The notes beneath the pieces are model-generated. The model saw nothing but the letters and a program-made list of their open reading frames with translations. It did not search any database and had not been told where the DNA came from. 64,000 nt of DNA, from positions 4,158 through 68,157 of the IMG/VR virus record IMGVR_UViG_3300036859_000312. The stretch is one strand, 5' to 3'. A program made the position numbers and the translations under genes. The stretch is from a virus. This document shows, piece after piece, positions 1-64,000 of this stretch. Each line of letters starts with the position of its first letter. Positions within the stretch are counted from its first letter, which is position 1.

Positions 1-29
1 GTCTTCGAGCGGCGGGGTGTCAGCGGCGC

Positions 30-248
30 TCATCGCGGCAAGATGCCTTCCATCGGGATGACGCCATAGCCCTCGCAGTAGTAACACTGCAAGGGCGGTT
101 CGCCCGGGACGCCGTTGGGGACTTCGCCATCGCCGTCACAAACCTCGCATTCGGCGGACATGTCGAACCCTGCCGCTGCGAGCACATTGTCTCGCCGCTG
201 GCTTTGGGTGGCCTTGCGTTGCAGCTGCTGGTAGCGGTTGGGTGCCAT
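30..248 (-). CDS. Small Zn-finger protein (two CxxCxGxG motifs)
   Basis: CEVCDGDG...CYYCEGYG; ATG at 248 overlaps the stop of the upstream ORF. Confidence 0.6.
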   Translation of the reverse strand: MAPNRYQQLQRKATQSQRRDNVLAAAGFDMSAECEVCDGDGEVPNGVPGEPPLQCYYCEGYGVIPMEGILPR

Positions 249-544
249 CACAGAGTCCAGATCAGCCAGGTGACACGGGCCAGGATCAACACGCCGAGGA
301 TGCACACGGCGATCGTGGTGGCGGTGATGCCGGCCAATTGGGTCATGTTGCACTGGGCCCGGAAATCGCTGCGCCGGCTGGTCTTCGCAGCGAGCGCCTT
401 GGCTTCCGCTTCGATCTCCCGGGCGCGGTCTTCGTGCTCGGTACCGAACAGGATCCGCATGTAGGGCTGCAAGATCCCCTCAAACGGCGGTTCCGGTTCG
501 TCGGTGCCGTTGGTGGTGGGCGAAGAATGGGCTTGATCGGACAT
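248..544 (-). CDS. Hypothetical membrane protein
   Basis: C-terminal hydrophobic helix; CCCGTGGAGG RBS and a 19-bp motif upstream. Confidence 0.6.
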   Translation of the reverse strand: MSDQAHSSPTTNGTDEPEPPFEGILQPYMRILFGTEHEDRAREIEAEAKALAAKTSRRSDFRAQCNMTQLAGITATTIAVCILGVLILARVTWLIWTL

Positions 545-689
545 TGGGTTTACCTCCACGGGGGTGTCTATAACACCGGCATGTTACCGCGGTTACGGGT
601 GTGGGGCGGTTGTGTACCGGAGAACCGCCTGCCCTCCAGATCCGGGCTGTGGTTGGGGTCACGGGGCGGACCGGGGGGCAGACGGCGAT

Positions 690-1289
690 CTAACGGCTCA
701 GGCAGGTATCTACCCCGCCGTTCACGAGGTCAGTGAACGCCGGGGCGCCGGTCTCGGAGAGATGCACGTAGTCGTCACCGAGATAGTCGAGATGGTCAGC
801 CACGACCGCGGCCCAGTCGACCAGCACGACCCCTGACGGGTCGCCAGCCTCGAAGTCGTACGCCCATGCCCGGTAGGCGTCGATGACCTGACGGCGGTAT
901 TCGTCGGGGCCCGGGTAGGCGGGCAGCAGGATCACCAGACAGGCGTCTGGGTGTATGAGTCGGGCGTGGTCGGCGAGTTCGGTCCGGTCAGCGGAGGTCA
1001 TGCCGGTGGTCGTGTAGTTGTGGCCGTAGGCCATGACCAGAACCTGGGGTGATCGGCCGGCGTCGGTGACGTCAGCGGCGACCATCGGGTAGCTGTGCGA
1101 GGCCCGCCATCCGAGACCGGTGTAGACGGTGGCGTCTCGGTAGTTGCCGCCGAGGTACCAGCCTTGGAGGGCGATGCTGTCGCCTGTGACGATCACGTGG
1201 CCGGGTACGGGCGGCACTGCGCACGCTGTGTCGAGCACGGCGACAGCGAGGGCTGACATCAGCAGTAAAACTTTCAGGGGGAATGTCAC
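690..1289 (-). CDS. SGNH/GDSL hydrolase lipoprotein
   Basis: Signal peptide with lipobox-like LDTAC; GDSI, GHN and DYVH catalytic blocks; GTG start overlaps the gam stop (GTGA). Confidence 0.75.
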   Translation of the reverse strand: MTFPLKVLLLMSALAVAVLDTACAVPPVPGHVIVTGDSIALQGWYLGGNYRDATVYTGLGWRASHSYPMVAADVTDAGRSPQVLVMAYGHNYTTTGMTSADRTELADHARLIHPDACLVILLPAYPGPDEYRRQVIDAYRAWAYDFEAGDPSGVVLVDWAAVVADHLDYLGDDYVHLSETGAPAFTDLVNGGVDTCLSR

Positions 1290-1945
1290 GTCTGGTCCTT
1301 TGGGGGTGTGGGGGTGGCTTTGAACGCTGGATGGGTGGGGACGAACAGGATCAGGTCGGGGATGACTTCGCCTGTGGGCTGACCATCCCCGTCCGGTGCC
1401 ATGACCGCGCGGGCTTCGTAGCCTGGTGGAGCATGGAAGGCCCCATCTACGGGGCCGGCAATGACTCTGTCCTTGAGCCAAGACTTCGCGATCTTGCGTT
1501 GAACACGAATCGCTGCATCTCCGAACCGGTCCTGTAACCGGCCGGCGACGGCGTCTTCCTCGCCGTGGAAATCCAGGCGTGTCTGTGCCTGACGCAATGT
1601 CAGTTTCCCGTTGGGCAGATTCCAAGTCTTGTCCCGACCACCGGACGCCTTGTGCTGGGCGCGGGTCCAGCCTTCTAACAGGCGTTCGATGTGGGCGACC
1701 CTGTTGAGGAGACCGTTCTGTCGCTCGGCCCGCCATTCCTGTAGCTCCGCCGTCCGGGCCTGGTAGACGGTCTCGACGTCGGCTACCTGGCGATGCAGGT
1801 AGCGGAGCACGCCCAACAGACGGTCAGCAGCGACGCTGTCCTCGGGCTCGGGATAGATCTCATCCCAGCTGGCGTCCGTGCCGGCGCGGTCGCTCAGCCA
1901 TTCGTCGAAGTCGGCGTCAGGGTCGGGCAGCAATCTGTAGGTCAT
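1286..1945 (-). CDS. gam: Mu Gam-like host-nuclease inhibitor
   Basis: Coiled-coil followed by KTWNLPNGKLTLR, typical of the Mu Gam/Sipho_Gp157-type family. Confidence 0.7.
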   Translation of the reverse strand: MTYRLLPDPDADFDEWLSDRAGTDASWDEIYPEPEDSVAADRLLGVLRYLHRQVADVETVYQARTAELQEWRAERQNGLLNRVAHIERLLEGWTRAQHKASGGRDKTWNLPNGKLTLRQAQTRLDFHGEEDAVAGRLQDRFGDAAIRVQRKIAKSWLKDRVIAGPVDGAFHAPPGYEARAVMAPDGDGQPTGEVIPDLILFVPTHPAFKATPTPPKDQT

Positions 1946-2073
1946 GGGGTGCTCCAGGGTTCATCGCAGGTGGGGCCGGGCCCGCCGTCCGGGTTGGTCC
2001 ATTCACAATCGGTGAATCCGAACAGGAACACCCGAACCCAGTAGGCGGCCCATCGGGCCAAGCGGGTAACCAT
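1942..2073 (-). CDS. 43-aa leaderless ORF coupled to gam
   Basis: ATG 8 nt after TAACGT; its stop overlaps the gam ATG (ATGA); below the ORF-track cutoff. Confidence 0.5.
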   Translation of the reverse strand: MVTRLARWAAYWVRVFLFGFTDCEWTNPDGGPGPTCDEPWSTP

Positions 2074-2208
2074 GAACCCGAACGTTACCGCGGTTGCGGT
2101 CTGCTAGTTGGGGCACCGGTCCGCGACCAGAGCTGGGGGTACTATGCCGGGACGCGCAACGCCCCTCCGACAAGCGGAGGGGCGCCAGAACGTGGAAGGG
2201 AATTTCCG

Positions 2209-2754
2209 ATGGCAGATGTTACCCGAGTTTCCCCCGCCGAACACACGGAAACAGCGCGGGCGCTGGTCGGGCTGTTCCAGGAGTGGCAGGCGACTCACCC
2301 GCGGGCACCGAAGTCGCAGTTCGTGAAACTGGCTGAACAGGCGACCCGCCCCCAGCAGCAGGCCCTACTTCCGGCTGTGTGTTCGGTACCGGCCCGGCGG
2401 TCTCCGGCGACGCTCGGGTCGGACAGCGATGTGTGGTTCGCTGACTTCTGGGCGACCTATCCGCGCAAGGTGTCGAAGGGACAGGCCCGCAAGGCGTGGG
2501 CATCCGCTGTGCGTCGCACGGGTGATCCGGCTGTGATCTTGCGGGGCGTCCACCAGTTCGCTGCTGACCCGAATCTTCCTGAGGCACAGTTCATCCCTCA
2601 CCCGTCTACTTGGCTGACCGGGGAACGTTGGGCCGACGGGCCCCTCCCGGCCCGGCAGGTGCCACAGCAGGGCCGTACGACGCGGGCGCTGGTGGGGTTG
2701 GTGCAGCACACCAACAACAAACGACTGCCGGTGCTGCCCGCGGCGGGCCGATGA
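2209..2754 (+). CDS. Phage replication initiator-like protein (C-terminal domain)
   Basis: FADFWATYPRKVSKGQARKAW...FIPHPSTWL..ERW motif. Confidence 0.7.
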   Translation: MADVTRVSPAEHTETARALVGLFQEWQATHPRAPKSQFVKLAEQATRPQQQALLPAVCSVPARRSPATLGSDSDVWFADFWATYPRKVSKGQARKAWASAVRRTGDPAVILRGVHQFAADPNLPEAQFIPHPSTWLTGERWADGPLPARQVPQQGRTTRALVGLVQHTNNKRLPVLPAAGR

Positions 2755-2999
2755 TGGCTGCTGACCTGACGCCTGGTACCCGTGTCCGGGTGGTCGCTGG
2801 GCCGTGGCCCGAGCGCATCGACTGCGAAGGGCAGATCGCTCAACCCCCGGCCGACTACGGCGATGTGTACCCAATCGCTGGGCTGGGTCAGAGCGAAGTC
2901 GTTGTCGTCCTAGACGCGGATCCCCTCGGATCTGACCATGATGGCTGGTGGACCTGCGTCTACTTCACCAATAGCATCGAGGTTGTCGATGGCGACTGA
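2751..2999 (+). CDS. Hypothetical protein
   Basis: ATGA overlap with the upstream gene. Confidence 0.55.
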   Translation: MMAADLTPGTRVRVVAGPWPERIDCEGQIAQPPADYGDVYPIAGLGQSEVVVVLDADPLGSDHDGWWTCVYFTNSIEVVDGD

Positions 3000-3516
3000 C
3001 GATGTCGTGGCCGGTGTCCTGGCCCGCCTGCTGCTCGACAAGCCCAACAGCCAGGATGAGCATTCCACCCCGCATCTGCATGAACTGTGGATCGAACATC
3101 TGGGCGACATGGACGACCGTGACATTGTCGCCGCGTGTCACGCTCTGCTCGATGACCCTCAGGCCCGGTTCCCGACGGTCGGCCAGTTCCGTGACGAAAC
3201 CCAAATCCAGTCCCGGGATCGGATCCGCAGGGCTACGCCTCCCGACGCAGGCCCGTTCGTGTGTGTCACATGCGCCGGTCTACGGTTCGTGTTCATCGAG
3301 ACTCCGGGTTATCCGTGGACGGTCCGTCCCTGCGAATGCAACGAACATCAATATCAGCTGTGGCTGTCGAAGCATTACCGGCGTGACCATCTGTGCAACG
3401 ACTGTTCTGAATCGGTCCGGCGTCGTAACCGTGGCCGGACCCCGGCCCGCAACAACCCTGAACCGGTGCGGGCAGATCCTCAGGTGACAGCAAGGATGTT
3501 TGGGGAGCATTTCTGA
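2989..3516 (+). CDS. Putative helicase loader/inhibitor-like protein with Zn finger
   Basis: W..HL.D...FPTVGQF motif and CxxC...CxC; follows the rep-like gene. Confidence 0.5.
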   Translation: MATDDVVAGVLARLLLDKPNSQDEHSTPHLHELWIEHLGDMDDRDIVAACHALLDDPQARFPTVGQFRDETQIQSRDRIRRATPPDAGPFVCVTCAGLRFVFIETPGYPWTVRPCECNEHQYQLWLSKHYRRDHLCNDCSESVRRRNRGRTPARNNPEPVRADPQVTARMFGEHF

Positions 3517-3587
3517 TGGGCGCGGATGTGGCGTCCGGCACGCCCTCCAAAGGCGTCGCTCTGGGGGTTCGAGTCCCTCCGCCCATG
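3516..3587 (+). tRNA. tRNA-Trp(CCA)-like element with aberrant D arm
   Basis: Acceptor ATGGGCG/CGCCCAT; anticodon arm ACGCC-CTCCAAA-GGCGT; T arm GGGGG-TTCGAGT-CCCTC; G discriminator. Confidence 0.65.
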
Positions 3588-3751
3588 CCCGCGGCCCGCC
3601 TGATCGTCGAGTGGCCAGACGGTGGCCGTATCGAACATCCCCTGTCAGCTGAGGGTCGGACGGTCGGCGGGAAGACGCCGTGCCAGTATGTGGCGGTGCT
3701 AGGTCAGATCGTCACCCCCGGGCGCTGTCGGGCAGCGTGGTGGATCGAACC

Positions 3752-3970
3752 GTGATCCGCCGTCTGTTCCCGACCAGCGACCCAGAGGACTACGCCATCA
3801 CGACCATGCTGATGGGGTTCTTCGCCCTCGGCGCCTTTCTCGGGATAATCGGCAACGGCTGGGTCATCGTGCTGTTCGGTATCGCTAGCTCGGTGGCCAT
3901 GCATCACGCCAGACTCCAGCTCGAAGCCGAACAGGCCGAGACAGACCACGAGACCGAGACGACCCAGTGA
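3752..3970 (+). CDS. Small membrane protein
   Basis: Two hydrophobic segments; overlapping start/stop codons. Confidence 0.55.
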   Translation: MIRRLFPTSDPEDYAITTMLMGFFALGAFLGIIGNGWVIVLFGIASSVAMHHARLQLEAEQAETDHETETTQ

Positions 3971-4467
3971 CCGAGACCCGCCTGTTGATCCTTGATATCG
4001 ACGGGACTGTCAGGCACGGCCGCGACGACCTGGGCCGCTTCGTGAACTGCGTTGACGATGTGATCGTGTTCTCCGGAGCGGTCGACAGGATGCGGGCATG
4101 GAAAGCCGCAGGCGGCCGCATCATCGGCGTGTCGAACCAGGGTGGTGTAGGTCTCGGTCTGGTGCCGGCTACTGATGTGGCGATGGCCATGATCGAAACC
4201 GAACGCCAATGCGTCGACACGGACGGCCGGGCCCTGTTCGACGCGGTCGCCTACTGCGAACACGCCCCGGACAACCGGGCCTGTTGGTGCCGTAAACCCC
4301 TCCCGGGTCTGGTGTTCCAGCTCCTGGCCCGCCTCGAACTGACCCATCCCGCCGAGATGTACCCGCGGGGTGAAGCGGTACTGGTCGGTGACCGCCAAGA
4401 CGACGTCGACCTAGCAGCGGTGCTGGACGTGCCGTTCCAGTGGGCGCAGGACTGGCGCAATGCCTAA
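3967..4467 (+). CDS. HAD-IIIA phosphatase (GmhB/polynucleotide phosphatase-like)
   Basis: DIDGT, SNQGG, CRKPLPG and VGDRQDD motifs. Confidence 0.85.
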   Translation: MTETRLLILDIDGTVRHGRDDLGRFVNCVDDVIVFSGAVDRMRAWKAAGGRIIGVSNQGGVGLGLVPATDVAMAMIETERQCVDTDGRALFDAVAYCEHAPDNRACWCRKPLPGLVFQLLARLELTHPAEMYPRGEAVLVGDRQDDVDLAAVLDVPFQWAQDWRNA

Positions 4468-4756
4468 CGCAGCGATGCTCGGCGCCTACGGGGTGGCGGC
4501 TGACGCCGCGGCGGTGATCGCCGCTAAACGCGGGGCGGGTTGGGGCTGGTGTAGTCACTGTGGCGGCTGGCGGCCCCGCTCACATTTCCAGGGTCCGGTG
4601 GCGATCCCCTCCGCCACGCGAAAGGGGCCGCCACCGGAGTGACGGCCCTGACGCATACAAGAAAGCGAGGATCTATGCAGGATCGATCGCAATAGTACTC
4701 CGCTGGTGCATGGCTCGTCACCTACAACGCACACCACGGAGGCCCCCCACCTCTCA

Positions 4757-4921
4757 ACCCGGTGGCTGTGACGCTGAAAGGCGGGTTAGTCCCGTCGGTG
4801 CGCTTACGGGACGTGCCACCAGCTAGCGCTGCCGGTCGGGCACACGAAACGTACGAACCGACGCTGACCGTCCGGGCCGCTAAGTCGCCGTTTCGTGAAA
4901 GGGTGGCTTGGGGAACCGGGT
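4757..4921 (+). ncRNA. Candidate structured RNA or origin element
   Basis: Closing ACCCGGT/ACCGGGT with several internal stems, in an intergenic gap of about 490 bp. Confidence 0.35.
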
Positions 4922-5131
4922 GACGCCCCGCGTCGCTCCGCTCGCTCAGGACCCTCGCTTCGCTTCGGTTCCTGGCGGTGCGCGCGAAGGGGTCAGCTCA
5001 GTTGCTCTCTTATAAGTCGCGTCCCCTTCCATTGGTCGCGTCATTTCACAAACGTGACCCGCGCGCGCGGTCGCAGCTCCACCGAAATCTCCGAAATTTC
5101 GTAGCCGTACCCGCGCTAACATGTCTTGGGT

Positions 5132-5776
5132 ATGCCTAACCCCACACCACCCCTCTATAACGTCCCGCGTCTCGACCTGACACCCGTGTTCTCGTTCGGT
5201 GTCGGCTATCACAGCGCCAGCTGGATCGAGATCGAATCCGCCACCACCGACGACGGTCGCACGGTGTTCACGACGACTGCGGAGCCGCCGATGCTGCATC
5301 CCCTCGACCGGTTCATAGGGGAGGTGTCCCGCATCGTCGTGCGAGAGAACGACGACCGCCGGATTGGTGTCGCCTACATGCGTGTCATCGATGGCGCCAA
5401 GCCTGAGAACTATATGGTCTGGCATGTCGACAACCCTGACGGCGCGGTGCGGTTTCACACAGCGATCGCTACCGACGATGCCAAGGTCAACCTGGCATGG
5501 CTCCAGGACGCCGACCTGATCGGTGCGCCAGTCGAGCGCACCTGGCAGACGGCACGGTTCGTGCAACCCGCCAACGGGGTGATCGTCAAGTTCACGACCG
5601 AACCGCACGGCGTGCTGCCACAGGACCCGCGGCCCGGTCACCTGACGGCGATCTTCTTCGCGACGTTGTACCGCACCCGGGCTGAGGCGGACCTATACAC
5701 CACGAACAACACCCAGACCGGCAGCCACGCCATGCTGCCCAGATTGGAACCCACCCGCGGACCGCAACCGCGGTAA
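5132..5776 (+). CDS. Hypothetical protein
   Basis: 214-aa ORF downstream of a 19-bp motif copy. Confidence 0.7.
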   Translation: MPNPTPPLYNVPRLDLTPVFSFGVGYHSASWIEIESATTDDGRTVFTTTAEPPMLHPLDRFIGEVSRIVVRENDDRRIGVAYMRVIDGAKPENYMVWHVDNPDGAVRFHTAIATDDAKVNLAWLQDADLIGAPVERTWQTARFVQPANGVIVKFTTEPHGVLPQDPRPGHLTAIFFATLYRTRAEADLYTTNNTQTGSHAMLPRLEPTRGPQPR

Positions 5777-5815
5777 CGTAGGGGTCGTTACATTTACCCC
5801 CAAGGAGGCCCCCGC

Positions 5816-5941
5816 ATGGGCAAAGACAAGATCGTCCCGATCCCGCATCCCGGACCCAAGACGAAGGACCATTTCCACGGCGACCCCCACGACGTCGGGC
5901 ATATCACCGGCACGAGTGGCAAGGACACCGGCAAGAAATAG
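5816..5941 (+). CDS. 41-aa peptide (MGKDKIVPIPHPGPKTKDHFHGDPHDVGHITGTSGKDTGKK)
   Basis: AAGGAGG RBS and a motif/promoter at 5761; not in the ORF track. Confidence 0.6.
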   Translation: MGKDKIVPIPHPGPKTKDHFHGDPHDVGHITGTSGKDTGKK

Positions 5942-5947
5942 CTGACG

Positions 5948-8688
5948 ATGGCCCGCCACGCGTTCGCCGTGAACCCTCCGCCTGTCCTGTTCGCCCCTCG
6001 GGGCTGTATCGGCGCCCTGAAAACGAACGGTGTGCCGTATATGGAGGCCCTGTTGTTCGAGCGGGGCGGGGCCCGTGCTGTGACGTTGCGGATCGGGCCG
6101 GGCGACTCGATGGAGCACCTGGACGGCGAACGCGTGGCGGGCGTGGATGAGCTGGTCTACGCGGCTAGCAGCTGGGTGAACGAACCCCGACAACTAGCCC
6201 TGGAGATCCCCGATGCTTGACGCAACACAGACCCAAGAGTTGCGCCGACGGGCCGCCCTGGAAGTGCAAGCGATTGAGGCGGGCATCGTGGCTCGTCGTG
6301 TCGTCCCGGCGATCTGTGACTCCATCGTCTACACCACGCACGCCCTGGCTGAGTTCATGGCCGGTGCTGTCGATGCAACTGGGGGCATCGACGATTTCCT
6401 GCTCATGTGGGATCTGTCTGATTTGTGGGAGAACGCCTGATGAGCATGATCACCGTTGCATCTTCGGACGAAGACCTACTGCCCGTCACGGTCGATTCGC
6501 TGATCGAAGCGGGCGTTAGCCACCTGGTCGGCTGGATGCAGGCATCCGGTGGCCTGTTCATTACCCCGCGTGTAGCTGATCAGCACTGGCTTTCCACAGC
6601 CAGGACGGTCACCCAGGTTGAGGAGATCCTGGGGCGTCCCTTATCAGGTGCCCGGTCGGTCCTGGACAAGGTCAGGGCAGATCCGTGGTGCCGGATCTCG
6701 GTCGATTGGAACGACGTTTGATGACCGACACCCCGCCCGAGGTGGCCGCGCTAGCGACGCATTACGTGTCCACCTATTGCATGCACGCCGCCGAATTGAC
6801 CGACACCGAGGGCGCCGAGGCGCTACATCGTGCCTGCCGCTTGTCGTGCAAGACGTGTGGTGAGGCGTGCCGCTGCTCGTGCGGCCACCCGTGGGCCGAA
6901 CTGGAGGAACGATGACCGACCGTTCGGACACCCCGACCGACGTCTGGATGTACCCCACCGACGCCGTCCCTCTCGCCCATAGGCCAGTTTCAGCGTGCCG
7001 CCAACCGGAATGGGGCCAGTACGTGTGGGAACTCGAATCGGCTCTGCGTTCCACCCTCGCCGACAACGAACGTCTGCGCCGCCAGTTGCAGTCCGTCGAC
7101 ACCGAACCGGAAGCGGACGATGCCTGACCCGACCCCCACCGTCACCCCCGGCCCACACGACGACCTGCTGGCCTGCGACCGTTCCGACACCGGCTACGAA
7201 GGTCCGACAGTGGGCGAACTCATCCGCAACCCACAGGATCTGTCGGAGGAGTCCGCCCGGGCGATCGAGGCGATGTACCGAGCGGTCTATGCGCGGTTGG
7301 CGACTGACCAGACCGCCCCCGCCACCCCCGGCCAGTGGGACGACGACCTACTCGACACGGTAGCCATTCATGTCGGATGGCTTCGCCGGGGCGGTTGCGA
7401 TGACCTGCGTCAAGCGGTCACCGACAACACCCAATCCGCCGACTATCTGGAACGCCTGGCGGCGGCTCTGCGTTCCCAGATCGCCGAGACCGACGAGCTG
7501 CTGGCTCTTCTGGGCAAGCGCCTCGCCCAACAGCACGAGGTCGACCGGCTGACCCGTGAGCTGGAGGCCCGTGCCGCTGCCCCCGAACCGCTGTGGCGGG
7601 GAACGACATCTGCGATCTTCAGCTTTGGTGAACCAGCGGAAGGCTCTGTGATCGACGGGCCTCGACTCGACGTCCCGCCCGGCACCGAGGTGGCCGTGTT
7701 CAGCGCCGACCAGCTGCCAACGACCGTCACCCGCGAGCAGGTGGCACCAGCAGTAGCTCGGACACTCGGCGAGACCTACCTGCCCGGAGAACGCAACACC
7801 CTCGCTGACTACGAGGCGGTCACCGACGCCGTCATGGCACTCCTGGAACGTAAGGGGAGCGCCGATGGCGATGAGGCCCGCCCGGAGGAACCCGCCGATG
7901 GCTGAGCCCTTCATCAACACGGAAGGCGCCGTTGCAGCCCTGCGTGCGTGGTCCTGTGACGCCGAGGTCATCGAGTTGTGCGACTCCCACGAGCAGCTGC
8001 GCATCCTCGTCGCCGAGCTGGAGGACATCGGCGCCGTCAAAGACGAACAGCACGCAGCGATGATAGCGGTGGCTCGCCGGTTGCTAGGCGACTGGTACCC
8101 CGACGACGCCGGCAACCGGTGGTGCAATCTCAGGACCGAGATCGACGACCCGCTCGTCTTCGAGCCGATGACCGACGTCGAACGCCAGACGCTCGACGCC
8201 CTGGAGGCCGACGATGGATAAGGCCTACGAGTACCGGGGCGAGCGGCGCTACATCGAGGGCGTCCCGTTCGGCGGCTGGCAGGAGACAGGCGACCACTAC
8301 GTGACCGGCGACGGCCCGCTGTGGGACGGCGACGTCGAGCTATACGACCCCCGCCAGTGGATCGCCGACCACCCGATGGAAGCACTCCGCGTGCTCTTCG
8401 GAAACGAAGCCGTCGACCGGTTTCTCGCCGACGCCGAGGAGCCCGGTGATGTGCGCTCACGGTGAGACAGTTCCAGTGCGAGTGAAGATCGATGCCGGTC
8501 TGTCCCACTCCGGCCGAACCGAATGGAAGGTAAAGCCAATCGACCGCTGCATTGCCGGTCTTGTCGCCGCGTTGCAGGGCGGAGGGATTGACATGCTCGG
8601 TTCCTGTTGCGGTCACGGCCGGAACCCTGGTGAGATCGCGCTGGCTGACGGGCGGATCTTGTCGCTCCCGATCGGAGAGCCCGGATGA
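5948..8688 (+). other. Run of coupled small hypothetical ORFs (5948-6220, 6213-6440, 6440-6721, 6721-6915, 6912-7127, 7120-7905, 7898-8221, 8214-8465, 8446-8688)
   Basis: Consecutive overlapping start/stop codons, typical of phage accessory operons. Confidence 0.65.
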
Positions 8689-9131
8689 TGCGCCGTAGCC
8701 CGATGCCCCGCGGGAACGGGCTGCGACGCACCGGACCCCCTCAACGCCGTGTGCCGGTCCGTCAGGTCAGCCGTAAACGGCAGGCCGAGCTGGACAACCC
8801 GGCACGGGGCGCGGTCCGCGATCGGGTCTTCGCCCGCGACGGGTCCTGTCTGTTGAGACGCTGGGCGGGGATCCCGCCTTGCATCGGTAACCCGTTCACC
8901 CCGCACCATCTCCGCAAAGCTGCCCAGGGCGGCCCCTATAACGAACTGAACCTGGTCACGCTGTGCGCCGGTCACAACGACTGGGTGGAGACCTCCGAAG
9001 CTGCCGATGTCGTTCACGCGTGGGGGCTCGTGAAACGCAACAGCGACACCTACGCCGACGTGTGGGCCCGTCTGGCTGCTGCCGGGCTGGTCACATACAA
9101 GTGGACCGGCCAACCTTTGAGGTCCAAGTGA
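8685..9131 (+). CDS. HNH endonuclease
   Basis: RDGSC...PHHLRK..QGG...NLVTLCAGHN. Confidence 0.75.
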   Translation: MMRRSPMPRGNGLRRTGPPQRRVPVRQVSRKRQAELDNPARGAVRDRVFARDGSCLLRRWAGIPPCIGNPFTPHHLRKAAQGGPYNELNLVTLCAGHNDWVETSEAADVVHAWGLVKRNSDTYADVWARLAAAGLVTYKWTGQPLRSK

Positions 9132-9262
9132 GTCACCGAACCGATACCCGGCACCTCGAATACGCGATCCGCCACAATCTGCCCGGTGTTTGGGGCGGCG
9201 GCACTAGCGAAATGGATCGGCGGATCATCATCCGCCGACGACGTAAACGGACGGCTGCCTAA
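9128..9262 (+). pseudogene. whiB: Truncated WhiB-like protein (C-terminal half only)
   Basis: LEYAI...GVWGGGTSEMDRR plus a basic tail; none of the Fe-S cysteines. Confidence 0.6.
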
Positions 9263-10257
9263 TGGGTGACAAGACAGGCATAGAGTGGACCGAGAGCACG
9301 TGGAACCCTTTAGCTGGTTGTTCCCATGTCGGCCCCGAATGCGAAAACTGCTATGCGGCACGTGAGTCAGCGGGCCGCTTCCAGAATCATCCGCTCTATA
9401 AGGGCCTGACGTTCGCCGGCAAGTTCAACGGCAACATTCGACTTGCCCCTGACCGTCTCACGCAGCCTCTGAGTTGGGGTCGAGGACGCCGCATCTTCGT
9501 GAACAGCATGTCGGACCTATTCCACCCTCGTGTCCCGACCGAGTACATCGCTGAAGTATTCGCGGTCATGGTCCTGGCACGACGCCACCAGTTTCAGGTA
9601 CTCACGAAACGCCCAACGCGCATGGCCCGATTATTGGCGTCGGACAGCTTCCAAGACATGGTCGACGGCTGCCGGCCGCAACGGTCTCCGCTGTCTTTGA
9701 TGCCCGACTGGCCAGCCTCGAACATCTGGCTTGGCGTATCGATTGGGATCAATGGTTCTGTGTGGCGGGCTGACAAGCTGCGCCAGGCCCCTGCCGCCAT
9801 TCGCTTCATCTCAGCCGAGCCCCTGCTCGAAGCGTTACCCGATCTGAACCTGAATGGCATCGATTGGCTGATAGCTGGTGGCGAGTCCGGTCTGAACGCT
9901 CGCCCGATGCACCCTGACTGGGCCCGCGATCTCCGCGACCGCTGCCAGGCCCAGGGCGTCGCCTTCCATTTCAAGCAACACGGCGAGTACTTATCTGCCC
10001 TTGTGGAAGACGACCCGACCTTTGGAGGTGGGCGGGCCTTCAATCATCCGCTCGGAGGACGTCAATCGGCATCAGTGCGATTGCCTGGCGGCCCGTTCCG
10101 GGCGGGCGAATGGCAGCCCATGCGACCGGGTGACGTCACTGTCGGCGGGATTCATATGCTCGATGAATGCACTGTTGCTGTCCGTGTCGGGAAGAAGAAG
10201 GCCGGCCGCGTTCTCGATGGCCGCACATGGGACAACTATCCGGGGGTACCAGCATGA
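9262..10257 (+). CDS. Phage Gp37/Gp68 (DUF5131) family protein
   Basis: TGIEWTESTWNP..GC...C.NCYA, FVNSMSDLFH, SAEPLL, GGESG. Confidence 0.9.
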   Translation: MGDKTGIEWTESTWNPLAGCSHVGPECENCYAARESAGRFQNHPLYKGLTFAGKFNGNIRLAPDRLTQPLSWGRGRRIFVNSMSDLFHPRVPTEYIAEVFAVMVLARRHQFQVLTKRPTRMARLLASDSFQDMVDGCRPQRSPLSLMPDWPASNIWLGVSIGINGSVWRADKLRQAPAAIRFISAEPLLEALPDLNLNGIDWLIAGGESGLNARPMHPDWARDLRDRCQAQGVAFHFKQHGEYLSALVEDDPTFGGGRAFNHPLGGRQSASVRLPGGPFRAGEWQPMRPGDVTVGGIHMLDECTVAVRVGKKKAGRVLDGRTWDNYPGVPA

Positions 10258-12232
10258 ACGAGCGTCAGCTGTATGCGCTCACGCATCCACTTAACGGCGC
10301 CGACGCGGACATCGCCCCGTACCGGTCGATCCGCCAACATGGCGACGGCACCCTTCTCGTGGTCGTCCTGGCGGTCGACAGGTGAGCACGCCTCAACGAT
10401 GGGCAGCCGGTCTGGCATGCCTCCGTGTCCCTACAGAACCGCAAGGATCTCATCGACAACGAGCCCTACATCGAACACGCCGCGATCGGCGCGCTCACTG
10501 GTGTTGGCGGTCGCCACGAGTGGTGGTGCTGCCCGCGTGGCATCGGCCACCTCCGCGTCCCTGTCACCACAGTCGAGGCGGAACTGATCCCGCCTGGATG
10601 CGTCACCACCGATGCCGGCGAAACCGGACCACAACGACCCCGATCTTTGTAGGGAGTCCCTCATGGACCTGAACATCTTCCTGGGCCTTAGCCTCATCAT
10701 CTGCATCACGGGCTGGGTCGTACAGGCCGCCTTCACGAGCTATTGGCGGGATCGTTGCCTTGATTTCGAGGCGTCTCACCGGCCCCGCCCGAGAGCTATC
10801 CGGCAGGTCCCTCAGCCGGCCAAAGCGACAAGCGAAGACACGCTGCGCCTCCGTCGCCCGGTGCGGCCCCGTCACGTACCTGATCGCACGGCAACGTTGC
10901 GGCCTATCACGATCAAGGGGTGGCCGGCTCCTACGCCTGTCGGGCTGGCGATATGCCCTCCCAATTGACGGTCCGCGATCAGGTCTTCTATGACGAGGGT
11001 TGGTTCCTGGGGCACACCGGCCTAGAGGTCGGTGATGGCTGGAAATTGATGCCGGAGCCATGGCGGCAGGGGTTCACTGACGCCATCGAACGGCGATTGT
11101 CGAATCCGTGGCCGACGTTCTCGGTCGTCGTGTACCGCCAGTCTCAGGCTGCGGTCAATCAGGCTGTCCTGCGGTACCTGTGGGAGCCGGCCGTAGGACC
11201 CCCGCACGATGAGCTGAACCCGGATGATCAGACCGACGGGGGGCTGTTGGATGCGATGCGCTCGAAGGCGGTACCGGTCACCGATTCGGGCAGCGTCCTG
11301 GCCCACATCGAGGATCACCCAAACGAGCTAGTGGTCCGGACTGTCTTGGCGGGCGAACCCCGAACACCGGGAGACGTCGGCCGGTGGCTCGACTCGCTGC
11401 CCCGACAGCACCGGGTTGTGGTGCCGGCTGTGGTATCGGCCCGCCTATACGGGATGCTGCAACGCCGCGGGTTCAACCAACAGCATTGGTGGGACGACCG
11501 GCTAGGCATCTTCGACCATGGGGCCATGATCCGGGTACCCGAACTGTGATCACCAAAGCCGACTGTCCGTTCTGCCACCACCCCATCACGGTCCGGGGCC
11601 GGGGCCCGTGGCCCCTGCAACGCCACGATGTCAACGGTCACGCGGTCGCCTATATCGGCCGGCCATGCTTTCGGCTCTGCGCTGGCAGCCGCGCTGTCCT
11701 ACCTCTCTACGCCAACCCCTGGGCCCGCATGGCCCGTACACAGGAGCACCCCGTGCATCTCACCGTTTACCGCGAAGTCGAAGCCGACCACGTCAAGCCT
11801 GGCGATGTCATCGACTACGACGGCCCTCTCCCCATCGAGACGGTCGAACATCACCTGAACGGCGTTCGGCTACTTGGCCGCCGTCGCCCCAGCAGCCGTC
11901 GGACACCGGTTCAGTGCAAGCCCGGCGAACGTCTGCGTGTGTTTCCCACTCCCGCCCAGGAGGTCGAGGCTTGGGAGATGCTGAACGCTGCGGTCACGGA
12001 TACTGCCAGCGCCTGGCGCCGAAACGAACAGGACGTAGCCGAACCCGGCGCCGATCTCGTGGCGGCGCCCGTCGAATCGTCGGACATCGCCGGCAACCTT
12101 CAGATAGAGGCGGCCCTCCGAGACGGTTGTTTCACGCTCCGCCACGACACTCCTGTCACGCCCGAGGAACCCGCGACCCCCAGCCCCGTCGACCTCGACC
12201 AGGACTACGAACCGATCGCGGTTGATGGGTGA
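10254..12232 (+). other. Hypothetical ORFs (10254-10385, 10425-10652, 10663-10968, 10953-11549, 11546-12232)
   Basis: Tightly packed + strand ORFs. Confidence 0.55.
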
Positions 12233-12723
12233 CCAAAGCCAACCCGACCCCGGAACGCGAGTTCCAAAAGACATTGGTCGGCGTGTTGGAACTGTTCGGC
12301 TACCAGGTGAACCACACCTATCCGCTGCGCACAGAGCATGGCTGGCGGACCGGCACTACCGCGATCGGTTGGCCCGATCTCACAGCGGTACGCCCACCCC
12401 GGCTGCTCGTGATAGAGGTCAAGGGCGAACACACCCCCCTGGAAGAAGCACAACGTGCTTGGCTGTCCCTGTTCGCCGGGATCCCCTGCGCCAGGGCGTG
12501 GGTACTACGTCCCACCGATCCGCCATGGCCGGACGTACAGGCATGGATCCGCCGCCCCAAGGAAGCCCCCCGTGTCTACGGGTTCGATCTCACCCCTGAT
12601 CCGCTGCTGGCATTGGCGAACGTCCGTGCCGAAAAGGCCCGGCGCCGTGCAACGAAACGTCAGCAGCGGAGCAATCCGCCCGCCGCCCCGACCCTTCCAC
12701 TAGACACAGACCAACCGCGCTAA
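12229..12723 (+). CDS. VRR-NUC / PD-(D/E)xK nuclease (resolvase-like)
   Basis: EREFQ...GWPDL...IEVKG...Q..W. Confidence 0.8.
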   Translation: MTKANPTPEREFQKTLVGVLELFGYQVNHTYPLRTEHGWRTGTTAIGWPDLTAVRPPRLLVIEVKGEHTPLEEAQRAWLSLFAGIPCARAWVLRPTDPPWPDVQAWIRRPKEAPRVYGFDLTPDPLLALANVRAEKARRRATKRQQRSNPPAAPTLPLDTDQPR

Positions 12724-12757
12724 CGTAACGGTGCTTACGACCGACTAAGAGGAGCCC

Positions 12758-13108
12758 GTGATGGGATTGGACAGTTTCGAGGGGCATGACGTGATCGCGT
12801 CGGGTGTGGAAATGCCCGGCGCCAGCGGCGGCCTGAATAAGGCGCTGCGGGTCAGTGACCTTCAGCTCCACCATGGAGACCGTGTCACCCTGGTTCTCGA
12901 TTGCGAAGTCGTGAAGCTCCGATTCGATGAGGTCAAGGACAGCGACTCGTTGGAACGCATCCATGTGCTGCGCGTCCACAACGCTGCCCCCATCGACGGT
13001 GACGTTGTTGTCGAGGTGCTCGAACAGCAACGCAGGCGTGTCGAAGAGGCCAAGGGCGTTCAGAGCTTGCCCTACGCCGACGTTGACGAACCCGACGCCC
13101 AGGACTAG
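12758..13108 (+). CDS. Hypothetical protein
   Basis: GAGGAG RBS; 19-bp motif at 12708. Confidence 0.7.
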   Translation: MMGLDSFEGHDVIASGVEMPGASGGLNKALRVSDLQLHHGDRVTLVLDCEVVKLRFDEVKDSDSLERIHVLRVHNAAPIDGDVVVEVLEQQRRRVEEAKGVQSLPYADVDEPDAQD

Positions 13109-13117
13109 ACGGGTCCC

Positions 13118-13408
13118 TTGGCCACCCTGATGACACCCGCACCGTCGGATATCCCGACCGAGGCTCAACCGGTCCTGGCTGAGATTGAACGCATGTCAGC
13201 CAGGATCATCGAACTGGAGAACGAACTGGGCATCGACCCAGCCCATAAACGGGACATCAGCGGGGGCCTCTACCAACAGCGCCTCCAGCTCTACGCGAAA
13301 GCCCGAGCTCTGAAAGTCCCCTATCCAGTGATCGGTAGCGCGGCGGATACCTCGGGTGAATCGGTGCGGGCAGCGATGCACAAACACAACCGCAACCACA
13401 GCCCGTAA
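13118..13408 (+). CDS. Putative HTH DNA-binding protein
   Basis: C-terminal VPYPVIGSAADTSGESVRAAM helix-turn-helix-like segment. Confidence 0.5.
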   Translation: MATLMTPAPSDIPTEAQPVLAEIERMSARIIELENELGIDPAHKRDISGGLYQQRLQLYAKARALKVPYPVIGSAADTSGESVRAAMHKHNRNHSP

Positions 13409-13427
13409 CCGCGGTAACATCTCTGTC

Positions 13428-14900
13428 GTGGACCCCACCCTCGAACAACAAACGGCGCTAAACCTGTTCTCTACAGGCGACGATCTGGCTATCGAAGCGG
13501 GGGCTGGCACCGGCAAGACGACGACGTTGCAGATGCTCGCCCGTTCAACCCAGCGGCTGGGTACCTACCTGTCGTTTAACCGGGCAATCGCCAACGAAGC
13601 GGCCCGCAAGATGCCGATGTTCGTGCAGTCGTCCACGATGCACAGCTTGGCGATGCGTACGGTCGGGCGTCGACTACGCCACCGTTTGGATGCTCCCCGG
13701 TTGAACGGCTGGCAGCTCGCGAAACGTATGGGCGTCGGACCGGTAGCGATGCAGACAGGCACTCGTAGCAAGGTGCTACAGCCCGGGTTTCTTGCCGGTC
13801 ATGTGATGAAGGCTGTTGCCCGGTTCTGCCAGTCTGCTGACGATGAACCTGCCGTCGGCCATTTCCCGTACATCGAGGGCATCGACCTACGAGACAGTGC
13901 CGGGGCCCGCACCTGTAACAACAACCGCGAACTAGCCAAGCTGCTGCTGCCTCATCTGCAGGACGCTTGGATTGACCTGACCGACCCGAACGGCCGGTTG
14001 CGGTTCTCCCATGACGTCTACCTGAAAGTCTGGCAGCTCGAACGGCACGAGATCCCAGGCGACTACGTCATGCTGGACGAAGCTCAAGACGCCAACGGGG
14101 TCATGCTCGCTGCCATGACGAACGCTGCTGCCGCCGGCAAACAGGTCGTGTACGTCGGCGATACCCAACAGCAGATCTACGAATGGCGTGGCGCCGTTAA
14201 CGCTCTCGCCAATGTTGACGGTAACCGTGCGTTCCTGACGCAGTCGTTCAGGTTCGGGCCGGCTATCGCCGAGGTAGCGAACTGCATCCTTGAGCAACTA
14301 CATGCTGAGCTGAGCCTGACTGGCACGGACAGCATCGACAGCACGGTCGGCACCCTGACGGCCTACGACGCGGTGCTGTGCCGCACCAACGCGACAGCCG
14401 TCAATTCGGTGCTAGCGCTGCAACGCCGCGGTTTGCAGCCGTTCCTTGCGGGCGGCGCCTCAGAGATCGTGGCATTCGCTAACGCAGCTATCGCCCTACA
14501 GAACGGCGAAAAGACCTACCACCCTGAACTGGCGTGTTTCGACACATGGCGCGAAGTTCAGGAGTACGTAGAACAAGACCCGCAGGGCGACGAACTACGG
14601 ATGATGGTCTACCTGCTGGACGAATACGGCCCTCAGATCGTCCTGGACGCCCTGACGGGCCTTGTCGGGGAGGATCAGGCCGACGTCATCGTTTCGACCG
14701 CTCACAAGGCAAAGGGACGTGAATGGGGCCAGGTGCATATCGCCCCTGACTTCGATGACGGCGAAGGCGAGACCGGTCTACAGCCCGCCGAGTGGCGGCT
14801 GTTGTACGTGGCTTGCACCCGGGCCCGGCATGCGCTCGATGTCACCTGGTGCAAACCCGTCCGCGATCTACTCGCCCGCCCTGTGCTAGCCCCCAACTAG
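13428..14900 (+). CDS. UvrD/Rep-like SF1 helicase
   Basis: AGAGTGKTT, DEAQD, VGD..QQIY.WRGA, LTQSFRF, STAHKAKGREW, LYVACTRA; leaderless GTG 7 nt after TAACAT. Confidence 0.92.
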   Translation: MDPTLEQQTALNLFSTGDDLAIEAGAGTGKTTTLQMLARSTQRLGTYLSFNRAIANEAARKMPMFVQSSTMHSLAMRTVGRRLRHRLDAPRLNGWQLAKRMGVGPVAMQTGTRSKVLQPGFLAGHVMKAVARFCQSADDEPAVGHFPYIEGIDLRDSAGARTCNNNRELAKLLLPHLQDAWIDLTDPNGRLRFSHDVYLKVWQLERHEIPGDYVMLDEAQDANGVMLAAMTNAAAAGKQVVYVGDTQQQIYEWRGAVNALANVDGNRAFLTQSFRFGPAIAEVANCILEQLHAELSLTGTDSIDSTVGTLTAYDAVLCRTNATAVNSVLALQRRGLQPFLAGGASEIVAFANAAIALQNGEKTYHPELACFDTWREVQEYVEQDPQGDELRMMVYLLDEYGPQIVLDALTGLVGEDQADVIVSTAHKAKGREWGQVHIAPDFDDGEGETGLQPAEWRLLYVACTRARHALDVTWCKPVRDLLARPVLAPN

Positions 14901-14909
14901 GGAGGGACC

Positions 14910-15509
14910 ATGGACCTTGCCACTATCGACATCAGTCCCGAAGAAGCCAAAGACCGTCTCGCTGACTATGAGGAAGCCCTGCGCCGCGAGCGGTCTGCTG
15001 AGGACGAAGCGATCGCGGCGGGCTACCGGGCCGCAGCCAGGGGCCTGCCGGTCATCTCGCTCTCCCAGACGATGGCGGCCGGTGAATGGTTCCCCAACGG
15101 CCTGCCCCGCCTCGCCGTGTGCCGCGCTGACGCCCACGAGTGCTACGTCCGGGTCCACGGGCGGACCAGCGACCGGCGCTCCGTGACGTTCACAGACCGG
15201 GAGTGGGACCGTGGCCGTGCCCGGATCGGCGCCTACCGCGTCCAGGTCGACATGCCCCGCCCGGCTGTCGTCACCAACGAAGCGTGGCGTGGCCGCACGA
15301 TTGTTCCGCTCGTCCCGCCCCAACACCGGCCCCGCCGCCCACGCCTCGGCCGCTTCCACATCCTGTGGGAGGTCGAACAGTGGACGCTGATCCCGCCACG
15401 CGACCCCGCGCTTCTCCGCCATATCCAGGGTGACCTGTGGGCTGTGATGGCTGTGTGGGATCTGACCGACCTGGAACGGGCAGTCCTGTTCGCCCGTGGC
15501 GATTCGTGA
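14910..15509 (+). CDS. Hypothetical protein
   Basis: GGAGG RBS; HILWEV.W...DP.LL..I.GDLW.V...WDLT C-terminus. Confidence 0.75.
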   Translation: MDLATIDISPEEAKDRLADYEEALRRERSAEDEAIAAGYRAAARGLPVISLSQTMAAGEWFPNGLPRLAVCRADAHECYVRVHGRTSDRRSVTFTDREWDRGRARIGAYRVQVDMPRPAVVTNEAWRGRTIVPLVPPQHRPRRPRLGRFHILWEVEQWTLIPPRDPALLRHIQGDLWAVMAVWDLTDLERAVLFARGDS

Positions 15510-15565
15510 TGCCCTATCGTCAACAGCGGTGATAGGCCGTTGACGGCAGGGCAGGAGCGGGATCT

Positions 15566-17056
15566 ATGGGCGTAAAGGTCAACTATCGGGCCGACCAGGC
15601 CGACCGCAATTACGGGCGTAGCACCGGCCAGGTCTTCCAGAACGTTGACCAGGCCCTGCAATTCCTTCGCACCATCCCGCTAGCGGATCTGGTCAGCATC
15701 ACCGATGAAGTGACCGGGCAGGCAGCCCTGCCAGGCGTCCTCAACCTGGCTACCGCCCTGCCTGGCAATGTTCCCATCAACAAGTTCACCTACATCCCGG
15801 AGGGATGGGGCGATCAGTGGCGAATCGCCCGAGACCAGGCCCCTAGTCGCCTGGTGAAGTTCCAAGCGTGGGGGGATAGCAACACCGTCGGGGATGGGTC
15901 CACGGATCGCATCAACCGGGGATGGTTCGGCCTAGTCGGCGATGTCCTCAAGACCAAATACGGCGATGGCGGCTCGGGCTACCTGACATACGCCACAGCT
16001 CCCACCTCGACCGGCACATGGACTGCCGAGCAAGGGTTCAGCGGCGCTGCCGGTCGGGCAACCGCGGCAGCCACGAAATCGTGGGTCAATATCCGGGGCA
16101 CCACAATCCGGATCTTCTACCGCAACATCGGTGTCGTCGGAGTGCTCCGATACCGCATCGACGGCGGCAGCTTTACCAACATCACTCCACCGACTGCACC
16201 AACCGGTAACGAACCCGGGTTCGTTGAGGTCACCGGCCTCGCCAATGTCCCTCACACGCTCGACATCGAATGGGTATCCGGCGCGATAGTCCTGCACGGC
16301 ATTCAGGGCTCGTACAACACCGGGATTGCCACCTACCGGTGTGCCCAGGGGAGCCGTGCCGGCAGTGACTACTCGATGAACGAGATCCAGCGGCTCCAGA
16401 TCACCACGGCGGGCACGACCACGATCACAGCCGCGGCGCCCGGTTCGTTTACGCCGTTCATGCAGAACAAGTATCTGTCCAGCCCCACCCTGGCTCCGGG
16501 CACACAGATCACCGCGGTCGCGTCGGCCACATCTGCGACGATCGCTCCCGCGGCGACCGGTTCGGCCACGGAAACCGCGATCCTCGGGTTCAACCCGTCG
16601 ACCTCCGCGACGGTCCCCTACTCCACTGTTGAGGCGTCCCCATCGTTCGGTTTCGGCCGTGCCGATGTGCTGATGATTCTGCTCGGCGTCATCGACGCCC
16701 AGTCCGCCACCAACACCGCGGCCAGTTTCCGTAACGGCTTGTCCCACATCATCAGCGCTCACACATTCGGCCAGGCCGGCGCCGCCTACACCTACGCCCC
16801 TGACGTCATCGTCATTGTCGAGCACACCGGGTTCAGTCTGGGCTTCGATGTCGATCTCGAATACTCCGAAGACGCCGCTGTGGTCCGCGACATCGCTGAG
16901 GCCTACAACGCCGCTGTGATCGACTTCTGGGCTATGGGCCGACACTCGTTCCAAGGTGCAACCGACATGGGCCTACTGGCCGATTTCGTGCACATGTCCA
17001 ACGCCGGTCACGCCACCGTCGCACGCGCAGTCCTGAACGTCCTGGACGCAGCATGA
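15566..17056 (+). CDS. SGNH/GDSL esterase-domain tail-spike-like protein
   Basis: WGDSNT and DFVHMS motifs; Thr/Ala/Gly-rich beta segments. Confidence 0.7.
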   Translation: MGVKVNYRADQADRNYGRSTGQVFQNVDQALQFLRTIPLADLVSITDEVTGQAALPGVLNLATALPGNVPINKFTYIPEGWGDQWRIARDQAPSRLVKFQAWGDSNTVGDGSTDRINRGWFGLVGDVLKTKYGDGGSGYLTYATAPTSTGTWTAEQGFSGAAGRATAAATKSWVNIRGTTIRIFYRNIGVVGVLRYRIDGGSFTNITPPTAPTGNEPGFVEVTGLANVPHTLDIEWVSGAIVLHGIQGSYNTGIATYRCAQGSRAGSDYSMNEIQRLQITTAGTTTITAAAPGSFTPFMQNKYLSSPTLAPGTQITAVASATSATIAPAATGSATETAILGFNPSTSATVPYSTVEASPSFGFGRADVLMILLGVIDAQSATNTAASFRNGLSHIISAHTFGQAGAAYTYAPDVIVIVEHTGFSLGFDVDLEYSEDAAVVRDIAEAYNAAVIDFWAMGRHSFQGATDMGLLADFVHMSNAGHATVARAVLNVLDAA

Positions 17057-17110
17057 AAGACGGGATGACGAACAGCTGATCTAACGCCGAAGGCCAAGGA
17101 GGCCGACGCA

Positions 17111-17458
17111 ATGGCAAACAGCAGCAGCATCGTCTATCAACCAGCATCCCTCCGGGCAGCCGCCCGGTCTGTGACCGACCGGATCCGTGCCGGCTTCCAA
17201 CCCTGGGTAGGCCCTGACAGGAAACAACGCTGGGCCCGTGTCTCTGGTAGCCGCATCGAAGAGGCACCTATCACCCCACCCGAAGGTGTCGTGCTTGATG
17301 AACTGGCGTTCCTGAACGAACACCAACCAGCTGGCGCGCTGCATTGGCATCGCCTGTTCGGCATGTGGCGTTCCCATCGTCACGACAACGGCAACAACGC
17401 TCACTCCCACTACGTTGGGGGCCCGAGCTTGCAGGCAGGAGAAATCGACACCCCATGA
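17111..17458 (+). CDS. Hypothetical protein
   Basis: AAGGAGG RBS. Confidence 0.55.
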   Translation: MANSSSIVYQPASLRAAARSVTDRIRAGFQPWVGPDRKQRWARVSGSRIEEAPITPPEGVVLDELAFLNEHQPAGALHWHRLFGMWRSHRHDNGNNAHSHYVGGPSLQAGEIDTP

Positions 17459-18060
17459 CATCGATCACCCCAGGCGATGCCGGTACCCGCTGGATCGAAT
17501 ACGAGCCGGTCGGCTCCCTGAAACCCCACCCGGACAACCCCAAGGGTCACGCCCTCGACGCGCTGGTCGCCGCGGTCGAACGATTCGATTACACAGAACC
17601 TGTCCTCGTCTGTGAACGCACCGGCTACATCGCAGCCGGTCATGGCCGCACCGAAGCCATCATGCGTCGTCTTGCAGCGGGCGATCCTCCGCCCGATGGA
17701 GTGGCCGTCGCCGCGGACACGGGGGAATGGCTTGTCCCTGTGGTGCATGGCTGGTCCAGCACCGACGATGACGAACTGCGCTTCTACCTGTTCGCATCGA
17801 ACCATCTCGGGCCCGCGGGCGGCTGGATAAACGATGTCCTCGCGCCGCTCCTTCAGGATCTCGCCGAGGCCCCGGCCGGTCTGAACGGCACCGGTCTGAC
17901 CAGTGACAGTCTGGACGCCCTGCTCGCCGAGGTCACGCAACCCGACTTTCAACCAGTCGACCCCGCTGATCAGCCCCGCCTAGACCGCAAGTTTCACCTG
18001 GTCTGCAACAACTGCGGCGCTGCGGTTGATCCGGCAGCAGCCGAACGCGTCGAACAGTGA
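17455..18060 (+). CDS. ParB/Srx N-terminal domain protein
   Basis: LKPHPDNPKGH...EPVLV...IAAGHGR; C-terminal CxxC. Confidence 0.8.
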   Translation: MTSITPGDAGTRWIEYEPVGSLKPHPDNPKGHALDALVAAVERFDYTEPVLVCERTGYIAAGHGRTEAIMRRLAAGDPPPDGVAVAADTGEWLVPVVHGWSSTDDDELRFYLFASNHLGPAGGWINDVLAPLLQDLAEAPAGLNGTGLTSDSLDALLAEVTQPDFQPVDPADQPRLDRKFHLVCNNCGAAVDPAAAERVEQ

Positions 18061-18713
18061 CACTGCTGGTGGCGCCGTGTTCCCGCGACGCTGCCCTACA
18101 CGCCACCCGATGGTGGCACTACTCCCGATCCATGCCGCTAGGGCGGGTCATCTGCTACGGGGCCTGGTGGCAAGGCGAATTCAGAGGCGCTGTCGTCTAT
18201 GCCAGAGGCAACAACCGACATTTAGGCAAGCCCTACGGCCTGTCCGACAGCCGGCATGTCGTAGAGCTATGCCGCATCGCCCTGGACGATCACCCCGAGT
18301 TTCCTGTTACCCAGGTCGTCGCCCGAACCCTCAGCCAACTACAACACACCAACTCTGGACTACGGCTCGCCCTATCCTTTGCTGACCCTGAGCACGGCCA
18401 CGACGGTGCCATCTACCGGGCCGGGAACTGGATCTACTTAGGCCGCACAGAGCCCGTCCGTTACTTCTTGCATCGCGGCCGATGGGTGCACCAACGAGAC
18501 GTGACCGGCGCACCGCAGTTCCACAGTCGAGCATCAGGGATCCATCACCCCAATGTCGGCGGCAACCAGTCGCATATAGACATCGCGGCCCTCCCCTTCC
18601 GCGAGGCCTCCCCCAAGCACCGCTACGGCTACCCCTTCGACCGGGCCATGCGCCGCCAGTTGACCCATCTGTCAGTACCGTTCCCCGGGCAACGGTTGAA
18701 GATCGCTGAATGA
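18057..18713 (+). CDS. mom: Mom-family (GNAT) adenine-modification protein, copy 1
   Basis: HYS, ELCRIAL, SFADPEHGHDGAIYRAGNWIYLG, KHRY. Confidence 0.85.
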   Translation: MTLLVAPCSRDAALHATRWWHYSRSMPLGRVICYGAWWQGEFRGAVVYARGNNRHLGKPYGLSDSRHVVELCRIALDDHPEFPVTQVVARTLSQLQHTNSGLRLALSFADPEHGHDGAIYRAGNWIYLGRTEPVRYFLHRGRWVHQRDVTGAPQFHSRASGIHHPNVGGNQSHIDIAALPFREASPKHRYGYPFDRAMRRQLTHLSVPFPGQRLKIAE

Positions 18714-19389
18714 TGGATCAGCTGATCGTGGCCCCCTGTTCGCATGACGCCGCTAAGCACGCGGTGATGAACTGGCACTACAGCCGGGCCATGCCTACCG
18801 GCAAATTCGTGAAGCTAGGCGTTTGGGAAGACTCCCGATTCATCGGGGCAGTGCTATTTGGGCGGGGGCCGGCCCGTCAGCTCGGTAATCCGTTTGGGCC
18901 AGCCCGGTACAGGCCAGTGAGCTGGTCAAGGTTGCCTTAACAACTCACGACAACCCGACCAGCCAAATCGTTGCGAATGCTGTCGGAGTCCTACGAAGAT
19001 CCAACCCAGGGCTCCGGGTTTTGGTGTCGTTCGCTGATGAGGCCCAGGGCCATCATGGGACGCTCTATCAGGCGTTGAACTGGGTCTATACCGGATCGGT
19101 CTCCCAATCAGTGGTGTGTGTCCATGGACACCCAGTGCATAAGAAGAGCTTGTGGCGCCGCTATGGCACAGTCCGTATCGACTGGATACGCCAGAACGTG
19201 GATCCGCATGCGACGTGGGAGATGCAGCCGCCCAAGCATCGCTACGTGTTCCCTCTCGACCGGGCAATGCGTAAGACCGTGACTGCCATGGCATTACCGT
19301 ACCCACGCGGCCGAGGGCTCGAAGGTGAGCCGCTGGTGTCCCACACCAGAGGGGCGGGTTCGATCCCCGCCGGCCGCTCCATCCGTTAG
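18710..19389 (+). CDS. mom: Mom-family protein, copy 2, with a frame break near 18899
   Basis: N-half (HYS...LGNPFG) and C-half (SELVKVAL...SFADEAQGHHGTLYQALNW...KHRY) lie in frames offset by -1. Confidence 0.8.
19307..19381 (+). tRNA. Non-canonical tRNA-Gly(CCC) inside the mom-2 3' end
   Basis: GCGGCCG/CGGCCGC acceptor, U73 and encoded CCA; CTGGT-GTCCCAC-ACCAG; GCGGG-TTCGATC-CCCGC. Confidence 0.8.
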
Positions 19390-19394
19390 CGCGG

Positions 19395-19423
19395 TTGCGG
19401 TTCGGTGTTTCGCCGTGTACTGT
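19395..19423 (+). promoter_or_regulatory. Sigma-A-like promoter of the putative early operon
   Basis: TTGCGG-N17-TACTGT; the -35 lies inside an inverted copy of the 19-bp motif. Confidence 0.55.
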
Positions 19424-19473
19424 CGACGCATAGCCACTCAGGGGAGCCAACGGAGGCCCTTGGGGACAGGCCC

Positions 19474-19493
19474 GCTATTTGAAAAGCGAAGAG
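19474..19493 (+). promoter_or_regulatory. boxA-like antitermination element
   Basis: GCTATTTGAAAAGCGAAGAG resembles rrn/phage boxA; AT-rich island about 50 nt after the promoter. Confidence 0.4.
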
Positions 19494-19643
19494 ACGCAAG
19501 CAAGACGCATCAAGCGCGCGATCACACAAGATCTCGCTGCGTCGCAGATCACACCAGCCGGCAGCGGCCCGATAATGGGACCGCGGGGTGAGCACGAGCC
19601 CCCCAGTGGGGAGTGCATGGGACGATACCTACGACGCAGCATC

Positions 19644-19958
19644 GCAGGGCTTGGGCGAGGCCAAGACACAGAAACCGTTCGATGATGGCTGTCGACGTCC
19701 GCGCAGGACCGTAACCCGCCTTACGAGGTGGCTAACCGGACCCAACGACAGAGGCTTAGGACGGCAGACGGGCACTTAGGTGCCCCGGAGGCCCATGACC
19801 CCAAGCCTTGCTCGCATTCCCTGGCCTTTGGATGACACCCGCTCCGTGAGTCACGTTCAACGTCATCGAGCCTCCGGGCCATGGCAGGACATTGACCCCT
19901 CCGGTTTGGTGAGAAGCCCCCCGTGCCGGGGGATGCGAGCAGGGAGGACCCCTGCATT
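19644..19958 (+). ncRNA. Structured RNA element, copy 1
   Basis: 19644-55 pairs 19800-11; 19806-25 pairs 19925-44; terminal GCAGGG-AGGA-CCCCTGCA. Confidence 0.65.
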
Positions 19959-19976
19959 CCCGTGGAAAGGACCCCC

Positions 19977-20711
19977 ATGAACACCATTACTCACGTTCGC
20001 GCCAAGCTGTCTTGCCATCACACGGTCGAAGTTCCCGAAGGTCAGCCTGAAGGGGCGACGGTCGGATGCGAGAAGTGCCCTACCGGCAAGGACGGCGAAG
20101 TCCGCACGCGGCGCATCAAGCGCCTTCTGGGCGCCTGCCCGCCTCCCGAGGTCATTGAGACTGTCGGCAACATCAGTGACGGGCAAGTCGCCATCGCAAC
20201 CGTGCCGACCGAAGATGCTGAGCTGGTCGCCCAGCTGGAGGCCTCTATCGCAATGGTTGAGGCGGCCAGGCCTGCTGAGGGCCGTATGGAGCGCCTGGAG
20301 TTGGCCAAGGCAGAACACGAGGCCATAAAGGCGTGGAATGCAGCTGGCCGGAAAGGCTCCAAGCCCGTCACCCCCAACCTCGATGCGATGAACGCTGACT
20401 ACGCGGCGGGTGTGAAGCCCTCGAAACGGGCCAAGTCGTCCAACCCGCAGGTCACCCCCGTGCGCAAGGCCGGTCACCGGTTCTTTCGTCGTGGTAACCC
20501 GTTCACAGATCGGGAGAACAAGCTGTCCAACATCGCTTGGCAGGCCACGAAGGGCCTGGGCGAGAACGGAGGCCGCTTGGACACAGTGCAGCTCACCCAG
20601 CTGCTCGCCGACAACGGCATCACGGACCCGTATAACACCGAGTGGGCCCTGACGTTGGCGAACGGTGTCACGATCGAGGCCCGCATCCTCACCGATCAGC
20701 CTCCTGCCTGA
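19977..20711 (+). CDS. Hypothetical protein with N-terminal Zn ribbon
   Basis: LSCHH...CEKC; CCCGTGGAAAGGA RBS. Confidence 0.75.
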   Translation: MNTITHVRAKLSCHHTVEVPEGQPEGATVGCEKCPTGKDGEVRTRRIKRLLGACPPPEVIETVGNISDGQVAIATVPTEDAELVAQLEASIAMVEAARPAEGRMERLELAKAEHEAIKAWNAAGRKGSKPVTPNLDAMNADYAAGVKPSKRAKSSNPQVTPVRKAGHRFFRRGNPFTDRENKLSNIAWQATKGLGENGGRLDTVQLTQLLADNGITDPYNTEWALTLANGVTIEARILTDQPPA

Positions 20712-20813
20712 CACCCCATTGCCGCGGATCTGTTAGCGCGGCTACGGTAGGGTTCGCTTAGCAGCCGCACCCCTGGAGGGCGCCCCACCTACAACAGAAT
20801 TCCCCTAGCGAAC

Positions 20814-20940
20814 GCAGGGTCCGGGAGTTTCCCTGGATGGTCAGTCCCGGACCTTGCACGCAGCCACCAGCTGTCCGGTAAACGCGCACAGCCGGATCAC
20901 GAAGAGGTTGGTGGCTGCGTGCAGGGAGGACCCCTGCATT
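20814..20940 (+). ncRNA. Structured RNA element, copy 2
   Basis: 20814-26 pairs 20845-57; 20852-72 pairs 20906-26; terminal GCAGGG-AGGA-CCCCTGCA. Confidence 0.65.
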
Positions 20941-20963
20941 ATTTCCCGTGGAAAGGAATCAAC

Positions 20964-22034
20964 ATGCCCGCATTCTTCGATTGTGGTTTCTCGGTCCGTC
21001 AGCCCATGTGGCATGGCGCTGGTGTCGTCTTGGACGACTACCCCGAGGATTGGGATGCCGCCCGTCTGGCCGCTGGCCTGATGTGGGAACCCACCCCCAA
21101 GCCCGTCTATACGCAGCACCTGCTGACCGCCGTTCAGGCGGAGGCTCTGATCGCCGACGGTGGCGAAGCCCATCGAATCGACCAGCCGTCCTACTCGAAC
21201 CCGGACGCCAAGTACCGGTACATGGTCGCCGAATCCGACTTCCAGGCCATCGCCCGGGACGACACCGGCGACGTGCTGGCGGTGCCCGGTTCCGGTTTCA
21301 AGGCCGTGACTCACGCTCAGATGGGCGAGGTCATCGAAGCGGTCCTGGAATCCGATCAGGGCGTCAAGTTCGAGACCGCTGGCAGTTGCCGCGGTGGCCG
21401 CCAGGTGTGGGCGCTTGCCTACCTGGATGAGCCCTACCAGATCGGCGGAGACAGCAGCCCGATCTATCCGTTCCTGGCGTTCCTGAACGGCCATGACGGC
21501 TCGGCTGCCTGCAAGCTCCCGATCACCGACGTGCGGGTTGTGTGCTGGAATACCTGGAACGCAGCCGCTGCCCAGGGTGACCGCACAGGCGCCCAGTACG
21601 TGTTCAAGCACGTCGGGGACATCTCCCAGCACATCGAGGACGCCAAGGACGCCCTGAAGCAAGTGCGTGAGGACTCGAAGGCCACCCGGGCCCTGTTCGA
21701 GGAACTGGCCAAGGTCCCGGTGAACGACGATCAGGTCAAGACGTTCACGCAACTGTTCCTGCCGTCGCCGGCCGACAAAGGCGATTTCGTCTCGGAGCGT
21801 GTCGCCGGGAACATCGCCAAGGCACGGGCCAAGTTCATCCATCTGCATGACGAGGCGATCACGACCGACGGGATCCGCGGCACGGCCTACGGGCTGCTGC
21901 AAGCCTCTACCGAGTACCTCGACCATGTGCGTGGCTTCCGCAGCAACGACACCTACATGGGCCGCACGTTGCTGAAGCCCGAGAAGCTGAAGGCGGAGGC
22001 CTTGGCGCTGATCGGGGAGATCACGAGCAACTAG
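20964..22034 (+). CDS. DUF932 (TIGR03299-like) phage/plasmid protein
   Basis: MWHGAG...AGLMW, ETAGSCRGGRQVW, NGHDGS, RVVCWNT, GTAYGLLQA.TEY.DH. Confidence 0.85.
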   Translation: MPAFFDCGFSVRQPMWHGAGVVLDDYPEDWDAARLAAGLMWEPTPKPVYTQHLLTAVQAEALIADGGEAHRIDQPSYSNPDAKYRYMVAESDFQAIARDDTGDVLAVPGSGFKAVTHAQMGEVIEAVLESDQGVKFETAGSCRGGRQVWALAYLDEPYQIGGDSSPIYPFLAFLNGHDGSAACKLPITDVRVVCWNTWNAAAAQGDRTGAQYVFKHVGDISQHIEDAKDALKQVREDSKATRALFEELAKVPVNDDQVKTFTQLFLPSPADKGDFVSERVAGNIAKARAKFIHLHDEAITTDGIRGTAYGLLQASTEYLDHVRGFRSNDTYMGRTLLKPEKLKAEALALIGEITSN

Positions 22035-22047
22035 TTCCCCGCCACCA

Positions 22048-22153
22048 GCAGGGCACGGGACACCCCGTCCACGCCCCGTGCCCTGCGTGAGCTGTACCGA
22101 CCGGCATTACAGCGGACCGGTCGGTACAGCTCACGCAGGGAGTTCCCTTGCAT
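22048..22153 (+). ncRNA. Structured RNA element, copy 3
   Basis: 22048-59 pairs 22075-86; perfect 24-bp stem 22081-104/22117-140; terminal GCAGGG-AGTT-CCCTTGCA. Confidence 0.65.
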
Positions 22154-22299
22154 GCGAGACGCCCGGGTTGCTGATGCCGCGCAGCATTAGCCGTCGGGCT
22201 AGCACGATCGTGAAAGCACCCCTAACCGGACTCGCTGGATGATCCGGGCGCCTCGATATCAACCCCCAGCGATCACAACCCCCGTGGAAAGGACACCCA

Positions 22300-23268
22300 A
22301 TGCTCAACGACATCGCCAAGCTCCCCAAGTGGGCGCAGATACACATCCGCGATCAGGCAGCCAAGATCAGCCGCCTAGAGATTCAGGTCACGGACATACA
22401 GCTCGCCCGCAACGCGGGCGCGAGCGATACCGAAACGTTCGTGGACCACGTCATCCCCCATGACGACGACCCGCAACGCTTTCAGCGGCTGCCGCGAGGC
22501 GCACACATCGTGTGGTGGACAGGCGAGGGCTACCCCGTCCCGCACTTCGGCCGCATTGGCGCCTATTGGAACTTCAGCGAGCAGGCAGTGGTGCTCACTA
22601 CTTCCGGTGCGGGTCGTCTCTCGGTCGAACCGCAGATGAACAACTGCGTACTGATCCGGGAGACGGGCCGATGAGCGACGACCGCAACACCGAACGCCGT
22701 CAGCTTCGAGTCGTCAAGGTCGAGGGACTGCGAGACAGCGGCTGGGTGGAGGTCTCCGCTGATGACGGCGGAAACAACACGGTCACCTACACGACCACAG
22801 CCGACCGGGCGCCCCGTGTGGGCGTCAACGTCAGCGTCTACATCGAGGTCATCCGATGAACGCTCTCACAGCGATCGCTGAGGCCCGCGCCGAGTTGTCC
22901 GCTCTATCTCGCGGGCCCGGTATGGCCCTGACAGCCGACACCCCTTCGATCCGCTATGCCGGCCGTGACGGCTGGATAGCGGCCCGTAGTGGCGCTTTGG
23001 GCCCCGAGGCCCGGGTGTTCAGCACTCTGAGCCTGGCGTTCGCGTTCACAGAGGCTGCACGGTGATCGGCTACCAGCCCAGGCACATGGCGTCGTCTGAG
23101 ACGGCCTATGTTGCCTTGTGCGGCGATCGACAGGTCCGCCATAACGGCACCTTCCCGACGATCGGCCAGGCCGCTGACTGGACAATCAACGGCCTGTGTT
23201 GCCTCGGCCGTCATCGCGTCATCCTCGCGGATATGTGCCCGACTCAGCTCGGGACAGCCGACGGGTAG
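22300..23268 (+). other. Four small coupled ORFs (22300-22674, 22671-22859, 22856-23065, 23062-23268)
   Basis: ATGA/GTGA overlaps; CCCGTGGAAAGGA RBS at 22281. Confidence 0.65.
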
Positions 23269-23273
23269 CATCC

Positions 23274-23394
23274 CCTAAGACCGCTACCGGGCTTCCTCCG
23301 AGGTTCGGGCGGGCTCCTTCCACGGGAGTTAGACACACCCCCACGACCTGTGCCTCACCCGGCCCTCCAGTCGTGGGGGTGTGTCGCGTCTAGG
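23274..23394 (+). ncRNA. Cloverleaf-like candidate antisense sRNA
   Basis: Three hairpins (23287-308, 23313-329, 16-bp stem 23332-385) within a closing stem; loops are pyrimidine-rich and anti-SD-like. Confidence 0.5.
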
Positions 23395-23759
23395 CTTAAG
23401 CCCGTCTCACAACCATGAACCATGGAGCGGACGCGGGGGACACTGGTGCTTTCGCCTGGTGCCGCGGTGGTAGATGCGATGATCCGGCCACAGTGTGAAG
23501 GCCGGGGAGCCAAACCACTGAACCCCCGCACCTCTACTCTCAACACACATGCAACCCGACCCCTGAACTTCCAACACTCGGAGTATCCGATGATCCGTCG
23601 CCTTTGGTCTCGTCGGGCCCGCCGCCGGTTGCGGCGCCGGGCGATAGGGGTGCAGTTGCCACCCGAGCAGGCCGCTCAGCTGAACACGACAGCGTGGCGA
23701 CGGGCTGACGGCCAGGACGTTCGTGCGTCGACGTCACCGGTCCGTTACCGTCTGTGACC

Positions 23760-24431
23760 ATGGCGAACGGACACGGCGGTAGACGACCAGGCGCAGGGGC
23801 TGTGCCCCGCAACCTGCACGACGTCATCGACCGTCGTGAAAACAACGACGGCACGGTCACAGAAGTAACGGTCCTGGACCGGATCGAAGAAGCCATGCGT
23901 TCGGGCGGGTTCCTCCACGACGCCGCGGCCCGTGTCGGTATCACTGTTGAGACGTTGCGGGACTGGCGCCGCCAGGGCGTCCGAGCCCACCTGGACATCT
24001 TGAACGGCCGCAAGTCCCGGTCGGAGTTCAAACCCCGCGAGCTGGACTACCTGGACATGGCCCTCCGTATGGAGAAAGCGGAGACCGACGCCCGCCTGTT
24101 CCTGCTCGGTACCGCCCAGCAGCTGGCCCGTGGCGGTATCCCCCAGGTGGAACGCACAGTTCGCACGGTCCCCGCCCGGAACGGCAAACCGGAAACGGTA
24201 GAGACGATCGAGAAGACGACAGCGACGTTGCCGGACGCCGGCACGATCCGCTGGCTGCTCTCTCACCGTTGGCCCAACGACTTCGCGGGCCGTGTGGAGA
24301 TCACCGGGCCCGAGGGCGGACCTATCCAGCACGACACCACAAACGCGATCGGCAAGCTCCGCGAACTGATCGGCAACACCCAAACCAACCAGCAGCCCGC
24401 ACCGGAACCCACCGGCAACGGACACCACTAG
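23760..24431 (+). CDS. terS: Terminase small subunit
   Basis: GGRRPGAG start, HTH (DAAARVGITVETLRDW), WLL..RWP..F and VEITGPEGGPI. Confidence 0.75.
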   Translation: MANGHGGRRPGAGAVPRNLHDVIDRRENNDGTVTEVTVLDRIEEAMRSGGFLHDAAARVGITVETLRDWRRQGVRAHLDILNGRKSRSEFKPRELDYLDMALRMEKAETDARLFLLGTAQQLARGGIPQVERTVRTVPARNGKPETVETIEKTTATLPDAGTIRWLLSHRWPNDFAGRVEITGPEGGPIQHDTTNAIGKLRELIGNTQTNQQPAPEPTGNGHH

Positions 24432-24451
24432 CCCCCCAGGACACGCACCCC

Positions 24452-24679
24452 ATGTTGTTCCGCCGCAGACCCCGGATCCCCACCGTGAATGAAATGTCGA
24501 TCCGCCACTACCTGGAGTGCGATACCTGCGAAGCGACTGGCCCTGTGTACGGCACCGTCCAACACCCGGGTTGTGACGGCATCCCGTTGCTGCGTCACGA
24601 GGTCTTGAATCCATGGTGGGAGGACGGACCGACCATCACTAGCCCCTGTAGCTCAATGGATAGAGCGACGGGTTCCTAA
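24452..24679 (+). CDS. Hypothetical protein whose 3' end overlaps tRNA-Arg
   Basis: CxxC motif; AGGA RBS. Confidence 0.4.
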   Translation: MLFRRRPRIPTVNEMSIRHYLECDTCEATGPVYGTVQHPGCDGIPLLRHEVLNPWWEDGPTITSPCSSMDRATGS

Positions 24680-24714
24680 CCCGAGGACTACAGATTCGAT
24701 TCCTGTCAGGGGTG
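24642..24714 (+). tRNA. tRNA-Arg(CCT), possibly degenerate
   Basis: GCCCCTG-TA-GCTC-AATGGATA-GAGC...TTCCTAA...TTCGATT...CAGGGGT-G; mismatches at the top of the anticodon stem and at 53:61; no encoded CCA. Confidence 0.75.
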
Positions 24715-25304
24715 CAACGCCCGCAAGTCGGCCGGTGCTGGCTGCCCGACCGGACGGGCTACCGCCAGCACGTCACGGTGAACCTGCCGCCAGCAGGACC
24801 CGTAAACGGCTGACGGCAGCCCAGCGGGCGCCCACTAACATCCCCACCCGGTAGCCTGCCGGTGGGCATCCATGCGGCAGGGGTGCCCCCGAGCTGCCCA
24901 GGGGCCAGGGTACGAAGCGGGTAGCTCCCGCGGGACACTGGCAATCCCGTCGACTCGGAGGGAACCGCCGATCGCCCTTGGCCTGGAGATGCACTGGACC
25001 AGGGGCGCGGCCTACCAGCCCCGGCACCTATACTCCGCCCCGCCACGATGATGATGATGGTGATTGCGAGACCAGGGGACCGGGCCCTAGCTCGGCAGCG
25101 CCACGGACCCCGTCCCCTGGCCCCTCCCCCTGCTAGCCTCCCTAACCGGGCGTGGACGGCCGTCTGACCATTGAAAGATGGCCACCCGCTTGCTGGACGA
25201 GACCTTGCACTCGCTCAAGCGGTTGCCGCCGCGCAGCGGCTCAAGGCGACCGACACGCCCCAACCCCCTTAACCCCCAAACGCAACCGCGGTAACATGAC
25301 CGGC

Positions 25305-25814
25305 ATGCGTTCCCGCGACGTCGCCGATCTCGCCGGCATCAGCTACAGGCAACTCGACTATCTAACCCGACACCCCGAATCCCCCATCAACCATGACCCA
25401 AACGTCGCCTACCGCGGCTCCGGCGTCTATCGCGAATGGACACCCCATCAGGCAGTACGCCTCCTCCTAGCAGCCCACCTCTCCGCCGCGACCGTCGCCA
25501 TCACCGACAACGGCAGCCCTTTCAACGCCTACGCCTTCGCGCTGCTCCGCTACAACGACCCGATCCCCACCACAGGATGGGTCGCCTGTAACACCGAACC
25601 CGACGCAGGACTCGAATTCTCGTTCGCGGACAACCCCGTGGACCTGATGGCCGCGATCGAAACGATGCGCTCCGCTCTGGTCACCGCCTACGACCTGCAA
25701 GAACTCGCCACAGCACGCCGGCCCCGCTACCGCAAAGACGACCGGGCCTACGCCCTGCTGGTCCACGAGCTGATCACCGCGGCAGCCCGGCCCTGCCAGC
25801 CGACTCCCGCATGA
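25305..25814 (+). CDS. MerR-like HTH protein
   Basis: MRSRDVADLAGISYRQLDYL...GSG.YR; leaderless, 7 nt after TAACAT. Confidence 0.75.
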   Translation: MRSRDVADLAGISYRQLDYLTRHPESPINHDPNVAYRGSGVYREWTPHQAVRLLLAAHLSAATVAITDNGSPFNAYAFALLRYNDPIPTTGWVACNTEPDAGLEFSFADNPVDLMAAIETMRSALVTAYDLQELATARRPRYRKDDRAYALLVHELITAAARPCQPTPA

Positions 25815-27359
25815 CCGTTGACACGCAGCCGGCCCCTAGCCGGCACGTCACCGATGTCCGCCACGACATCTGCCACCTGACCTGCTGCTACGACAGGAAC
25901 ACGGCCCTATGCGGGATGGACGTCACAGATACTCCGGTCGGCTCTCCTGACGACCCTGTCTGCATCACCTGCGACATGACCGACTGCCCGTATCTGTGCC
26001 CTCCGCTGCCGGTCGACTAGGAGAACCCCCGTGAAGTTCCACGAGATCCCCAACGGCACATACGTGTTGCAGTGCCCGGACTGTCTTGAATTCTTGGCGT
26101 TCCATCCCGCTGACCTCGACCGCGCCGAACAGGCGACCGCCGATCACCAACAGCTATGCACCCACACCCCGGACGGCGAGGCCAGGGCCTGCACGTTGGG
26201 CGGGTTTCAGCACTGCCATTGTTCGGGCATGTCGGGGGTGTGCTGCTGGTGCGGCGCAGATCTGGAGACCATGGGCTGATGGGTGGCATCAAGTTCGTTG
26301 GCGCCACGGACCTCACGGAAATGGTGGTGATCGCGCATACGCCTCGCGGTACTGCTGTCGTGCTGGGTACCACAGGGGAGACGGGTGTCTTGGAGGCGGC
26401 TTCGGAGATCGTGCGCAAACAGGCCGACTTCCTCGGTGTCGACAGACTCGACGTTGTTATTGACGTTGCCCATTCGCAAGTCAGGCAGGTCAGGGACGTC
26501 TACACATACGAGGGCTCGTGATCATTCACCCCGTCTACACGCTGCACGTCCGGCTGATCGACCCGCCAGACGACCCTGAGCGGGCCTGGACGCTCGCCCT
26601 GACGGCTGACATGGCTAATTGCCTGATGCAGGCTCCGAGCGAGTGGGCGGCTTTCTGGGAGGCAATGCAGAGCATCGTCTGCCAGTACCTCGAACTCCCT
26701 GCTGGTGTGCTCGCCTGGACGGTAGAGCCCTACAACCCCGCCAACCTCCGCTACCAGGACGTCCATCGATGACACAGCCGACCGAGTATGTGCTGCACGC
26801 GGAACTCCTAGTTCCCCGCTCTAGCCAGGGCCTGCCGGCCCGTGTTGTTGCGCTGGGTCTACAGAACAGCTGCGTAATGACCATCCCCCCGAGCGTCCTG
26901 AACCTGATCGAGGCCGACAATTGGCCGATCGTCGGGGCGATGCTGCAATGCCCCATGTGCGCCGCTATGCACGTCGATCCGTCGGAGCTGGCCTGGTGGA
27001 TGGCACCTATCAGAGACGAGAGCGACGATGACACAGCCGACTGAGGACCACCCGAAACGCTCCGTCCTGGAGGGGCTGAGGAACTGGCTGGTCCTGTTCT
27101 GGCCGACCTGCCCCGCGTATGACCCGGACAACCGTGACGGCTACGACCGGTGCCGCCGTCTGCGCTGGCACGGGGGCCGTCATCACACCTGGGGCCACCA
27201 CTCATGGAAGTGACCTGGTGGGTTCACTGGCGGCTACGCAGTCTCGGGCTGCAATGCCGGGCCATCGGCTACTGCGGCCCCGGACGGGTGCCTGTCCGCT
27301 GTCAACGCCTGGTGCATCTGAGAGGGGAGCACGTTGGGTTTAGTCACTCTTGGAAGTGA
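25811..27359 (+). other. Small ORFs (25811-26020, 26031-26279, 26279-26521, 26518-26772, 26769-27044, 27028-27213, 27210-27359)
   Basis: Coupled start/stop codons; several are Cys/His-rich. Confidence 0.6.
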
Positions 27360-27462
27360 GATCGTTCGCGTGGGCAATAACGATCGCGTAGAAGTGACCT
27401 TGCCTCACCGGCCGGAGACCGCTACCGCCCGGTAATTATCGACGGAGAGTGATATTCGGGCC

Positions 27463-27801
27463 ATGTTCACCCTTGACAGTTACGACGTGTGGGACGTGTG
27501 GCCCGCCGCGACTCGTGTGCTGATGGCTCTGATCCGGGTGTATGCCCGTGATGGTCGGGCCACGGTCAGGTCAGTCGCTGCGGAGGTTGATCTGGGAGCG
27601 TCGACAACGTTGGCTCATCTGCGCCGGCTGCGCCGGTTCGGGTTGGTCGACTGGGCTGATGGTCAGACGGGCACTCTCCGCCCGCTGGTCGGCCCGGTGC
27701 TGTTCCTTGGGGATTGGCCGTGCCCGGTCTGTCACGACGAGTTCCCGAGAGACCATCACGTGTGTATGCGGGACTGGATCGAAGCGACGTCGGCCCGCTG
27801 A
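27463..27801 (+). CDS. LexA-like winged-HTH protein
   Basis: ATVRSVAAEVDLGASTTLAHLRRLRRFGLVDW; C-terminal CxxC; no peptidase domain. Confidence 0.65.
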   Translation: MFTLDSYDVWDVWPAATRVLMALIRVYARDGRATVRSVAAEVDLGASTTLAHLRRLRRFGLVDWADGQTGTLRPLVGPVLFLGDWPCPVCHDEFPRDHHVCMRDWIEATSAR

Positions 27802-30321
27802 TGTTGTTCGATGGTGGGCCCGGGATCCTGTGTTCTGTGTGTCGGCAGGCCAAGCCCCGTCACGCCTACGGCTTCCGTGAGCGTCCCGGTGGTCTGCCGC
27901 CGCTGCACTTCGAGGCTGACTGTGGGCAACCCGTCTGCGACGACTGCAAGGAAACCCGACCTGATCCGTGACCGCGGTAACATGCCGGGTGCGTTCTCAC
28001 CCCATGGAGGATCTATGAAGGACGACCCCACTCTCCCCAAGCCCCGGTCGGCTGCTCAGATCAAGTGGGCTCAGATGCCCGGTCAGGCCCGGTACACGTT
28101 GGTTGTCGTGCTCGGGTCCGCGGGCGTGGTGCTGGTGTCCGGCGCGTTGGCGGTGTCGGCCCGCCTGCTCGAATGGGGAGGGCTGATCGGTGGCTGAGCC
28201 CGCCAACGCTGAGCCTGTAAGGGACCCCGCTGAGATCCGCATCATCGTCCGTTCCTGGGTCGTCTTTGTGGCCGCGTTAGTGACCATGTTCGGGCTGGCC
28301 ATAGCGGGCACGATCGCGGCGGGAATCGGGTTCTATCAGCTGCTGCACAGCCAAGCCCCCAACCCGCTGACCTTCATGGCGCCCATTGTCTGTGGGGTGT
28401 TGGTGATCGTGGTTGCTCGGAGCGCTGAGGACACGATCGCCCGGTACGAACGCCGGTTAAGGCGCCGGTCGTGAACCGGTTCTCTGCTCTCGCTAGGTGG
28501 TTCGCTGAGGCTGGCCGGGATGTCGTTGCGGTCGCTGGAATGGTGCCCGCTGGTCTGGCTGGCGCACACGCTGCGATACGGGCGAAGACCGACGAGGAAG
28601 ACGCCTGGCTCCGCCTTCAGGCCGTGTGCTCGCCCGAGACGTTCGGGGATTTTCTGTACGTTGCTGAGGAACGAGCCCGGTCGATCGAGCGCAGTTGGGC
28701 TACCGGGATCCATTGTCCCCGAAGACTGGACGATGGGTTCGCCTATGAGACCCCGTTGGCGGCCGCGTACCGTTCCGTTACCCAGGACATCATGTGGACG
28801 GGGCGCGAGATGCCGTCGCTCGGAGAATCGCAACGCTGATGCCCCTGACCCTCAGGAAACTGCTGTGCCGGATCCTGGGTCACAAAGGACAGCTCATAGA
28901 CATGCGCCCGGACCCTGGGCTAACTGTGATCAACAGCGCTGGCCTCGATGTCGCTGTGCCGCTTGAGTGGTGGCGTTGCACCCGTTGCCCACACCGTTGG
29001 GAACACACCAGATCGTTCGTCTACATGCCCTAGAAGGAGAACCCCACCAATGACCCCCACCCTCACCCCTGTACCGGCGGCGTCCGCTGACGGCAAGCTG
29101 ATCTACCCGGATGAGGCCGAACGCGGCGAATACGTCATCGTGGCCACTTCCGACCTGAGAATCTGGCTAACCAACCGGCACGTCGACGGGCCTGACATTC
29201 AGGAATGGCTGAAGGCGCACGACTTCTTCCCTGACTACAGAGCAGTCCGTCGTACCGAGCCGTCCGATGCAGCCGATGTGTTCACCACTGAGCTGGGCGA
29301 TTCCGAACTCGACGCCCTGGTCGCTGTCTCCTACTTGCTCAGCAACCTGCCGTCCGATGCCCGGGCCCGTGTCGCCGGCTACGCGCATCAACGGTGGGGA
29401 GGCGTAGGAACTCTTTACATTCCGTCTGTGGTGAGCAATGAACTTCCCGGCAGCTGACACCCGGTGCGGGTTCTGTGGCCATCCGTTCATCGCTCACCCG
29501 GCGGCGGCTTCGGTCATCGCCCCGACGCTTTCCGAGCAGCCAGGCATCATGTGGCCGTGTGGGACTGAAGGCTGCGACTGCGATGACTTCGCTATGCCGG
29601 GCTCGGTCCTGGAGCTGGGCGAGATCAGCAACAATTGACGTAACCGGCGCTATGTGGCCCGAGCTGCGAAACTGACAGTCATGCAGACCCCCACCCCCAA
29701 TGCAGATGTTCTGCTAAGCGAGCCTGGCTACGACTACACGACCACTGTCGATGTGCCCCTGGAATGGACTTGTGTTTGCCAGGTGTGCGGGAGCCGTGTC
29801 CTGACCATTGTTCAGTACTGGGCGGAGCCGAACGAGAATTCGCTGCGGGACATCGAGACCGATCCTCCGTTCTGTGTCGCCAGCACGGCTACCGGATTCA
29901 ACGGGGCCCGTCTAGAGCCATGCGGCCACTACGTGCGCCAGTACATGGTTTCTACTGGTAAACCCGACGACGATCCTGCCCCGGCCCTCCCACAGGCGGA
30001 GCACGCCTGGCGCTGTTCATGTGGGCACCTGAACGAAGGCAAGTTCGGGCGGAGCGGCTGTAACGACGGGGACTACTACAGCATCTGTGACGGCTGCGGA
30101 TACGAGTGCATAGAGCGTCGTGGCCAGGTGACCGGCCGCTATCTGCTGATCCCGATCAGCGAACCGTGGAAGGCCCCATTCGATGTGGCCTGAACCGTAT
30201 GACCCTGTGCCCCTGTGGCAGCCCCGCTGTTCCCGTTGCGGCGATCTCTGCTGGATCGCCCAACCCCATGCCCCTCGAATCACAATGCCGTGCCCCGATT
30301 GTCAGCCTGGTGCCGCCATGA
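27801..30321 (+). other. Small ORFs (27801-27971, 28015-28197, 28190-28474, 28471-28839, 28839-29033, 29050-29457, 29438-29638, 29681-30193, 30199-30321)
   Basis: Coupled ORFs; two membrane proteins and several Zn-finger-like proteins. Confidence 0.6.
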
Positions 30322-30351
30322 TCGCAGCGAAGCGCGGGCACCGCAGGTGAT

Positions 30352-31785
30352 GTGGCCCAGTCCTTAGCCGAAGCTCTGGCGGTCCTACCGCAGGAACAAC
30401 AGGACTCGTTCTACGCGGACCTGACCGAGGCCGAAGCTCGGGCCCTGCTCGTCGACTGGCAGTTCTGGGGTCGGCCCGAGCAGCACCCGCCGGACTGGTT
30501 GTGGCGCTGGTGGATGATCGTCACGGGCCGCGGGTGGGGCAAGAACCGCACCGCGGCTGAATGGGTCATCACCCGCTGCGAGCTGTTCGCTAGGGCCGGT
30601 ATCCCGCATCTGGTCGGGCTGATCGGCCAGAACAACGACGACGTCAAGGGTCTCCAGATTGGCGGTGTGTCCGGTCTCCGTGAGGTGGTCCGCCGCCGCG
30701 GGCACCGCTGGGTTGGTGCCATTGGGACTCTGACACCGAAGGTGCAGATCCTGCGGGATGACAGCACGTGGCACACGACAGAGTTCGAGGTGCATACCGC
30801 CGAGCAGCCCGAAGGCCCCCGAGGCCGGAACTTCCACACCCTGTGGATAGATGAGCTGGCCGCCTACAAACACAAGACCGACGCTGTTGGCAACACCGTG
30901 TTCACGAACGCTGAGCTGGCGTTGCGTGGCACATGTCCGGACGGGGAGATACCGCGGGCTGTTGTCACGACCACCCCTAAACCGATCCCGGTGGTGCGTG
31001 ACCTGCTCGCGAAGAAACACGGCCCGACGCACATCACCCGCGGGTCGATGTTCGATAACCGCTCGAACCTGCCACCGGAGTTCATCGCCGCGATTGTGGG
31101 CCGTTACGCCGGCACCCGTTTGGCCGCCCAGGAGATCGATGGCGCCATTATCGATTCAGTCGAGGGCGCCTTGTGGAACGCCGAGATTATCCACAGGTGG
31201 CGTGTCACAGCCGATCGGGTGCCGGCCCTATCGAAAGTCGTCATCGCGGTCGACCCGTCAGGTTCCGACGACGGCGACGAATGCGGCATCGTCGTGGCCG
31301 GCCTCGGGCAAGAACTAGACCAGCGTGGCCTGCAACACGTCTACGTTCTCGATGACCTGTCGATGCAGAACCGGCCTGAGCTGTGGGCCCAGGCCGTGAC
31401 CGGCGCCTACTACGACTGGGTCAGCCGCACCGGCCCGGAAACATCGGTGGTGGCTGTCGCTGAAGTGAACTTTGGTGCCGCTCTGGTGCGGGACGTCATC
31501 AAGCTGACAGACCGTCTGGTGCCGTTCGAAGAGGTGCGGGCCTCGCGGGGTAAACGTGTCCGGGCCGAACCGGTAGCGACCATGTACGACGCCGGCCAGG
31601 GTCGCATTCATCATGTCGGTGTGTTCCCACAGCTCGAAGAACAGCAATGCTATTGGACGCCGCTCGACCCGACGTCACCGGACCGTATGGATGCCCTGGT
31701 GTGGGCTGCGTCGTATCTGATCCCGGACTTGACGATCCCACCGGCCGATTACGCCAAGGGTTGGGCCGCTCGGCGTGCCGCCTGA
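30352..31785 (+). CDS. terL: Terminase large subunit
   Basis: GRGWGKNRT, WIDELAA, VTTTP, QEIDG, IAVDPS, SPDRMDA. Confidence 0.93.
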   Translation: MAQSLAEALAVLPQEQQDSFYADLTEAEARALLVDWQFWGRPEQHPPDWLWRWWMIVTGRGWGKNRTAAEWVITRCELFARAGIPHLVGLIGQNNDDVKGLQIGGVSGLREVVRRRGHRWVGAIGTLTPKVQILRDDSTWHTTEFEVHTAEQPEGPRGRNFHTLWIDELAAYKHKTDAVGNTVFTNAELALRGTCPDGEIPRAVVTTTPKPIPVVRDLLAKKHGPTHITRGSMFDNRSNLPPEFIAAIVGRYAGTRLAAQEIDGAIIDSVEGALWNAEIIHRWRVTADRVPALSKVVIAVDPSGSDDGDECGIVVAGLGQELDQRGLQHVYVLDDLSMQNRPELWAQAVTGAYYDWVSRTGPETSVVAVAEVNFGAALVRDVIKLTDRLVPFEEVRASRGKRVRAEPVATMYDAGQGRIHHVGVFPQLEEQQCYWTPLDPTSPDRMDALVWAASYLIPDLTIPPADYAKGWAARRAA

Positions 31786-31834
31786 ACTGGCCGCCAAACC
31801 CCATCCGAACAGGATCGGCGTCTATGCTCCCGAT

Positions 31835-32128
31835 GTGGTCGAGCTGCTCATAGCACTGACATCCTGGAGAATCACCCGGCTGCTAGTGCAAGATCAGTTC
31901 CCGCCGATAGCTGTGCAACGGGCACGGGTAGCGGCCCGGTGGGGTGACAATTCGTGGCAGGCGTACCTGTCGCAATGTCCGTGGTGTGCGGGCGTGTACG
32001 TGTCAGCGTCGGTGACGGCATGGACATGGGCGATCGTCGGTCTGCGGGTACCGCTGCTGGTATGGGGCGCCGCGGCAGCAGTCACAGGGCTGTTGTCCAG
32101 TATCGATGCGGCGCTGGACAAGGACTAG
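31835..32128 (+). CDS. DUF1360-like membrane protein
   Basis: RITRLLVQD...LSQCPWCAGVY; leaderless GTG after TATGCT. Confidence 0.75.
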   Translation: MVELLIALTSWRITRLLVQDQFPPIAVQRARVAARWGDNSWQAYLSQCPWCAGVYVSASVTAWTWAIVGLRVPLLVWGAAAAVTGLLSSIDAALDKD

Positions 32129-32134
32129 CCGACT

Positions 32135-34045
32135 GTGGGCGACCGGCTCCCTCGACCAGTCAAGGCCACCACAGCTGCCGCGAAGGTCCTACAGGCAACA
32201 ATCCATGACGCGCCCCGACCCGAGTCCTGGCATGACGAAGCGTGGGCGTTCCGGGACACGACCGGCGAGTTGGCTTACGCGGAGCTGTGGCTGGCGAACA
32301 GCCTGTCCCGTGTCCGGCTGATAGCCGCCCAACGGCCCGAACCGGGCGCCGAACCGGAGCCGGTCACGTCCGGCCCTGCCGCCGAATTGGTGGCTGCGCT
32401 GGCGGGTGGTCCTGGCGGCCAGTCGAGCCTGTTGCGGTCGTTCGCTCCCCAGCTATTGACGCCGGGAGTCGGCTACCTGGTCGGGGAACCGACCATGAAC
32501 GGCGCTGACGAATGGGGTGTCTATTCGGCCGATCAGATACGGCTGAGCACACGTGGCAGCCCGGACGGCCTACGCACCTACGATCTGATGGAGGGCCCCA
32601 ACGCGCAGGACTGGCGGCAGCTACCCCCGGGCGCGTTGCCGGTCAAGGTGTGGCGTCCTCACCCGCGGTTCAGTTGGCTGCCGGATTCTCCGGTGCGGGC
32701 GGCGCTGCCGATCCTGCGGGAACTGGCGCTGCTGTCGATGCATGTCGCTGCGTCAGCGACGTCGCGTCTGGCCGGTGCGGGCATTCTGGCGATGGATTCG
32801 AGCATCCAGTTCCCGGACGGCTGGGAAAAGTGGGTCGAGGAGTTCCTGGAGACCGTGAACCGGCCGATCAAGGATCGGGCCTCGGCGGCGGCACATACTC
32901 CATTCCCGTTACGGATCCCGGTCGCTAAGGGCGAGAAGGTCACTGACAAGCTCGCTCATCTGATGTTCAGCACGCCGTTCGATGAGCAGTCGATGAAGCT
33001 GCGTGATGAGGCAATCGACCGGTTGGCGACCACTTTGGATATGCCCAAGCGGGCCCTGAAAGGTGAACAGGAAAACCATTGGGGCAAGTGGGCCACTACT
33101 GAAGAAGGCATCACGCTGCATGTCGAACCGAACATGGAGCTTGTCGCTGAGGGCCTGACCCGTGGCTATTTGGATCCGGCGATGTCGCTTGTGCAGGGCC
33201 GTCGTGACGGCGAGTTGTTCACCCGAGGGAACGAGCGACGGCGGCTCGGGCTGCGGGATGTGTCGGCTCCGCCGGGCGATTTCATTGTCTGGTACGACAC
33301 GTCGAATCTCGCGACCCGCCCGGACAAGTCGACTGACGCCCGTGAGGCGTACGACCGGTGGGAGGCGTCTGGCGACGATCTACGCGACGAGGCTGGTATC
33401 TCTGACGCGAGACCTCCTGAGGGCGCCGAGTTCGAGCGGCGTGCCTATATCCAGTTGTTGACGTCGACCGATCCGGAGATTCAGCGGCTGGCGATCACGA
33501 AGCTCGGTCTCGCCGATGAAGATGAGATCCCTGCCCGCTCGCCGGTCGTGCAGGCCCTTCCCGGACCGAGCGAACCCGAACCTGAGCAGGAACGTGAGCA
33601 GGAACCGCCGCCCCGGGCGTTGCCGTCGACTCGTGAGGAACCGGCCCCGAGTGAGGAACCGCAGGTTGCCAGCGTGGCGCCAGCGGTGGCGGTTGTCGCC
33701 GCGTGTGACGGGCTGGTGTTCCGTGCTCTAGAGAAGGCCGGTAACCGGCTACGGCAGGCGCACCGTCGGCAACTGAACGGCGCGACGGACTGCACAGCTG
33801 TGCTGATGCACACCTGCCTGAACGCCACCAGCATCCGCACCATGGACCAGCTGTTGGATGGCGCCTGGGATCGTGTCCCCGAGATAGCGGGGATGCTCGG
33901 CGAACCGGTCGATGAGCTATGTGCCGTGCTCGATAGCTACACCAGGATCTTGATTCGTACGGCTCAGCCGCATAGCTGGGATCGCCTGGCGTGCGCGTTG
34001 GGTTGTGACGCCGAGCTGCCTTGCCCCGAGGCGGTACCGGCATGA
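32135..34045 (+). CDS. Portal protein
   Basis: Follows terL; W..EAW...GEL.Y...W.ANSLSRVRL, WRPHPR..DSP, NHW motifs of actinophage portals. Confidence 0.88.
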   Translation: MGDRLPRPVKATTAAAKVLQATIHDAPRPESWHDEAWAFRDTTGELAYAELWLANSLSRVRLIAAQRPEPGAEPEPVTSGPAAELVAALAGGPGGQSSLLRSFAPQLLTPGVGYLVGEPTMNGADEWGVYSADQIRLSTRGSPDGLRTYDLMEGPNAQDWRQLPPGALPVKVWRPHPRFSWLPDSPVRAALPILRELALLSMHVAASATSRLAGAGILAMDSSIQFPDGWEKWVEEFLETVNRPIKDRASAAAHTPFPLRIPVAKGEKVTDKLAHLMFSTPFDEQSMKLRDEAIDRLATTLDMPKRALKGEQENHWGKWATTEEGITLHVEPNMELVAEGLTRGYLDPAMSLVQGRRDGELFTRGNERRRLGLRDVSAPPGDFIVWYDTSNLATRPDKSTDAREAYDRWEASGDDLRDEAGISDARPPEGAEFERRAYIQLLTSTDPEIQRLAITKLGLADEDEIPARSPVVQALPGPSEPEPEQEREQEPPPRALPSTREEPAPSEEPQVASVAPAVAVVAACDGLVFRALEKAGNRLRQAHRRQLNGATDCTAVLMHTCLNATSIRTMDQLLDGAWDRVPEIAGMLGEPVDELCAVLDSYTRILIRTAQPHSWDRLACALGCDAELPCPEAVPA

Positions 34046-37000
34046 CCCGTATCCGGCATCTGCTGGCCGTTCAGGCCCTTGAGGAAGAAGCAACCGACCG
34101 AGTTTTGGCGGCGTTGCGTGACGTGATGAAAGACGTCACTGACGTGATTAATCCGATCACAGCGGCCGCTGAGCCTCAGCCCTCGGCGGAGTCGTTTCTG
34201 TCGGCCGACGATCTGGCCCACATCCAGACCGGGTGGACGGCCGCTGTGGACGGCTCAGTGTTGCCCTGGTACCGCACGGTGTTCATCGCGGGGGCCGACG
34301 CTGCGACGGACCAGGTCGCGGCGATGCGTGAAATAGCGACCGAAATTATCGGTGACGGCGACCCGTTGCTGATCAATGAGGCAGCGACCCGCCATCTGGC
34401 GACGGCCAGGAACCGGTTCCTGTTGGTGGGGCAAGAGACCTGGGCTGCGGCCCGTAACGAGCTGCTGGCCGGGTTCGCTGAGGGGGAGGGGATCGACCCG
34501 ATCCGCCGCCGTTTGCAAGACGTCGTGGACCTGTCCAAGGCGCAAGCCATAGCAATAGCCCGTACCGAGGTCATCTCGGCGTCGAACGCTGGAGCTATCA
34601 CCCGGGTGCGGGCCATGGGTTCTGATGCCCCCAAGTTCAAGCAATGGCTGGCCACTAACGACGCCCGCACACGGCCAAGCCATCGGGCGGCCAATAACAC
34701 GGTGGTCCCTATCGACGCCAAGTTCGAGGTGGGCGACGCCCGGCTGGACTATCCGGGCGACCCGACCGGCCCTGACAGCGAGACGGTCAACTGTCGTTGC
34801 ACCCCGATCTTCGTGGACGATCCCGGCAGCGACTCCGCCGGTCTCGACTTGGCCGACGAAGTGGCCTCGATAGTCGCGGCAGCCCACTGGACCGATCACC
34901 TGGCAGATCCGTGGCAGCTCGGCGTCCAGCTGGAGCGTGGCGGCGTGAACTTCGGCATCGCCAAGGGCGGAGTGCGAATGCCGGTATCGCAAGAGATATT
35001 GCAGACGGACTGCTGGCAGTTCGATTCTCCTCACAGCGTCACGTCCGATATGGAAGCAACGCCGGCAGGGGTCGACTACATGAACGCCCTGGCTGATGCA
35101 GCCGCGGTGCAGATCGATTCGACCACGGGAGAGACGCATACCGGCACGATGATCGCTCTGGTGCCGACCGATCCCGAGTCGTTGGCGGTCGACGGTGGCG
35201 AACCGGCCGATCAACTGCATGTGACGCTGTGGTTCCTGGGTGAGGTCGAAGCGATCCCTGCGGAGCTACAGACAGCGATCCTGTCGAACATCGGCGACGT
35301 CGCGACTCGCCTTCCGCCTGTGGATGCCCAGGTGTTCGGTGCCGCGGTATGGAACCCGACCGGCGACGCGCCGTGCTGTGTCCTGAGCGTCGGCGGGTCC
35401 GGCCTCGACCGGATCCGTGACCTGACCCTGTTCGCGGTTGTAGAAGCCGACGCCGGTCAGACCGACGGGTGGTTGATGCCGGACCAACACACTCCGTGGG
35501 CCGCCCACATGTGCGTCGCCTACACCGACGACCCGCCAGCTGTGATGCCCGACGCCCTATTGACTGTGGGCCCGCTGATGCTGGACACGATCCGGGTGGC
35601 GTTCGGCGGCGAGACGCACGACATCCTGCTAACCGGCGATACCGGGGACTTTTCAGAGGCCGAAATGGGGACCGAAATCGCTTCGGCCCAGGTCACGGGC
35701 CCCGATCTTGAGGACAATCAGGAGGCTGATATGCCGTACGGAATCCGCCGAGGCGGCACCGACTGCCCCTTCGAGGTCTACAACAGCGACACAGACGAAC
35801 GGGCGCCGGGCGGCTGTCACGCGACCCGTCAGGAAGCGCTCGACCATCAGCAGGCATTGATGGTCAACGTGCCCGACGCCGCGGCTGCCGGTTACAGCGA
35901 AGGTGACTGCCCGCCTGGGCATCACATGATGCCGGACGGCGAGTGCATGCCGGACGGGGACATGGCTGTAACGGACGTGTTGCCGGCCCAGCCGGGTGAG
36001 CACTTCCATGCGATCATGCACACGCAGGGGCTGAGCACCGGATTCCGGACGTTCAACGATCTGTCATGGCGTGAACCGCCGTTCGCGTATCACTGGCAGC
36101 GGTCCAGCTCTGCGCATGGCGGCATGCCCGAGACGTTTCAGGTGGGGCTCGTGAACCGGGTGATGCCCGATCCGGACAATCCCGAGGTGTTGCATGCGTG
36201 GGGTGTCCTCGACCTGAACGGCGACCTGGGCGCTGAGTACGCCCGCATGTTGGTCGACGGGTTCGCCCGTTGGGTGTCGATCGGACTGGATGAACAGCCC
36301 ACCAGCGAAACGATCATCTGGCCTGAGGACAGCGACGGCAAAGAAGATGACTTCTCGAAGCTGTTCGATTCGCCGGATCAGGTCATCATCAACGGGGGCC
36401 GTATCGGTGAGCTGTGCGGCGTGTCGGTGCCGGCGCAGGACAACGCCACGGTGGAGCCAACCGCGGAGCTGGTTGATCTAGTGTCTCGGGGGCAGCCAGG
36501 TGAGACCGTCGTGGCGGCGGCTGTGGCTGATGTCCCCCCGGCCGCCGCTGCGATGACCCCCGACTCTGAGTCCACCGATCACCTGGAGGCCACCGTGGAC
36601 ACCGTTGCTGACATCGTGCAGGGCCTGACGGCCGCAGCGCACCGCATCGAGATCCCGCATGTGCCGCCCCGCTGGTGGTTCGACGAACCGACAGACGTCG
36701 ACATCGCAGGCGCCCTGTACGTCACCGATGAAGGCCGCATCTATGGAGCTTTGGCCCCGTTGGGTGTCAATCATCGGGCGTTCTCGCAGGCGGGTCGTCG
36801 GCAGGAGGTCCCGTTCGGGAACGTCGACTACGGCCGGTTCATGGGTGCTGTCGCGTTGACGCAGACCGGTCGCATTCCGGCGGGCCCAGTGACGATGGAC
36901 TGCGGGCACGCCAACAGGTTCCGTACCGATCACGACCAGGCGCCCGCCCATTACGACAACGCGTGCACGGTCGTCGCGAAGATCTGTGTTGGCGAGTCGA

Positions 37001-37383
37001 GAGAACGGGGCATCGTGTGGGCGGCCGGCGCTCTGGAACCCGCGGTGACAGTCGATCAGGTGTCACGCATGTTGGCATGCCGCCTGTCGGGGGATTGGCA
37101 GCCGCATTCGGATCGGGCGGGCTGGCAGGAACTGATCGCCGCGCTGCTCGTCCCTTCGCCCGGGTTCCCGATGGAACACGGCGGCGCTCGTGTCGACCTT
37201 GAGGAGGGCGTCCTGGTGGCCTCATCGGTGCCTGTGCGGGCTGTGGGGGCCAGTACCCGGCCGAGGCTACGTATCGACCGCAGAGCGGGCACAGTGGCCC
37301 GTGTAGTGCCGTTGACGGCCCGTGAACAGGTCGCCGCGATCGCGGATCGGGTTCGGGGTGAAGGCCACAAGGGCGGACACTGA
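34042..37383 (+). CDS. MuF minor head protein / 2H phosphoesterase / capsid maturation protease fusion
   Basis: IARTE, KQWLAT.D.RTRPSH, NCRC (MuF); HVT...HMC (2H); VSIGLD, LSGDW, PGFP (protease region). Confidence 0.8.
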   Translation: MTRIRHLLAVQALEEEATDRVLAALRDVMKDVTDVINPITAAAEPQPSAESFLSADDLAHIQTGWTAAVDGSVLPWYRTVFIAGADAATDQVAAMREIATEIIGDGDPLLINEAATRHLATARNRFLLVGQETWAAARNELLAGFAEGEGIDPIRRRLQDVVDLSKAQAIAIARTEVISASNAGAITRVRAMGSDAPKFKQWLATNDARTRPSHRAANNTVVPIDAKFEVGDARLDYPGDPTGPDSETVNCRCTPIFVDDPGSDSAGLDLADEVASIVAAAHWTDHLADPWQLGVQLERGGVNFGIAKGGVRMPVSQEILQTDCWQFDSPHSVTSDMEATPAGVDYMNALADAAAVQIDSTTGETHTGTMIALVPTDPESLAVDGGEPADQLHVTLWFLGEVEAIPAELQTAILSNIGDVATRLPPVDAQVFGAAVWNPTGDAPCCVLSVGGSGLDRIRDLTLFAVVEADAGQTDGWLMPDQHTPWAAHMCVAYTDDPPAVMPDALLTVGPLMLDTIRVAFGGETHDILLTGDTGDFSEAEMGTEIASAQVTGPDLEDNQEADMPYGIRRGGTDCPFEVYNSDTDERAPGGCHATRQEALDHQQALMVNVPDAAAAGYSEGDCPPGHHMMPDGECMPDGDMAVTDVLPAQPGEHFHAIMHTQGLSTGFRTFNDLSWREPPFAYHWQRSSSAHGGMPETFQVGLVNRVMPDPDNPEVLHAWGVLDLNGDLGAEYARMLVDGFARWVSIGLDEQPTSETIIWPEDSDGKEDDFSKLFDSPDQVIINGGRIGELCGVSVPAQDNATVEPTAELVDLVSRGQPGETVVAAAVADVPPAAAAMTPDSESTDHLEATVDTVADIVQGLTAAAHRIEIPHVPPRWWFDEPTDVDIAGALYVTDEGRIYGALAPLGVNHRAFSQAGRRQEVPFGNVDYGRFMGAVALTQTGRIPAGPVTMDCGHANRFRTDHDQAPAHYDNACTVVAKICVGESRERGIVWAAGALEPAVTVDQVSRMLACRLSGDWQPHSDRAGWQELIAALLVPSPGFPMEHGGARVDLEEGVLVASSVPVRAVGASTRPRLRIDRRAGTVARVVPLTAREQVAAIADRVRGEGHKGGH

Positions 37384-37595
37384 TGGGCTGCAACTGTGGT
37401 GGCCGTCAGGCGCCTGCTGTCCCGTTGACATCGGGCGACTTCGAGCAGGGCGCGACGGCCGGCATGCCCCGGTTCAAGGTGATCCGCGACGAGATCGATC
37501 CGGCCACGGGCGAGCCCATCGTCGACCTGTTCGAGACGCACCGGGCTGCACGGCTCGCCCAAACCGAAGGCGGCGGCAAGCTCCGCATCGTCTGA
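37383..37595 (+). CDS. Small MGCNCGG protein
   Basis: N-terminal GCNC motif seen after the protease gene in actinophages. Confidence 0.7.
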   Translation: MGCNCGGRQAPAVPLTSGDFEQGATAGMPRFKVIRDEIDPATGEPIVDLFETHRAARLAQTEGGGKLRIV

Positions 37596-37617
37596 TCTAC
37601 ATGGAAGGTAGGTAGCG

Positions 37618-38700
37618 GTGGGCTGCTGCGAGGGGACTCCCCCGACTTCACCCAACTTCGATCAGTTGCAGGATGTCCTGGCTCGGCAGGTGATTGAACA
37701 CAACTGGGCCCGTGACGGTTGGGCCGATTTCACACCGGTTGTGATCACAGCTGACGGCGCCCAGTCGTTCAGCACGATCGTGACGGGTGTGGGCGGCAAC
37801 ACGTCGGGTATCGGCGCGGCGGTCAGCACGATCCCGGGTAACGCCAGTCTGCGAATCGCCTACCTGCGCAACGGCACTAACTGGCGTGACGGCGAGGTCC
37901 GATCAACGATCTGGGGGCCGCTGACACCCTGGAACGGCACCAACGCCCAACAGGGCCATCTGCATCGTGTCCGCAAGATCAACGCCACCACCTACGAAGG
38001 CATCGCCCTTTGGACGTCGATCGTGTTCGGCGGGGACTACTCGTTCCTGCATGTGGCGTCGGTCCAGTTCGATGGCACGACCCTCAATTTCAACGGCGCC
38101 GCTGGCGGCCTGTTCGATGCGTTGGACTCGGGGTGGATCCATCGAGGCGTCCGTGTCATGGGACACCGTCGGTTCAATTTCATTGACTGGATCAACGAAT
38201 ACACGATCGGCCAACCTCATTATGCCCGCTACTGGCTGCCCGGGACGCACATCGCGGTCACGTCACTGTCGGACGCGACGTTCAACGAGGCGGACATCGC
38301 GCTGAACACGTTCGACACGAATGGCAGCATCATCACCGTCAAGGAACCCACCACCTTGTCGGCTGTCTCATACGCGGTGGATGGCACCGGGGGTATCGCC
38401 CCAATCGGTGAAGATCTTCAGAAGAAGTGGTGTCCATTCACGATGGCTACCCGGGTGATCGGCGGCACGGCAGGATCGGTCACGGTCGAAGCGAAACGCT
38501 GGCGGCTAGGCGACCCAGAACCCGACTGGGGTGAGGCCCGAGTGCGACGTGGGCCGGTGCTATCGGGCGGGAGTATCTCGTCGGTGGCGCTCGGGCCCGG
38601 TCTGCACGGCCTATGGGGCGCCCATTTCAACGGCGGCTCGGCGGGCGGCTGGGGCGACCTCCAGTTTCGTTGCGTGACTGCGGGCGGCTGCGCCACCTGA
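37618..38700 (+). CDS. Hypothetical, possibly virion-associated beta-rich protein
   Basis: 360 aa, Gly/Thr/Trp-rich, within the head module. Confidence 0.6.
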   Translation: MGCCEGTPPTSPNFDQLQDVLARQVIEHNWARDGWADFTPVVITADGAQSFSTIVTGVGGNTSGIGAAVSTIPGNASLRIAYLRNGTNWRDGEVRSTIWGPLTPWNGTNAQQGHLHRVRKINATTYEGIALWTSIVFGGDYSFLHVASVQFDGTTLNFNGAAGGLFDALDSGWIHRGVRVMGHRRFNFIDWINEYTIGQPHYARYWLPGTHIAVTSLSDATFNEADIALNTFDTNGSIITVKEPTTLSAVSYAVDGTGGIAPIGEDLQKKWCPFTMATRVIGGTAGSVTVEAKRWRLGDPEPDWGEARVRRGPVLSGGSISSVALGPGLHGLWGAHFNGGSAGGWGDLQFRCVTAGGCAT

Positions 38701-38721
38701 CAGCCGGGTAACGTCTCCTCT

Positions 38722-39213
38722 GTGGCCGTGAACGTCGATTTCGGTGATGTGGTCCTCTCGGTCGGCCTGACGGTCAAGGGCCGGCAGCGTCACAGGTTCG
38801 GACTCAGGGTTGGGGTACCGTTCCCGACGACTCCAGAAGACAGGGTGATCAAGGGCCCGCCCTACCTGTCTCAACCAGGAAGGATCAGCTTCGCTATGGA
38901 TCTCGCCGCTGACATGCAAGTCACGCTTTCGGGCAACTGGACTGACGAGGTAGGCAACCCGGTACCCGCTCCGGCTGACGCTGTTGTCGTCTACGCGAAC
39001 GACAACCCGACCGTGATCAACCTCACCGACAACGGCGACGGGACCGGTGTGGCCGCGGCTGTCGGTCCGCTCGGTACCGCCAACATCCACGGCGATGCCA
39101 CTTCTGGTGGCGTGACGCTGTCGGCCGATCTTCAGATCGTCGTTGTCGCCGGTCTCGGCGAGCGGTTCGAGATCGTCGCTGGCGAACCGACCGAGGTCAC
39201 CCCGGACGTCTGA
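38722..39213 (+). CDS. Ig-like/decoration-type protein
   Basis: Beta-rich TDNGDGT segment; GTG 7 nt after TAACGT (alternative ATG near 38896). Confidence 0.55.
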   Translation: MAVNVDFGDVVLSVGLTVKGRQRHRFGLRVGVPFPTTPEDRVIKGPPYLSQPGRISFAMDLAADMQVTLSGNWTDEVGNPVPAPADAVVVYANDNPTVINLTDNGDGTGVAAAVGPLGTANIHGDATSGGVTLSADLQIVVVAGLGERFEIVAGEPTEVTPDV

Positions 39214-39778
39214 TCCGGGCTGCTACTCGGTGTAGCCAGTCGTGGAATGCGGGGGTGCCCTCGGTCGAGGCCAGGGCACCCTGCACGAACTCCCCCAGGG
39301 TTATGGCATGCCCGGCTGTCTGCTGGTCACGCAGGTACACCACCTGAACCCGGGTGTTCGTCGCGTAGGAATCTTCGTACTGACCGGCGTGGTTGTAATT
39401 GACGCCCCTCATGCGACCCTGGGGCCGCGATTACCGAGGTGACGCAGGGCTCGGAGCGCCTGTTCTTCTTCGCTGTCTTCGCCGTAGATGACGCAGTCGC
39501 TACACATCGCCGCGTAGCTCCTTGGCTCGCTTGTGCGGACAGATGCCCTCCTCTAACCAGCCGTGGGTTTGGCAATAGCCGTGATGGTCGTACCGGCAAT
39601 CGTCAGGATCAGTGAGATCGTGCAAGATGGCGTCGCGGCGGTCGATCTCGGCGAACAGCACGCTGACATCGCGGAAGTGGGCGACGAGCCCGCCATCGCC
39701 TTCGAGGGAAGCTACGAGACGGACCCGTGTGCCCATGCGCTCGTGCCACTGGCGGATGCGGGCCAGGTCGTCGCTCAT
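39197..39778 (-). other. Small reverse-strand ORFs (39778-39500, 39507-39409, 39412-39197)
   Basis: Coupled start/stop codons. Confidence 0.55.
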
Positions 39779-40830
39779 CGGGCCAACCTGTAGACGCGGT
39801 CTTTCTTGACCAGGGGTGCCCAGTCGGGGCCCTTGATGCAGCCTGCCACTGGCACCTTCCTCTCCTGTGGGGTGCCCCGGTACAGGGTCCGGTCGTGGGC
39901 TTTGGAGTGCCAACGGTGCGTCCACTGGGGCTTCGGTCGGGTGGTCCGTTCGGTGCCGTCCTTGGCGGTCTTGCGGATCATGCGCAGGTTGCAGACGACG
40001 ATCTCGGGCAGATCGGTGATCTCCCGGGCACGCATGGCCCGCCGAATGGTGGGCCTGTCCAGATGCGGGCGGGTGACGTCGACCTGTTCGTTCAGGGTGG
40101 CGAACATGGCCAGCCAGAACCGCCGTTCCCACGCGCCGGCCCGGGTGAGCACGAACGAATCTTCGCGTTGGGCGGGATCCCAGCTGAGCCCGTAACGCCA
40201 GCCGCTGGAATAGACCGGCAGCGGCGCCCGGATGTCGTAGGTGCCCAGGTGTTCGCCGACGCCTCGCAGGTATTCGGCGCTCAGATGCACGAGAGGTTCT
40301 GAGCAGATCTGGAGATAGCCGATGCCGCGGTGTATGAGCCGATCGCCGGATCTGGCGATGTCGGTTTCGCCTTCGTCTTCGGCTGTATCGTCCTGGTTCT
40401 TGCGGAGTACATAATCGGCAGATTCGGGTGTGTCGCCTGTGTAGACGTCGCCGGCCTGTAGCCATGCGCCCATATCGAATTCGCAGACAGCACGTCGGGG
40501 GTCGTCGTCGTCAAGTTCATCAGTGGGAACCGGCACGGGTCGGGGCAGCACTAGGAACCCGGCAGGGAACGGCAGCATGCTGCGTTGTAGGGGTTCACCG
40601 AAGGGGACGTGTTCGAGGCGTTCGAGCACGAAGTCGAGCAGGTCGTGAGTGACGGTGATGGTGACGGCCTGGTTCAAGGCGAGGGCTATTGCCGGCTGGA
40701 AGTCGTTCATCTCCGCAAACGGGAACTGTTCTGCTCGGAGGGCCCGAACTAGGGCGACATGCGCATCGAGAGCCGCCAGGGGGTCGACTTCGTCAGCGAA
40801 CTGCTCGATGGGCCACCAGGACTCTGTCAT
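39775..40830 (-). CDS. Hypothetical protein (351 aa)
   Basis: Long coupled ORF; C-terminal RW.SKAH.R...KGP..AP motif. Confidence 0.75.
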   Translation of the reverse strand: MTESWWPIEQFADEVDPLAALDAHVALVRALRAEQFPFAEMNDFQPAIALALNQAVTITVTHDLLDFVLERLEHVPFGEPLQRSMLPFPAGFLVLPRPVPVPTDELDDDDPRRAVCEFDMGAWLQAGDVYTGDTPESADYVLRKNQDDTAEDEGETDIARSGDRLIHRGIGYLQICSEPLVHLSAEYLRGVGEHLGTYDIRAPLPVYSSGWRYGLSWDPAQREDSFVLTRAGAWERRFWLAMFATLNEQVDVTRPHLDRPTIRRAMRAREITDLPEIVVCNLRMIRKTAKDGTERTTRPKPQWTHRWHSKAHDRTLYRGTPQERKVPVAGCIKGPDWAPLVKKDRVYRLAR

Positions 40831-41171
40831 TGGACGGCCTCGATGTGCGCAACGAATCCGTATCGGTAGGCGAGGCCATGAGCATGTGAGGGCCGCATCT
40901 GTCGGGTGTCGAGTTGGATGCGGTGCGTCTGGCGCTCAGCGTTGTCGCTGCCGCATCGTTCCTGGGCGCTGGTGTGTGCCACGTAGGCGGCGCCCAGGTC
41001 GGACACCAGGGAACCGATGTCGGGTGAGAGGCAGTGTTGGTAGCCGCCGAAGTCTCGGGCGACTAGCACAGTGATGTGCCGTCCGCAGATGCAGCCGGTG
41101 CAGTCGTCCGGCCAGGTGCATTGCCGACGGGTATGGGTGAACTGGCCGCAAGTACAGGGTGTTGGTGCCAT
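40827..41171 (-). CDS. Cys/His-rich hypothetical protein
   Basis: CCCGTGGAAAGGA RBS at 41191-41179; TACACT -10 upstream. Confidence 0.65.
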   Translation of the reverse strand: MAPTPCTCGQFTHTRRQCTWPDDCTGCICGRHITVLVARDFGGYQHCLSPDIGSLVSDLGAAYVAHTSAQERCGSDNAERQTHRIQLDTRQMRPSHAHGLAYRYGFVAHIEAVQ

Positions 41172-41371
41172 GGCCCGATCCTTTCCACGGGATAATCCCC
41201 CACCAGTGTAACCCCGGTAACGGGCGTGCGCGTGACAGATTGGTCTGTCTGAGGCATACTCGATGCCGTTCCCGCTGGGCTGGCGTAGCCGTCCCGGGAG
41301 ATAGCTCGACCTGGTCGAGTCGCTTACTTGAAGCACGCGCACTCCTGGGTGCGTTGTCGAGAGGAACCGAC

Positions 41372-43282
41372 ATGACCAGTTCAGATCCACGTCTGATCGC
41401 TCTTTCCGGTAAGCCGCAATGGCTGATCGAAGGCCGTCTCCTTCCCTATGTGTCCGGCGGTGATGGCGACACGCCCGCTGACGCCGAGGTCGAGACATTC
41501 GAGATCCCCGAGGATCTGACCACGCTCGCTGACGGCGACCTCGATGAGGGCAACCCTGAGAGCCTGACGGCCCGTGCGGTCGCTGCGTTCAACGAACTGG
41601 CCCAGAACGAGAACCCCGGATCGGCTGAGGTCGATGCAGTGGCGGAGCTGGCCGACGCGATCGAGGCGCTGCGAGCGGAGCGTGGCACCCGTGCTGCTGC
41701 CGCTGATGAGCGCCGCGAGTCGGTTCGTAGCCAGATGGCCCGAGTGAACGGGCCCGAGGACGAACCGGACGACGATGGCGGCGGCGAGACCGGCGACGAA
41801 GGTGATGAGCCTGTCGTCCCGGTCGAGGTGGTCGAAGACACACCCGAGCTGGAATCGGTCGCTGCGTCGGCCAACCGGCGGGGCATCGTGGTGTCAACCC
41901 CGTTGCGGCAGCCGACCCTGAACCCGACGCTCGCGCAGATCGCTGCACGAGCCCCGGATCCCGGCATCGAGGACCCCCGTCCGGAGGTGGTCATCACAGC
42001 TGCGGCTGATGTGCCGCGCCTGTCGCCAGGGCAGCGGATCCCCACTGTCACGGATCTCGTGAACGCCTGTACCGACCGTGCGAAGGCGCTGGGTGTCAGC
42101 AACGGCAACCCGGTATTCGTGCCGCTCGCGACGATCAACCGGACGTTCCCGACGATCCTCGACTCGACCATGAGTGAGGACGCGGTCATGGCGGCGTTCG
42201 AGGCGATGGTCGACCCGCACCGTCACAGCCAGCAGGCCATGGAGGCCCTGGTGGCGGCTGGCGGCTGGTGCGCCCCGTCGGAGATCCGGTACGAGTTTTT
42301 CCAGATCAGCGAAGTCGCCGGCCTGTGGGACGCCCCGACGTTCGGTGTGCAGCGTGGCGGTATCCGCTTCCCGATCAACGGCGGCCTGTCGCTGTTCGAT
42401 TTCTTCGCTCTGTCGGGCGCCCCGGCGTCGGGTATCCCGACCGCAGGCACCATGCCGTGGGAATGGACCGAAGCCGACGACATCGCCACGGTGACCGGTA
42501 CCGGCGCCAAGCTGTGCCTGCGTCCGCCGTGCCCGTCGTTCGATGAGGTGCGGCTGCGGGCGTTCGGGATCTGTGTCACTGCGGGCAACTTGACCGAGGA
42601 CGCCTACCCCGAGCTGATCCGGCACTTCATCGCTCAGACGGTGATCGCTCACGCTCGTGTCATCAACCGGCGGCATCTGCTGCTGGCCGCCGCGGCGTCG
42701 ACTGCGACCACCCCGGTCGGTACCACCACCGAGAGCCCGACGACGCACATTTTGGGCGGCTACGGCCTGAACGCTGCGGACTACCGTGAAAAGCACGGCA
42801 TGGCCCCGACGGCTGTCCTCGAAGGTGTCATGCCGTCGTGGACGCGGGAGCTGATGCGATCCGACCTCGCGAAGCGCAACGGGTTCGGCGGCGCCGAGGG
42901 CCTCAACGTCGGCGATCAGATGCTGTCGGACTTCTTCGACACCCGCTACATCCGCATGCAGTGGGTTCAGGACTGGCAGACCCGTGGCGCCGCGGCGGCC
43001 GGGTCGATCGCCCCGACAGATGGGTCGATCCCGACGAACTGGCCGACGTCAGTGCAGGGCATGTTGTACGCGCCGGGCACGTTTGGGCGTGGGAACGGCA
43101 TGCGTCTTGACCTCGGAGTGGTCCGCGACTCGGTCCTGAACGCCGAGAACGATCACACGGCTGCGTGGTCTGAGGAGGCCACCCTGATCGCGAAGTTCGG
43201 GCATGAGTCCCGGCTGATCACCTTCGATGACCTGGTCGCCAACGGCGCCAGCGGCTCGCAGCAGACGCCGACCGGTCCGTAA
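41372..43282 (+). CDS. Major capsid (hexamer) protein with N-terminal scaffold region
   Basis: ALVAAGGWCAPSEIRY, RGGIRFP, YPELI, DSVLNAEND..AWSEE; GAGGA RBS. Confidence 0.88.
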   Translation: MTSSDPRLIALSGKPQWLIEGRLLPYVSGGDGDTPADAEVETFEIPEDLTTLADGDLDEGNPESLTARAVAAFNELAQNENPGSAEVDAVAELADAIEALRAERGTRAAAADERRESVRSQMARVNGPEDEPDDDGGGETGDEGDEPVVPVEVVEDTPELESVAASANRRGIVVSTPLRQPTLNPTLAQIAARAPDPGIEDPRPEVVITAAADVPRLSPGQRIPTVTDLVNACTDRAKALGVSNGNPVFVPLATINRTFPTILDSTMSEDAVMAAFEAMVDPHRHSQQAMEALVAAGGWCAPSEIRYEFFQISEVAGLWDAPTFGVQRGGIRFPINGGLSLFDFFALSGAPASGIPTAGTMPWEWTEADDIATVTGTGAKLCLRPPCPSFDEVRLRAFGICVTAGNLTEDAYPELIRHFIAQTVIAHARVINRRHLLLAAAASTATTPVGTTTESPTTHILGGYGLNAADYREKHGMAPTAVLEGVMPSWTRELMRSDLAKRNGFGGAEGLNVGDQMLSDFFDTRYIRMQWVQDWQTRGAAAAGSIAPTDGSIPTNWPTSVQGMLYAPGTFGRGNGMRLDLGVVRDSVLNAENDHTAAWSEEATLIAKFGHESRLITFDDLVANGASGSQQTPTGP

Positions 43283-43329
43283 GCAGGACGGTGTCTTTAT
43301 TCGACCTGACCGCAGAACGGGGGTGAACG

Positions 43330-44247
43330 ATGGCTGTTCGACAGTTCCAGCTAGTGGAGGCGGGCCCGTCGTTCACTCCGTTGCGGTTCGGGCTTTTGTC
43401 CGCTGCGGCGCCGGTCACGGACTCGGATCCGCATTGGCAGCAGGGCACAGTGGTTCTGCTGGACCCGTGCGGGATTCCGTTGTCCGTGACCGGCGGGCCG
43501 TGTTCGGCGTCGGGGATCACGAAATCCCCGACGGTGACCGGTTTAGGCGCGTCAGCGGCGGAGCCGTTCTCGGTGTACGCGTGGATCAACTGCGCGCCTG
43601 TCGGGCACGGCGACAATCTTGAGGACCTGAAGGCCCGCACTGAGCAGTTGTTGACCAACGGCGAAGGCCGTGCGATTGAGTCGGTGTTCTGGACGGGTGA
43701 CACAGCGAACGGTCCGATCGGTGGGGTGCATCCGCATCTGGCTGAAGACGCGGCTTTGTTCTCGGAGTCGATGGGTGCTCAGACGGTCGAGTTGCAATCG
43801 GCTGCGTCGGTGTTGACGACGGGCGCCCCAGTGTCTGTGGTCGAGGGCCTGGCGTTGCTAGAAGGCGCCCTGGGGGCCTGTTACGGCGGCGAGGGCGTCA
43901 TCCACGTGCCGGCCGCCGCGGTGGCGCACCTGTCGAACATGAGCGTCCTTACACGGCAGGGCAGTCAGCTACGTACCGAACTGGGCAATGTGGTGGCCGC
44001 GTACAGCTCCGGTAACCGGGAGGGTCCCACTTCGGTGGCGCCGGCTGCCGGTCAGGCATGGATGTACGCGACAGGCGCCGTGTTTATCCGCCGGTCGGGC
44101 ATCAAGAACCTGGGGATGCGACCGGCCGAGTTTGTGGGCAGGGCCGATAACAGCACGGTGTACGTGGTCGAACGCACCTACGTGATCGATTGGACGTGCT
44201 GCCACTTCGCGGTGCAGGTCAACATCCCGATGGTGGGCGCGGTATGA
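43330..44247 (+). CDS. Second capsid protein (pentamer/minor capsid type)
   Basis: FGLLSAA, PFSVYA, EGRAIE..FW, WMYATG, ERTY motifs; follows the major capsid gene. Confidence 0.75.
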   Translation: MAVRQFQLVEAGPSFTPLRFGLLSAAAPVTDSDPHWQQGTVVLLDPCGIPLSVTGGPCSASGITKSPTVTGLGASAAEPFSVYAWINCAPVGHGDNLEDLKARTEQLLTNGEGRAIESVFWTGDTANGPIGGVHPHLAEDAALFSESMGAQTVELQSAASVLTTGAPVSVVEGLALLEGALGACYGGEGVIHVPAAAVAHLSNMSVLTRQGSQLRTELGNVVAAYSSGNREGPTSVAPAAGQAWMYATGAVFIRRSGIKNLGMRPAEFVGRADNSTVYVVERTYVIDWTCCHFAVQVNIPMVGAV

Positions 44248-44738
44248 GACTCGTGGCCCGCGATCAGGAAGCGTTCTTCCATCTGATCGTTCTCCTGAAC
44301 GAGGCGGGCCTGTCGGGTGTCCCTGCGGGCGGCAACGAACTTATCGTGCCGGACGGGTCAGAGATCAACGACGCCGAACTTCGCGCCGAGATAGCCCGGG
44401 TTGTGTTGCCGGGATCGGACCAGTTCGCTTCTGGCCCTCCTGGCGGAAGCGGAGCGGAGCCCTTGTCTGCGTCGGATGTGATGGGGGTCATGGCGCCGAC
44501 GCAGACGGGGCCTCCAATTAACCCGCCTGTCGCACCGCAGCCTGTCAAGGACACGCCCGGGATCATGGGTCCGACCGCTATGAAGCCGCCACCCCGTAGC
44601 GGCCCCGGCTCGAACATTCAGGCCCAACGCCGGTACGCGACATCGCTTGGCCTGGACGTGGCTGCGGGCATGGGCCGAGACGAAATCATCGCTCTGATAG
44701 ACGAGTACGCCACCACGGGAGGCCCTAGTGACGGCTGA
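44244..44738 (+). CDS. Hypothetical protein with C-terminal HeH-like motif
   Basis: PPPRSGPGS...YA..LG......RDEIIALI. Confidence 0.6.
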   Translation: MRLVARDQEAFFHLIVLLNEAGLSGVPAGGNELIVPDGSEINDAELRAEIARVVLPGSDQFASGPPGGSGAEPLSASDVMGVMAPTQTGPPINPPVAPQPVKDTPGIMGPTAMKPPPRSGPGSNIQAQRRYATSLGLDVAAGMGRDEIIALIDEYATTGGPSDG

Positions 44739-45396
44739 AAGCATTTCCCCTATCCAGGGCACCCGTGCCCGCATCGTTCGTGAAGATACCTGTGGCGCCC
44801 CTGTGCTGGGTGCGGGTTCGTTGATGGTGTTCGACGGGTTCGTCGAGGTGCTCGGGGCGCCGCAGTACGAGGACGGCACCGAATATCGGCTCCGCAACGC
44901 GCAGGGTGTGTTCTGCGTGAAGGCTGATGGCGACGACCAGTTCATTCGGGATGATGTCGACATCAGGTTCTGTGCGATCTGCCCCGACGCGGTGACGATC
45001 ACGACCGGTCAGGAACTGATCGTGACCGGAGCCCCGGCGACGGGTACCGGGTTCTGGGTGAAGGAAGGCCCGATCTCTGCCCGCTGGTCGCTGGAACTGT
45101 GGGCTGCGGACCCGGCGACGTGTACGGGCACGCAGGCCCGGTACGCCTACTGGGCGTGGCCGCATCTGTCCGCGGGTCGTCTGTCGGACTTCGCGGTCCG
45201 TGACGACGTCATCGAATGGCGCATCAAGGCCAAGTCGAAGCCCGCGAACACGGCGTGGGGTGACGGGCCCGGGACGGGCACCGCGTACATCAACCAGGTG
45301 CCTGTCAACGCCCATCGCGGGTTCAACATCGTGCATCTGAACCCGCCCGCGGTGACCGGTTCGGCAGTCGACTGCGGAGCCACAACGCTCGCGTAA
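44728..45396 (+). CDS. Major tail protein
   Basis: G.RARI.REDTCG.P, NAQG..C, LELW, WG.GP. Confidence 0.8.
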   Translation: MTAESISPIQGTRARIVREDTCGAPVLGAGSLMVFDGFVEVLGAPQYEDGTEYRLRNAQGVFCVKADGDDQFIRDDVDIRFCAICPDAVTITTGQELIVTGAPATGTGFWVKEGPISARWSLELWAADPATCTGTQARYAYWAWPHLSAGRLSDFAVRDDVIEWRIKAKSKPANTAWGDGPGTGTAYINQVPVNAHRGFNIVHLNPPAVTGSAVDCGATTLA

Positions 45397-45417
45397 GCGG
45401 CGAGTCACGATGCGACT

Positions 45418-46221
45418 GTGGATTTCGTACCGCTCTGTGAGCCTTGGCCTGTCGAATGGTGCTGTGATCTAGATCTGTCCGCGGCGCCGGTCACGGGTAT
45501 GGCCGTTCAGGCTGCGTCTGAGTATGTGTGGGCGTTGTCGGGCCGCAAATTCGGGTCGTGCGAAGTTCTGTTGCGTCCGTGCCGTCGTCCGTGTGGGCCT
45601 CGGGCTACGGACTGGTGGTGGTCGGGGGTCGCTGGCGGCTGGCCGACGTGGCCGCGTGGTGTGTTTAGCGAGATGTGGCTGTCCGCGGTGTGCGGTACCT
45701 GTGTCGGGTCGTGTGGGTGTAACTCGGCGTCAGAGATCCGTCTGGATGTCGCGGCGCAGGAAATCACGCAGGTCCTGATCGATGGGGTCGAGCTGCCGGC
45801 GTCGGGTTACGCGTTTTACAACGGCGACGTTCTGACCCGTACCGACGGCGGGTTGTGGCCGTTGTGTCAGGACTGGTCTGTCCCGGTGTCAGGGATGGGC
45901 GCGTGGTCGGTGACAGCCCGGTTCGGTCGCCCGGTCCCGGCGTTGGGGCGTCTCGCGGTCGGTGATGTCGCGTGTCTGATCGCCCGGCATTGTGGCGGCG
46001 ACGCATCATGTGAGCTGCCCCCGGGTCTGAAGTCTCAGACCCGAGCGGGGAGCACCTACGTCTATTTCACGCCGGCTGAGTTGCGCGACGCAGGGTCAAC
46101 GGGCCTGACGTTGGTCGACCGGTTCTTGGACGTAGAGAACCCGGGCCGTATACAGAACGGGGCCCGGATCTGGAACCCGGACGAATTTGGGGGTAGCCGT
46201 CGGCCTGGTGGCGTGTCGTGA
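45418..46221 (+). CDS. Head-to-tail adaptor
   Basis: WALSGRKFG.C...RPC, WP.CQ, TG...VD.FL...NP. Confidence 0.75.
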   Translation: MDFVPLCEPWPVEWCCDLDLSAAPVTGMAVQAASEYVWALSGRKFGSCEVLLRPCRRPCGPRATDWWWSGVAGGWPTWPRGVFSEMWLSAVCGTCVGSCGCNSASEIRLDVAAQEITQVLIDGVELPASGYAFYNGDVLTRTDGGLWPLCQDWSVPVSGMGAWSVTARFGRPVPALGRLAVGDVACLIARHCGGDASCELPPGLKSQTRAGSTYVYFTPAELRDAGSTGLTLVDRFLDVENPGRIQNGARIWNPDEFGGSRRPGGVS

Positions 46222-46724
46222 CGGCGTCGTTCGAGCCGGCCGCGATGTGGCAGCTGGCTAACCAGTTGCTGGAATGCGCTGCCGGTCAGCTCGACGAGAC
46301 TCCGTCGGGCGCACCGGTCCGACAGTGCGTCGTGTATGGCAGCCAGCTGGTGTGGGATGACTGCGCTTGCGGTCTGCTCGCTGTGCATATCCCGAGGGTG
46401 TTTCCGTCCGAGACGTTCCCGATCATCAAACAGTCGGCCACGAACTGCGACGTGCCGTTCACGGTCGCCGAGTATGTGGTGTCGATCTTGCGGTGTGTCC
46501 CGCAACCCGACGCGAAAGGCAACCCGCCTGACTGCGACAAGGTTTCCGCTGCGGCGCTGATCGATTTCACGGACCGGTGGGCGGTGTGGCGTGGCGTGCA
46601 GTGTTGCCTGGCCGAGATCAGGATGCATGTGATGCAAGAACAGCTAGCGATCGGCGAGGCCGGTGCGTGTGCGGGTTCGGAGCTGCACGTGTTGGTGGCG
46701 TCAGCGAACTGCGAGGCGTGCTGA
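46218..46724 (+). CDS. Tail terminator-like protein
   Basis: WDDC.CG.L, ILRC.P, GAC.G motifs; position in the module. Confidence 0.65.
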   Translation: MTASFEPAAMWQLANQLLECAAGQLDETPSGAPVRQCVVYGSQLVWDDCACGLLAVHIPRVFPSETFPIIKQSATNCDVPFTVAEYVVSILRCVPQPDAKGNPPDCDKVSAAALIDFTDRWAVWRGVQCCLAEIRMHVMQEQLAIGEAGACAGSELHVLVASANCEAC

Positions 46725-47074
46725 TGGCCCGCACGAACAACGCCGCGATCCGGACCCTGTTACGGGCCCCTAGCGGGGCTGTAGCCCGCGATTTGCGCCG
46801 CCGTGGGGTGAGAGTGCAGAACCGGTCCAAGATCCTTGTGGGGGCGAAACGGGCCGTGGATACGGGCCGGCTGCGGGCATCGATCGAAGTCACCGACCCG
46901 CGGCCGCATCCGTTGGGGCAGGTGGTCTCGGTTGGGAGCAACCTTGTCTATGCGTTAGCGGTCCACGACCCGCAGAAGTACGGGCCGCGCAGCTGGAAGA
47001 TCGCAGCGGCCCGAGGGCATCCTGTCCCGGCTCGCCGCTACCTGACCGAGGCGCTTTCCGCCGCCCGGAGTTAA
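46724..47074 (+). CDS. HK97 gp10-like tail completion protein
   Basis: VDTGRLRASI...GSN..YA..VH...YL..AL. Confidence 0.75.
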   Translation: MARTNNAAIRTLLRAPSGAVARDLRRRGVRVQNRSKILVGAKRAVDTGRLRASIEVTDPRPHPLGQVVSVGSNLVYALAVHDPQKYGPRSWKIAAARGHPVPARRYLTEALSAARS

Positions 47075-47091
47075 CCCAGGAGGAAACCCCC

Positions 47092-47628
47092 ATGACCCAA
47101 CTGACTGATCATTCGTCCCTCAAGCGAGGGGGAACGATCAAGATTCCGTTGAACGGCGAGGTCTACGAAGCGATGGGCGATCCGCCCGCTGAGATCCCCC
47201 TGGAAAGCCTCGGTGCGTTGGACGCCGACGATTTGGGGACTATCGCGAAGGTGATGCAACTGCACGATGCCGGCGCCGATCTTGAGGCCGCGTCGGCAGC
47301 GGATCCGAGTCTGCTCGCCGCGGCAGCGAAAGCCGCGGGTGCAGGCATGCAGAGCACGCGGCGTGCATTACGCATGCTCGAAGTGGTCCTGTTGCCCGAT
47401 TCGTTGGAACGGTGGCAGGCCAACATGCGGCCACCTGACCCGAAGTGGGCGAAGGCAAAGCAAACCGCTCATCGGGACAAGATGATCACTTTGCAACAGG
47501 TCATGGCGGTCTATCAGGACCTGATGAAGGAGTACGGGCGCCGCCCTACTTCACCGTCGCTGTCCTCTACGAATGGGCACGGCGGAACTGGTGGGACTTC
47601 GACGGCTGGTGCGCCAGCAGGGGCATAG
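47092..47628 (+). CDS. Tail assembly chaperone (G)
   Basis: AGGAGG RBS; upstream of the tape measure; ends YGRRPTSPS. Confidence 0.75.
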   Translation: MTQLTDHSSLKRGGTIKIPLNGEVYEAMGDPPAEIPLESLGALDADDLGTIAKVMQLHDAGADLEAASAADPSLLAAAAKAAGAGMQSTRRALRMLEVVLLPDSLERWQANMRPPDPKWAKAKQTAHRDKMITLQQVMAVYQDLMKEYGRRPTSPSLSSTNGHGGTGGTSTAGAPAGA

Positions 47629-47900
47629 ACCACCTTGTCCTGCCTTTCAACCGGTGGCTCAACCTGGTATGGCACTGGGGTAGCCGTAACGCGACCCCAG
47701 AACAACGCTCAGAGCTGCTCAACAAGTTGCAGCCCCCAGTCGTGGCGGTGGCGACAGTGACCGCACGAGTTGAACACCACCCGGGCACAGCGCCGCCGAA
47801 CATCCCGCGGCCCGCCTGGTACAAGGGCGACAACCAGGCGTTCCAGTCGTCAGTGCAGGCCGCCAAAGACGCGGGTCTACGACCCGAACCGGTGAACTGA
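47544..47900 (+). CDS. Tail assembly chaperone extension (T), probably reached by -1 frameshift
   Basis: The -1 frame reads PY...W...W..FDGW...G.D; no clear start of its own. Confidence 0.6.
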   Translation, partial: PYFTVAVLYEWARRNWWDFDGWCASRGIDHLVLPFNRWLNLVWHWGSRNATPEQRSELLNKLQPPVVAVATVTARVEHHPGTAPPNIPRPAWYKGDNQAFQSSVQAAKDAGLRPEPVN

Positions 47901-47901
47901 C

Positions 47902-64000: not shown

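What the first reader, a model, noticed from the sequence alone, without database searches (positions are those of the whole stretch)
17455..19389. ParB + tandem mom + embedded tRNA-Gly: candidate self-contained tRNA-dependent DNA hypermodification system
Seen: the last 27 codons of the second mom-like gene also encode a complete cloverleaf (19307-19381). It keeps the glycine identity elements (G1-C72, C2-G71, G3-C70, C35/C36, U73, encoded CCA) but has lost features typical of translational tRNAs (A8 instead of U8, no A14, G32 able to pair with C38). Established: Mom is a GNAT-fold enzyme that makes N6-carbamoylmethyl-adenine, and staphylococci use non-proteinogenic tRNA-Gly for Fem ligases. 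From memory, to be verified: Mu Mom was recently reported to use charged tRNA-Gly as donor. Inference: the phage encodes a private, ribosome-excluded Gly-tRNA co-substrate inside the enzyme's own mRNA. Excising it would cut the mRNA, linking substrate supply to enzyme level.
Basis: partly seen in the sequence, partly recalled or inferred. Interest (0 to 1): 0.9.

Follow-up and report, generated by a model that had tools for sequence, protein, structure and literature searches.

The report
Mom gene's private glycine tRNA
Right after this phage's DNA-disguising Mom genes lies an odd glycine-tRNA look-alike that recurs beside most related Mom genes, so it is probably the enzyme's own glycine carrier, though nobody has tested this at the bench.

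Summary
The cloverleaf at 19307-19381 is real: Rfam tRNA 43.5 bits against a cut-off of 29. It keeps every bacterial GlyRS determinant but has A8, C14 and G21 in place of the usual tRNA core. ARAGORN misses it at default settings.

The second mom copy is broken by a frameshift near 18896-18906, also present in a second assembly. The ORF over the tRNA is therefore a remnant.

In 99 related Mom loci, 70 carry a tRNA-Gly-like element on mom's strand, starting -5 to +120 nt after the Mom domain. Fourteen more carry a reduced 64-66-nt form. Stems covary strongly. Anticodons are UCC, ACC or CCC, never GCC.

Mu Mom uses Gly-tRNAGly (PMC13219725). Best reading: a phage-encoded, probably non-translational glycine carrier for Mom, charged by host GlyRS. 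Processing, charging and use by Mom are untested.

I found no paper reporting this link. This scan noted the same module before on other DNA.

The parts
17455..18060 (+). ParB-like gene (201 aa). Its ATG overlaps the stop of the upstream ORF, and its stop overlaps the GTG of Mom1.
   Evidence: phrog_620 ParB-like partition protein, 1.3e-22. No Pfam hit at E<=0.1. A relative lies directly upstream of mom in 61 of the 85 loci that have at least 450 nt upstream.
18057..18713 (+). Mom1, the intact Mom-family enzyme (218 aa).
   Evidence: PF25680 at 4.3e-34, profile 2-201 of 202. phrog_1384 at 4.3e-40. The family profile hits PDB 8bv8 at 6.9e-27. The equivalents of Mu H58, Y59, R111, D149 and Y159 are kept; S124 is T.
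18710..18940 (+). Mom2, N-terminal piece. Homology runs to about 18898; the frame then reaches a premature stop at 18938-18940.
   Evidence: PF25680 at 2.4e-13, profile 2-54. Frame comparison.
18896..18906 (.). Site of the -1/+2 frameshift that splits Mom2.
   Evidence: Three-frame translation aligned to Mom1 and relatives. An identical sequence stands in a 67,987-nt Logan contig at depth 24.6, possibly from the same reads.
18889..19389 (+). Mom2, C-terminal piece in the other frame (listed as ORF 19021-19389). Mom homology ends at 19305. The last 27 codons and the TAG stop (19387-19389) run over the tRNA-like element.
   Evidence: PF25680 at 6.1e-22, residues 2-95 matching profile 107-201. 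The position of Mu R111 is K here.
19307..19381 (+). tRNA-Gly-like RNA gene with anticodon CCC, A8, a 5-bp D stem (C14:G21), G32:C38, U73 and encoded CCA.
   Evidence: Rfam tRNA 43.5 bits. Family model R1 86.2 bits, second best of 78 matches. ARAGORN calls it only at a relaxed threshold.

Best explanation
The 75-nt element is a phage gene for a tRNA-Gly-like RNA that belongs to a conserved three-part module: a ParB-like protein, one or two Mom enzymes, and the tRNA-Gly-like RNA.

Proposed mechanism:
1. The RNA is transcribed with the parB-mom operon.
2. Host tRNA-processing enzymes cut it out.
3. Host GlyRS loads it with glycine.
4. Mom1 uses it as glycyl donor to make N6-carbamoylmethyl-adenine in phage DNA, as Mu Mom does with host Gly-tRNAGly.

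Its rebuilt core and free position 34 suggest a carrier kept apart from translation. This resembles the non-proteogenic tRNAGly that staphylococci use for cell-wall synthesis.

Shown: the RNA fold, its selection at the RNA level, its tight linkage to mom, the retained GlyRS determinants, and Mom-family membership.

Inferred: processing, charging, use by Mom and poor use by the ribosome.

In this phage the overlapping ORF is the tail of a frameshifted mom copy. The overlap is therefore probably not translated, and the RNA would serve Mom1 in trans.
For: Chemistry. Mu Mom transfers glycine from Gly-tRNAGly. All three E. coli isoacceptors work, and Gly-tRNAAla does not (PMC13219725, abstract and sections 10 and 14).

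Linkage.
- ARAGORN at default settings made 33 calls in the 101 Mom loci.
- At the Mom-domain end, 42 of 102 150-nt segments were called, against 1 of 281 random segments from the same loci.
- The family model R1 gave 78 matches in 573 kb, all on mom's strand. 70 of 99 loci have a match of at least 26 bits starting -5 to +120 nt after a Mom domain.
- 14 further loci carry a 64-66-nt reduced form.
- L076 has the element between parB and mom.

Selection on the RNA.
- 94.4% of cells are paired, against 38-45% with slid partners. The covariation score is 0.768 against 0.11-0.16, and 19 of 23 pairs change on both sides.
- The mom reading frame enters the element in different phases (0: 32, 1: 26, 2: 5), so no conserved peptide is encoded there.

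Charging kept.
- G1-C72 and C2-G71 are invariant, and C35, C36 and U73 occur in 34 of 34 aligned elements.
- U73 occurs in 64 of 65 distinct elements.
- These are the bacterial GlyRS determinants (PMC10464925, passages).

Decoding relaxed (host control).
- A8 in 49 of 65 elements. Hosts have U8 in 16 of 17 bona fide tRNA-Gly.
- U33 lost in 16 of 48 elements. Hosts have U33 in 16 of 17.
- Anticodons are UCC 28, ACC 14, CCC 6 and GCC 0. Hosts have GCC in 6 of 17 and ACC in 0.
- 17 of 65 elements have anticodon loops of 4, 5, 6 or 8 nt.
- TGC or TGT replaces TTC in the T loop in 25 of 65, as in staphylococcal non-proteogenic tRNAGly (PMC7826273, passages).

Acts in trans. The element is convergent with mom in Phonegingi and Dropshot.

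Co-inheritance. A Mantel test of Mom protein distance against element distance gives r = 0.387, with 0 of 2000 permutations as high. Carriers are spread across the Mom tree.

This window. No promoter- or terminator-like site lies between 16800 and 19490, and the genes overlap start to stop. The element scores 86.2 bits although mom2 is broken.
Against: - A private tRNA is not needed for Mom chemistry. Mu works with host tRNAs (PMC13219725). 10 of the 15 cultured phages with Mom homologues that I examined have no element near mom.
- The window's own copy has a TTC T loop, GG in the D loop, U33, a 7-nt loop and the natural anticodon CCC. It could still read GGG codons.
- A pairable 32:38 also occurs in ordinary tRNA-Gly, as U:A in 10 of 17 host tRNA-Gly and in staphylococcal tRNAGly. 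That trait alone proves nothing.
- The phage also carries a canonical tRNA-Arg at 61.4 bits.
- R1 scores ordinary host tRNA-Gly at about 50-67 bits. It therefore detects tRNA-Gly-likeness and not a special class.
- The loci are relatives, and they are the best 80 of 568 IMG/VR matches plus 21 genome loci. The counts are not independent events.
- No experiment shows processing, charging or use by Mom.
Confidence: 0.7

Rival explanations
1. It is a cis-acting tRNA-like 3' element of the mom transcript. It would serve as a processing site, a stabiliser or an expression brake, and would not be used as an aminoacyl carrier. Cutting at its 5' end would strip mom of its stop codon and limit a toxic enzyme.
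For: The mom ORF overlaps the element in 57 of 63 distinct cases: the stop lies after it in 44 and inside it in 13. Mom's frame is open across the element in 44 of 60 cases, against 50 of 120 for the other two frames. Spacing is mostly 1-13 nt.
Against: The anticodon bases C35 and C36 and the discriminator U73 are invariant or nearly so. A mere processing signal does not need them. The element is on the opposite strand in Appavirus phages. It lies before mom in L076 and L105 and after a stop in 6 of 63 cases. In this window mom2 is already broken upstream. This reading may hold in addition to the carrier role.
Confidence: 0.13
2. It is an ordinary phage tRNA-Gly that supplements translation of GGG codons and lies next to mom by chance or by genome mosaicism.
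For: Phages often carry tRNAs, and this one has a canonical tRNA-Arg. The window's copy has a 7-nt loop, U33, a TTC T loop, encoded CCA and a natural CCC anticodon.
Against: The linkage to mom holds across 84 of 99 loci with GC from 0.51 to 0.79 and hosts from several phyla. A8, C14 and G21 break the conserved U8-A14-A21 core shown in the Rfam consensus. Relatives have A34, G33 or loops of the wrong length.
Confidence: 0.08
3. It is an attachment-site relic: host tRNA-Gly sequence carried by a temperate phage (an attP core or an imprecise excision product).
For: Twelve Propionibacterium freudenreichii phage records match only the 3' half of the element (query 47-98) at unannotated places, as attP cores do.
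Against: The record holds no tyrosine or serine integrase. The cloverleaf is complete, with compensatory changes across relatives. It differs from host tRNA-Gly at core positions. I recall, from no call, that the carrier Appavirus phages are described as lytic (cluster-level reading of PMC7302621; one search shows that paper's cluster EA text only).
Confidence: 0.03

Closest known systems
Bacteriophage Mu Mom with host Gly-tRNAGly (Silva et al., Nat Commun 2026, PMC13219725; PDB 8bv8)
   Same: Same enzyme family: PF25680, and the family profile hits 8bv8 at 6.9e-27. The equivalents of H58, Y59, R111, D149 and Y159 are kept in Mom1. The presumed chemistry is the same: glycyl transfer from tRNAGly to adenine N6 in dsDNA.
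   Different: Mu has no tRNA-like gene after mom and uses host isoacceptors. Mu mom is paired with com, whereas here it is paired with a ParB-like gene. Mu R151 is not conserved in this clade, and S124 is T in Mom1. The paper's main text does not mention ParB, a phage tRNA or gene neighbourhood.
Non-proteogenic tRNAGly of Staphylococcus aureus and S. epidermidis for FmhB/FemA/FemB (PMC7826273)
   Same: Extra Gly isoacceptors that GlyRS still charges but that deviate in the D and T regions and are kept for a non-ribosomal glycyl transferase. TGC or TGT replaces TTC in the T loop there, and in 25 of 65 Mom-linked elements here.
   Different: The staphylococcal tRNAs are chromosomal, serve cell-wall synthesis, and form a lineage reported only in staphylococci. 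They keep U8, as s4U8; here A8 occurs with a 5-bp D stem. The elements here are phage-borne and abut or overlap the enzyme's gene. The window's own copy has TTC. It works like them but is not a member of their lineage.
Phage-encoded translational tRNAs
   Same: A tRNA-shaped gene in a phage genome, passing Rfam's tRNA threshold.
   Different: Non-canonical core (A8, C14, G21). It is fixed next to one enzyme gene. Its relatives have unnatural A34, G33 or anticodon loops of odd length.
Aminoacylatable tRNA-like structures at the 3' ends of plant virus RNAs (recalled, from no call)
   Same: A tRNA mimic placed at the 3' end of a viral message that a host synthetase can charge.
   Different: Those belong to RNA viruses, stay attached to the genome and serve replication or translation. 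Here the virus is a DNA phage, and the element also occurs on the opposite strand from mom, so a free RNA is more likely.

Membership tests
tRNA (Rfam RF00005) | Cloverleaf scoring above the curated gathering score | tested here: met
   43.5 bits against 29.
tRNA (Rfam RF00005) | Conserved core U8, A14, A21 | tested here: not met
   A8, C14 and G21, read against the Rfam consensus line. 14:21 forms a covarying pair (CG 18, UA 7 of 34) across relatives.
Bacterial GlyRS substrate (tRNA-Gly identity) | G1-C72, C2-G71, C35, C36, U73; purine 4 with pyrimidine 69 preferred (PMC10464925) | tested here: met
   All are present in the window's element, including G4-C69. They are invariant or nearly so in the family. 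The determinants are taken from passages of PMC10464925.
Bacterial GlyRS substrate (tRNA-Gly identity) | Actual glycylation | not testable with these tools
   Needs a charging assay.
Mom family (PF25680) | Full-length domain match | tested here: met
   Mom1 matches at 4.3e-34 over profile 2-201 of 202. Mom2 matches only as two pieces.
Mom family (PF25680) | Residues essential in Mu: R111, S124, R151 (PMC13219725) | tested here: inconclusive
   In Mom1, R111 is R, S124 is T and R151 is E. In Mom2, R111 is K. R151 is not kept in any of the clade members I aligned. Identity to Mu is 21-27%, so the columns are uncertain.
Staphylococcal non-proteogenic tRNAGly | Weak EF-Tu and ribosome binding | not testable with these tools
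   Needs binding assays.
Staphylococcal non-proteogenic tRNAGly | TGC or TGT in the T loop; lineage confined to staphylococci | tested here: not met
   The window has TTCGATC. 25 of 65 relatives have TGC or TGT. The hosts here are not staphylococci.
ParB/Srx-like N-terminal domain proteins | Profile match to the ParB-like domain | tested here: inconclusive
   phrog_620 at 1.3e-22, and the N-terminal part of phrog_498. No Pfam family at E<=0.1.
attP core in a tRNA gene | An integrase in the phage | tested here: not met
   No match to PF00589 or PF00239 in the 68-kb record, which is about 90% complete.

The most novel reading that the evidence does not exclude
A large clade of Mom enzymes has co-evolved with a private glycyl carrier that the ribosome does not use. 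The carrier has a rebuilt tRNA core (A8, 5-bp D stem, closed anticodon loop) and ranges down to 64-nt mini-forms. Its gene is usually written over the end of mom, so that cutting the RNA out removes mom's stop codon and balances enzyme against co-substrate. In this phage the carrier outlived the mom copy it came with and now serves the other copy in trans.
Probability: 0.3. Interest if true: 0.9.

Novelty: new variant of a known kind. Interest (0 to 1): 0.85.

Why it matters
Mom's use of Gly-tRNAGly was established only in 2026, and that work describes the donor as a scavenged host resource.

A co-substrate RNA gene attached to most genes of a Mom clade would be the second known class of tRNA reserved for a non-ribosomal reaction, after the staphylococcal class. 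It would be the first such class in viruses and the first for DNA modification.

It offers natural enzyme-tRNA pairs for asking how Mom recognises tRNA. It also offers minimal GlyRS substrates.

It corrects annotation. The elements are missed or unannotated in cultured phages such as Shade and Sicarius2, and the mom ORF tails are probably artefactual.

Those phages, together with Dropshot and Salinibacter phage B2_17, make the idea directly testable.

Tried and rejected
- Megablast of the region against phages found nothing.
- A single-protein scan of viral contigs confirmed no relative. I then built alignment A1 and scanned with it.
- attP reading: rejected for lack of an integrase and because of covariation.
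- Programmed frameshift in mom2: not favoured. Seven loci with tandem moms have both copies continuous, and by my reading of the letters the site is not a slippery heptamer.
- Sequencing error as the cause of the frameshift: a Logan contig of run X1 is identical over 18000-19600, but it may come from the same reads.
- Expression: no RNA holder was listed for this stretch, so nothing can be said about transcription or processing.
- I first took 32:38 pairing as proof of non-translation. I dropped that after host tRNA-Gly showed U32:A38 in 10 of 17.
- R1 as a class-specific detector: rejected, because it scores host tRNA-Gly at about 50-67 bits.
- Literature: searches, and passages of PMC13219725, its 2023 preprint, PMC7824862, PMC12801897 and PMC7302621, gave no report of a mom-linked phage tRNA. 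Supplements were closed and may hold one.
- I did not use structure prediction, complex prediction, the protein atlas or the metagenome-contig scan.
Full report
**What is in the window**

The window is part of a 68,157-bp IMG/VR virus record, estimated about 90% complete. Its only listed sequencing-run holder is a soil metagenome.

Four ORFs on the + strand are chained by overlapping stops and starts:
- an unassigned ORF, 17111-17458;
- a ParB-like gene, 17455-18060;
- Mom1, 18057-18713;
- a second mom copy starting at 18710.

The ParB-like protein matches phrog_620 at 1.3e-22 but no Pfam family at E<=0.1. Mom1 is a full-length member of PF25680 at 4.3e-34. A profile of its relatives hits the Mu Mom structure 8bv8 at 6.9e-27.

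No promoter-like or terminator-like site lies between 16800 and 19490. The simplest reading is a single transcript.

**The second mom copy is broken**

Its N-terminal 63 residues are in the frame of 18710. The rest is in the frame that is open from 18889. The switch lies within 18896-18906.

An independent Logan assembly of run X1 gives a 67,987-nt contig at depth 24.6. It is identical over 18000-19600, but it may rest on the same reads.

Seven related loci carry two continuous mom copies in tandem. The tandem layout is therefore normal, and the break is particular to this genome. Mom2 also has K where Mu has the essential R111.

**The cloverleaf**

Rfam's tRNA model matches 19307-19378 at 43.5 bits against a cut-off of 29. 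The phage's canonical tRNA-Arg scores 61.4.

The element has G1-C72, C2-G71, G3-C70, G4-C69, anticodon CCC, U73 and encoded CCA. It also has A8, C14 and G21 where the Rfam consensus has U8, A14 and A21, and G32 opposite C38.

ARAGORN misses it at default settings and calls it tRNA-Gly(ccc) at a threshold relaxed to 95%.

The Mom domain of the overlapping ORF ends at residue 95, one base before the tRNA starts. The overlap is a run-on tail and not part of the enzyme. Because mom2 is frameshifted about 400 nt upstream, the tail is probably not translated here at all.

I aligned 37 relatives of Mom1. With that alignment I fetched the best 80 of 568 confirmed IMG/VR loci and 21 loci from bacterial genomes and MAGs.

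- ARAGORN at default settings made 33 calls in these 101 loci.
- In 150-nt segments at the Mom-domain end, 42 of 102 were called at the relaxed threshold. In random segments of the same loci, 1 of 281 was called.
- A covariance model (R1) built from 34 distinct called elements found 78 matches in 573 kb, all on mom's strand.
- 70 of 99 loci have a match of at least 26 bits starting -5 to +120 nt after a Mom domain, mostly +1 to +13 nt.
- Only three matches lay elsewhere: the window's tRNA-Arg and two others.
- Fourteen further loci hold a 64-66-nt form. It has a 7-bp GCG... acceptor stem, U73-CCA, an NCC hairpin and a reduced D arm.
- L076 has the element between parB and mom, and L105 has it just before mom.
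- A ParB-like gene lies directly upstream of mom in 61 of the 85 loci with enough upstream sequence.

**Selection is on the RNA**

On the MAFFT alignment, 94.4% of cells pair, against 38-45% when partners are slid. The covariation score is 0.768 against 0.11-0.16. 19 of 23 pairs change on both sides.

Mom's frame enters the element in phase 0 (32 cases), phase 1 (26) or phase 2 (5). Its stop lies after the element in 44 cases, inside it in 13 and before it in 6, of 63 distinct cases. No conserved peptide is therefore encoded there.

Mom's frame is open across the element more often than the other two frames (44 of 60 against 50 of 120). Relatedness and a conserved TGA in one phase may explain part of this.

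Mom and element distances correlate (Mantel r = 0.387; 0 of 2000 permutations as high). Carriers are spread over the Mom tree, with non-carriers in a few nested clades. The fewest presence/absence changes is 6, on a quick tree with an uncertain root.

**What kind of tRNA**

The bacterial GlyRS determinants are G1C72, C2G71, C35, C36 and U73, with purine 4 and pyrimidine 69 preferred (PMC10464925, passages). All are invariant or nearly so in the family.

Positions that matter for decoding are relaxed.

| Trait | Mom-linked elements | Host tRNA-Gly, 17 distinct from five host genomes |
|---|---|---|
| Position 8 | A8 in 49 of 65 | U8 in 16 of 17 |
| Position 14 | C or U pairing with 21 in 25 of 34 | A14 in 17 of 17 |
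| Position 33 | non-U in 16 of 48 | U33 in 16 of 17 |
| Anticodon | UCC 28, ACC 14, CCC 6, GCC 0 | GCC 6, CCC 6, UCC 5 |
| Anticodon loop | 4, 5, 6 or 8 nt in 17 of 65 | not tallied |

The T loop reads TGC or TGT in place of TTC in 25 of 65 elements. This is the same change reported for the staphylococcal non-proteogenic tRNAGly, which bind EF-Tu and ribosomes poorly (PMC7826273, passages).

One caveat. A pairable 32:38 is not special to this family, because hosts have U32:A38 in 10 of 17 tRNA-Gly. What differs here is that the pair is C:G, G:C or A:U, and that it covaries.

A second caveat. The window's own copy is among the more canonical members: TTC T loop, GG in the D loop, U33 and anticodon CCC.

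**Cultured phages**

The element is present in 5 of the 15 records I examined:
- Microbacterium phages Phonegingi and Dropshot. It is annotated tRNA-Gly and is convergent with mom.
- Arthrobacter phages Sicarius2 and Shade. It is unannotated and overlaps the end of the Mom CDS, scoring 72.9 and 74.4 bits.
- Salinibacter phage B2_17. It is annotated tRNA-Gly, 33 nt after the mom homologue.

It is absent within the flanks searched in Mu, phiEf11, VSiP, Geobacillus PK3.6, SerPounce, DSL-LC03, Stockyards, Stickynote, ICP1 and Ohno789. The trait therefore marks the clade near this Mom and not the whole family.

**Mechanism**

Mu Mom takes glycine from Gly-tRNAGly, accepts all three host isoacceptors and rejects Gly-tRNAAla (PMC13219725, abstract and sections 10 and 14).

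The most economical reading is that these phages bring their own glycyl carrier for Mom. Host GlyRS would charge it, since the record has no GlyRS and no CCA-adding enzyme. The rebuilt core suggests that the carrier is kept away from EF-Tu and the ribosome.

The convergent and upstream arrangements argue for a trans-acting RNA. A purely cis-acting mRNA element fits them poorly.

Where mom's ORF overlaps the element, cutting the RNA out would remove mom's stop codon. That may add a regulatory layer, but it is inference.

The attP reading is disfavoured, because the record has no integrase.

**Novelty**

Six literature searches and the passages I read gave no report of a mom-linked phage tRNA. 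Supplements were closed.

Earlier notes of this scan describe the same module on other DNA. They agree with my reading but are not independent evidence. I reached the reading before that look-up.

**Verdict**

- Observation: confirmed, with the correction that mom2 is frameshifted.
- Novelty: new variant of a known kind.
- Interest: 0.85.
- Confidence in the carrier reading: 0.7.

Noticed in passing
window 18896-18906: The second mom copy carries a -1/+2 frameshift, which is also present in a second assembly. It has K at the position of Mu's essential R111. It looks like a decaying paralogue, while the tRNA-like gene behind it is intact.
   Followed up: partly
L004:2586-2657 (Arthrobacter phage Sicarius2) and L108:2101-2172 (Arthrobacter phage Shade): Strong matches to the Mom-linked tRNA-Gly-like model (72.9 and 74.4 bits) overlap the 3' end of the annotated Mom CDS. 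They are not annotated as tRNA in these records.
   Followed up: partly
L021, L025, L038-L040, L061, L063, L064, L067, L080, L086, L092, L097, L099 (just after the Mom domain): A reduced 64-66-nt form with a 7-bp acceptor stem, U73 plus encoded CCA, an NCC hairpin and almost no D arm. These may be minimal GlyRS substrates.
   Followed up: partly
L076:2917-2989 and L105:2870-2943: Here the tRNA-Gly-like element lies directly before mom. In L076 it sits between the ParB-like gene and mom.
   Followed up: partly
L104:5653-5726: A second tRNA-Gly-like match (44.6 bits, ACC type) lies about 2.2 kb downstream of mom in a Planctomycetaceae MAG contig.
   Followed up: no
window 3516-3589: ARAGORN calls a tRNA-Trp here, but it does not reach Rfam's tRNA gathering score in the whole-window scan, and the family model does not hit it.
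   Followed up: no
G003:C67:1177-3613 (locus L113): At least six tRNA-like matches lie within about 2.5 kb in a Planctomycetota MAG contig, including one odd Gly(CCC) call with C8. This may be a tRNA array.
   Followed up: no
window 19336-19387 against Propionibacterium freudenreichii phages: Twelve P. freudenreichii phage records match only the 3' half of the element at unannotated places near 21 kb. These are probably their attP cores in a host tRNA-Gly.
   Followed up: no
Together with mom2, this makes two interrupted genes in one record.
   Followed up: no

Follow-up and report, generated by a model that had tools for sequence, protein, structure and literature searches.

The three elements between positions 19644 and 22151 of the window, as we call the whole 64,000-nucleotide stretch of viral DNA analysed here, are members of a cis-acting RNA family that is conserved in structure and variable in sequence, lies on the mRNA strand and is found mostly between cistrons. 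Together with 16 copies in six related metagenomic phage contigs, the family comprises 19 copies in seven contigs, all 19 on the gene strand, with two to five copies per contig clustered around a DUF932 gene. The carriers are uncultivated soil phages, high in GC and actinophage-like, that form a small clade. Across the copies, it is pairing and not primary sequence that is conserved. The element is a new structured RNA motif, and it probably controls the cutting, stability or translation of the message. As its preliminary description as unannotated implied, it has no Rfam match: a scan of the whole window at the Rfam 15 gathering thresholds returned only two tRNA matches, and an E-value scan of 19380-22320 gave 12 matches, all of them sub-threshold, the best of which (mir-486, 32.4 bits vs a gathering score of 69) reflects generic long-hairpin similarity.

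All three window copies were located on the + strand, and they share the single grammar proposed for them, A1-x..x'-A'1-y..y'-A2-loop-A'2, in which A is GCAGGG and A' is CCYTGC. Copy 1 (W1, 19644..19955; covariance-model score 68.0 bits) has its hexamers at 19644-19649 (A1), 19806-11 (A'1) and 19939-44 (A2); its helix 1 joins 19644-19655 with 19800-19811 around a 144-nt insert, its extended helix 2 joins 19806-19825 with 19925-19944 around a 99-nt insert, and its helix 3 occupies 19939-19955, with the loop AGGAC. Copy 2 (W2, 20814..20937; 70.3 bits) is built from helix 1 (20814-20826 with 20845-20857), extended helix 2 (20852-20872 with 20906-20926) and helix 3 (20921-20937, loop AGGAC), and copy 3 (W3, 22048..22151; 67.4 bits) from helix 1 (22048-22059 with 22075-22086), a perfect 24-bp extended helix 2 (22081-22104 with 22117-22140) and helix 3 (22135-22151, loop AGTTC). 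Helix 1 measures 12, 13 and 12 bp in copies 1, 2 and 3, and helix 2, when extended through the hexamers, 20, 21 and 24 bp, matching the 12-13 and 20-24 bp given for them beforehand. The minimum-free-energy fold of each window copy consists of three directly abutting hairpins. In folding, copies 2 and 3 reach Z-scores of -6.1 and -7.4, with 0/200 shuffles folding as well, whereas the long inserts of copy 1 (144 and 99 nt) hold its Z-score at -1.0 (11/100 shuffles as good). The 19-nt tail pattern GCAGGGAGNNCCCYTGCAT has three matches in the window, all exact, vs 0.41 expected; in the 3-mismatch setting three matches were reached in 1/100 shuffles, and the whole 68,157-bp virus record holds three forward matches, none in reverse and none for the backward control. 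Pairing between the two loops, on the other hand, did not survive as a common feature: it is marginal in copy 1, where a 9-bp Watson-Crick run was matched by 11/300 shuffles, and no better than chance in copies 2 and 3 (the best run in copy 2, 4 bp, was matched by 267/300 shuffles).

Structure modelling indicates that the four short segments (A1, A'1, A2 and A'2) and the two variable stems (x and y) allow two folds. In the modelled fold A, three hairpins abut coaxially, H1 being A1x:x'A'1, H2 being y:y' and H3 being A2:A'2; in fold B, predicted to be a closed three-way junction, A1:A'2 would close the structure, and its arms would be x:x' and a gap-free A'1y:y'A2 helix of about 21 bp. There are no unpaired junction nucleotides in fold A and only a linker of 4-6 nt in fold B. 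The mutually exclusive folds with competing pairings described at the outset are real, lying 2.3-2.7 kcal/mol apart in the window copies; the calculated ddG(B-A) values were +2.5, +2.3, +2.7, +2.1, +1.4, -4.0, +5.2, +2.6, -1.4, -0.8, +0.6, -2.5 and -1.0 kcal/mol. The energies are nearly equal because A1 resembles A2 and A'1 resembles A'2, and the bistability itself may be a by-product of this resemblance.

A covariance model and a search of related phage loci, proposed from the start among the ways to check the element, brought out both further copies and strong covariation in the homologous copies. The model was seeded with 12 copies and run against 415,004 bases in 81 loci, a set that leaves out L001-L016, L037, L070, L098, L100-L107 and L108-L227 (L037 and L070 being duplicates of L019 and L018); it found five further copies at E<0.01, and two more variants were recognised by folding only. 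The 12-row alignment (labelled A2, like the segment) omits the five later-found copies, L021 at 6122 and L021 at 3893, the last of which follows the hexamer grammar only loosely, and alignment A3 omits, among others, copy 1 and L024 at 813, both with long inserts. The hexamer varies between phages and even within one (GCAGGG, GCTGGG, GCGGGG, ACGGGG, CCGGGG, CGCGG). Sequence conservation is confined to H3 and the hexamers, with GGGAG invariant in the 12-copy alignment; the H3 loop starts with AGG in 16/19 copies, as does the fold B linker, and the surroundings of the loop are Shine-Dalgarno-like (GGGAGG) in 16/19. When 19400-22400 was compared at the nucleotide level with 50,697 phage records, neither near nor distant mode gave a match. 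The exact tail pattern occurs at 13 loci of the viral contig collection, all coding or unrelated and none with the hairpins, a number close to what a rough estimate gives for chance; two gapped patterns gave 10 loci in the same collection, of which only L099, which shares its contig with L021, holds a true copy. A gapped pattern hit at least 120 loci in the genome contig collection, with no prophage copy or host among the matches listed, and the best extended helix 2 at the 132 tail sites of those listed matches has 13 bp, at a low-GC, unrelated locus. A generic search for long hairpins with a short hairpin behind them returned mostly noise with stems of at least 11 bp (186 + vs 223 - matches); with stems of at least 15 bp the gene strand dominates, 18 vs 5.

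The pairing is conserved well beyond chance. In the extended helix 2, 97.4% of 231 cells are paired, compared with 69.0+/-2.1 in shuffles (0/500 reach this value) and 39-49% in slid controls, and both sides have changed in 16 of the 20 pairs. Helix 1 is 89.3% paired vs 76.6%, with 7/13 pairs changed on both sides (0/500 shuffles), and helix 3 is 94.4% paired vs 85.7% (0/500 shuffles, for paired cells and for score), the number of its pairs changed on both sides being reached by 77/500 shuffles. Without gaps, the extended helix 2 is 20, 21, 24, 21, 21, 23, 22, 28, 12, 19, 22, 20 and 20 bp long, that is, 19-24 bp in 11/13 measured copies, with 28 bp and, in L024 at 979, only 12 bp in the other two; its length stays while the inner loops span 3 to 99 nt. 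The A'1:A2 pairing is 6/6 in all 12 tabulated copies. Column 138, within segment A2, covaries with A'1 (UA:8 CG:3 GU:1) as well as with A'2 (AU:7 GC:3 UG:1), and five of the ten aligned copies leave position 6 of A1 unpaired. Over 273 positions of the extended helix 2 there are 27 G.U pairs vs 1 A.C and 2 C.U, which points to RNA of the + strand. Every non-Watson-Crick pair in the core helices of the window is a G.U on that strand, as had been claimed (three, three and none in the extended helix 2, and one, one and none in helix 1, of copies 1, 2 and 3); helix 3 of copy 3 also has one G.U pair. The suggested selection at the RNA level, on the + strand, is thus supported by the covariation together with the G.U excess. 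Of the outcomes named beforehand as refuting the element, namely a known Rfam family, homologues that do not covary, and a single fold without effect on processing or expression, none was encountered. Covariance-model scores are 46-70 bits for the 12 seeds and 31-49 for the five new copies on the + strand, and 22-37 bits when the copy sites are read on the - strand.

The extended RBS 13-mer CCCGTGGAAAGGA occurs exactly four times in the window, and its three + strand sites lie 5-6 nt before an ATG: 19959..19971, 5 nt before the ATG at 19977 of a 244-aa gene with a Cys/His-rich N-terminus and no family match; 20945..20957, 6 nt before the ATG at 20964 of the DUF932 gene (20964-22034; 75-76% identity to its closest three relatives); and 22281..22293, 6 nt before the ATG at 22300 of a DUF7239 gene. 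The related contig L021 has five sites of CAACCCCGTGGARG. The element had been said to end 0-4 nt before the RBS; copies 1 and 2 do lie near the 13-mer (1 and 5 nt), but copy 3 does not, ending 127 nt away (129 nt from its last paired base). Copy 3 starts 13 nt past the DUF932 stop codon, and in the family as a whole the upstream stop codon lies within 18 nt of A1 in 14/19 copies and within 8 nt in 8/19. The next start codon is within 30 nt (15-29 nt past A'2) in 9/19 copies by script, or in 11/19 after two mis-called cases were read by eye, and 56-160 nt away in 8/19. No gene directly precedes copies 1 and 2 (distances of 52 and 102 nt), and upstream of each lies a candidate operator or promoter motif, so these two may sit in 5' leaders and not between cistrons. 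A 22-codon uORF (19617-19685) reads across A1 of copy 1; near A1 of copy 2 no uORF ends, the frame being open to the TAG at 20806-20808 without ATG, GTG or TTG. The genes were placed between the Mom/helicase genes and the terminase genes, and their designation as an early operon was not substantiated. The notion of DUF932 as a typical leading-region gene of plasmids found no support, the term occurring 0 times in the available part of PMC11541004.

As to function, we tentatively favour an RNase III-type module for intercistronic processing and stability. Of the four functions offered for the element beforehand, an RNase III array fits the anatomy best, with its gap-free helix of about 21 bp and intercistronic position. 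A ribozyme has the lowest likelihood of the four: fold A is devoid of unpaired junction nucleotides, fold B offers only the 4-6-nt linker, and there is no match to a ribozyme family. At about two helical turns, the long helix in fold B would be a substrate for the double-strand-specific RNase III of the host, an enzyme whose presence is assumed from general knowledge of Actinobacteria. Cleavage would separate the upstream from the downstream cistrons. A'1 could then fall back on A1, the full H1 becoming a protective 3'-terminal hairpin on the upstream RNA, and A2 could fall back on A'2, H3 becoming a hairpin near the 5' end and ahead of the downstream RBS. The redundancy of the hexamers would in this way combine in one module a cleavage site and two end-protecting hairpins, through which the stability and expression of neighbouring genes would be set relative to each other. 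The helix of about two turns is present, and in 14/19 copies the stop-to-element spacing would suit an intercistronic position.

The RNase III sites of the T7 early mRNA are a precedent for intercistronic processing. Processing signals of this kind are reportedly found between the early genes of coliphage T7 (R0.3-R1.3) and in Bacillus phage SP82, and cleavage at the T7 and SP82 sites leaves a protective 3' hairpin. Like them, the present elements are structured hairpins with a helix about two turns long, and they would lie between a stop codon and the next RBS of one polycistronic phage message. Unlike them, they have a third hairpin and four exchangeable hexamers, which give two folds, and they belong to phages of high-GC, actinobacteria-like hosts; there is no sequence or Rfam relationship, and cleavage is here predicted only. 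T7-type sites are interrupted by an internal bubble, whereas the helices described here are perfect, which counts against the RNase III model, as does the AGG start of the loop in 16/19 copies, which it leaves unexplained. Also against it are the 12-bp helix of L024 at 979, the loose grammar of L021 at 3893, the possible leader position of copies 1 and 2 and the chance that bistability is a by-product. A reference on the RNase III processing of coaxially stacked helices is given in the accessible part of PMC6212723.

It is possible, if doubtful, that the four exchangeable segments have been selected as an RNA strand-exchange (branch-migration) switch between the three-hairpin stack and the closed three-way junction. 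At the same doubtful level, such a switch may relay a signal, either a ribosome terminating at A1 or the cutting of helix 2, over 100-300 nt to the next RBS, and may recur ahead of every gene in a phage accessory operon; possibly it works together with a conserved anti-RBS RNA, at 23314-23326, at the operon end. Like attenuators and the expression platforms of riboswitches, which alternate between 1:2/3:4 and 2:3 pairing, the element has in A2 a segment with two mutually exclusive, conserved partners. Unlike them, it has no U-tract terminator, no consistent Shine-Dalgarno sequestration and no recognisable aptamer or leader peptide, save possibly the copy 1 uORF, and in fold B its outer segments, once displaced, join in a pairing that closes a three-way junction. 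When fold A, fold B, fold B without A1 and the cut 3' product were compared in the eight RBS-adjacent copies, the unpaired probability of positions -16..-4 was 0.24-0.69 with no trend across the states, in a script that mis-picked at least one start codon. A switch that sequesters the Shine-Dalgarno sequence was rejected on this lack of a consistent difference between folds.

A ribosome-driven conformational relay for translational coupling seems unlikely, although several features would suit it. A ribosome terminating upstream would melt A1, A'1 would then pair with A2, and A'2 would be freed beside the downstream RBS; in a variant, fold B would bring the stop codon and the next start together for re-initiation across a gap of 100-300 nt. 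The stop codons close to A1 (within 18 nt in 14/19 copies, within 8 nt in 8/19), the start codons 15-29 nt past A'2 in 9-11/19, the covariation of A2 with both partners, the A1 clamp weakened by the unpaired position 6 in half of the aligned copies, the copy 1 uORF that crosses A1 and the GGGAGG around the H3 loop all agree with such a relay. However, RBS accessibility does not differ consistently among the folds, neither an upstream ORF nor a uORF comes to an end near A1 in copy 2, and 8/19 copies lie 56-160 nt from the next start codon.

That the element is a binding site for a phage or host RNA-binding protein, either a translational operator or a boxB-like antiterminator hairpin, we consider distinctly unlikely. 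The target of the protein would be the GCAGGG:CCYUGC helix or else the H3 loop with its AGG start, and the long stems would be scaffolds. Such recognition would be consistent with the restriction of sequence conservation to H3 and the hexamers, with the spacing of 1-10 nt from H3 to the extended RBS behind it in copies adjacent to an RBS, with the display of two copies of one 6-bp helix by either fold, and with the neighbouring 244-aa gene and its Cys/His-rich N-terminus. Yet the variation of the hexamer between and within phages speaks more for pairing than for sequence-specific recognition, no protein emerged as a candidate, and the 2-5 copies per genome stand before individual genes, unlike nut and put sites, which follow promoters.

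Very little likelihood attaches to a plain hairpin cluster that acts as a factor-independent terminator or a barrier to 3' exonucleases, the alternative pairing being functionless. GC-rich, very stable hairpins do directly follow stop codons in 14/19 copies, the 56-160 nt after copy 3 and four to seven relatives could hold a promoter, and termination by hairpin clusters has reportedly been proposed (PMC8355165). However, a T-rich run, read by eye, follows only one of the 19 copies (copy 2, ATTATTT), and a scan of the + strand of 18700-22700 found no terminator-like site, on which grounds an intrinsic (L-shaped) terminator was rejected; the mycobacterial RNA polymerase requires a U-tract, to go by the title of PMC3993855; a stop before an RBS without room for a promoter (9-11/19 copies) would silence the next gene; and the dual covariation of A2 would go unexplained.

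A DNA-level feature (a cruciform or operator, a single-strand promoter of the Frpo or N4 type, or a REP/MITE-like mobile palindrome) is highly improbable, since the alternating orientation of the hexamers, the 6-7-bp stem and 3-5-nt loop of helix 3 and the slightly better folding of copy 3 on the - strand (-77.1 vs -73.5 kcal/mol) stand against a G.U excess specific to the coding strand (a template-strand hairpin promoter needs pairing on the other strand), the lack of a -35/-10-like site inside the elements and a hexamer that is not fixed. Enterobacterial REP/BIME sequences are intergenic palindromes within operons that alternate in orientation and can stabilise upstream mRNA. The present elements are likewise intergenic hairpins in operons with alternating orientation; unlike REP, where copies of one sequence recur, only 6-nt segments recur here and the stems are unique to each copy, so these are not copies of a mobile element. 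A REP/MITE-type repeated palindrome was also rejected by a blastn comparison of 19380-22320 with the 81 related loci, which matched only in coding sequence and in the RBS just before the DUF932 start. Frpo is defined, in the available part of PMC11541004, by -35 and -10 boxes in its stem; a Frpo/ssi single-strand promoter was rejected, the elements having no promoter-like site within them and their wobble pairs on the coding strand.

The nearest parallel among actinobacteriophages is the SAS, or start-associated sequence, of Cluster K mycobacteriophages, a conserved 13-nt motif a few bases before a subset of start codons (Pope et al. 2011, PMC3203893; this and what follows on it come from part of that paper). 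Directly ahead of many SAS sites stands an inverted repeat whose spacer varies, the extended SAS or ESAS. Its arms, 17 bp long, share a conserved consensus, and the authors saw little support for mRNA hairpins. The 13-bp asymmetric motif described here also stands a few bp before several starts, again with inverted-repeat arms directly ahead of many of its sites, and its sequence (CCCGTGGAAAGGA) differs. Unlike the ESAS arms, those of the present element are unrelated between copies and kept complementary through changes on both sides (16/20 pairs); with arms that covary in place of 17-bp shared-consensus repeats without compensatory change, the element was not assigned to SAS/ESAS.

Post-transcriptional control in actinobacteriophages is almost unexplored, and SAS/ESAS, the one comparable repeated feature, has had no assigned function since 2011, as far as the available part of PMC3203893 goes. 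The element described here is a compact, highly covarying RNA with two folds, each of which can be locked by mutation, and it recurs before several genes per genome. A role as an RNase III module would carry the T7 paradigm over to high-GC hosts and offer a portable part with which the genes of an operon could be expressed at set ratios. A functional strand exchange would make the element a natural RNA switch of a new type, representing an undescribed class of intercistronic riboregulator.

Folding resolved each of the three stretches singled out in the preliminary description (copies 1, 2 and 3, at 19644-19955, 20814-20937 and 22048-22151 on the + strand) into three hairpins with no spacers between them, in the order A1-x...x'-A'1-y...y'-A2-loop-A'2, where A is GCAGGG and A' is CCYTGC in the window copies and x/x' and y/y' are variable stem arms. 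Helix 1 (A1x:x'A'1) measures 12-13 bp and helix 2, when extended through the hexamers (A'1y:y'A2), 20, 21 and 24 bp, in line with the 12-13 and 20-24 bp first reported, while helix 3 (A2:A'2) has 6 bp closing a loop of 5 nt. The entire virus record contains exactly three instances of the 19-nt tail, with none on the opposite strand. Relative to shuffled sequences, copies 2 and 3 are much more stably folded (z -6.1 and -7.4, respectively); copy 1 has no clear advantage over shuffles (z -1.0), because long inserts sit in both its helices. A perfect 20-bp inverted repeat with arms 152 nt apart, at 5951-6142 (+), was ruled out as a family member, as it has neither helix 3 nor the hexamers.

Relatives of the neighbouring DUF932 protein led to 6 loci from viral contigs and 74 from metagenomes, which were searched with a script for hairpin chains, by folding and with a covariance model. 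The same architecture was found in six more contigs (L018 (= L070), L021 (= L099), L024, L025, L026 and L027), whose DUF932 proteins are 53-58% identical to that of the window. With the window included, the total is 19 copies across 7 contigs. Each contig has 2-5, always on the gene strand and at most a few kb from DUF932. The covariance model, comprising 20 base pairs and built from 12 seed copies, gave these seeds 46-70 bits and the - strand reading of the same places 22-37 bits; in 415,004 bases it added five new copies at E-values of 2.6e-6 to 4e-3, which are rough owing to a shortened calibration. Two copies, one in L018 and one in L027, have the same stem and loop in helix 1 (L018 5621-5656 and L027 3731-3770; CCCGGGCC-ACACCGCC-GGCCCGGG) and differ outside it. 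In more distant DUF932 phages (45-47% identity), a long hairpin lies ahead of the same gene (L019/L037 316-371, L020 ~1940-1990, L036 ~1440-1500); its 3' arm overlaps by 4 nt a short hairpin, RGTGCC-ACTC/GATC-GGCAYY, followed by a CAACC-rich spacer and then the RBS. Such hairpins possibly form a second subfamily, now diverged, built on the same principle of competing helices.

Primary sequence shows no conservation: when 19380-22320 was compared with 81 loci by blastn, nothing aligned beyond coding sequence and the RBS that immediately precedes the start of DUF932. Pairing is conserved. In extended helix 2, 97.4% of 231 cells are paired, compared with 69.0+/-2.1 in shuffles (0/500 reach this value) and 39-49% in slid controls, and both sides have changed in 16 of 20 pairs. 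Helix 1 is paired in 89.3% of 122 cells (shuffled 76.6; 0/500), with both sides changed in 7 of 13 pairs. Helix 3, three rows of which are out of register (4- or 6-nt loops), is paired in 94.4% of 71 cells (shuffled 85.7; 0/500), with just two pairs changed on both sides, a number matched by 77/500 shuffles. The 273 positions of extended helix 2 hold 27 G.U pairs against one A.C and two C.U mismatches, a ratio that a strand-symmetric DNA palindrome would not produce. We are thus highly confident that the structure is one of RNA and belongs to the mRNA strand. The selection at the RNA level first proposed from three copies is borne out by the conserved pairing and the G.U excess; the covariance model then suggested was built, and homologous copies show pairs changed on both sides.

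The hexamers themselves vary (GCAGGG/CCYTGC, GCTGGG/CCTGGC+CCCGGC, GCGGGG/CCCCGC, ACGGGG/CCTCGT, CCGGGG/CCCCGG, CGCGG/CCGCGG), yet the complementarity of A2 to both A'1 and A'2 is kept, and in the alignment columns 4 and 150 each covary with column 138. Every one of the 12 tabulated copies has A'1:A2 paired 6/6; for A1:A'1 the figure is 6/6 in four copies and 5/6 in six, and 5 of the 10 copies aligned leave A1 position 6 unpaired. Constrained folding imposed helix 3 to give fold A (three abutting hairpins) and A'1:A2 to give fold B. A1, displaced in the latter, pairs with A'2 and closes a three-way junction in which the strand that was the helix 3 loop is the only one left unpaired. The computed B-A energies (+2.5, +2.3, +2.7, +2.1, +1.4, -4.0, +5.2, +2.6, -1.4, -0.8, +0.6, -2.5 and -1.0 kcal/mol) put the two mutually exclusive folds envisaged earlier at nearly equal stability. 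This near-equality is an arithmetic consequence of A1 resembling A2 and A'1 resembling A'2.

The window spans 4158-68157 in an IMG/VR virus record 68,157 bp long and is high in GC. Its DUF932 protein is less than 60% identical to all 513 records from cultured actinophages (best 35%, Microbacterium phages), and 19400-22400 has no nucleotide-level match among cultured phages. The element-bearing genes encode a 244-aa protein without a family match, DUF932, and DUF7239 with its followers; with helicase/Mom genes on one side of them and the small and large terminase genes on the other, their description as an early operon is not established. A tRNA call at 19307-19378 (+), directly 3' of the Mom-family gene (18057-18713), was made by Rfam (43.5 bits) and not by ARAGORN. 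The element precedes all five extended-RBS sites of L021 (CAACCCCGTGGARG) and three of the four in the window, this RBS being a 13-mer that lies 5-6 nt before the ATG at its three + strand sites in the window. Matches to GYAAC-N4-STAAC on the - strand at 19385-19398 and 20732-20745, read as GTTAGCGCGGYTRC on the + strand, lie ~260 nt upstream of copy 1 and ~70 nt upstream of copy 2; because this motif recurs at gene boundaries, both copies may be placed in 5' leaders. Genome-wide it has 157 matches at <=2 mismatches (93+/-11 expected), and exact copies stand at several gene boundaries, and one precedes the fourth 13-mer (41179-41191, -) by ~20 nt. At 23314-23326 (+), inside a well-folding region (23270-23400, z -4.6), stands CTCCTTCCACGGG, the extended RBS in reverse complement, and an equivalent, CCCTTCCACGGGG, is present at L021 6648-6660, right after its last extended-RBS gene; together they suggest a conserved anti-RBS RNA at the operon end.

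Among candidate functions, RNase III-type processing fits best, and we propose it tentatively. Length is tightly constrained only at the gap-free base of extended helix 2, which measures 19-24 bp in 11 of 13 copies; what lies inside it can be as small as a 3-nt loop or as large as a 99-nt insert. A ribosome-driven coupling relay appears unlikely. It is favoured by the short gaps between stop codon and A1 (crude ORF calling puts an upstream stop within 18 nt of the element in 14 of 19 copies) and by the weakness of A1's sixth pair. On the other side, RBS accessibility as computed shows no consistent change between the folds, and copy 2 has no upstream ORF. The same crude calling places a start codon no more than 30 nt downstream in 9 of 19 copies, a count that rises to 11 of 19 once two mis-calls are corrected by eye; in the remaining copies the next start is 56-160 nt off. 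The helix 3 loop begins with AGG in 16 of 19 copies, creating a Shine-Dalgarno-like GGGAGG, and in copy 1 a putative 22-codon uORF (MGRYLRRSIAGLGRGQDTETVR; 19617-19685, +), with GGGGAG 4 nt upstream, runs through A1 and the helix 1 5' arm. A protein-binding site fits less of the evidence and seems distinctly unlikely. The same holds for a terminator or exonuclease barrier, which we regard as very unlikely; a T-rich run follows only 1 of 19 copies, and a terminator scan found none on the + strand. Readings at the DNA level also account for less of the evidence and are highly improbable.

A match to a known Rfam family, which the preliminary description had held would count against it, was sought and not found. 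In the literature on start-associated repeated features of actinophages and on phage mRNA processing and terminators, in a search that took in only a minority of subscription journals, SAS/ESAS alone was comparable. The ESAS feature has a conserved consensus and no compensatory change (PMC3203893), unlike the covarying arms of the element. The element is classed with structured intercistronic or leader mRNA elements having alternative pairing. Its intercistronic position would suit RNase III-type processing, in which a cut would yield two products, and the redundancy of the hexamers would then let helix 1 and helix 3 re-form, leaving a terminal protective hairpin on each.

What the first reader, a model, noticed from the sequence alone, without database searches (positions are those of the whole stretch)
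23274..23394. Cloverleaf sRNA at the operon end with loops antisense to the extended RBS
Seen: the only copy of the extended RBS not followed by a nearby start codon is inverted here (CTCCTTCCACGGG, 23314-23326). On the + strand it folds so that TCCAC, complementary to GTGGA, is an exposed loop. The neighbouring loops are CTCC and ...CCCTCCA, both anti-Shine-Dalgarno-like. G-U pairs again indicate a + strand RNA. Inference: a trans-acting antisense RNA made at the end of the early operon that shuts off all CCCGTGGA-tagged genes, conceptually like P1 c4 or P4 CI RNA.
Basis: inference. Interest (0 to 1): 0.7.

Follow-up and report, generated by a model that had tools for sequence, protein, structure and literature searches.

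The report
Hairpin cluster carrying an inverted start motif
A three-hairpin RNA-like structure sits between a soil phage's replication genes and its packaging genes and carries a backwards copy of the phage's own start-of-gene tag; it is most likely an operon-end structure, with a real but unproven chance of silencing the tagged genes.

Summary
The described sequence is there. 23274-23394 folds on the + strand into a closed four-way junction (-66.8 kcal/mol, z -5.1). Most of that signal comes from one perfect 16-bp hairpin (HP3), which is equally strong on both strands. HP1 and HP2 are weak, form on the + strand only, and HP2 disappears if the RNA reads through.

The "extended RBS" is real: CCCGTGGAAAGGA occurs 4 times exactly, each 5-7 nt before an ATG. 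The inverted near-copy in HP2 is the only other locus within edit distance 1 (chance about 0.08 per window).

The element starts 5 nt after the last gene of the non-structural + strand block. It lies about 370 nt upstream of a leaderless promoter and a small-terminase gene. Syntenic relatives carry different strong hairpin elements at this boundary and lack the motif and its complement. No Rfam family, tRNA call or RNA data applies.

Best reading: an operon-boundary RNA structure (terminator or 3'-end protector). The antisense idea is untested. One unexpected parallel supports it: Cluster K mycobacteriophages carry their single inverted start-associated sequence in the loop of a covarying hairpin, in the intergenic region where late transcription starts. 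TM4, Pixie, Keshu and the Cluster EF phage AnnaSerena lack such a copy.

The parts
23274..23394 (+). Whole four-way-junction element: closing stem 23274-23281/23388-23394 enclosing HP1, HP2 and HP3.
   Evidence: MFE -66.8 kcal/mol, z -5.12, 46 pairs.
23282..23311 (+). HP1: 9-bp stem plus a 3-bp extension, loop CTCC (23296-23299), 3 G-U pairs. Forms on the + strand only.
   Evidence: -12.4 kcal/mol; 8 of 200 shuffles do as well.
23312..23330 (+). HP2: 7-bp stem with 3 G-U pairs, loop TCCAC. It carries the inverted start-tag near-copy at 23314-23326.
   Evidence: Stable only if the RNA ends near 23394.
23332..23385 (.). HP3: perfect 16-bp inverted repeat with a 22-nt spacer. The dominant structure, equally strong on both strands, with no U-tract after it.
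   Evidence: I7; z -6.4 and -6.6. Not listed by the terminator scan.
23392..23401 (.). 10-bp perfect palindrome GGCTTAAGCC. It competes with HP2 for pairing in read-through RNA.
23062..23268 (+). Last ORF of the upstream + strand block (68 aa, GC3 0.80). Its stop codon is 5 nt before the element. A -10-like hexamer, TAGCAT, overlaps the stop at 23266-23271.
   Evidence: and sequence. The promoter reading is inference only.
23746..23762 (+). TACCGT hexamer 8 nt before the ATG (23760) of the small-terminase gene: a leaderless-type promoter.
   Evidence: a TANNNT hexamer lies 6-8 nt before the ATG in the window and in all 7 distinct relatives' loci.
23760..24431 (+). Small terminase subunit-like gene, the first gene after the gap.
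   Evidence: PHROG 4102, E 1.4e-8; 20 homologues besides the window's own protein.
19959..19971 (+). Start tag CCCGTGGAAAGGA, exact copy, ATG 5 nt downstream.
20945..20957 (+). Start tag, exact copy, before the DUF932 gene (ATG 20964).
22281..22293 (+). Start tag, exact copy, before the DUF7239 gene (ATG 22300).
41179..41191 (-). Start tag, exact copy, before a - strand gene (ATG about 41172).
550..562 (-). Variant tag CCCGTGGAGGTAA before a - strand gene.

Best explanation
The element is the structured RNA end of the + strand non-structural transcription unit. It acts as a boundary element that insulates that unit from the packaging and structural operon, which starts at the leaderless small-terminase promoter.

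Mechanism (inferred): RNA polymerase coming from the upstream genes transcribes HP1, HP2 and then the 16-bp HP3. HP3 either stops transcription without a U-tract or protects the processed 3' end from exonucleases. The closing stem packs the three hairpins into a compact 3'-terminal domain.

Shown: the position, the fold statistics, the strand asymmetry of HP1 and HP2, and the fact that relatives also carry strong hairpins at this boundary. Inferred: termination or 3'-end protection itself.

The inverted start tag in HP2 may add an antisense function. That is scored separately as a rival and as the novel case.
For: The element begins 5 nt after the stop of the last + strand ORF. The region 23269-23589 lacks a coding GC3 signal.

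The next certain gene is a small-terminase homologue. It has a TANNNT hexamer 8 nt before its ATG, a feature shared by all 7 distinct relatives' loci.

All 6 relatives' intergenic regions that were folded carry strong GC-rich hairpins between the upstream stop and that promoter.

Elsewhere in the window, strong inverted repeats also sit 160-200 nt upstream of promoter-like motifs: 13173-13205 before 13405, and 25072-25120 before 25282.

HP1+HP2 fold only on the transcribed strand. HP3 has z -6.4.
Against: No U-tract follows HP3, and the consensus terminator scan does not list it. The same scan does find U-tailed hairpins nearby, for example at 28633-28647.

HP3 is perfectly symmetric, so it fits a DNA-level site equally well.

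A plain terminator does not explain the inverted start tag, whose chance expectation is 0.09 loci per window.

No transcript data exist for this phage.
Confidence: 0.45

Rival explanations
1. Antisense regulator. The 3'-terminal domain of the early transcript, or an RNA cut from it, uses the HP2 loop and stem (CUCCUUCCACGGG) to pair with the CCCGUGGAAAGGA tag. The tag covers the Shine-Dalgarno region of the tagged genes, so pairing blocks their translation. It could act in trans, or in cis on the same polycistronic RNA.
For: Twelve of 13 tag positions are complementary, with one bulged A. The near-copy is the only extra locus within edit distance 1 (expected 0.09).

HP2 exposes UCCAC when the RNA ends at 23394. 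Net cofold gain is -10.7, -12.6 and -8.6 kcal/mol for the three + strand tagged start regions and -9.4 for the variant, against -3.1 +/- 2.3 for 42 others (circular by construction).

Independent parallel. In Anaya and Adephagia the single inverted SAS, noted without explanation by Pope et al. 2011 (PMC3203893, passages read), lies in the apical loop of a hairpin. In an alignment of 11 Cluster K phages, 7 of its 15 pairs show compensatory changes. It sits in the gene 92-93 gap, where Adephagia late transcription is reported to start (PMC11373665, passage read).
Against: No RNA evidence. The fourth tagged start (41172, - strand) gains only -2.1 kcal/mol. HP2 is lost in read-through RNA.

G001, the syntenic relative, has its own shared leader motif (2 copies) and no inverted copy. 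None of G001-G003 has the tag.

In Cluster K the loop drifts (Bryler, Syra333, Amgine, Hammy), is replaced (Keshu, Pixie) or is deleted (Yuna). The SAS itself stays unchanged in Bryler: 15 copies with at most 1 mismatch.

The TM4 right arm and the whole AnnaSerena genome (10 forward SAS copies) have no intergenic inverted copy.
Confidence: 0.3
2. DNA-level site. The perfect 16-bp inverted repeat and the neighbouring palindrome form a protein-binding or packaging site (pac or cos, or a regulator site for the late promoter) next to the small-terminase gene. The inverted tag would be a second-orientation binding site for a tag-binding protein.
For: The site is adjacent to the small-terminase gene. 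HP3 is perfectly symmetric and equally stable on both strands. The palindrome GGCTTAAGCC lies at 23392-23401.

The genome assembles as a circle, so the true ends are unknown: the first and last 200 bp repeat, and a second assembly is a different permutation.

Pope et al. 2011 left open whether SAS bind a protein or an RNA.
Against: HP1 and HP2 need G-U pairs and do not form on the - strand or as DNA. The tags are strictly oriented 5-7 nt before ATGs, which points to an RNA-level role. Relatives' elements at this place differ in sequence.
Confidence: 0.15
3. 5' leader of a late transcript. A promoter overlapping the stop codon (TAGCAT, 23266-23271) starts an RNA at about 23278. That RNA carries the element ahead of ORF 23590-23757 and the terminase gene. 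The structure would then be a leader or processing site, not a 3' end.
For: A TANNNT hexamer preceded by GG resembles the -10 part of the phage's repeated promoter-like motif ...CCGCGGTAACAT. In Adephagia, late transcription starts in the analogous gap. Another gap in this phage (20712-20963) appears to have a promoter-like TACGGT soon after the stop, followed by a long structured leader (inference).
Against: Only the last 8 positions resemble the motif. The consensus promoter scan finds nothing here. The terminase gene has its own leaderless-type promoter 480 nt downstream.
Confidence: 0.1

Closest known systems
Start-associated sequences (SAS) of Cluster K mycobacteriophages, and their single inverted copy (Pope et al. 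2011, PMC3203893)
   Same: Both are asymmetric 13-nt motifs holding the Shine-Dalgarno core, repeated exactly a few nt before ATG starts of mostly non-structural genes. Both have one inverted copy with no gene start. Here that copy lies in a hairpin in the gap between the non-structural genes and the late operon. In Anaya and Adephagia I found it in a hairpin loop in the gap where late transcription is reported to start.
   Different: The motif sequence is different. There are 4-5 copies here against 11-19. The phage is unrelated (terminase below 40% identity to any deposited phage). Here the complement is half buried in a weak 7-bp stem, not displayed in a 10-16-nt loop. No function is known for either motif.
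Phage P1 c4 and P4 CI antisense RNAs
   Same: As recalled, these are small structured RNAs made from the same operon as their targets. Their loops pair with sites at or near ribosome-binding sites or leaders.
   Different: No RNA, processing or repression is shown here. There is no sequence or Rfam similarity. The proposed targets are four to five dispersed genes.
3'-UTR anti-Shine-Dalgarno pairing in icaR mRNA of Staphylococcus aureus (PMC3868564; search listing and abstract start only)
   Same: A pyrimidine-rich anti-SD stretch downstream of the coding region is able to pair with a ribosome-binding site on the same RNA.
   Different: That is a single-gene mRNA. Here the tagged start sites lie 1-3.4 kb upstream on a presumed polycistronic RNA. 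Nothing has been tested.
Factor-independent terminators and 3'-end hairpins of high-GC Gram-positive bacteria (general knowledge)
   Same: A GC-rich hairpin directly after the last gene of an operon, upstream of the next promoter.
   Different: No U-tract. Three hairpins are closed into one junction instead of a single stem-loop.
The 'GCAGG' three-way-junction element found here in this phage group (model R1)
   Same: A multi-hairpin, closed structure in intergenic gaps of the same gene block. In relatives G001 and G002 it occupies the syntenic gap before the small-terminase gene.
   Different: The finding scores only 6.1 bits (E 1.5) against R1. The window's true copies score 51.4 bits (22043-22151) and 39.2 bits (20809-20937).

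Membership tests
Any Rfam 15 family | Covariance-model score at or above the family's gathering score. | tested here: not met
   only two tRNA hits in the window. (E up to 10, 23150-23700): only VA RNA at 22.4 bits (gathering 62) and mir-3179 at 15.7 bits (gathering 90), both on HP3.
tRNA or tRNA-like cloverleaf | Called by ARAGORN or by the Rfam tRNA model. | tested here: not met
   tRNAs only at 3516, 19307 and 24642. Nothing at 23274-23394.
'GCAGG' intergenic element of this phage group (model R1) | Significant score against the covariance model built from L060, L061 and L067. | tested here: not met
   filters off: best overlap is 23304-23405 at 6.1 bits, E 1.5.
Canonical intrinsic terminator | GC-rich stem-loop. 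| tested here: met
   HP3: 16 perfect pairs, -38.6 kcal/mol.
Canonical intrinsic terminator | Run of U directly after the stem. | tested here: not met
   The sequence after 23385 is GCGTCTAGGCTTAAGCCC. The site is not listed.
SAS-type start tag (Cluster K sense) | Several identical asymmetric 13-mers 3-9 nt before start codons, mostly ATG. | tested here: met
   Four exact copies, each with ATG 5-7 nt downstream. The sequence is unrelated to the Cluster K motif, so this is an analogue, not a member.
SAS-type start tag (Cluster K sense) | Motif conserved across related phages. | tested here: not met
   Zero matches at up to 2 mismatches in G001, G002 and G003. 57 single, scattered hits in IMG/VR, consistent with chance.
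Same-operon antisense RNA (c4/CI type) or 3'-UTR-derived sRNA | A discrete stable RNA is produced. | not testable with these tools
   Only DNA contigs of two soil runs were available.
Same-operon antisense RNA (c4/CI type) or 3'-UTR-derived sRNA | Exposed loop complementary to target ribosome-binding sites. | tested here: inconclusive
   Complementarity is present, and the UCCAC loop is exposed only if the RNA ends at 23394.
cos or pac site | Lies next to the terminase genes. | tested here: met
   The small-terminase homologue starts at 23760. The large terminase is at 30352-31785.
cos or pac site | Coincides with the virion DNA ends or the packaging start. | not testable with these tools
   No raw reads were available. 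The assemblies break elsewhere.

The most novel reading that the evidence does not exclude
Start-tag systems of actinobacteriophages come with a matching anti-tag RNA. This would be a hairpin at the early/late boundary that displays the complement of the tag and pairs with all tagged ribosome-binding sites, switching off that gene set once the boundary RNA accumulates. The window's HP2 and the covarying anti-SAS hairpin of the Anaya/Adephagia group of Cluster K mycobacteriophages would be two independent inventions of this switch. That would give the first function for SAS motifs, which were still described as of unknown role in the 2024 and 2025 papers read here.
Probability: 0.3. Interest if true: 0.8.

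Novelty: new variant of a known kind. Interest (0 to 1): 0.5.

Why it matters
Start-associated sequences were described in 2011. Their role was still called ill-defined or in need of experimental verification in the 2024 and 2025 papers read here.

A start tag and one inverted copy in a boundary hairpin occur together in this uncultured soil phage and in the Anaya/Adephagia group of Cluster K. If this is not coincidence, it gives a concrete, testable mechanism: RNA-RNA masking of tagged ribosome-binding sites. It also gives a cultivable system to test it, Adephagia in Mycobacterium smegmatis.

If it is coincidence, the element is an ordinary operon-end hairpin cluster.

Tried and rejected
Close relatives of the element:
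- Megablast and blastn of the region against deposited phages found no match.
- An IMG/VR scan for both arms of HP3 found 0 hits.
- IMG/VR scans with single flanking proteins found nothing usable. The DUF932 query gave one 26% hit, L059.
- The closest small-terminase homologue (P0002, 72% identity, a 3.9-kb contig) could not be fetched. The one metagenome scan returned other loci.
- As a result, no covariation test of the element itself was possible.

Motif scan of IMG/VR for tag+ATG: 57 contigs with one hit each, judged to be chance.

Transcription evidence: no RNA holder was listed for the stretch. The two runs laid are contigs of DNA runs, and one is probably the source. A part of X2 without cover says nothing.

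Homology between the element's - strand and the regions upstream of real tags: none beyond the 13-mer. Local alignment scores of 21-24 fall within the shuffled range of 17.3 +/- 2.6, maximum 30.

A - strand gene served by the inverted tag: rejected. No ATG, GTG or TTG follows within the usual spacing. The nearest - strand ATG is 43 nt away, in an ORF that overlaps a better + strand ORF.

The downstream 23395-23535 as a second structured domain: not significant, z -1.16 on + and -0.24 on -.

Earlier notes of this scan: none for this genome.

Supplementary files of the SAS papers (site tables and figures S3/S4 of PMC3203893; Supplementary Table 3 of PMC12699233) were not seen. They may list the inverted sites.

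Full report
WHAT THE WINDOW IS

The window is bases 4158-68157 of a 68,157-bp IMG/VR virus record from soil. Its first and last 200 bp repeat each other. An independent assembly of the probable source run is a 67,987-bp contig with a different break point. The genome therefore assembles as a circle of about 67.96 kb, and its physical ends are unknown.

GC content is 62-66%. Nearly all genes lie on the + strand. Recognisable genes:
- Mu Gam-like protein, 1286-1945 (-)
- replication initiator-like protein, 2209-2754
- UvrD-type helicase, 13356-14900
- ParB-like protein, 17344-18060
- two Mom-family ORFs, 18057-18713 and 19021-19389
- DUF932, 20964-22034, and DUF7239, 22300-22674
- small terminase-like protein, 23760-24431 (PHROG 4102, E 1.4e-8)
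- large terminase, 30352-31785
- portal, 32135-34045
- MuF-like protein, 34021-37383
- major head protein, 41159-43282

The large terminase is below 40% identical to any deposited phage. The best hits infect Actinobacteria.

THE OBSERVATION

The 121 nt at 23274-23394 fold on the + strand into a seven-pair closing stem around three hairpins:
- HP1, 23282-23311, loop CUCC
- HP2, 23312-23330, loop UCCAC
- HP3, 23332-23385, a perfect 16-bp stem

The fold is far better than shuffles (z -5.12, 0 of 200 as good). HP3 supplies most of this and is equally strong on both strands (z -6.4 and -6.6). HP1+HP2 are modest: z -2.05 on +, with 4 of 200 shuffles as good. They do not form on the - strand (z +0.44), because 6 of their pairs are G-U.

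HP2 exists only if the RNA ends near 23394. With 140-200 nt more downstream sequence its pair probabilities fall to 0.01-0.19, because GGGCUCC then pairs with the palindrome region at 23392-23401.

THE START TAG

CCCGTGGAAAGGA occurs four times exactly, at 19959+, 20945+, 22281+ and 41191-. Each copy is followed by ATG after 5-7 nt. A variant precedes the gene at 545(-).

The only other locus within edit distance 1 is the inverted copy in HP2, which lacks one A. Random second-order sequences give 0.09 such loci per window, and 8.3% have at least one. No start codon follows the inverted copy on the - strand. The flanks of the inverted copy share nothing with the flanks of real tags.

SURROUNDINGS

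The element starts 5 nt after the stop of the last + strand ORF of the non-structural block (23062-23268, GC3 0.80). The next 320 nt lack a coding signal. A 55-codon Arg-rich ORF at 23590-23757 is doubtful.

The small-terminase gene has TACCGT 8 nt before its ATG. The same TANNNT-6-8 nt-ATG arrangement is present in all 7 distinct relatives' loci. I read this as a promoter for a leaderless mRNA, from general knowledge of actinobacterial promoters. The element therefore lies at the boundary between two transcription units.

The phage also has a repeated promoter or operator-like motif, G(C/T)(A/T/G)ACCGCGGTAAC(A/G)T, at seven places. Several are followed by a start codon 7-8 nt later. In two cases a strong inverted repeat lies 160-200 nt upstream of such a motif. 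This is the same layout as at the finding.

RELATIVES

- Single-protein scans of IMG/VR found nothing close.
- A profile of 20 small-terminase homologues retrieved 3 viral, 5 metagenome and 1 MAG locus. The MAG is labelled Iamia sp.
- L063 equals L060 over the stretch printed. L078 appears to match L067 in the gap, judged by eye from the printout.
- G001 (61 kb) is syntenic from the helicase to the large terminase, at 41-69% protein identity.
- In all 6 relatives' gaps that were folded, strong GC hairpins lie between the upstream stop and the terminase promoter. They differ in sequence.

L060, L061 and L067 share a 160-nt three-way junction, which I call the 'GCAGG' element. Seven pairs have compensatory changes, from only 3 sequences. 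A covariance model of it (R1) found extra copies:
- in G002 at 54 bits
- in G001 at 51 bits, just after DUF932
- in G003 at 33 bits
- in the window at 22043-22151 (51.4 bits) and 20809-20937 (39.2 bits), both just upstream of tagged genes

The finding itself scores 6.1 bits (E 1.5). It is not a member, although it occupies the place that a 'GCAGG' copy holds in G001 and G002.

None of G001-G003 has the tag. G001 has its own shared leader motif, CCCGACACAC(A)GGAG, before the homologues of two tagged genes. It has no inverted copy of that motif.

KNOWN FAMILIES

No Rfam family matches. There is no tRNA call. The terminator and promoter consensus scan lists nothing in the element.

A PARALLEL FROM THE LITERATURE

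Pope et al. 2011 (PMC3203893; passages read) described 13-bp start-associated sequences (SAS, GGGATAGGAGCCC) in Cluster K mycobacteriophages. [quoted passage not shown] They gave no explanation, and left open whether SAS bind an RNA or a protein.

I located that site in two phages:
- Anaya, 59870-59882, in the 385-nt gap between genes 96 and 97
- Adephagia, 58682, in the 432-nt gap between genes 92 and 93

On the + strand it forms the apical loop of a hairpin.

The Adephagia gap matched 182 Cluster K records. I fetched 11 of them and aligned them with Adephagia, Anaya and Pixie, giving 14 sequences:
- 7 of 14 carry CCTCCTATCCC in the loop
- 4 carry a pyrimidine-rich variant (Bryler, Syra333, Amgine, Hammy)
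- 2 have another loop (Keshu, Pixie)
- 1 has a deletion (Yuna)

I then folded 11 of the 14, dropping Keshu, Pixie and Yuna because their loop region does not align. This gave 15 consensus pairs, 7 of them with compensatory changes.

[quoted passage not shown] This is the same kind of boundary as in the window.

Evidence against a general rule:
- Bryler keeps the SAS unchanged (15 copies with at most 1 mismatch) although its loop has drifted.
- The TM4 and Pixie right arms have no intergenic inverted copy.
- The Cluster EF phage AnnaSerena has 10 forward copies of its own SAS, GGGAAAGGACCCC (PMC7302621; passages read), and no inverted copy within edit distance 2 in its whole genome.

Two searches of the held library for the term found 3 and 7 papers. 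I searched five of them for the terms SAS, opposite, antisense or non-coding. None of the passages returned proposes an anti-SAS RNA. Supplements could not be seen.

FEASIBILITY

Cofolding the element with 60-nt start regions gives a net -10.7, -12.6 and -8.6 kcal/mol for the three + strand tagged genes. It gives -2.1 for the - strand one and -9.4 for the variant. For 42 other start regions the mean is -3.1, sd 2.3, best -9.0. This shows that pairing can pay for unfolding HP2. It is not independent evidence, because the complementarity was the starting observation.

WEIGHING

What is shown:
- a strong hairpin cluster exactly at an operon boundary
- strand-specific small hairpins
- a non-trivial inverted copy of a real start tag
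- relatives that keep structure, but not sequence, at this boundary

The plain reading is a boundary terminator or 3'-end protector. It needs no further assumptions and fits the relatives. I give it 0.45, because the missing U-tract and the inverted tag are left unexplained.

The antisense reading gets 0.30. Two unrelated tag systems place their only inverted copy in a hairpin at the early/late boundary, which is hard to call coincidence. Against that, other tag-bearing phages manage without one, and no RNA has been seen.

A DNA-level site next to the terminase gene gets 0.15. A late-transcript leader gets 0.10.

NOVELTY

The hairpin cluster as such is ordinary. The tag/anti-tag pairing is not described as a mechanism in the papers I could read. 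If real, it would be a new variant of antisense control and a first function for SAS-type motifs.

Noticed in passing
window 20809-20937 and 22043-22151; L068 8071-8232 and 8740-8847; L075 3111-3272 and 3990-4114; L062 206-388: A family of about 110-180-nt 'GCAGG' three-way-junction elements in intergenic gaps of this phage group. The segments ACGCAGG / CCTGCGT / ACGCAGGG / CCCTGC can pair in two alternative ways, like an attenuator. In the window both copies sit just upstream of tagged genes. No Rfam match.
   Followed up: partly
window 583(-), 2084(-), 5764, 13405, 25282, 27968, 41208(-): Seven copies of a palindromic promoter or operator-like motif, G(C/T)(A/T/G)ACCGCGGTAAC(A/G)T. The TAAC(A/G)T part lies 7-8 nt before a start codon at 13428 (helicase) and 25305. 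This suggests leaderless genes under one regulator.
   Followed up: partly
window 23746-23762 and loci L060-L067: The small-terminase genes of the window and of 7 distinct relatives all have a TANNNT hexamer 6-8 nt before the ATG. This looks like a conserved leaderless start of the packaging operon.
   Followed up: partly
Mycobacterium phages Anaya 59849-59905 and Adephagia 58661-58718 (loci L079, L080): The single inverted SAS of these Cluster K phages lies in the loop of a conserved hairpin with compensatory changes. It sits in the gap where late transcription is reported to start. The papers read do not discuss this.
   Followed up: partly
whole record G000: The first and last 200 bp of the IMG/VR record repeat each other, and a second assembly is a different circular permutation. 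The record is classed 'linear' but assembles as a circle of about 67.96 kb.
   Followed up: yes
window 19307-19378: Rfam calls a tRNA here (43.5 bits) that ARAGORN does not. It overlaps the end of ORF 19021-19389, which matches only the C-terminal half of the Mom family and lies next to a full-length Mom-family gene at 18057-18713.
   Followed up: no
window 23590-23757: A 55-codon, arginine-rich ORF with a GGAG 6 nt before its ATG. It has a weak coding signal and no family match, so whether it is a gene is unclear.
   Followed up: partly
window 34021-37383: A 1120-aa MuF-like protein with weak, below-cutoff matches to 2'-5' RNA ligase / LigT-like phosphoesterase domains in residues 395-511.
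   Followed up: no
G001 (L068) 9868 and 10690, - strand of the record: The syntenic relative has its own duplicated promoter-plus-leader module ending in CCCGACACAC(A)GGAG. It lies before the homologues of two of the window's tagged genes.
   Followed up: partly
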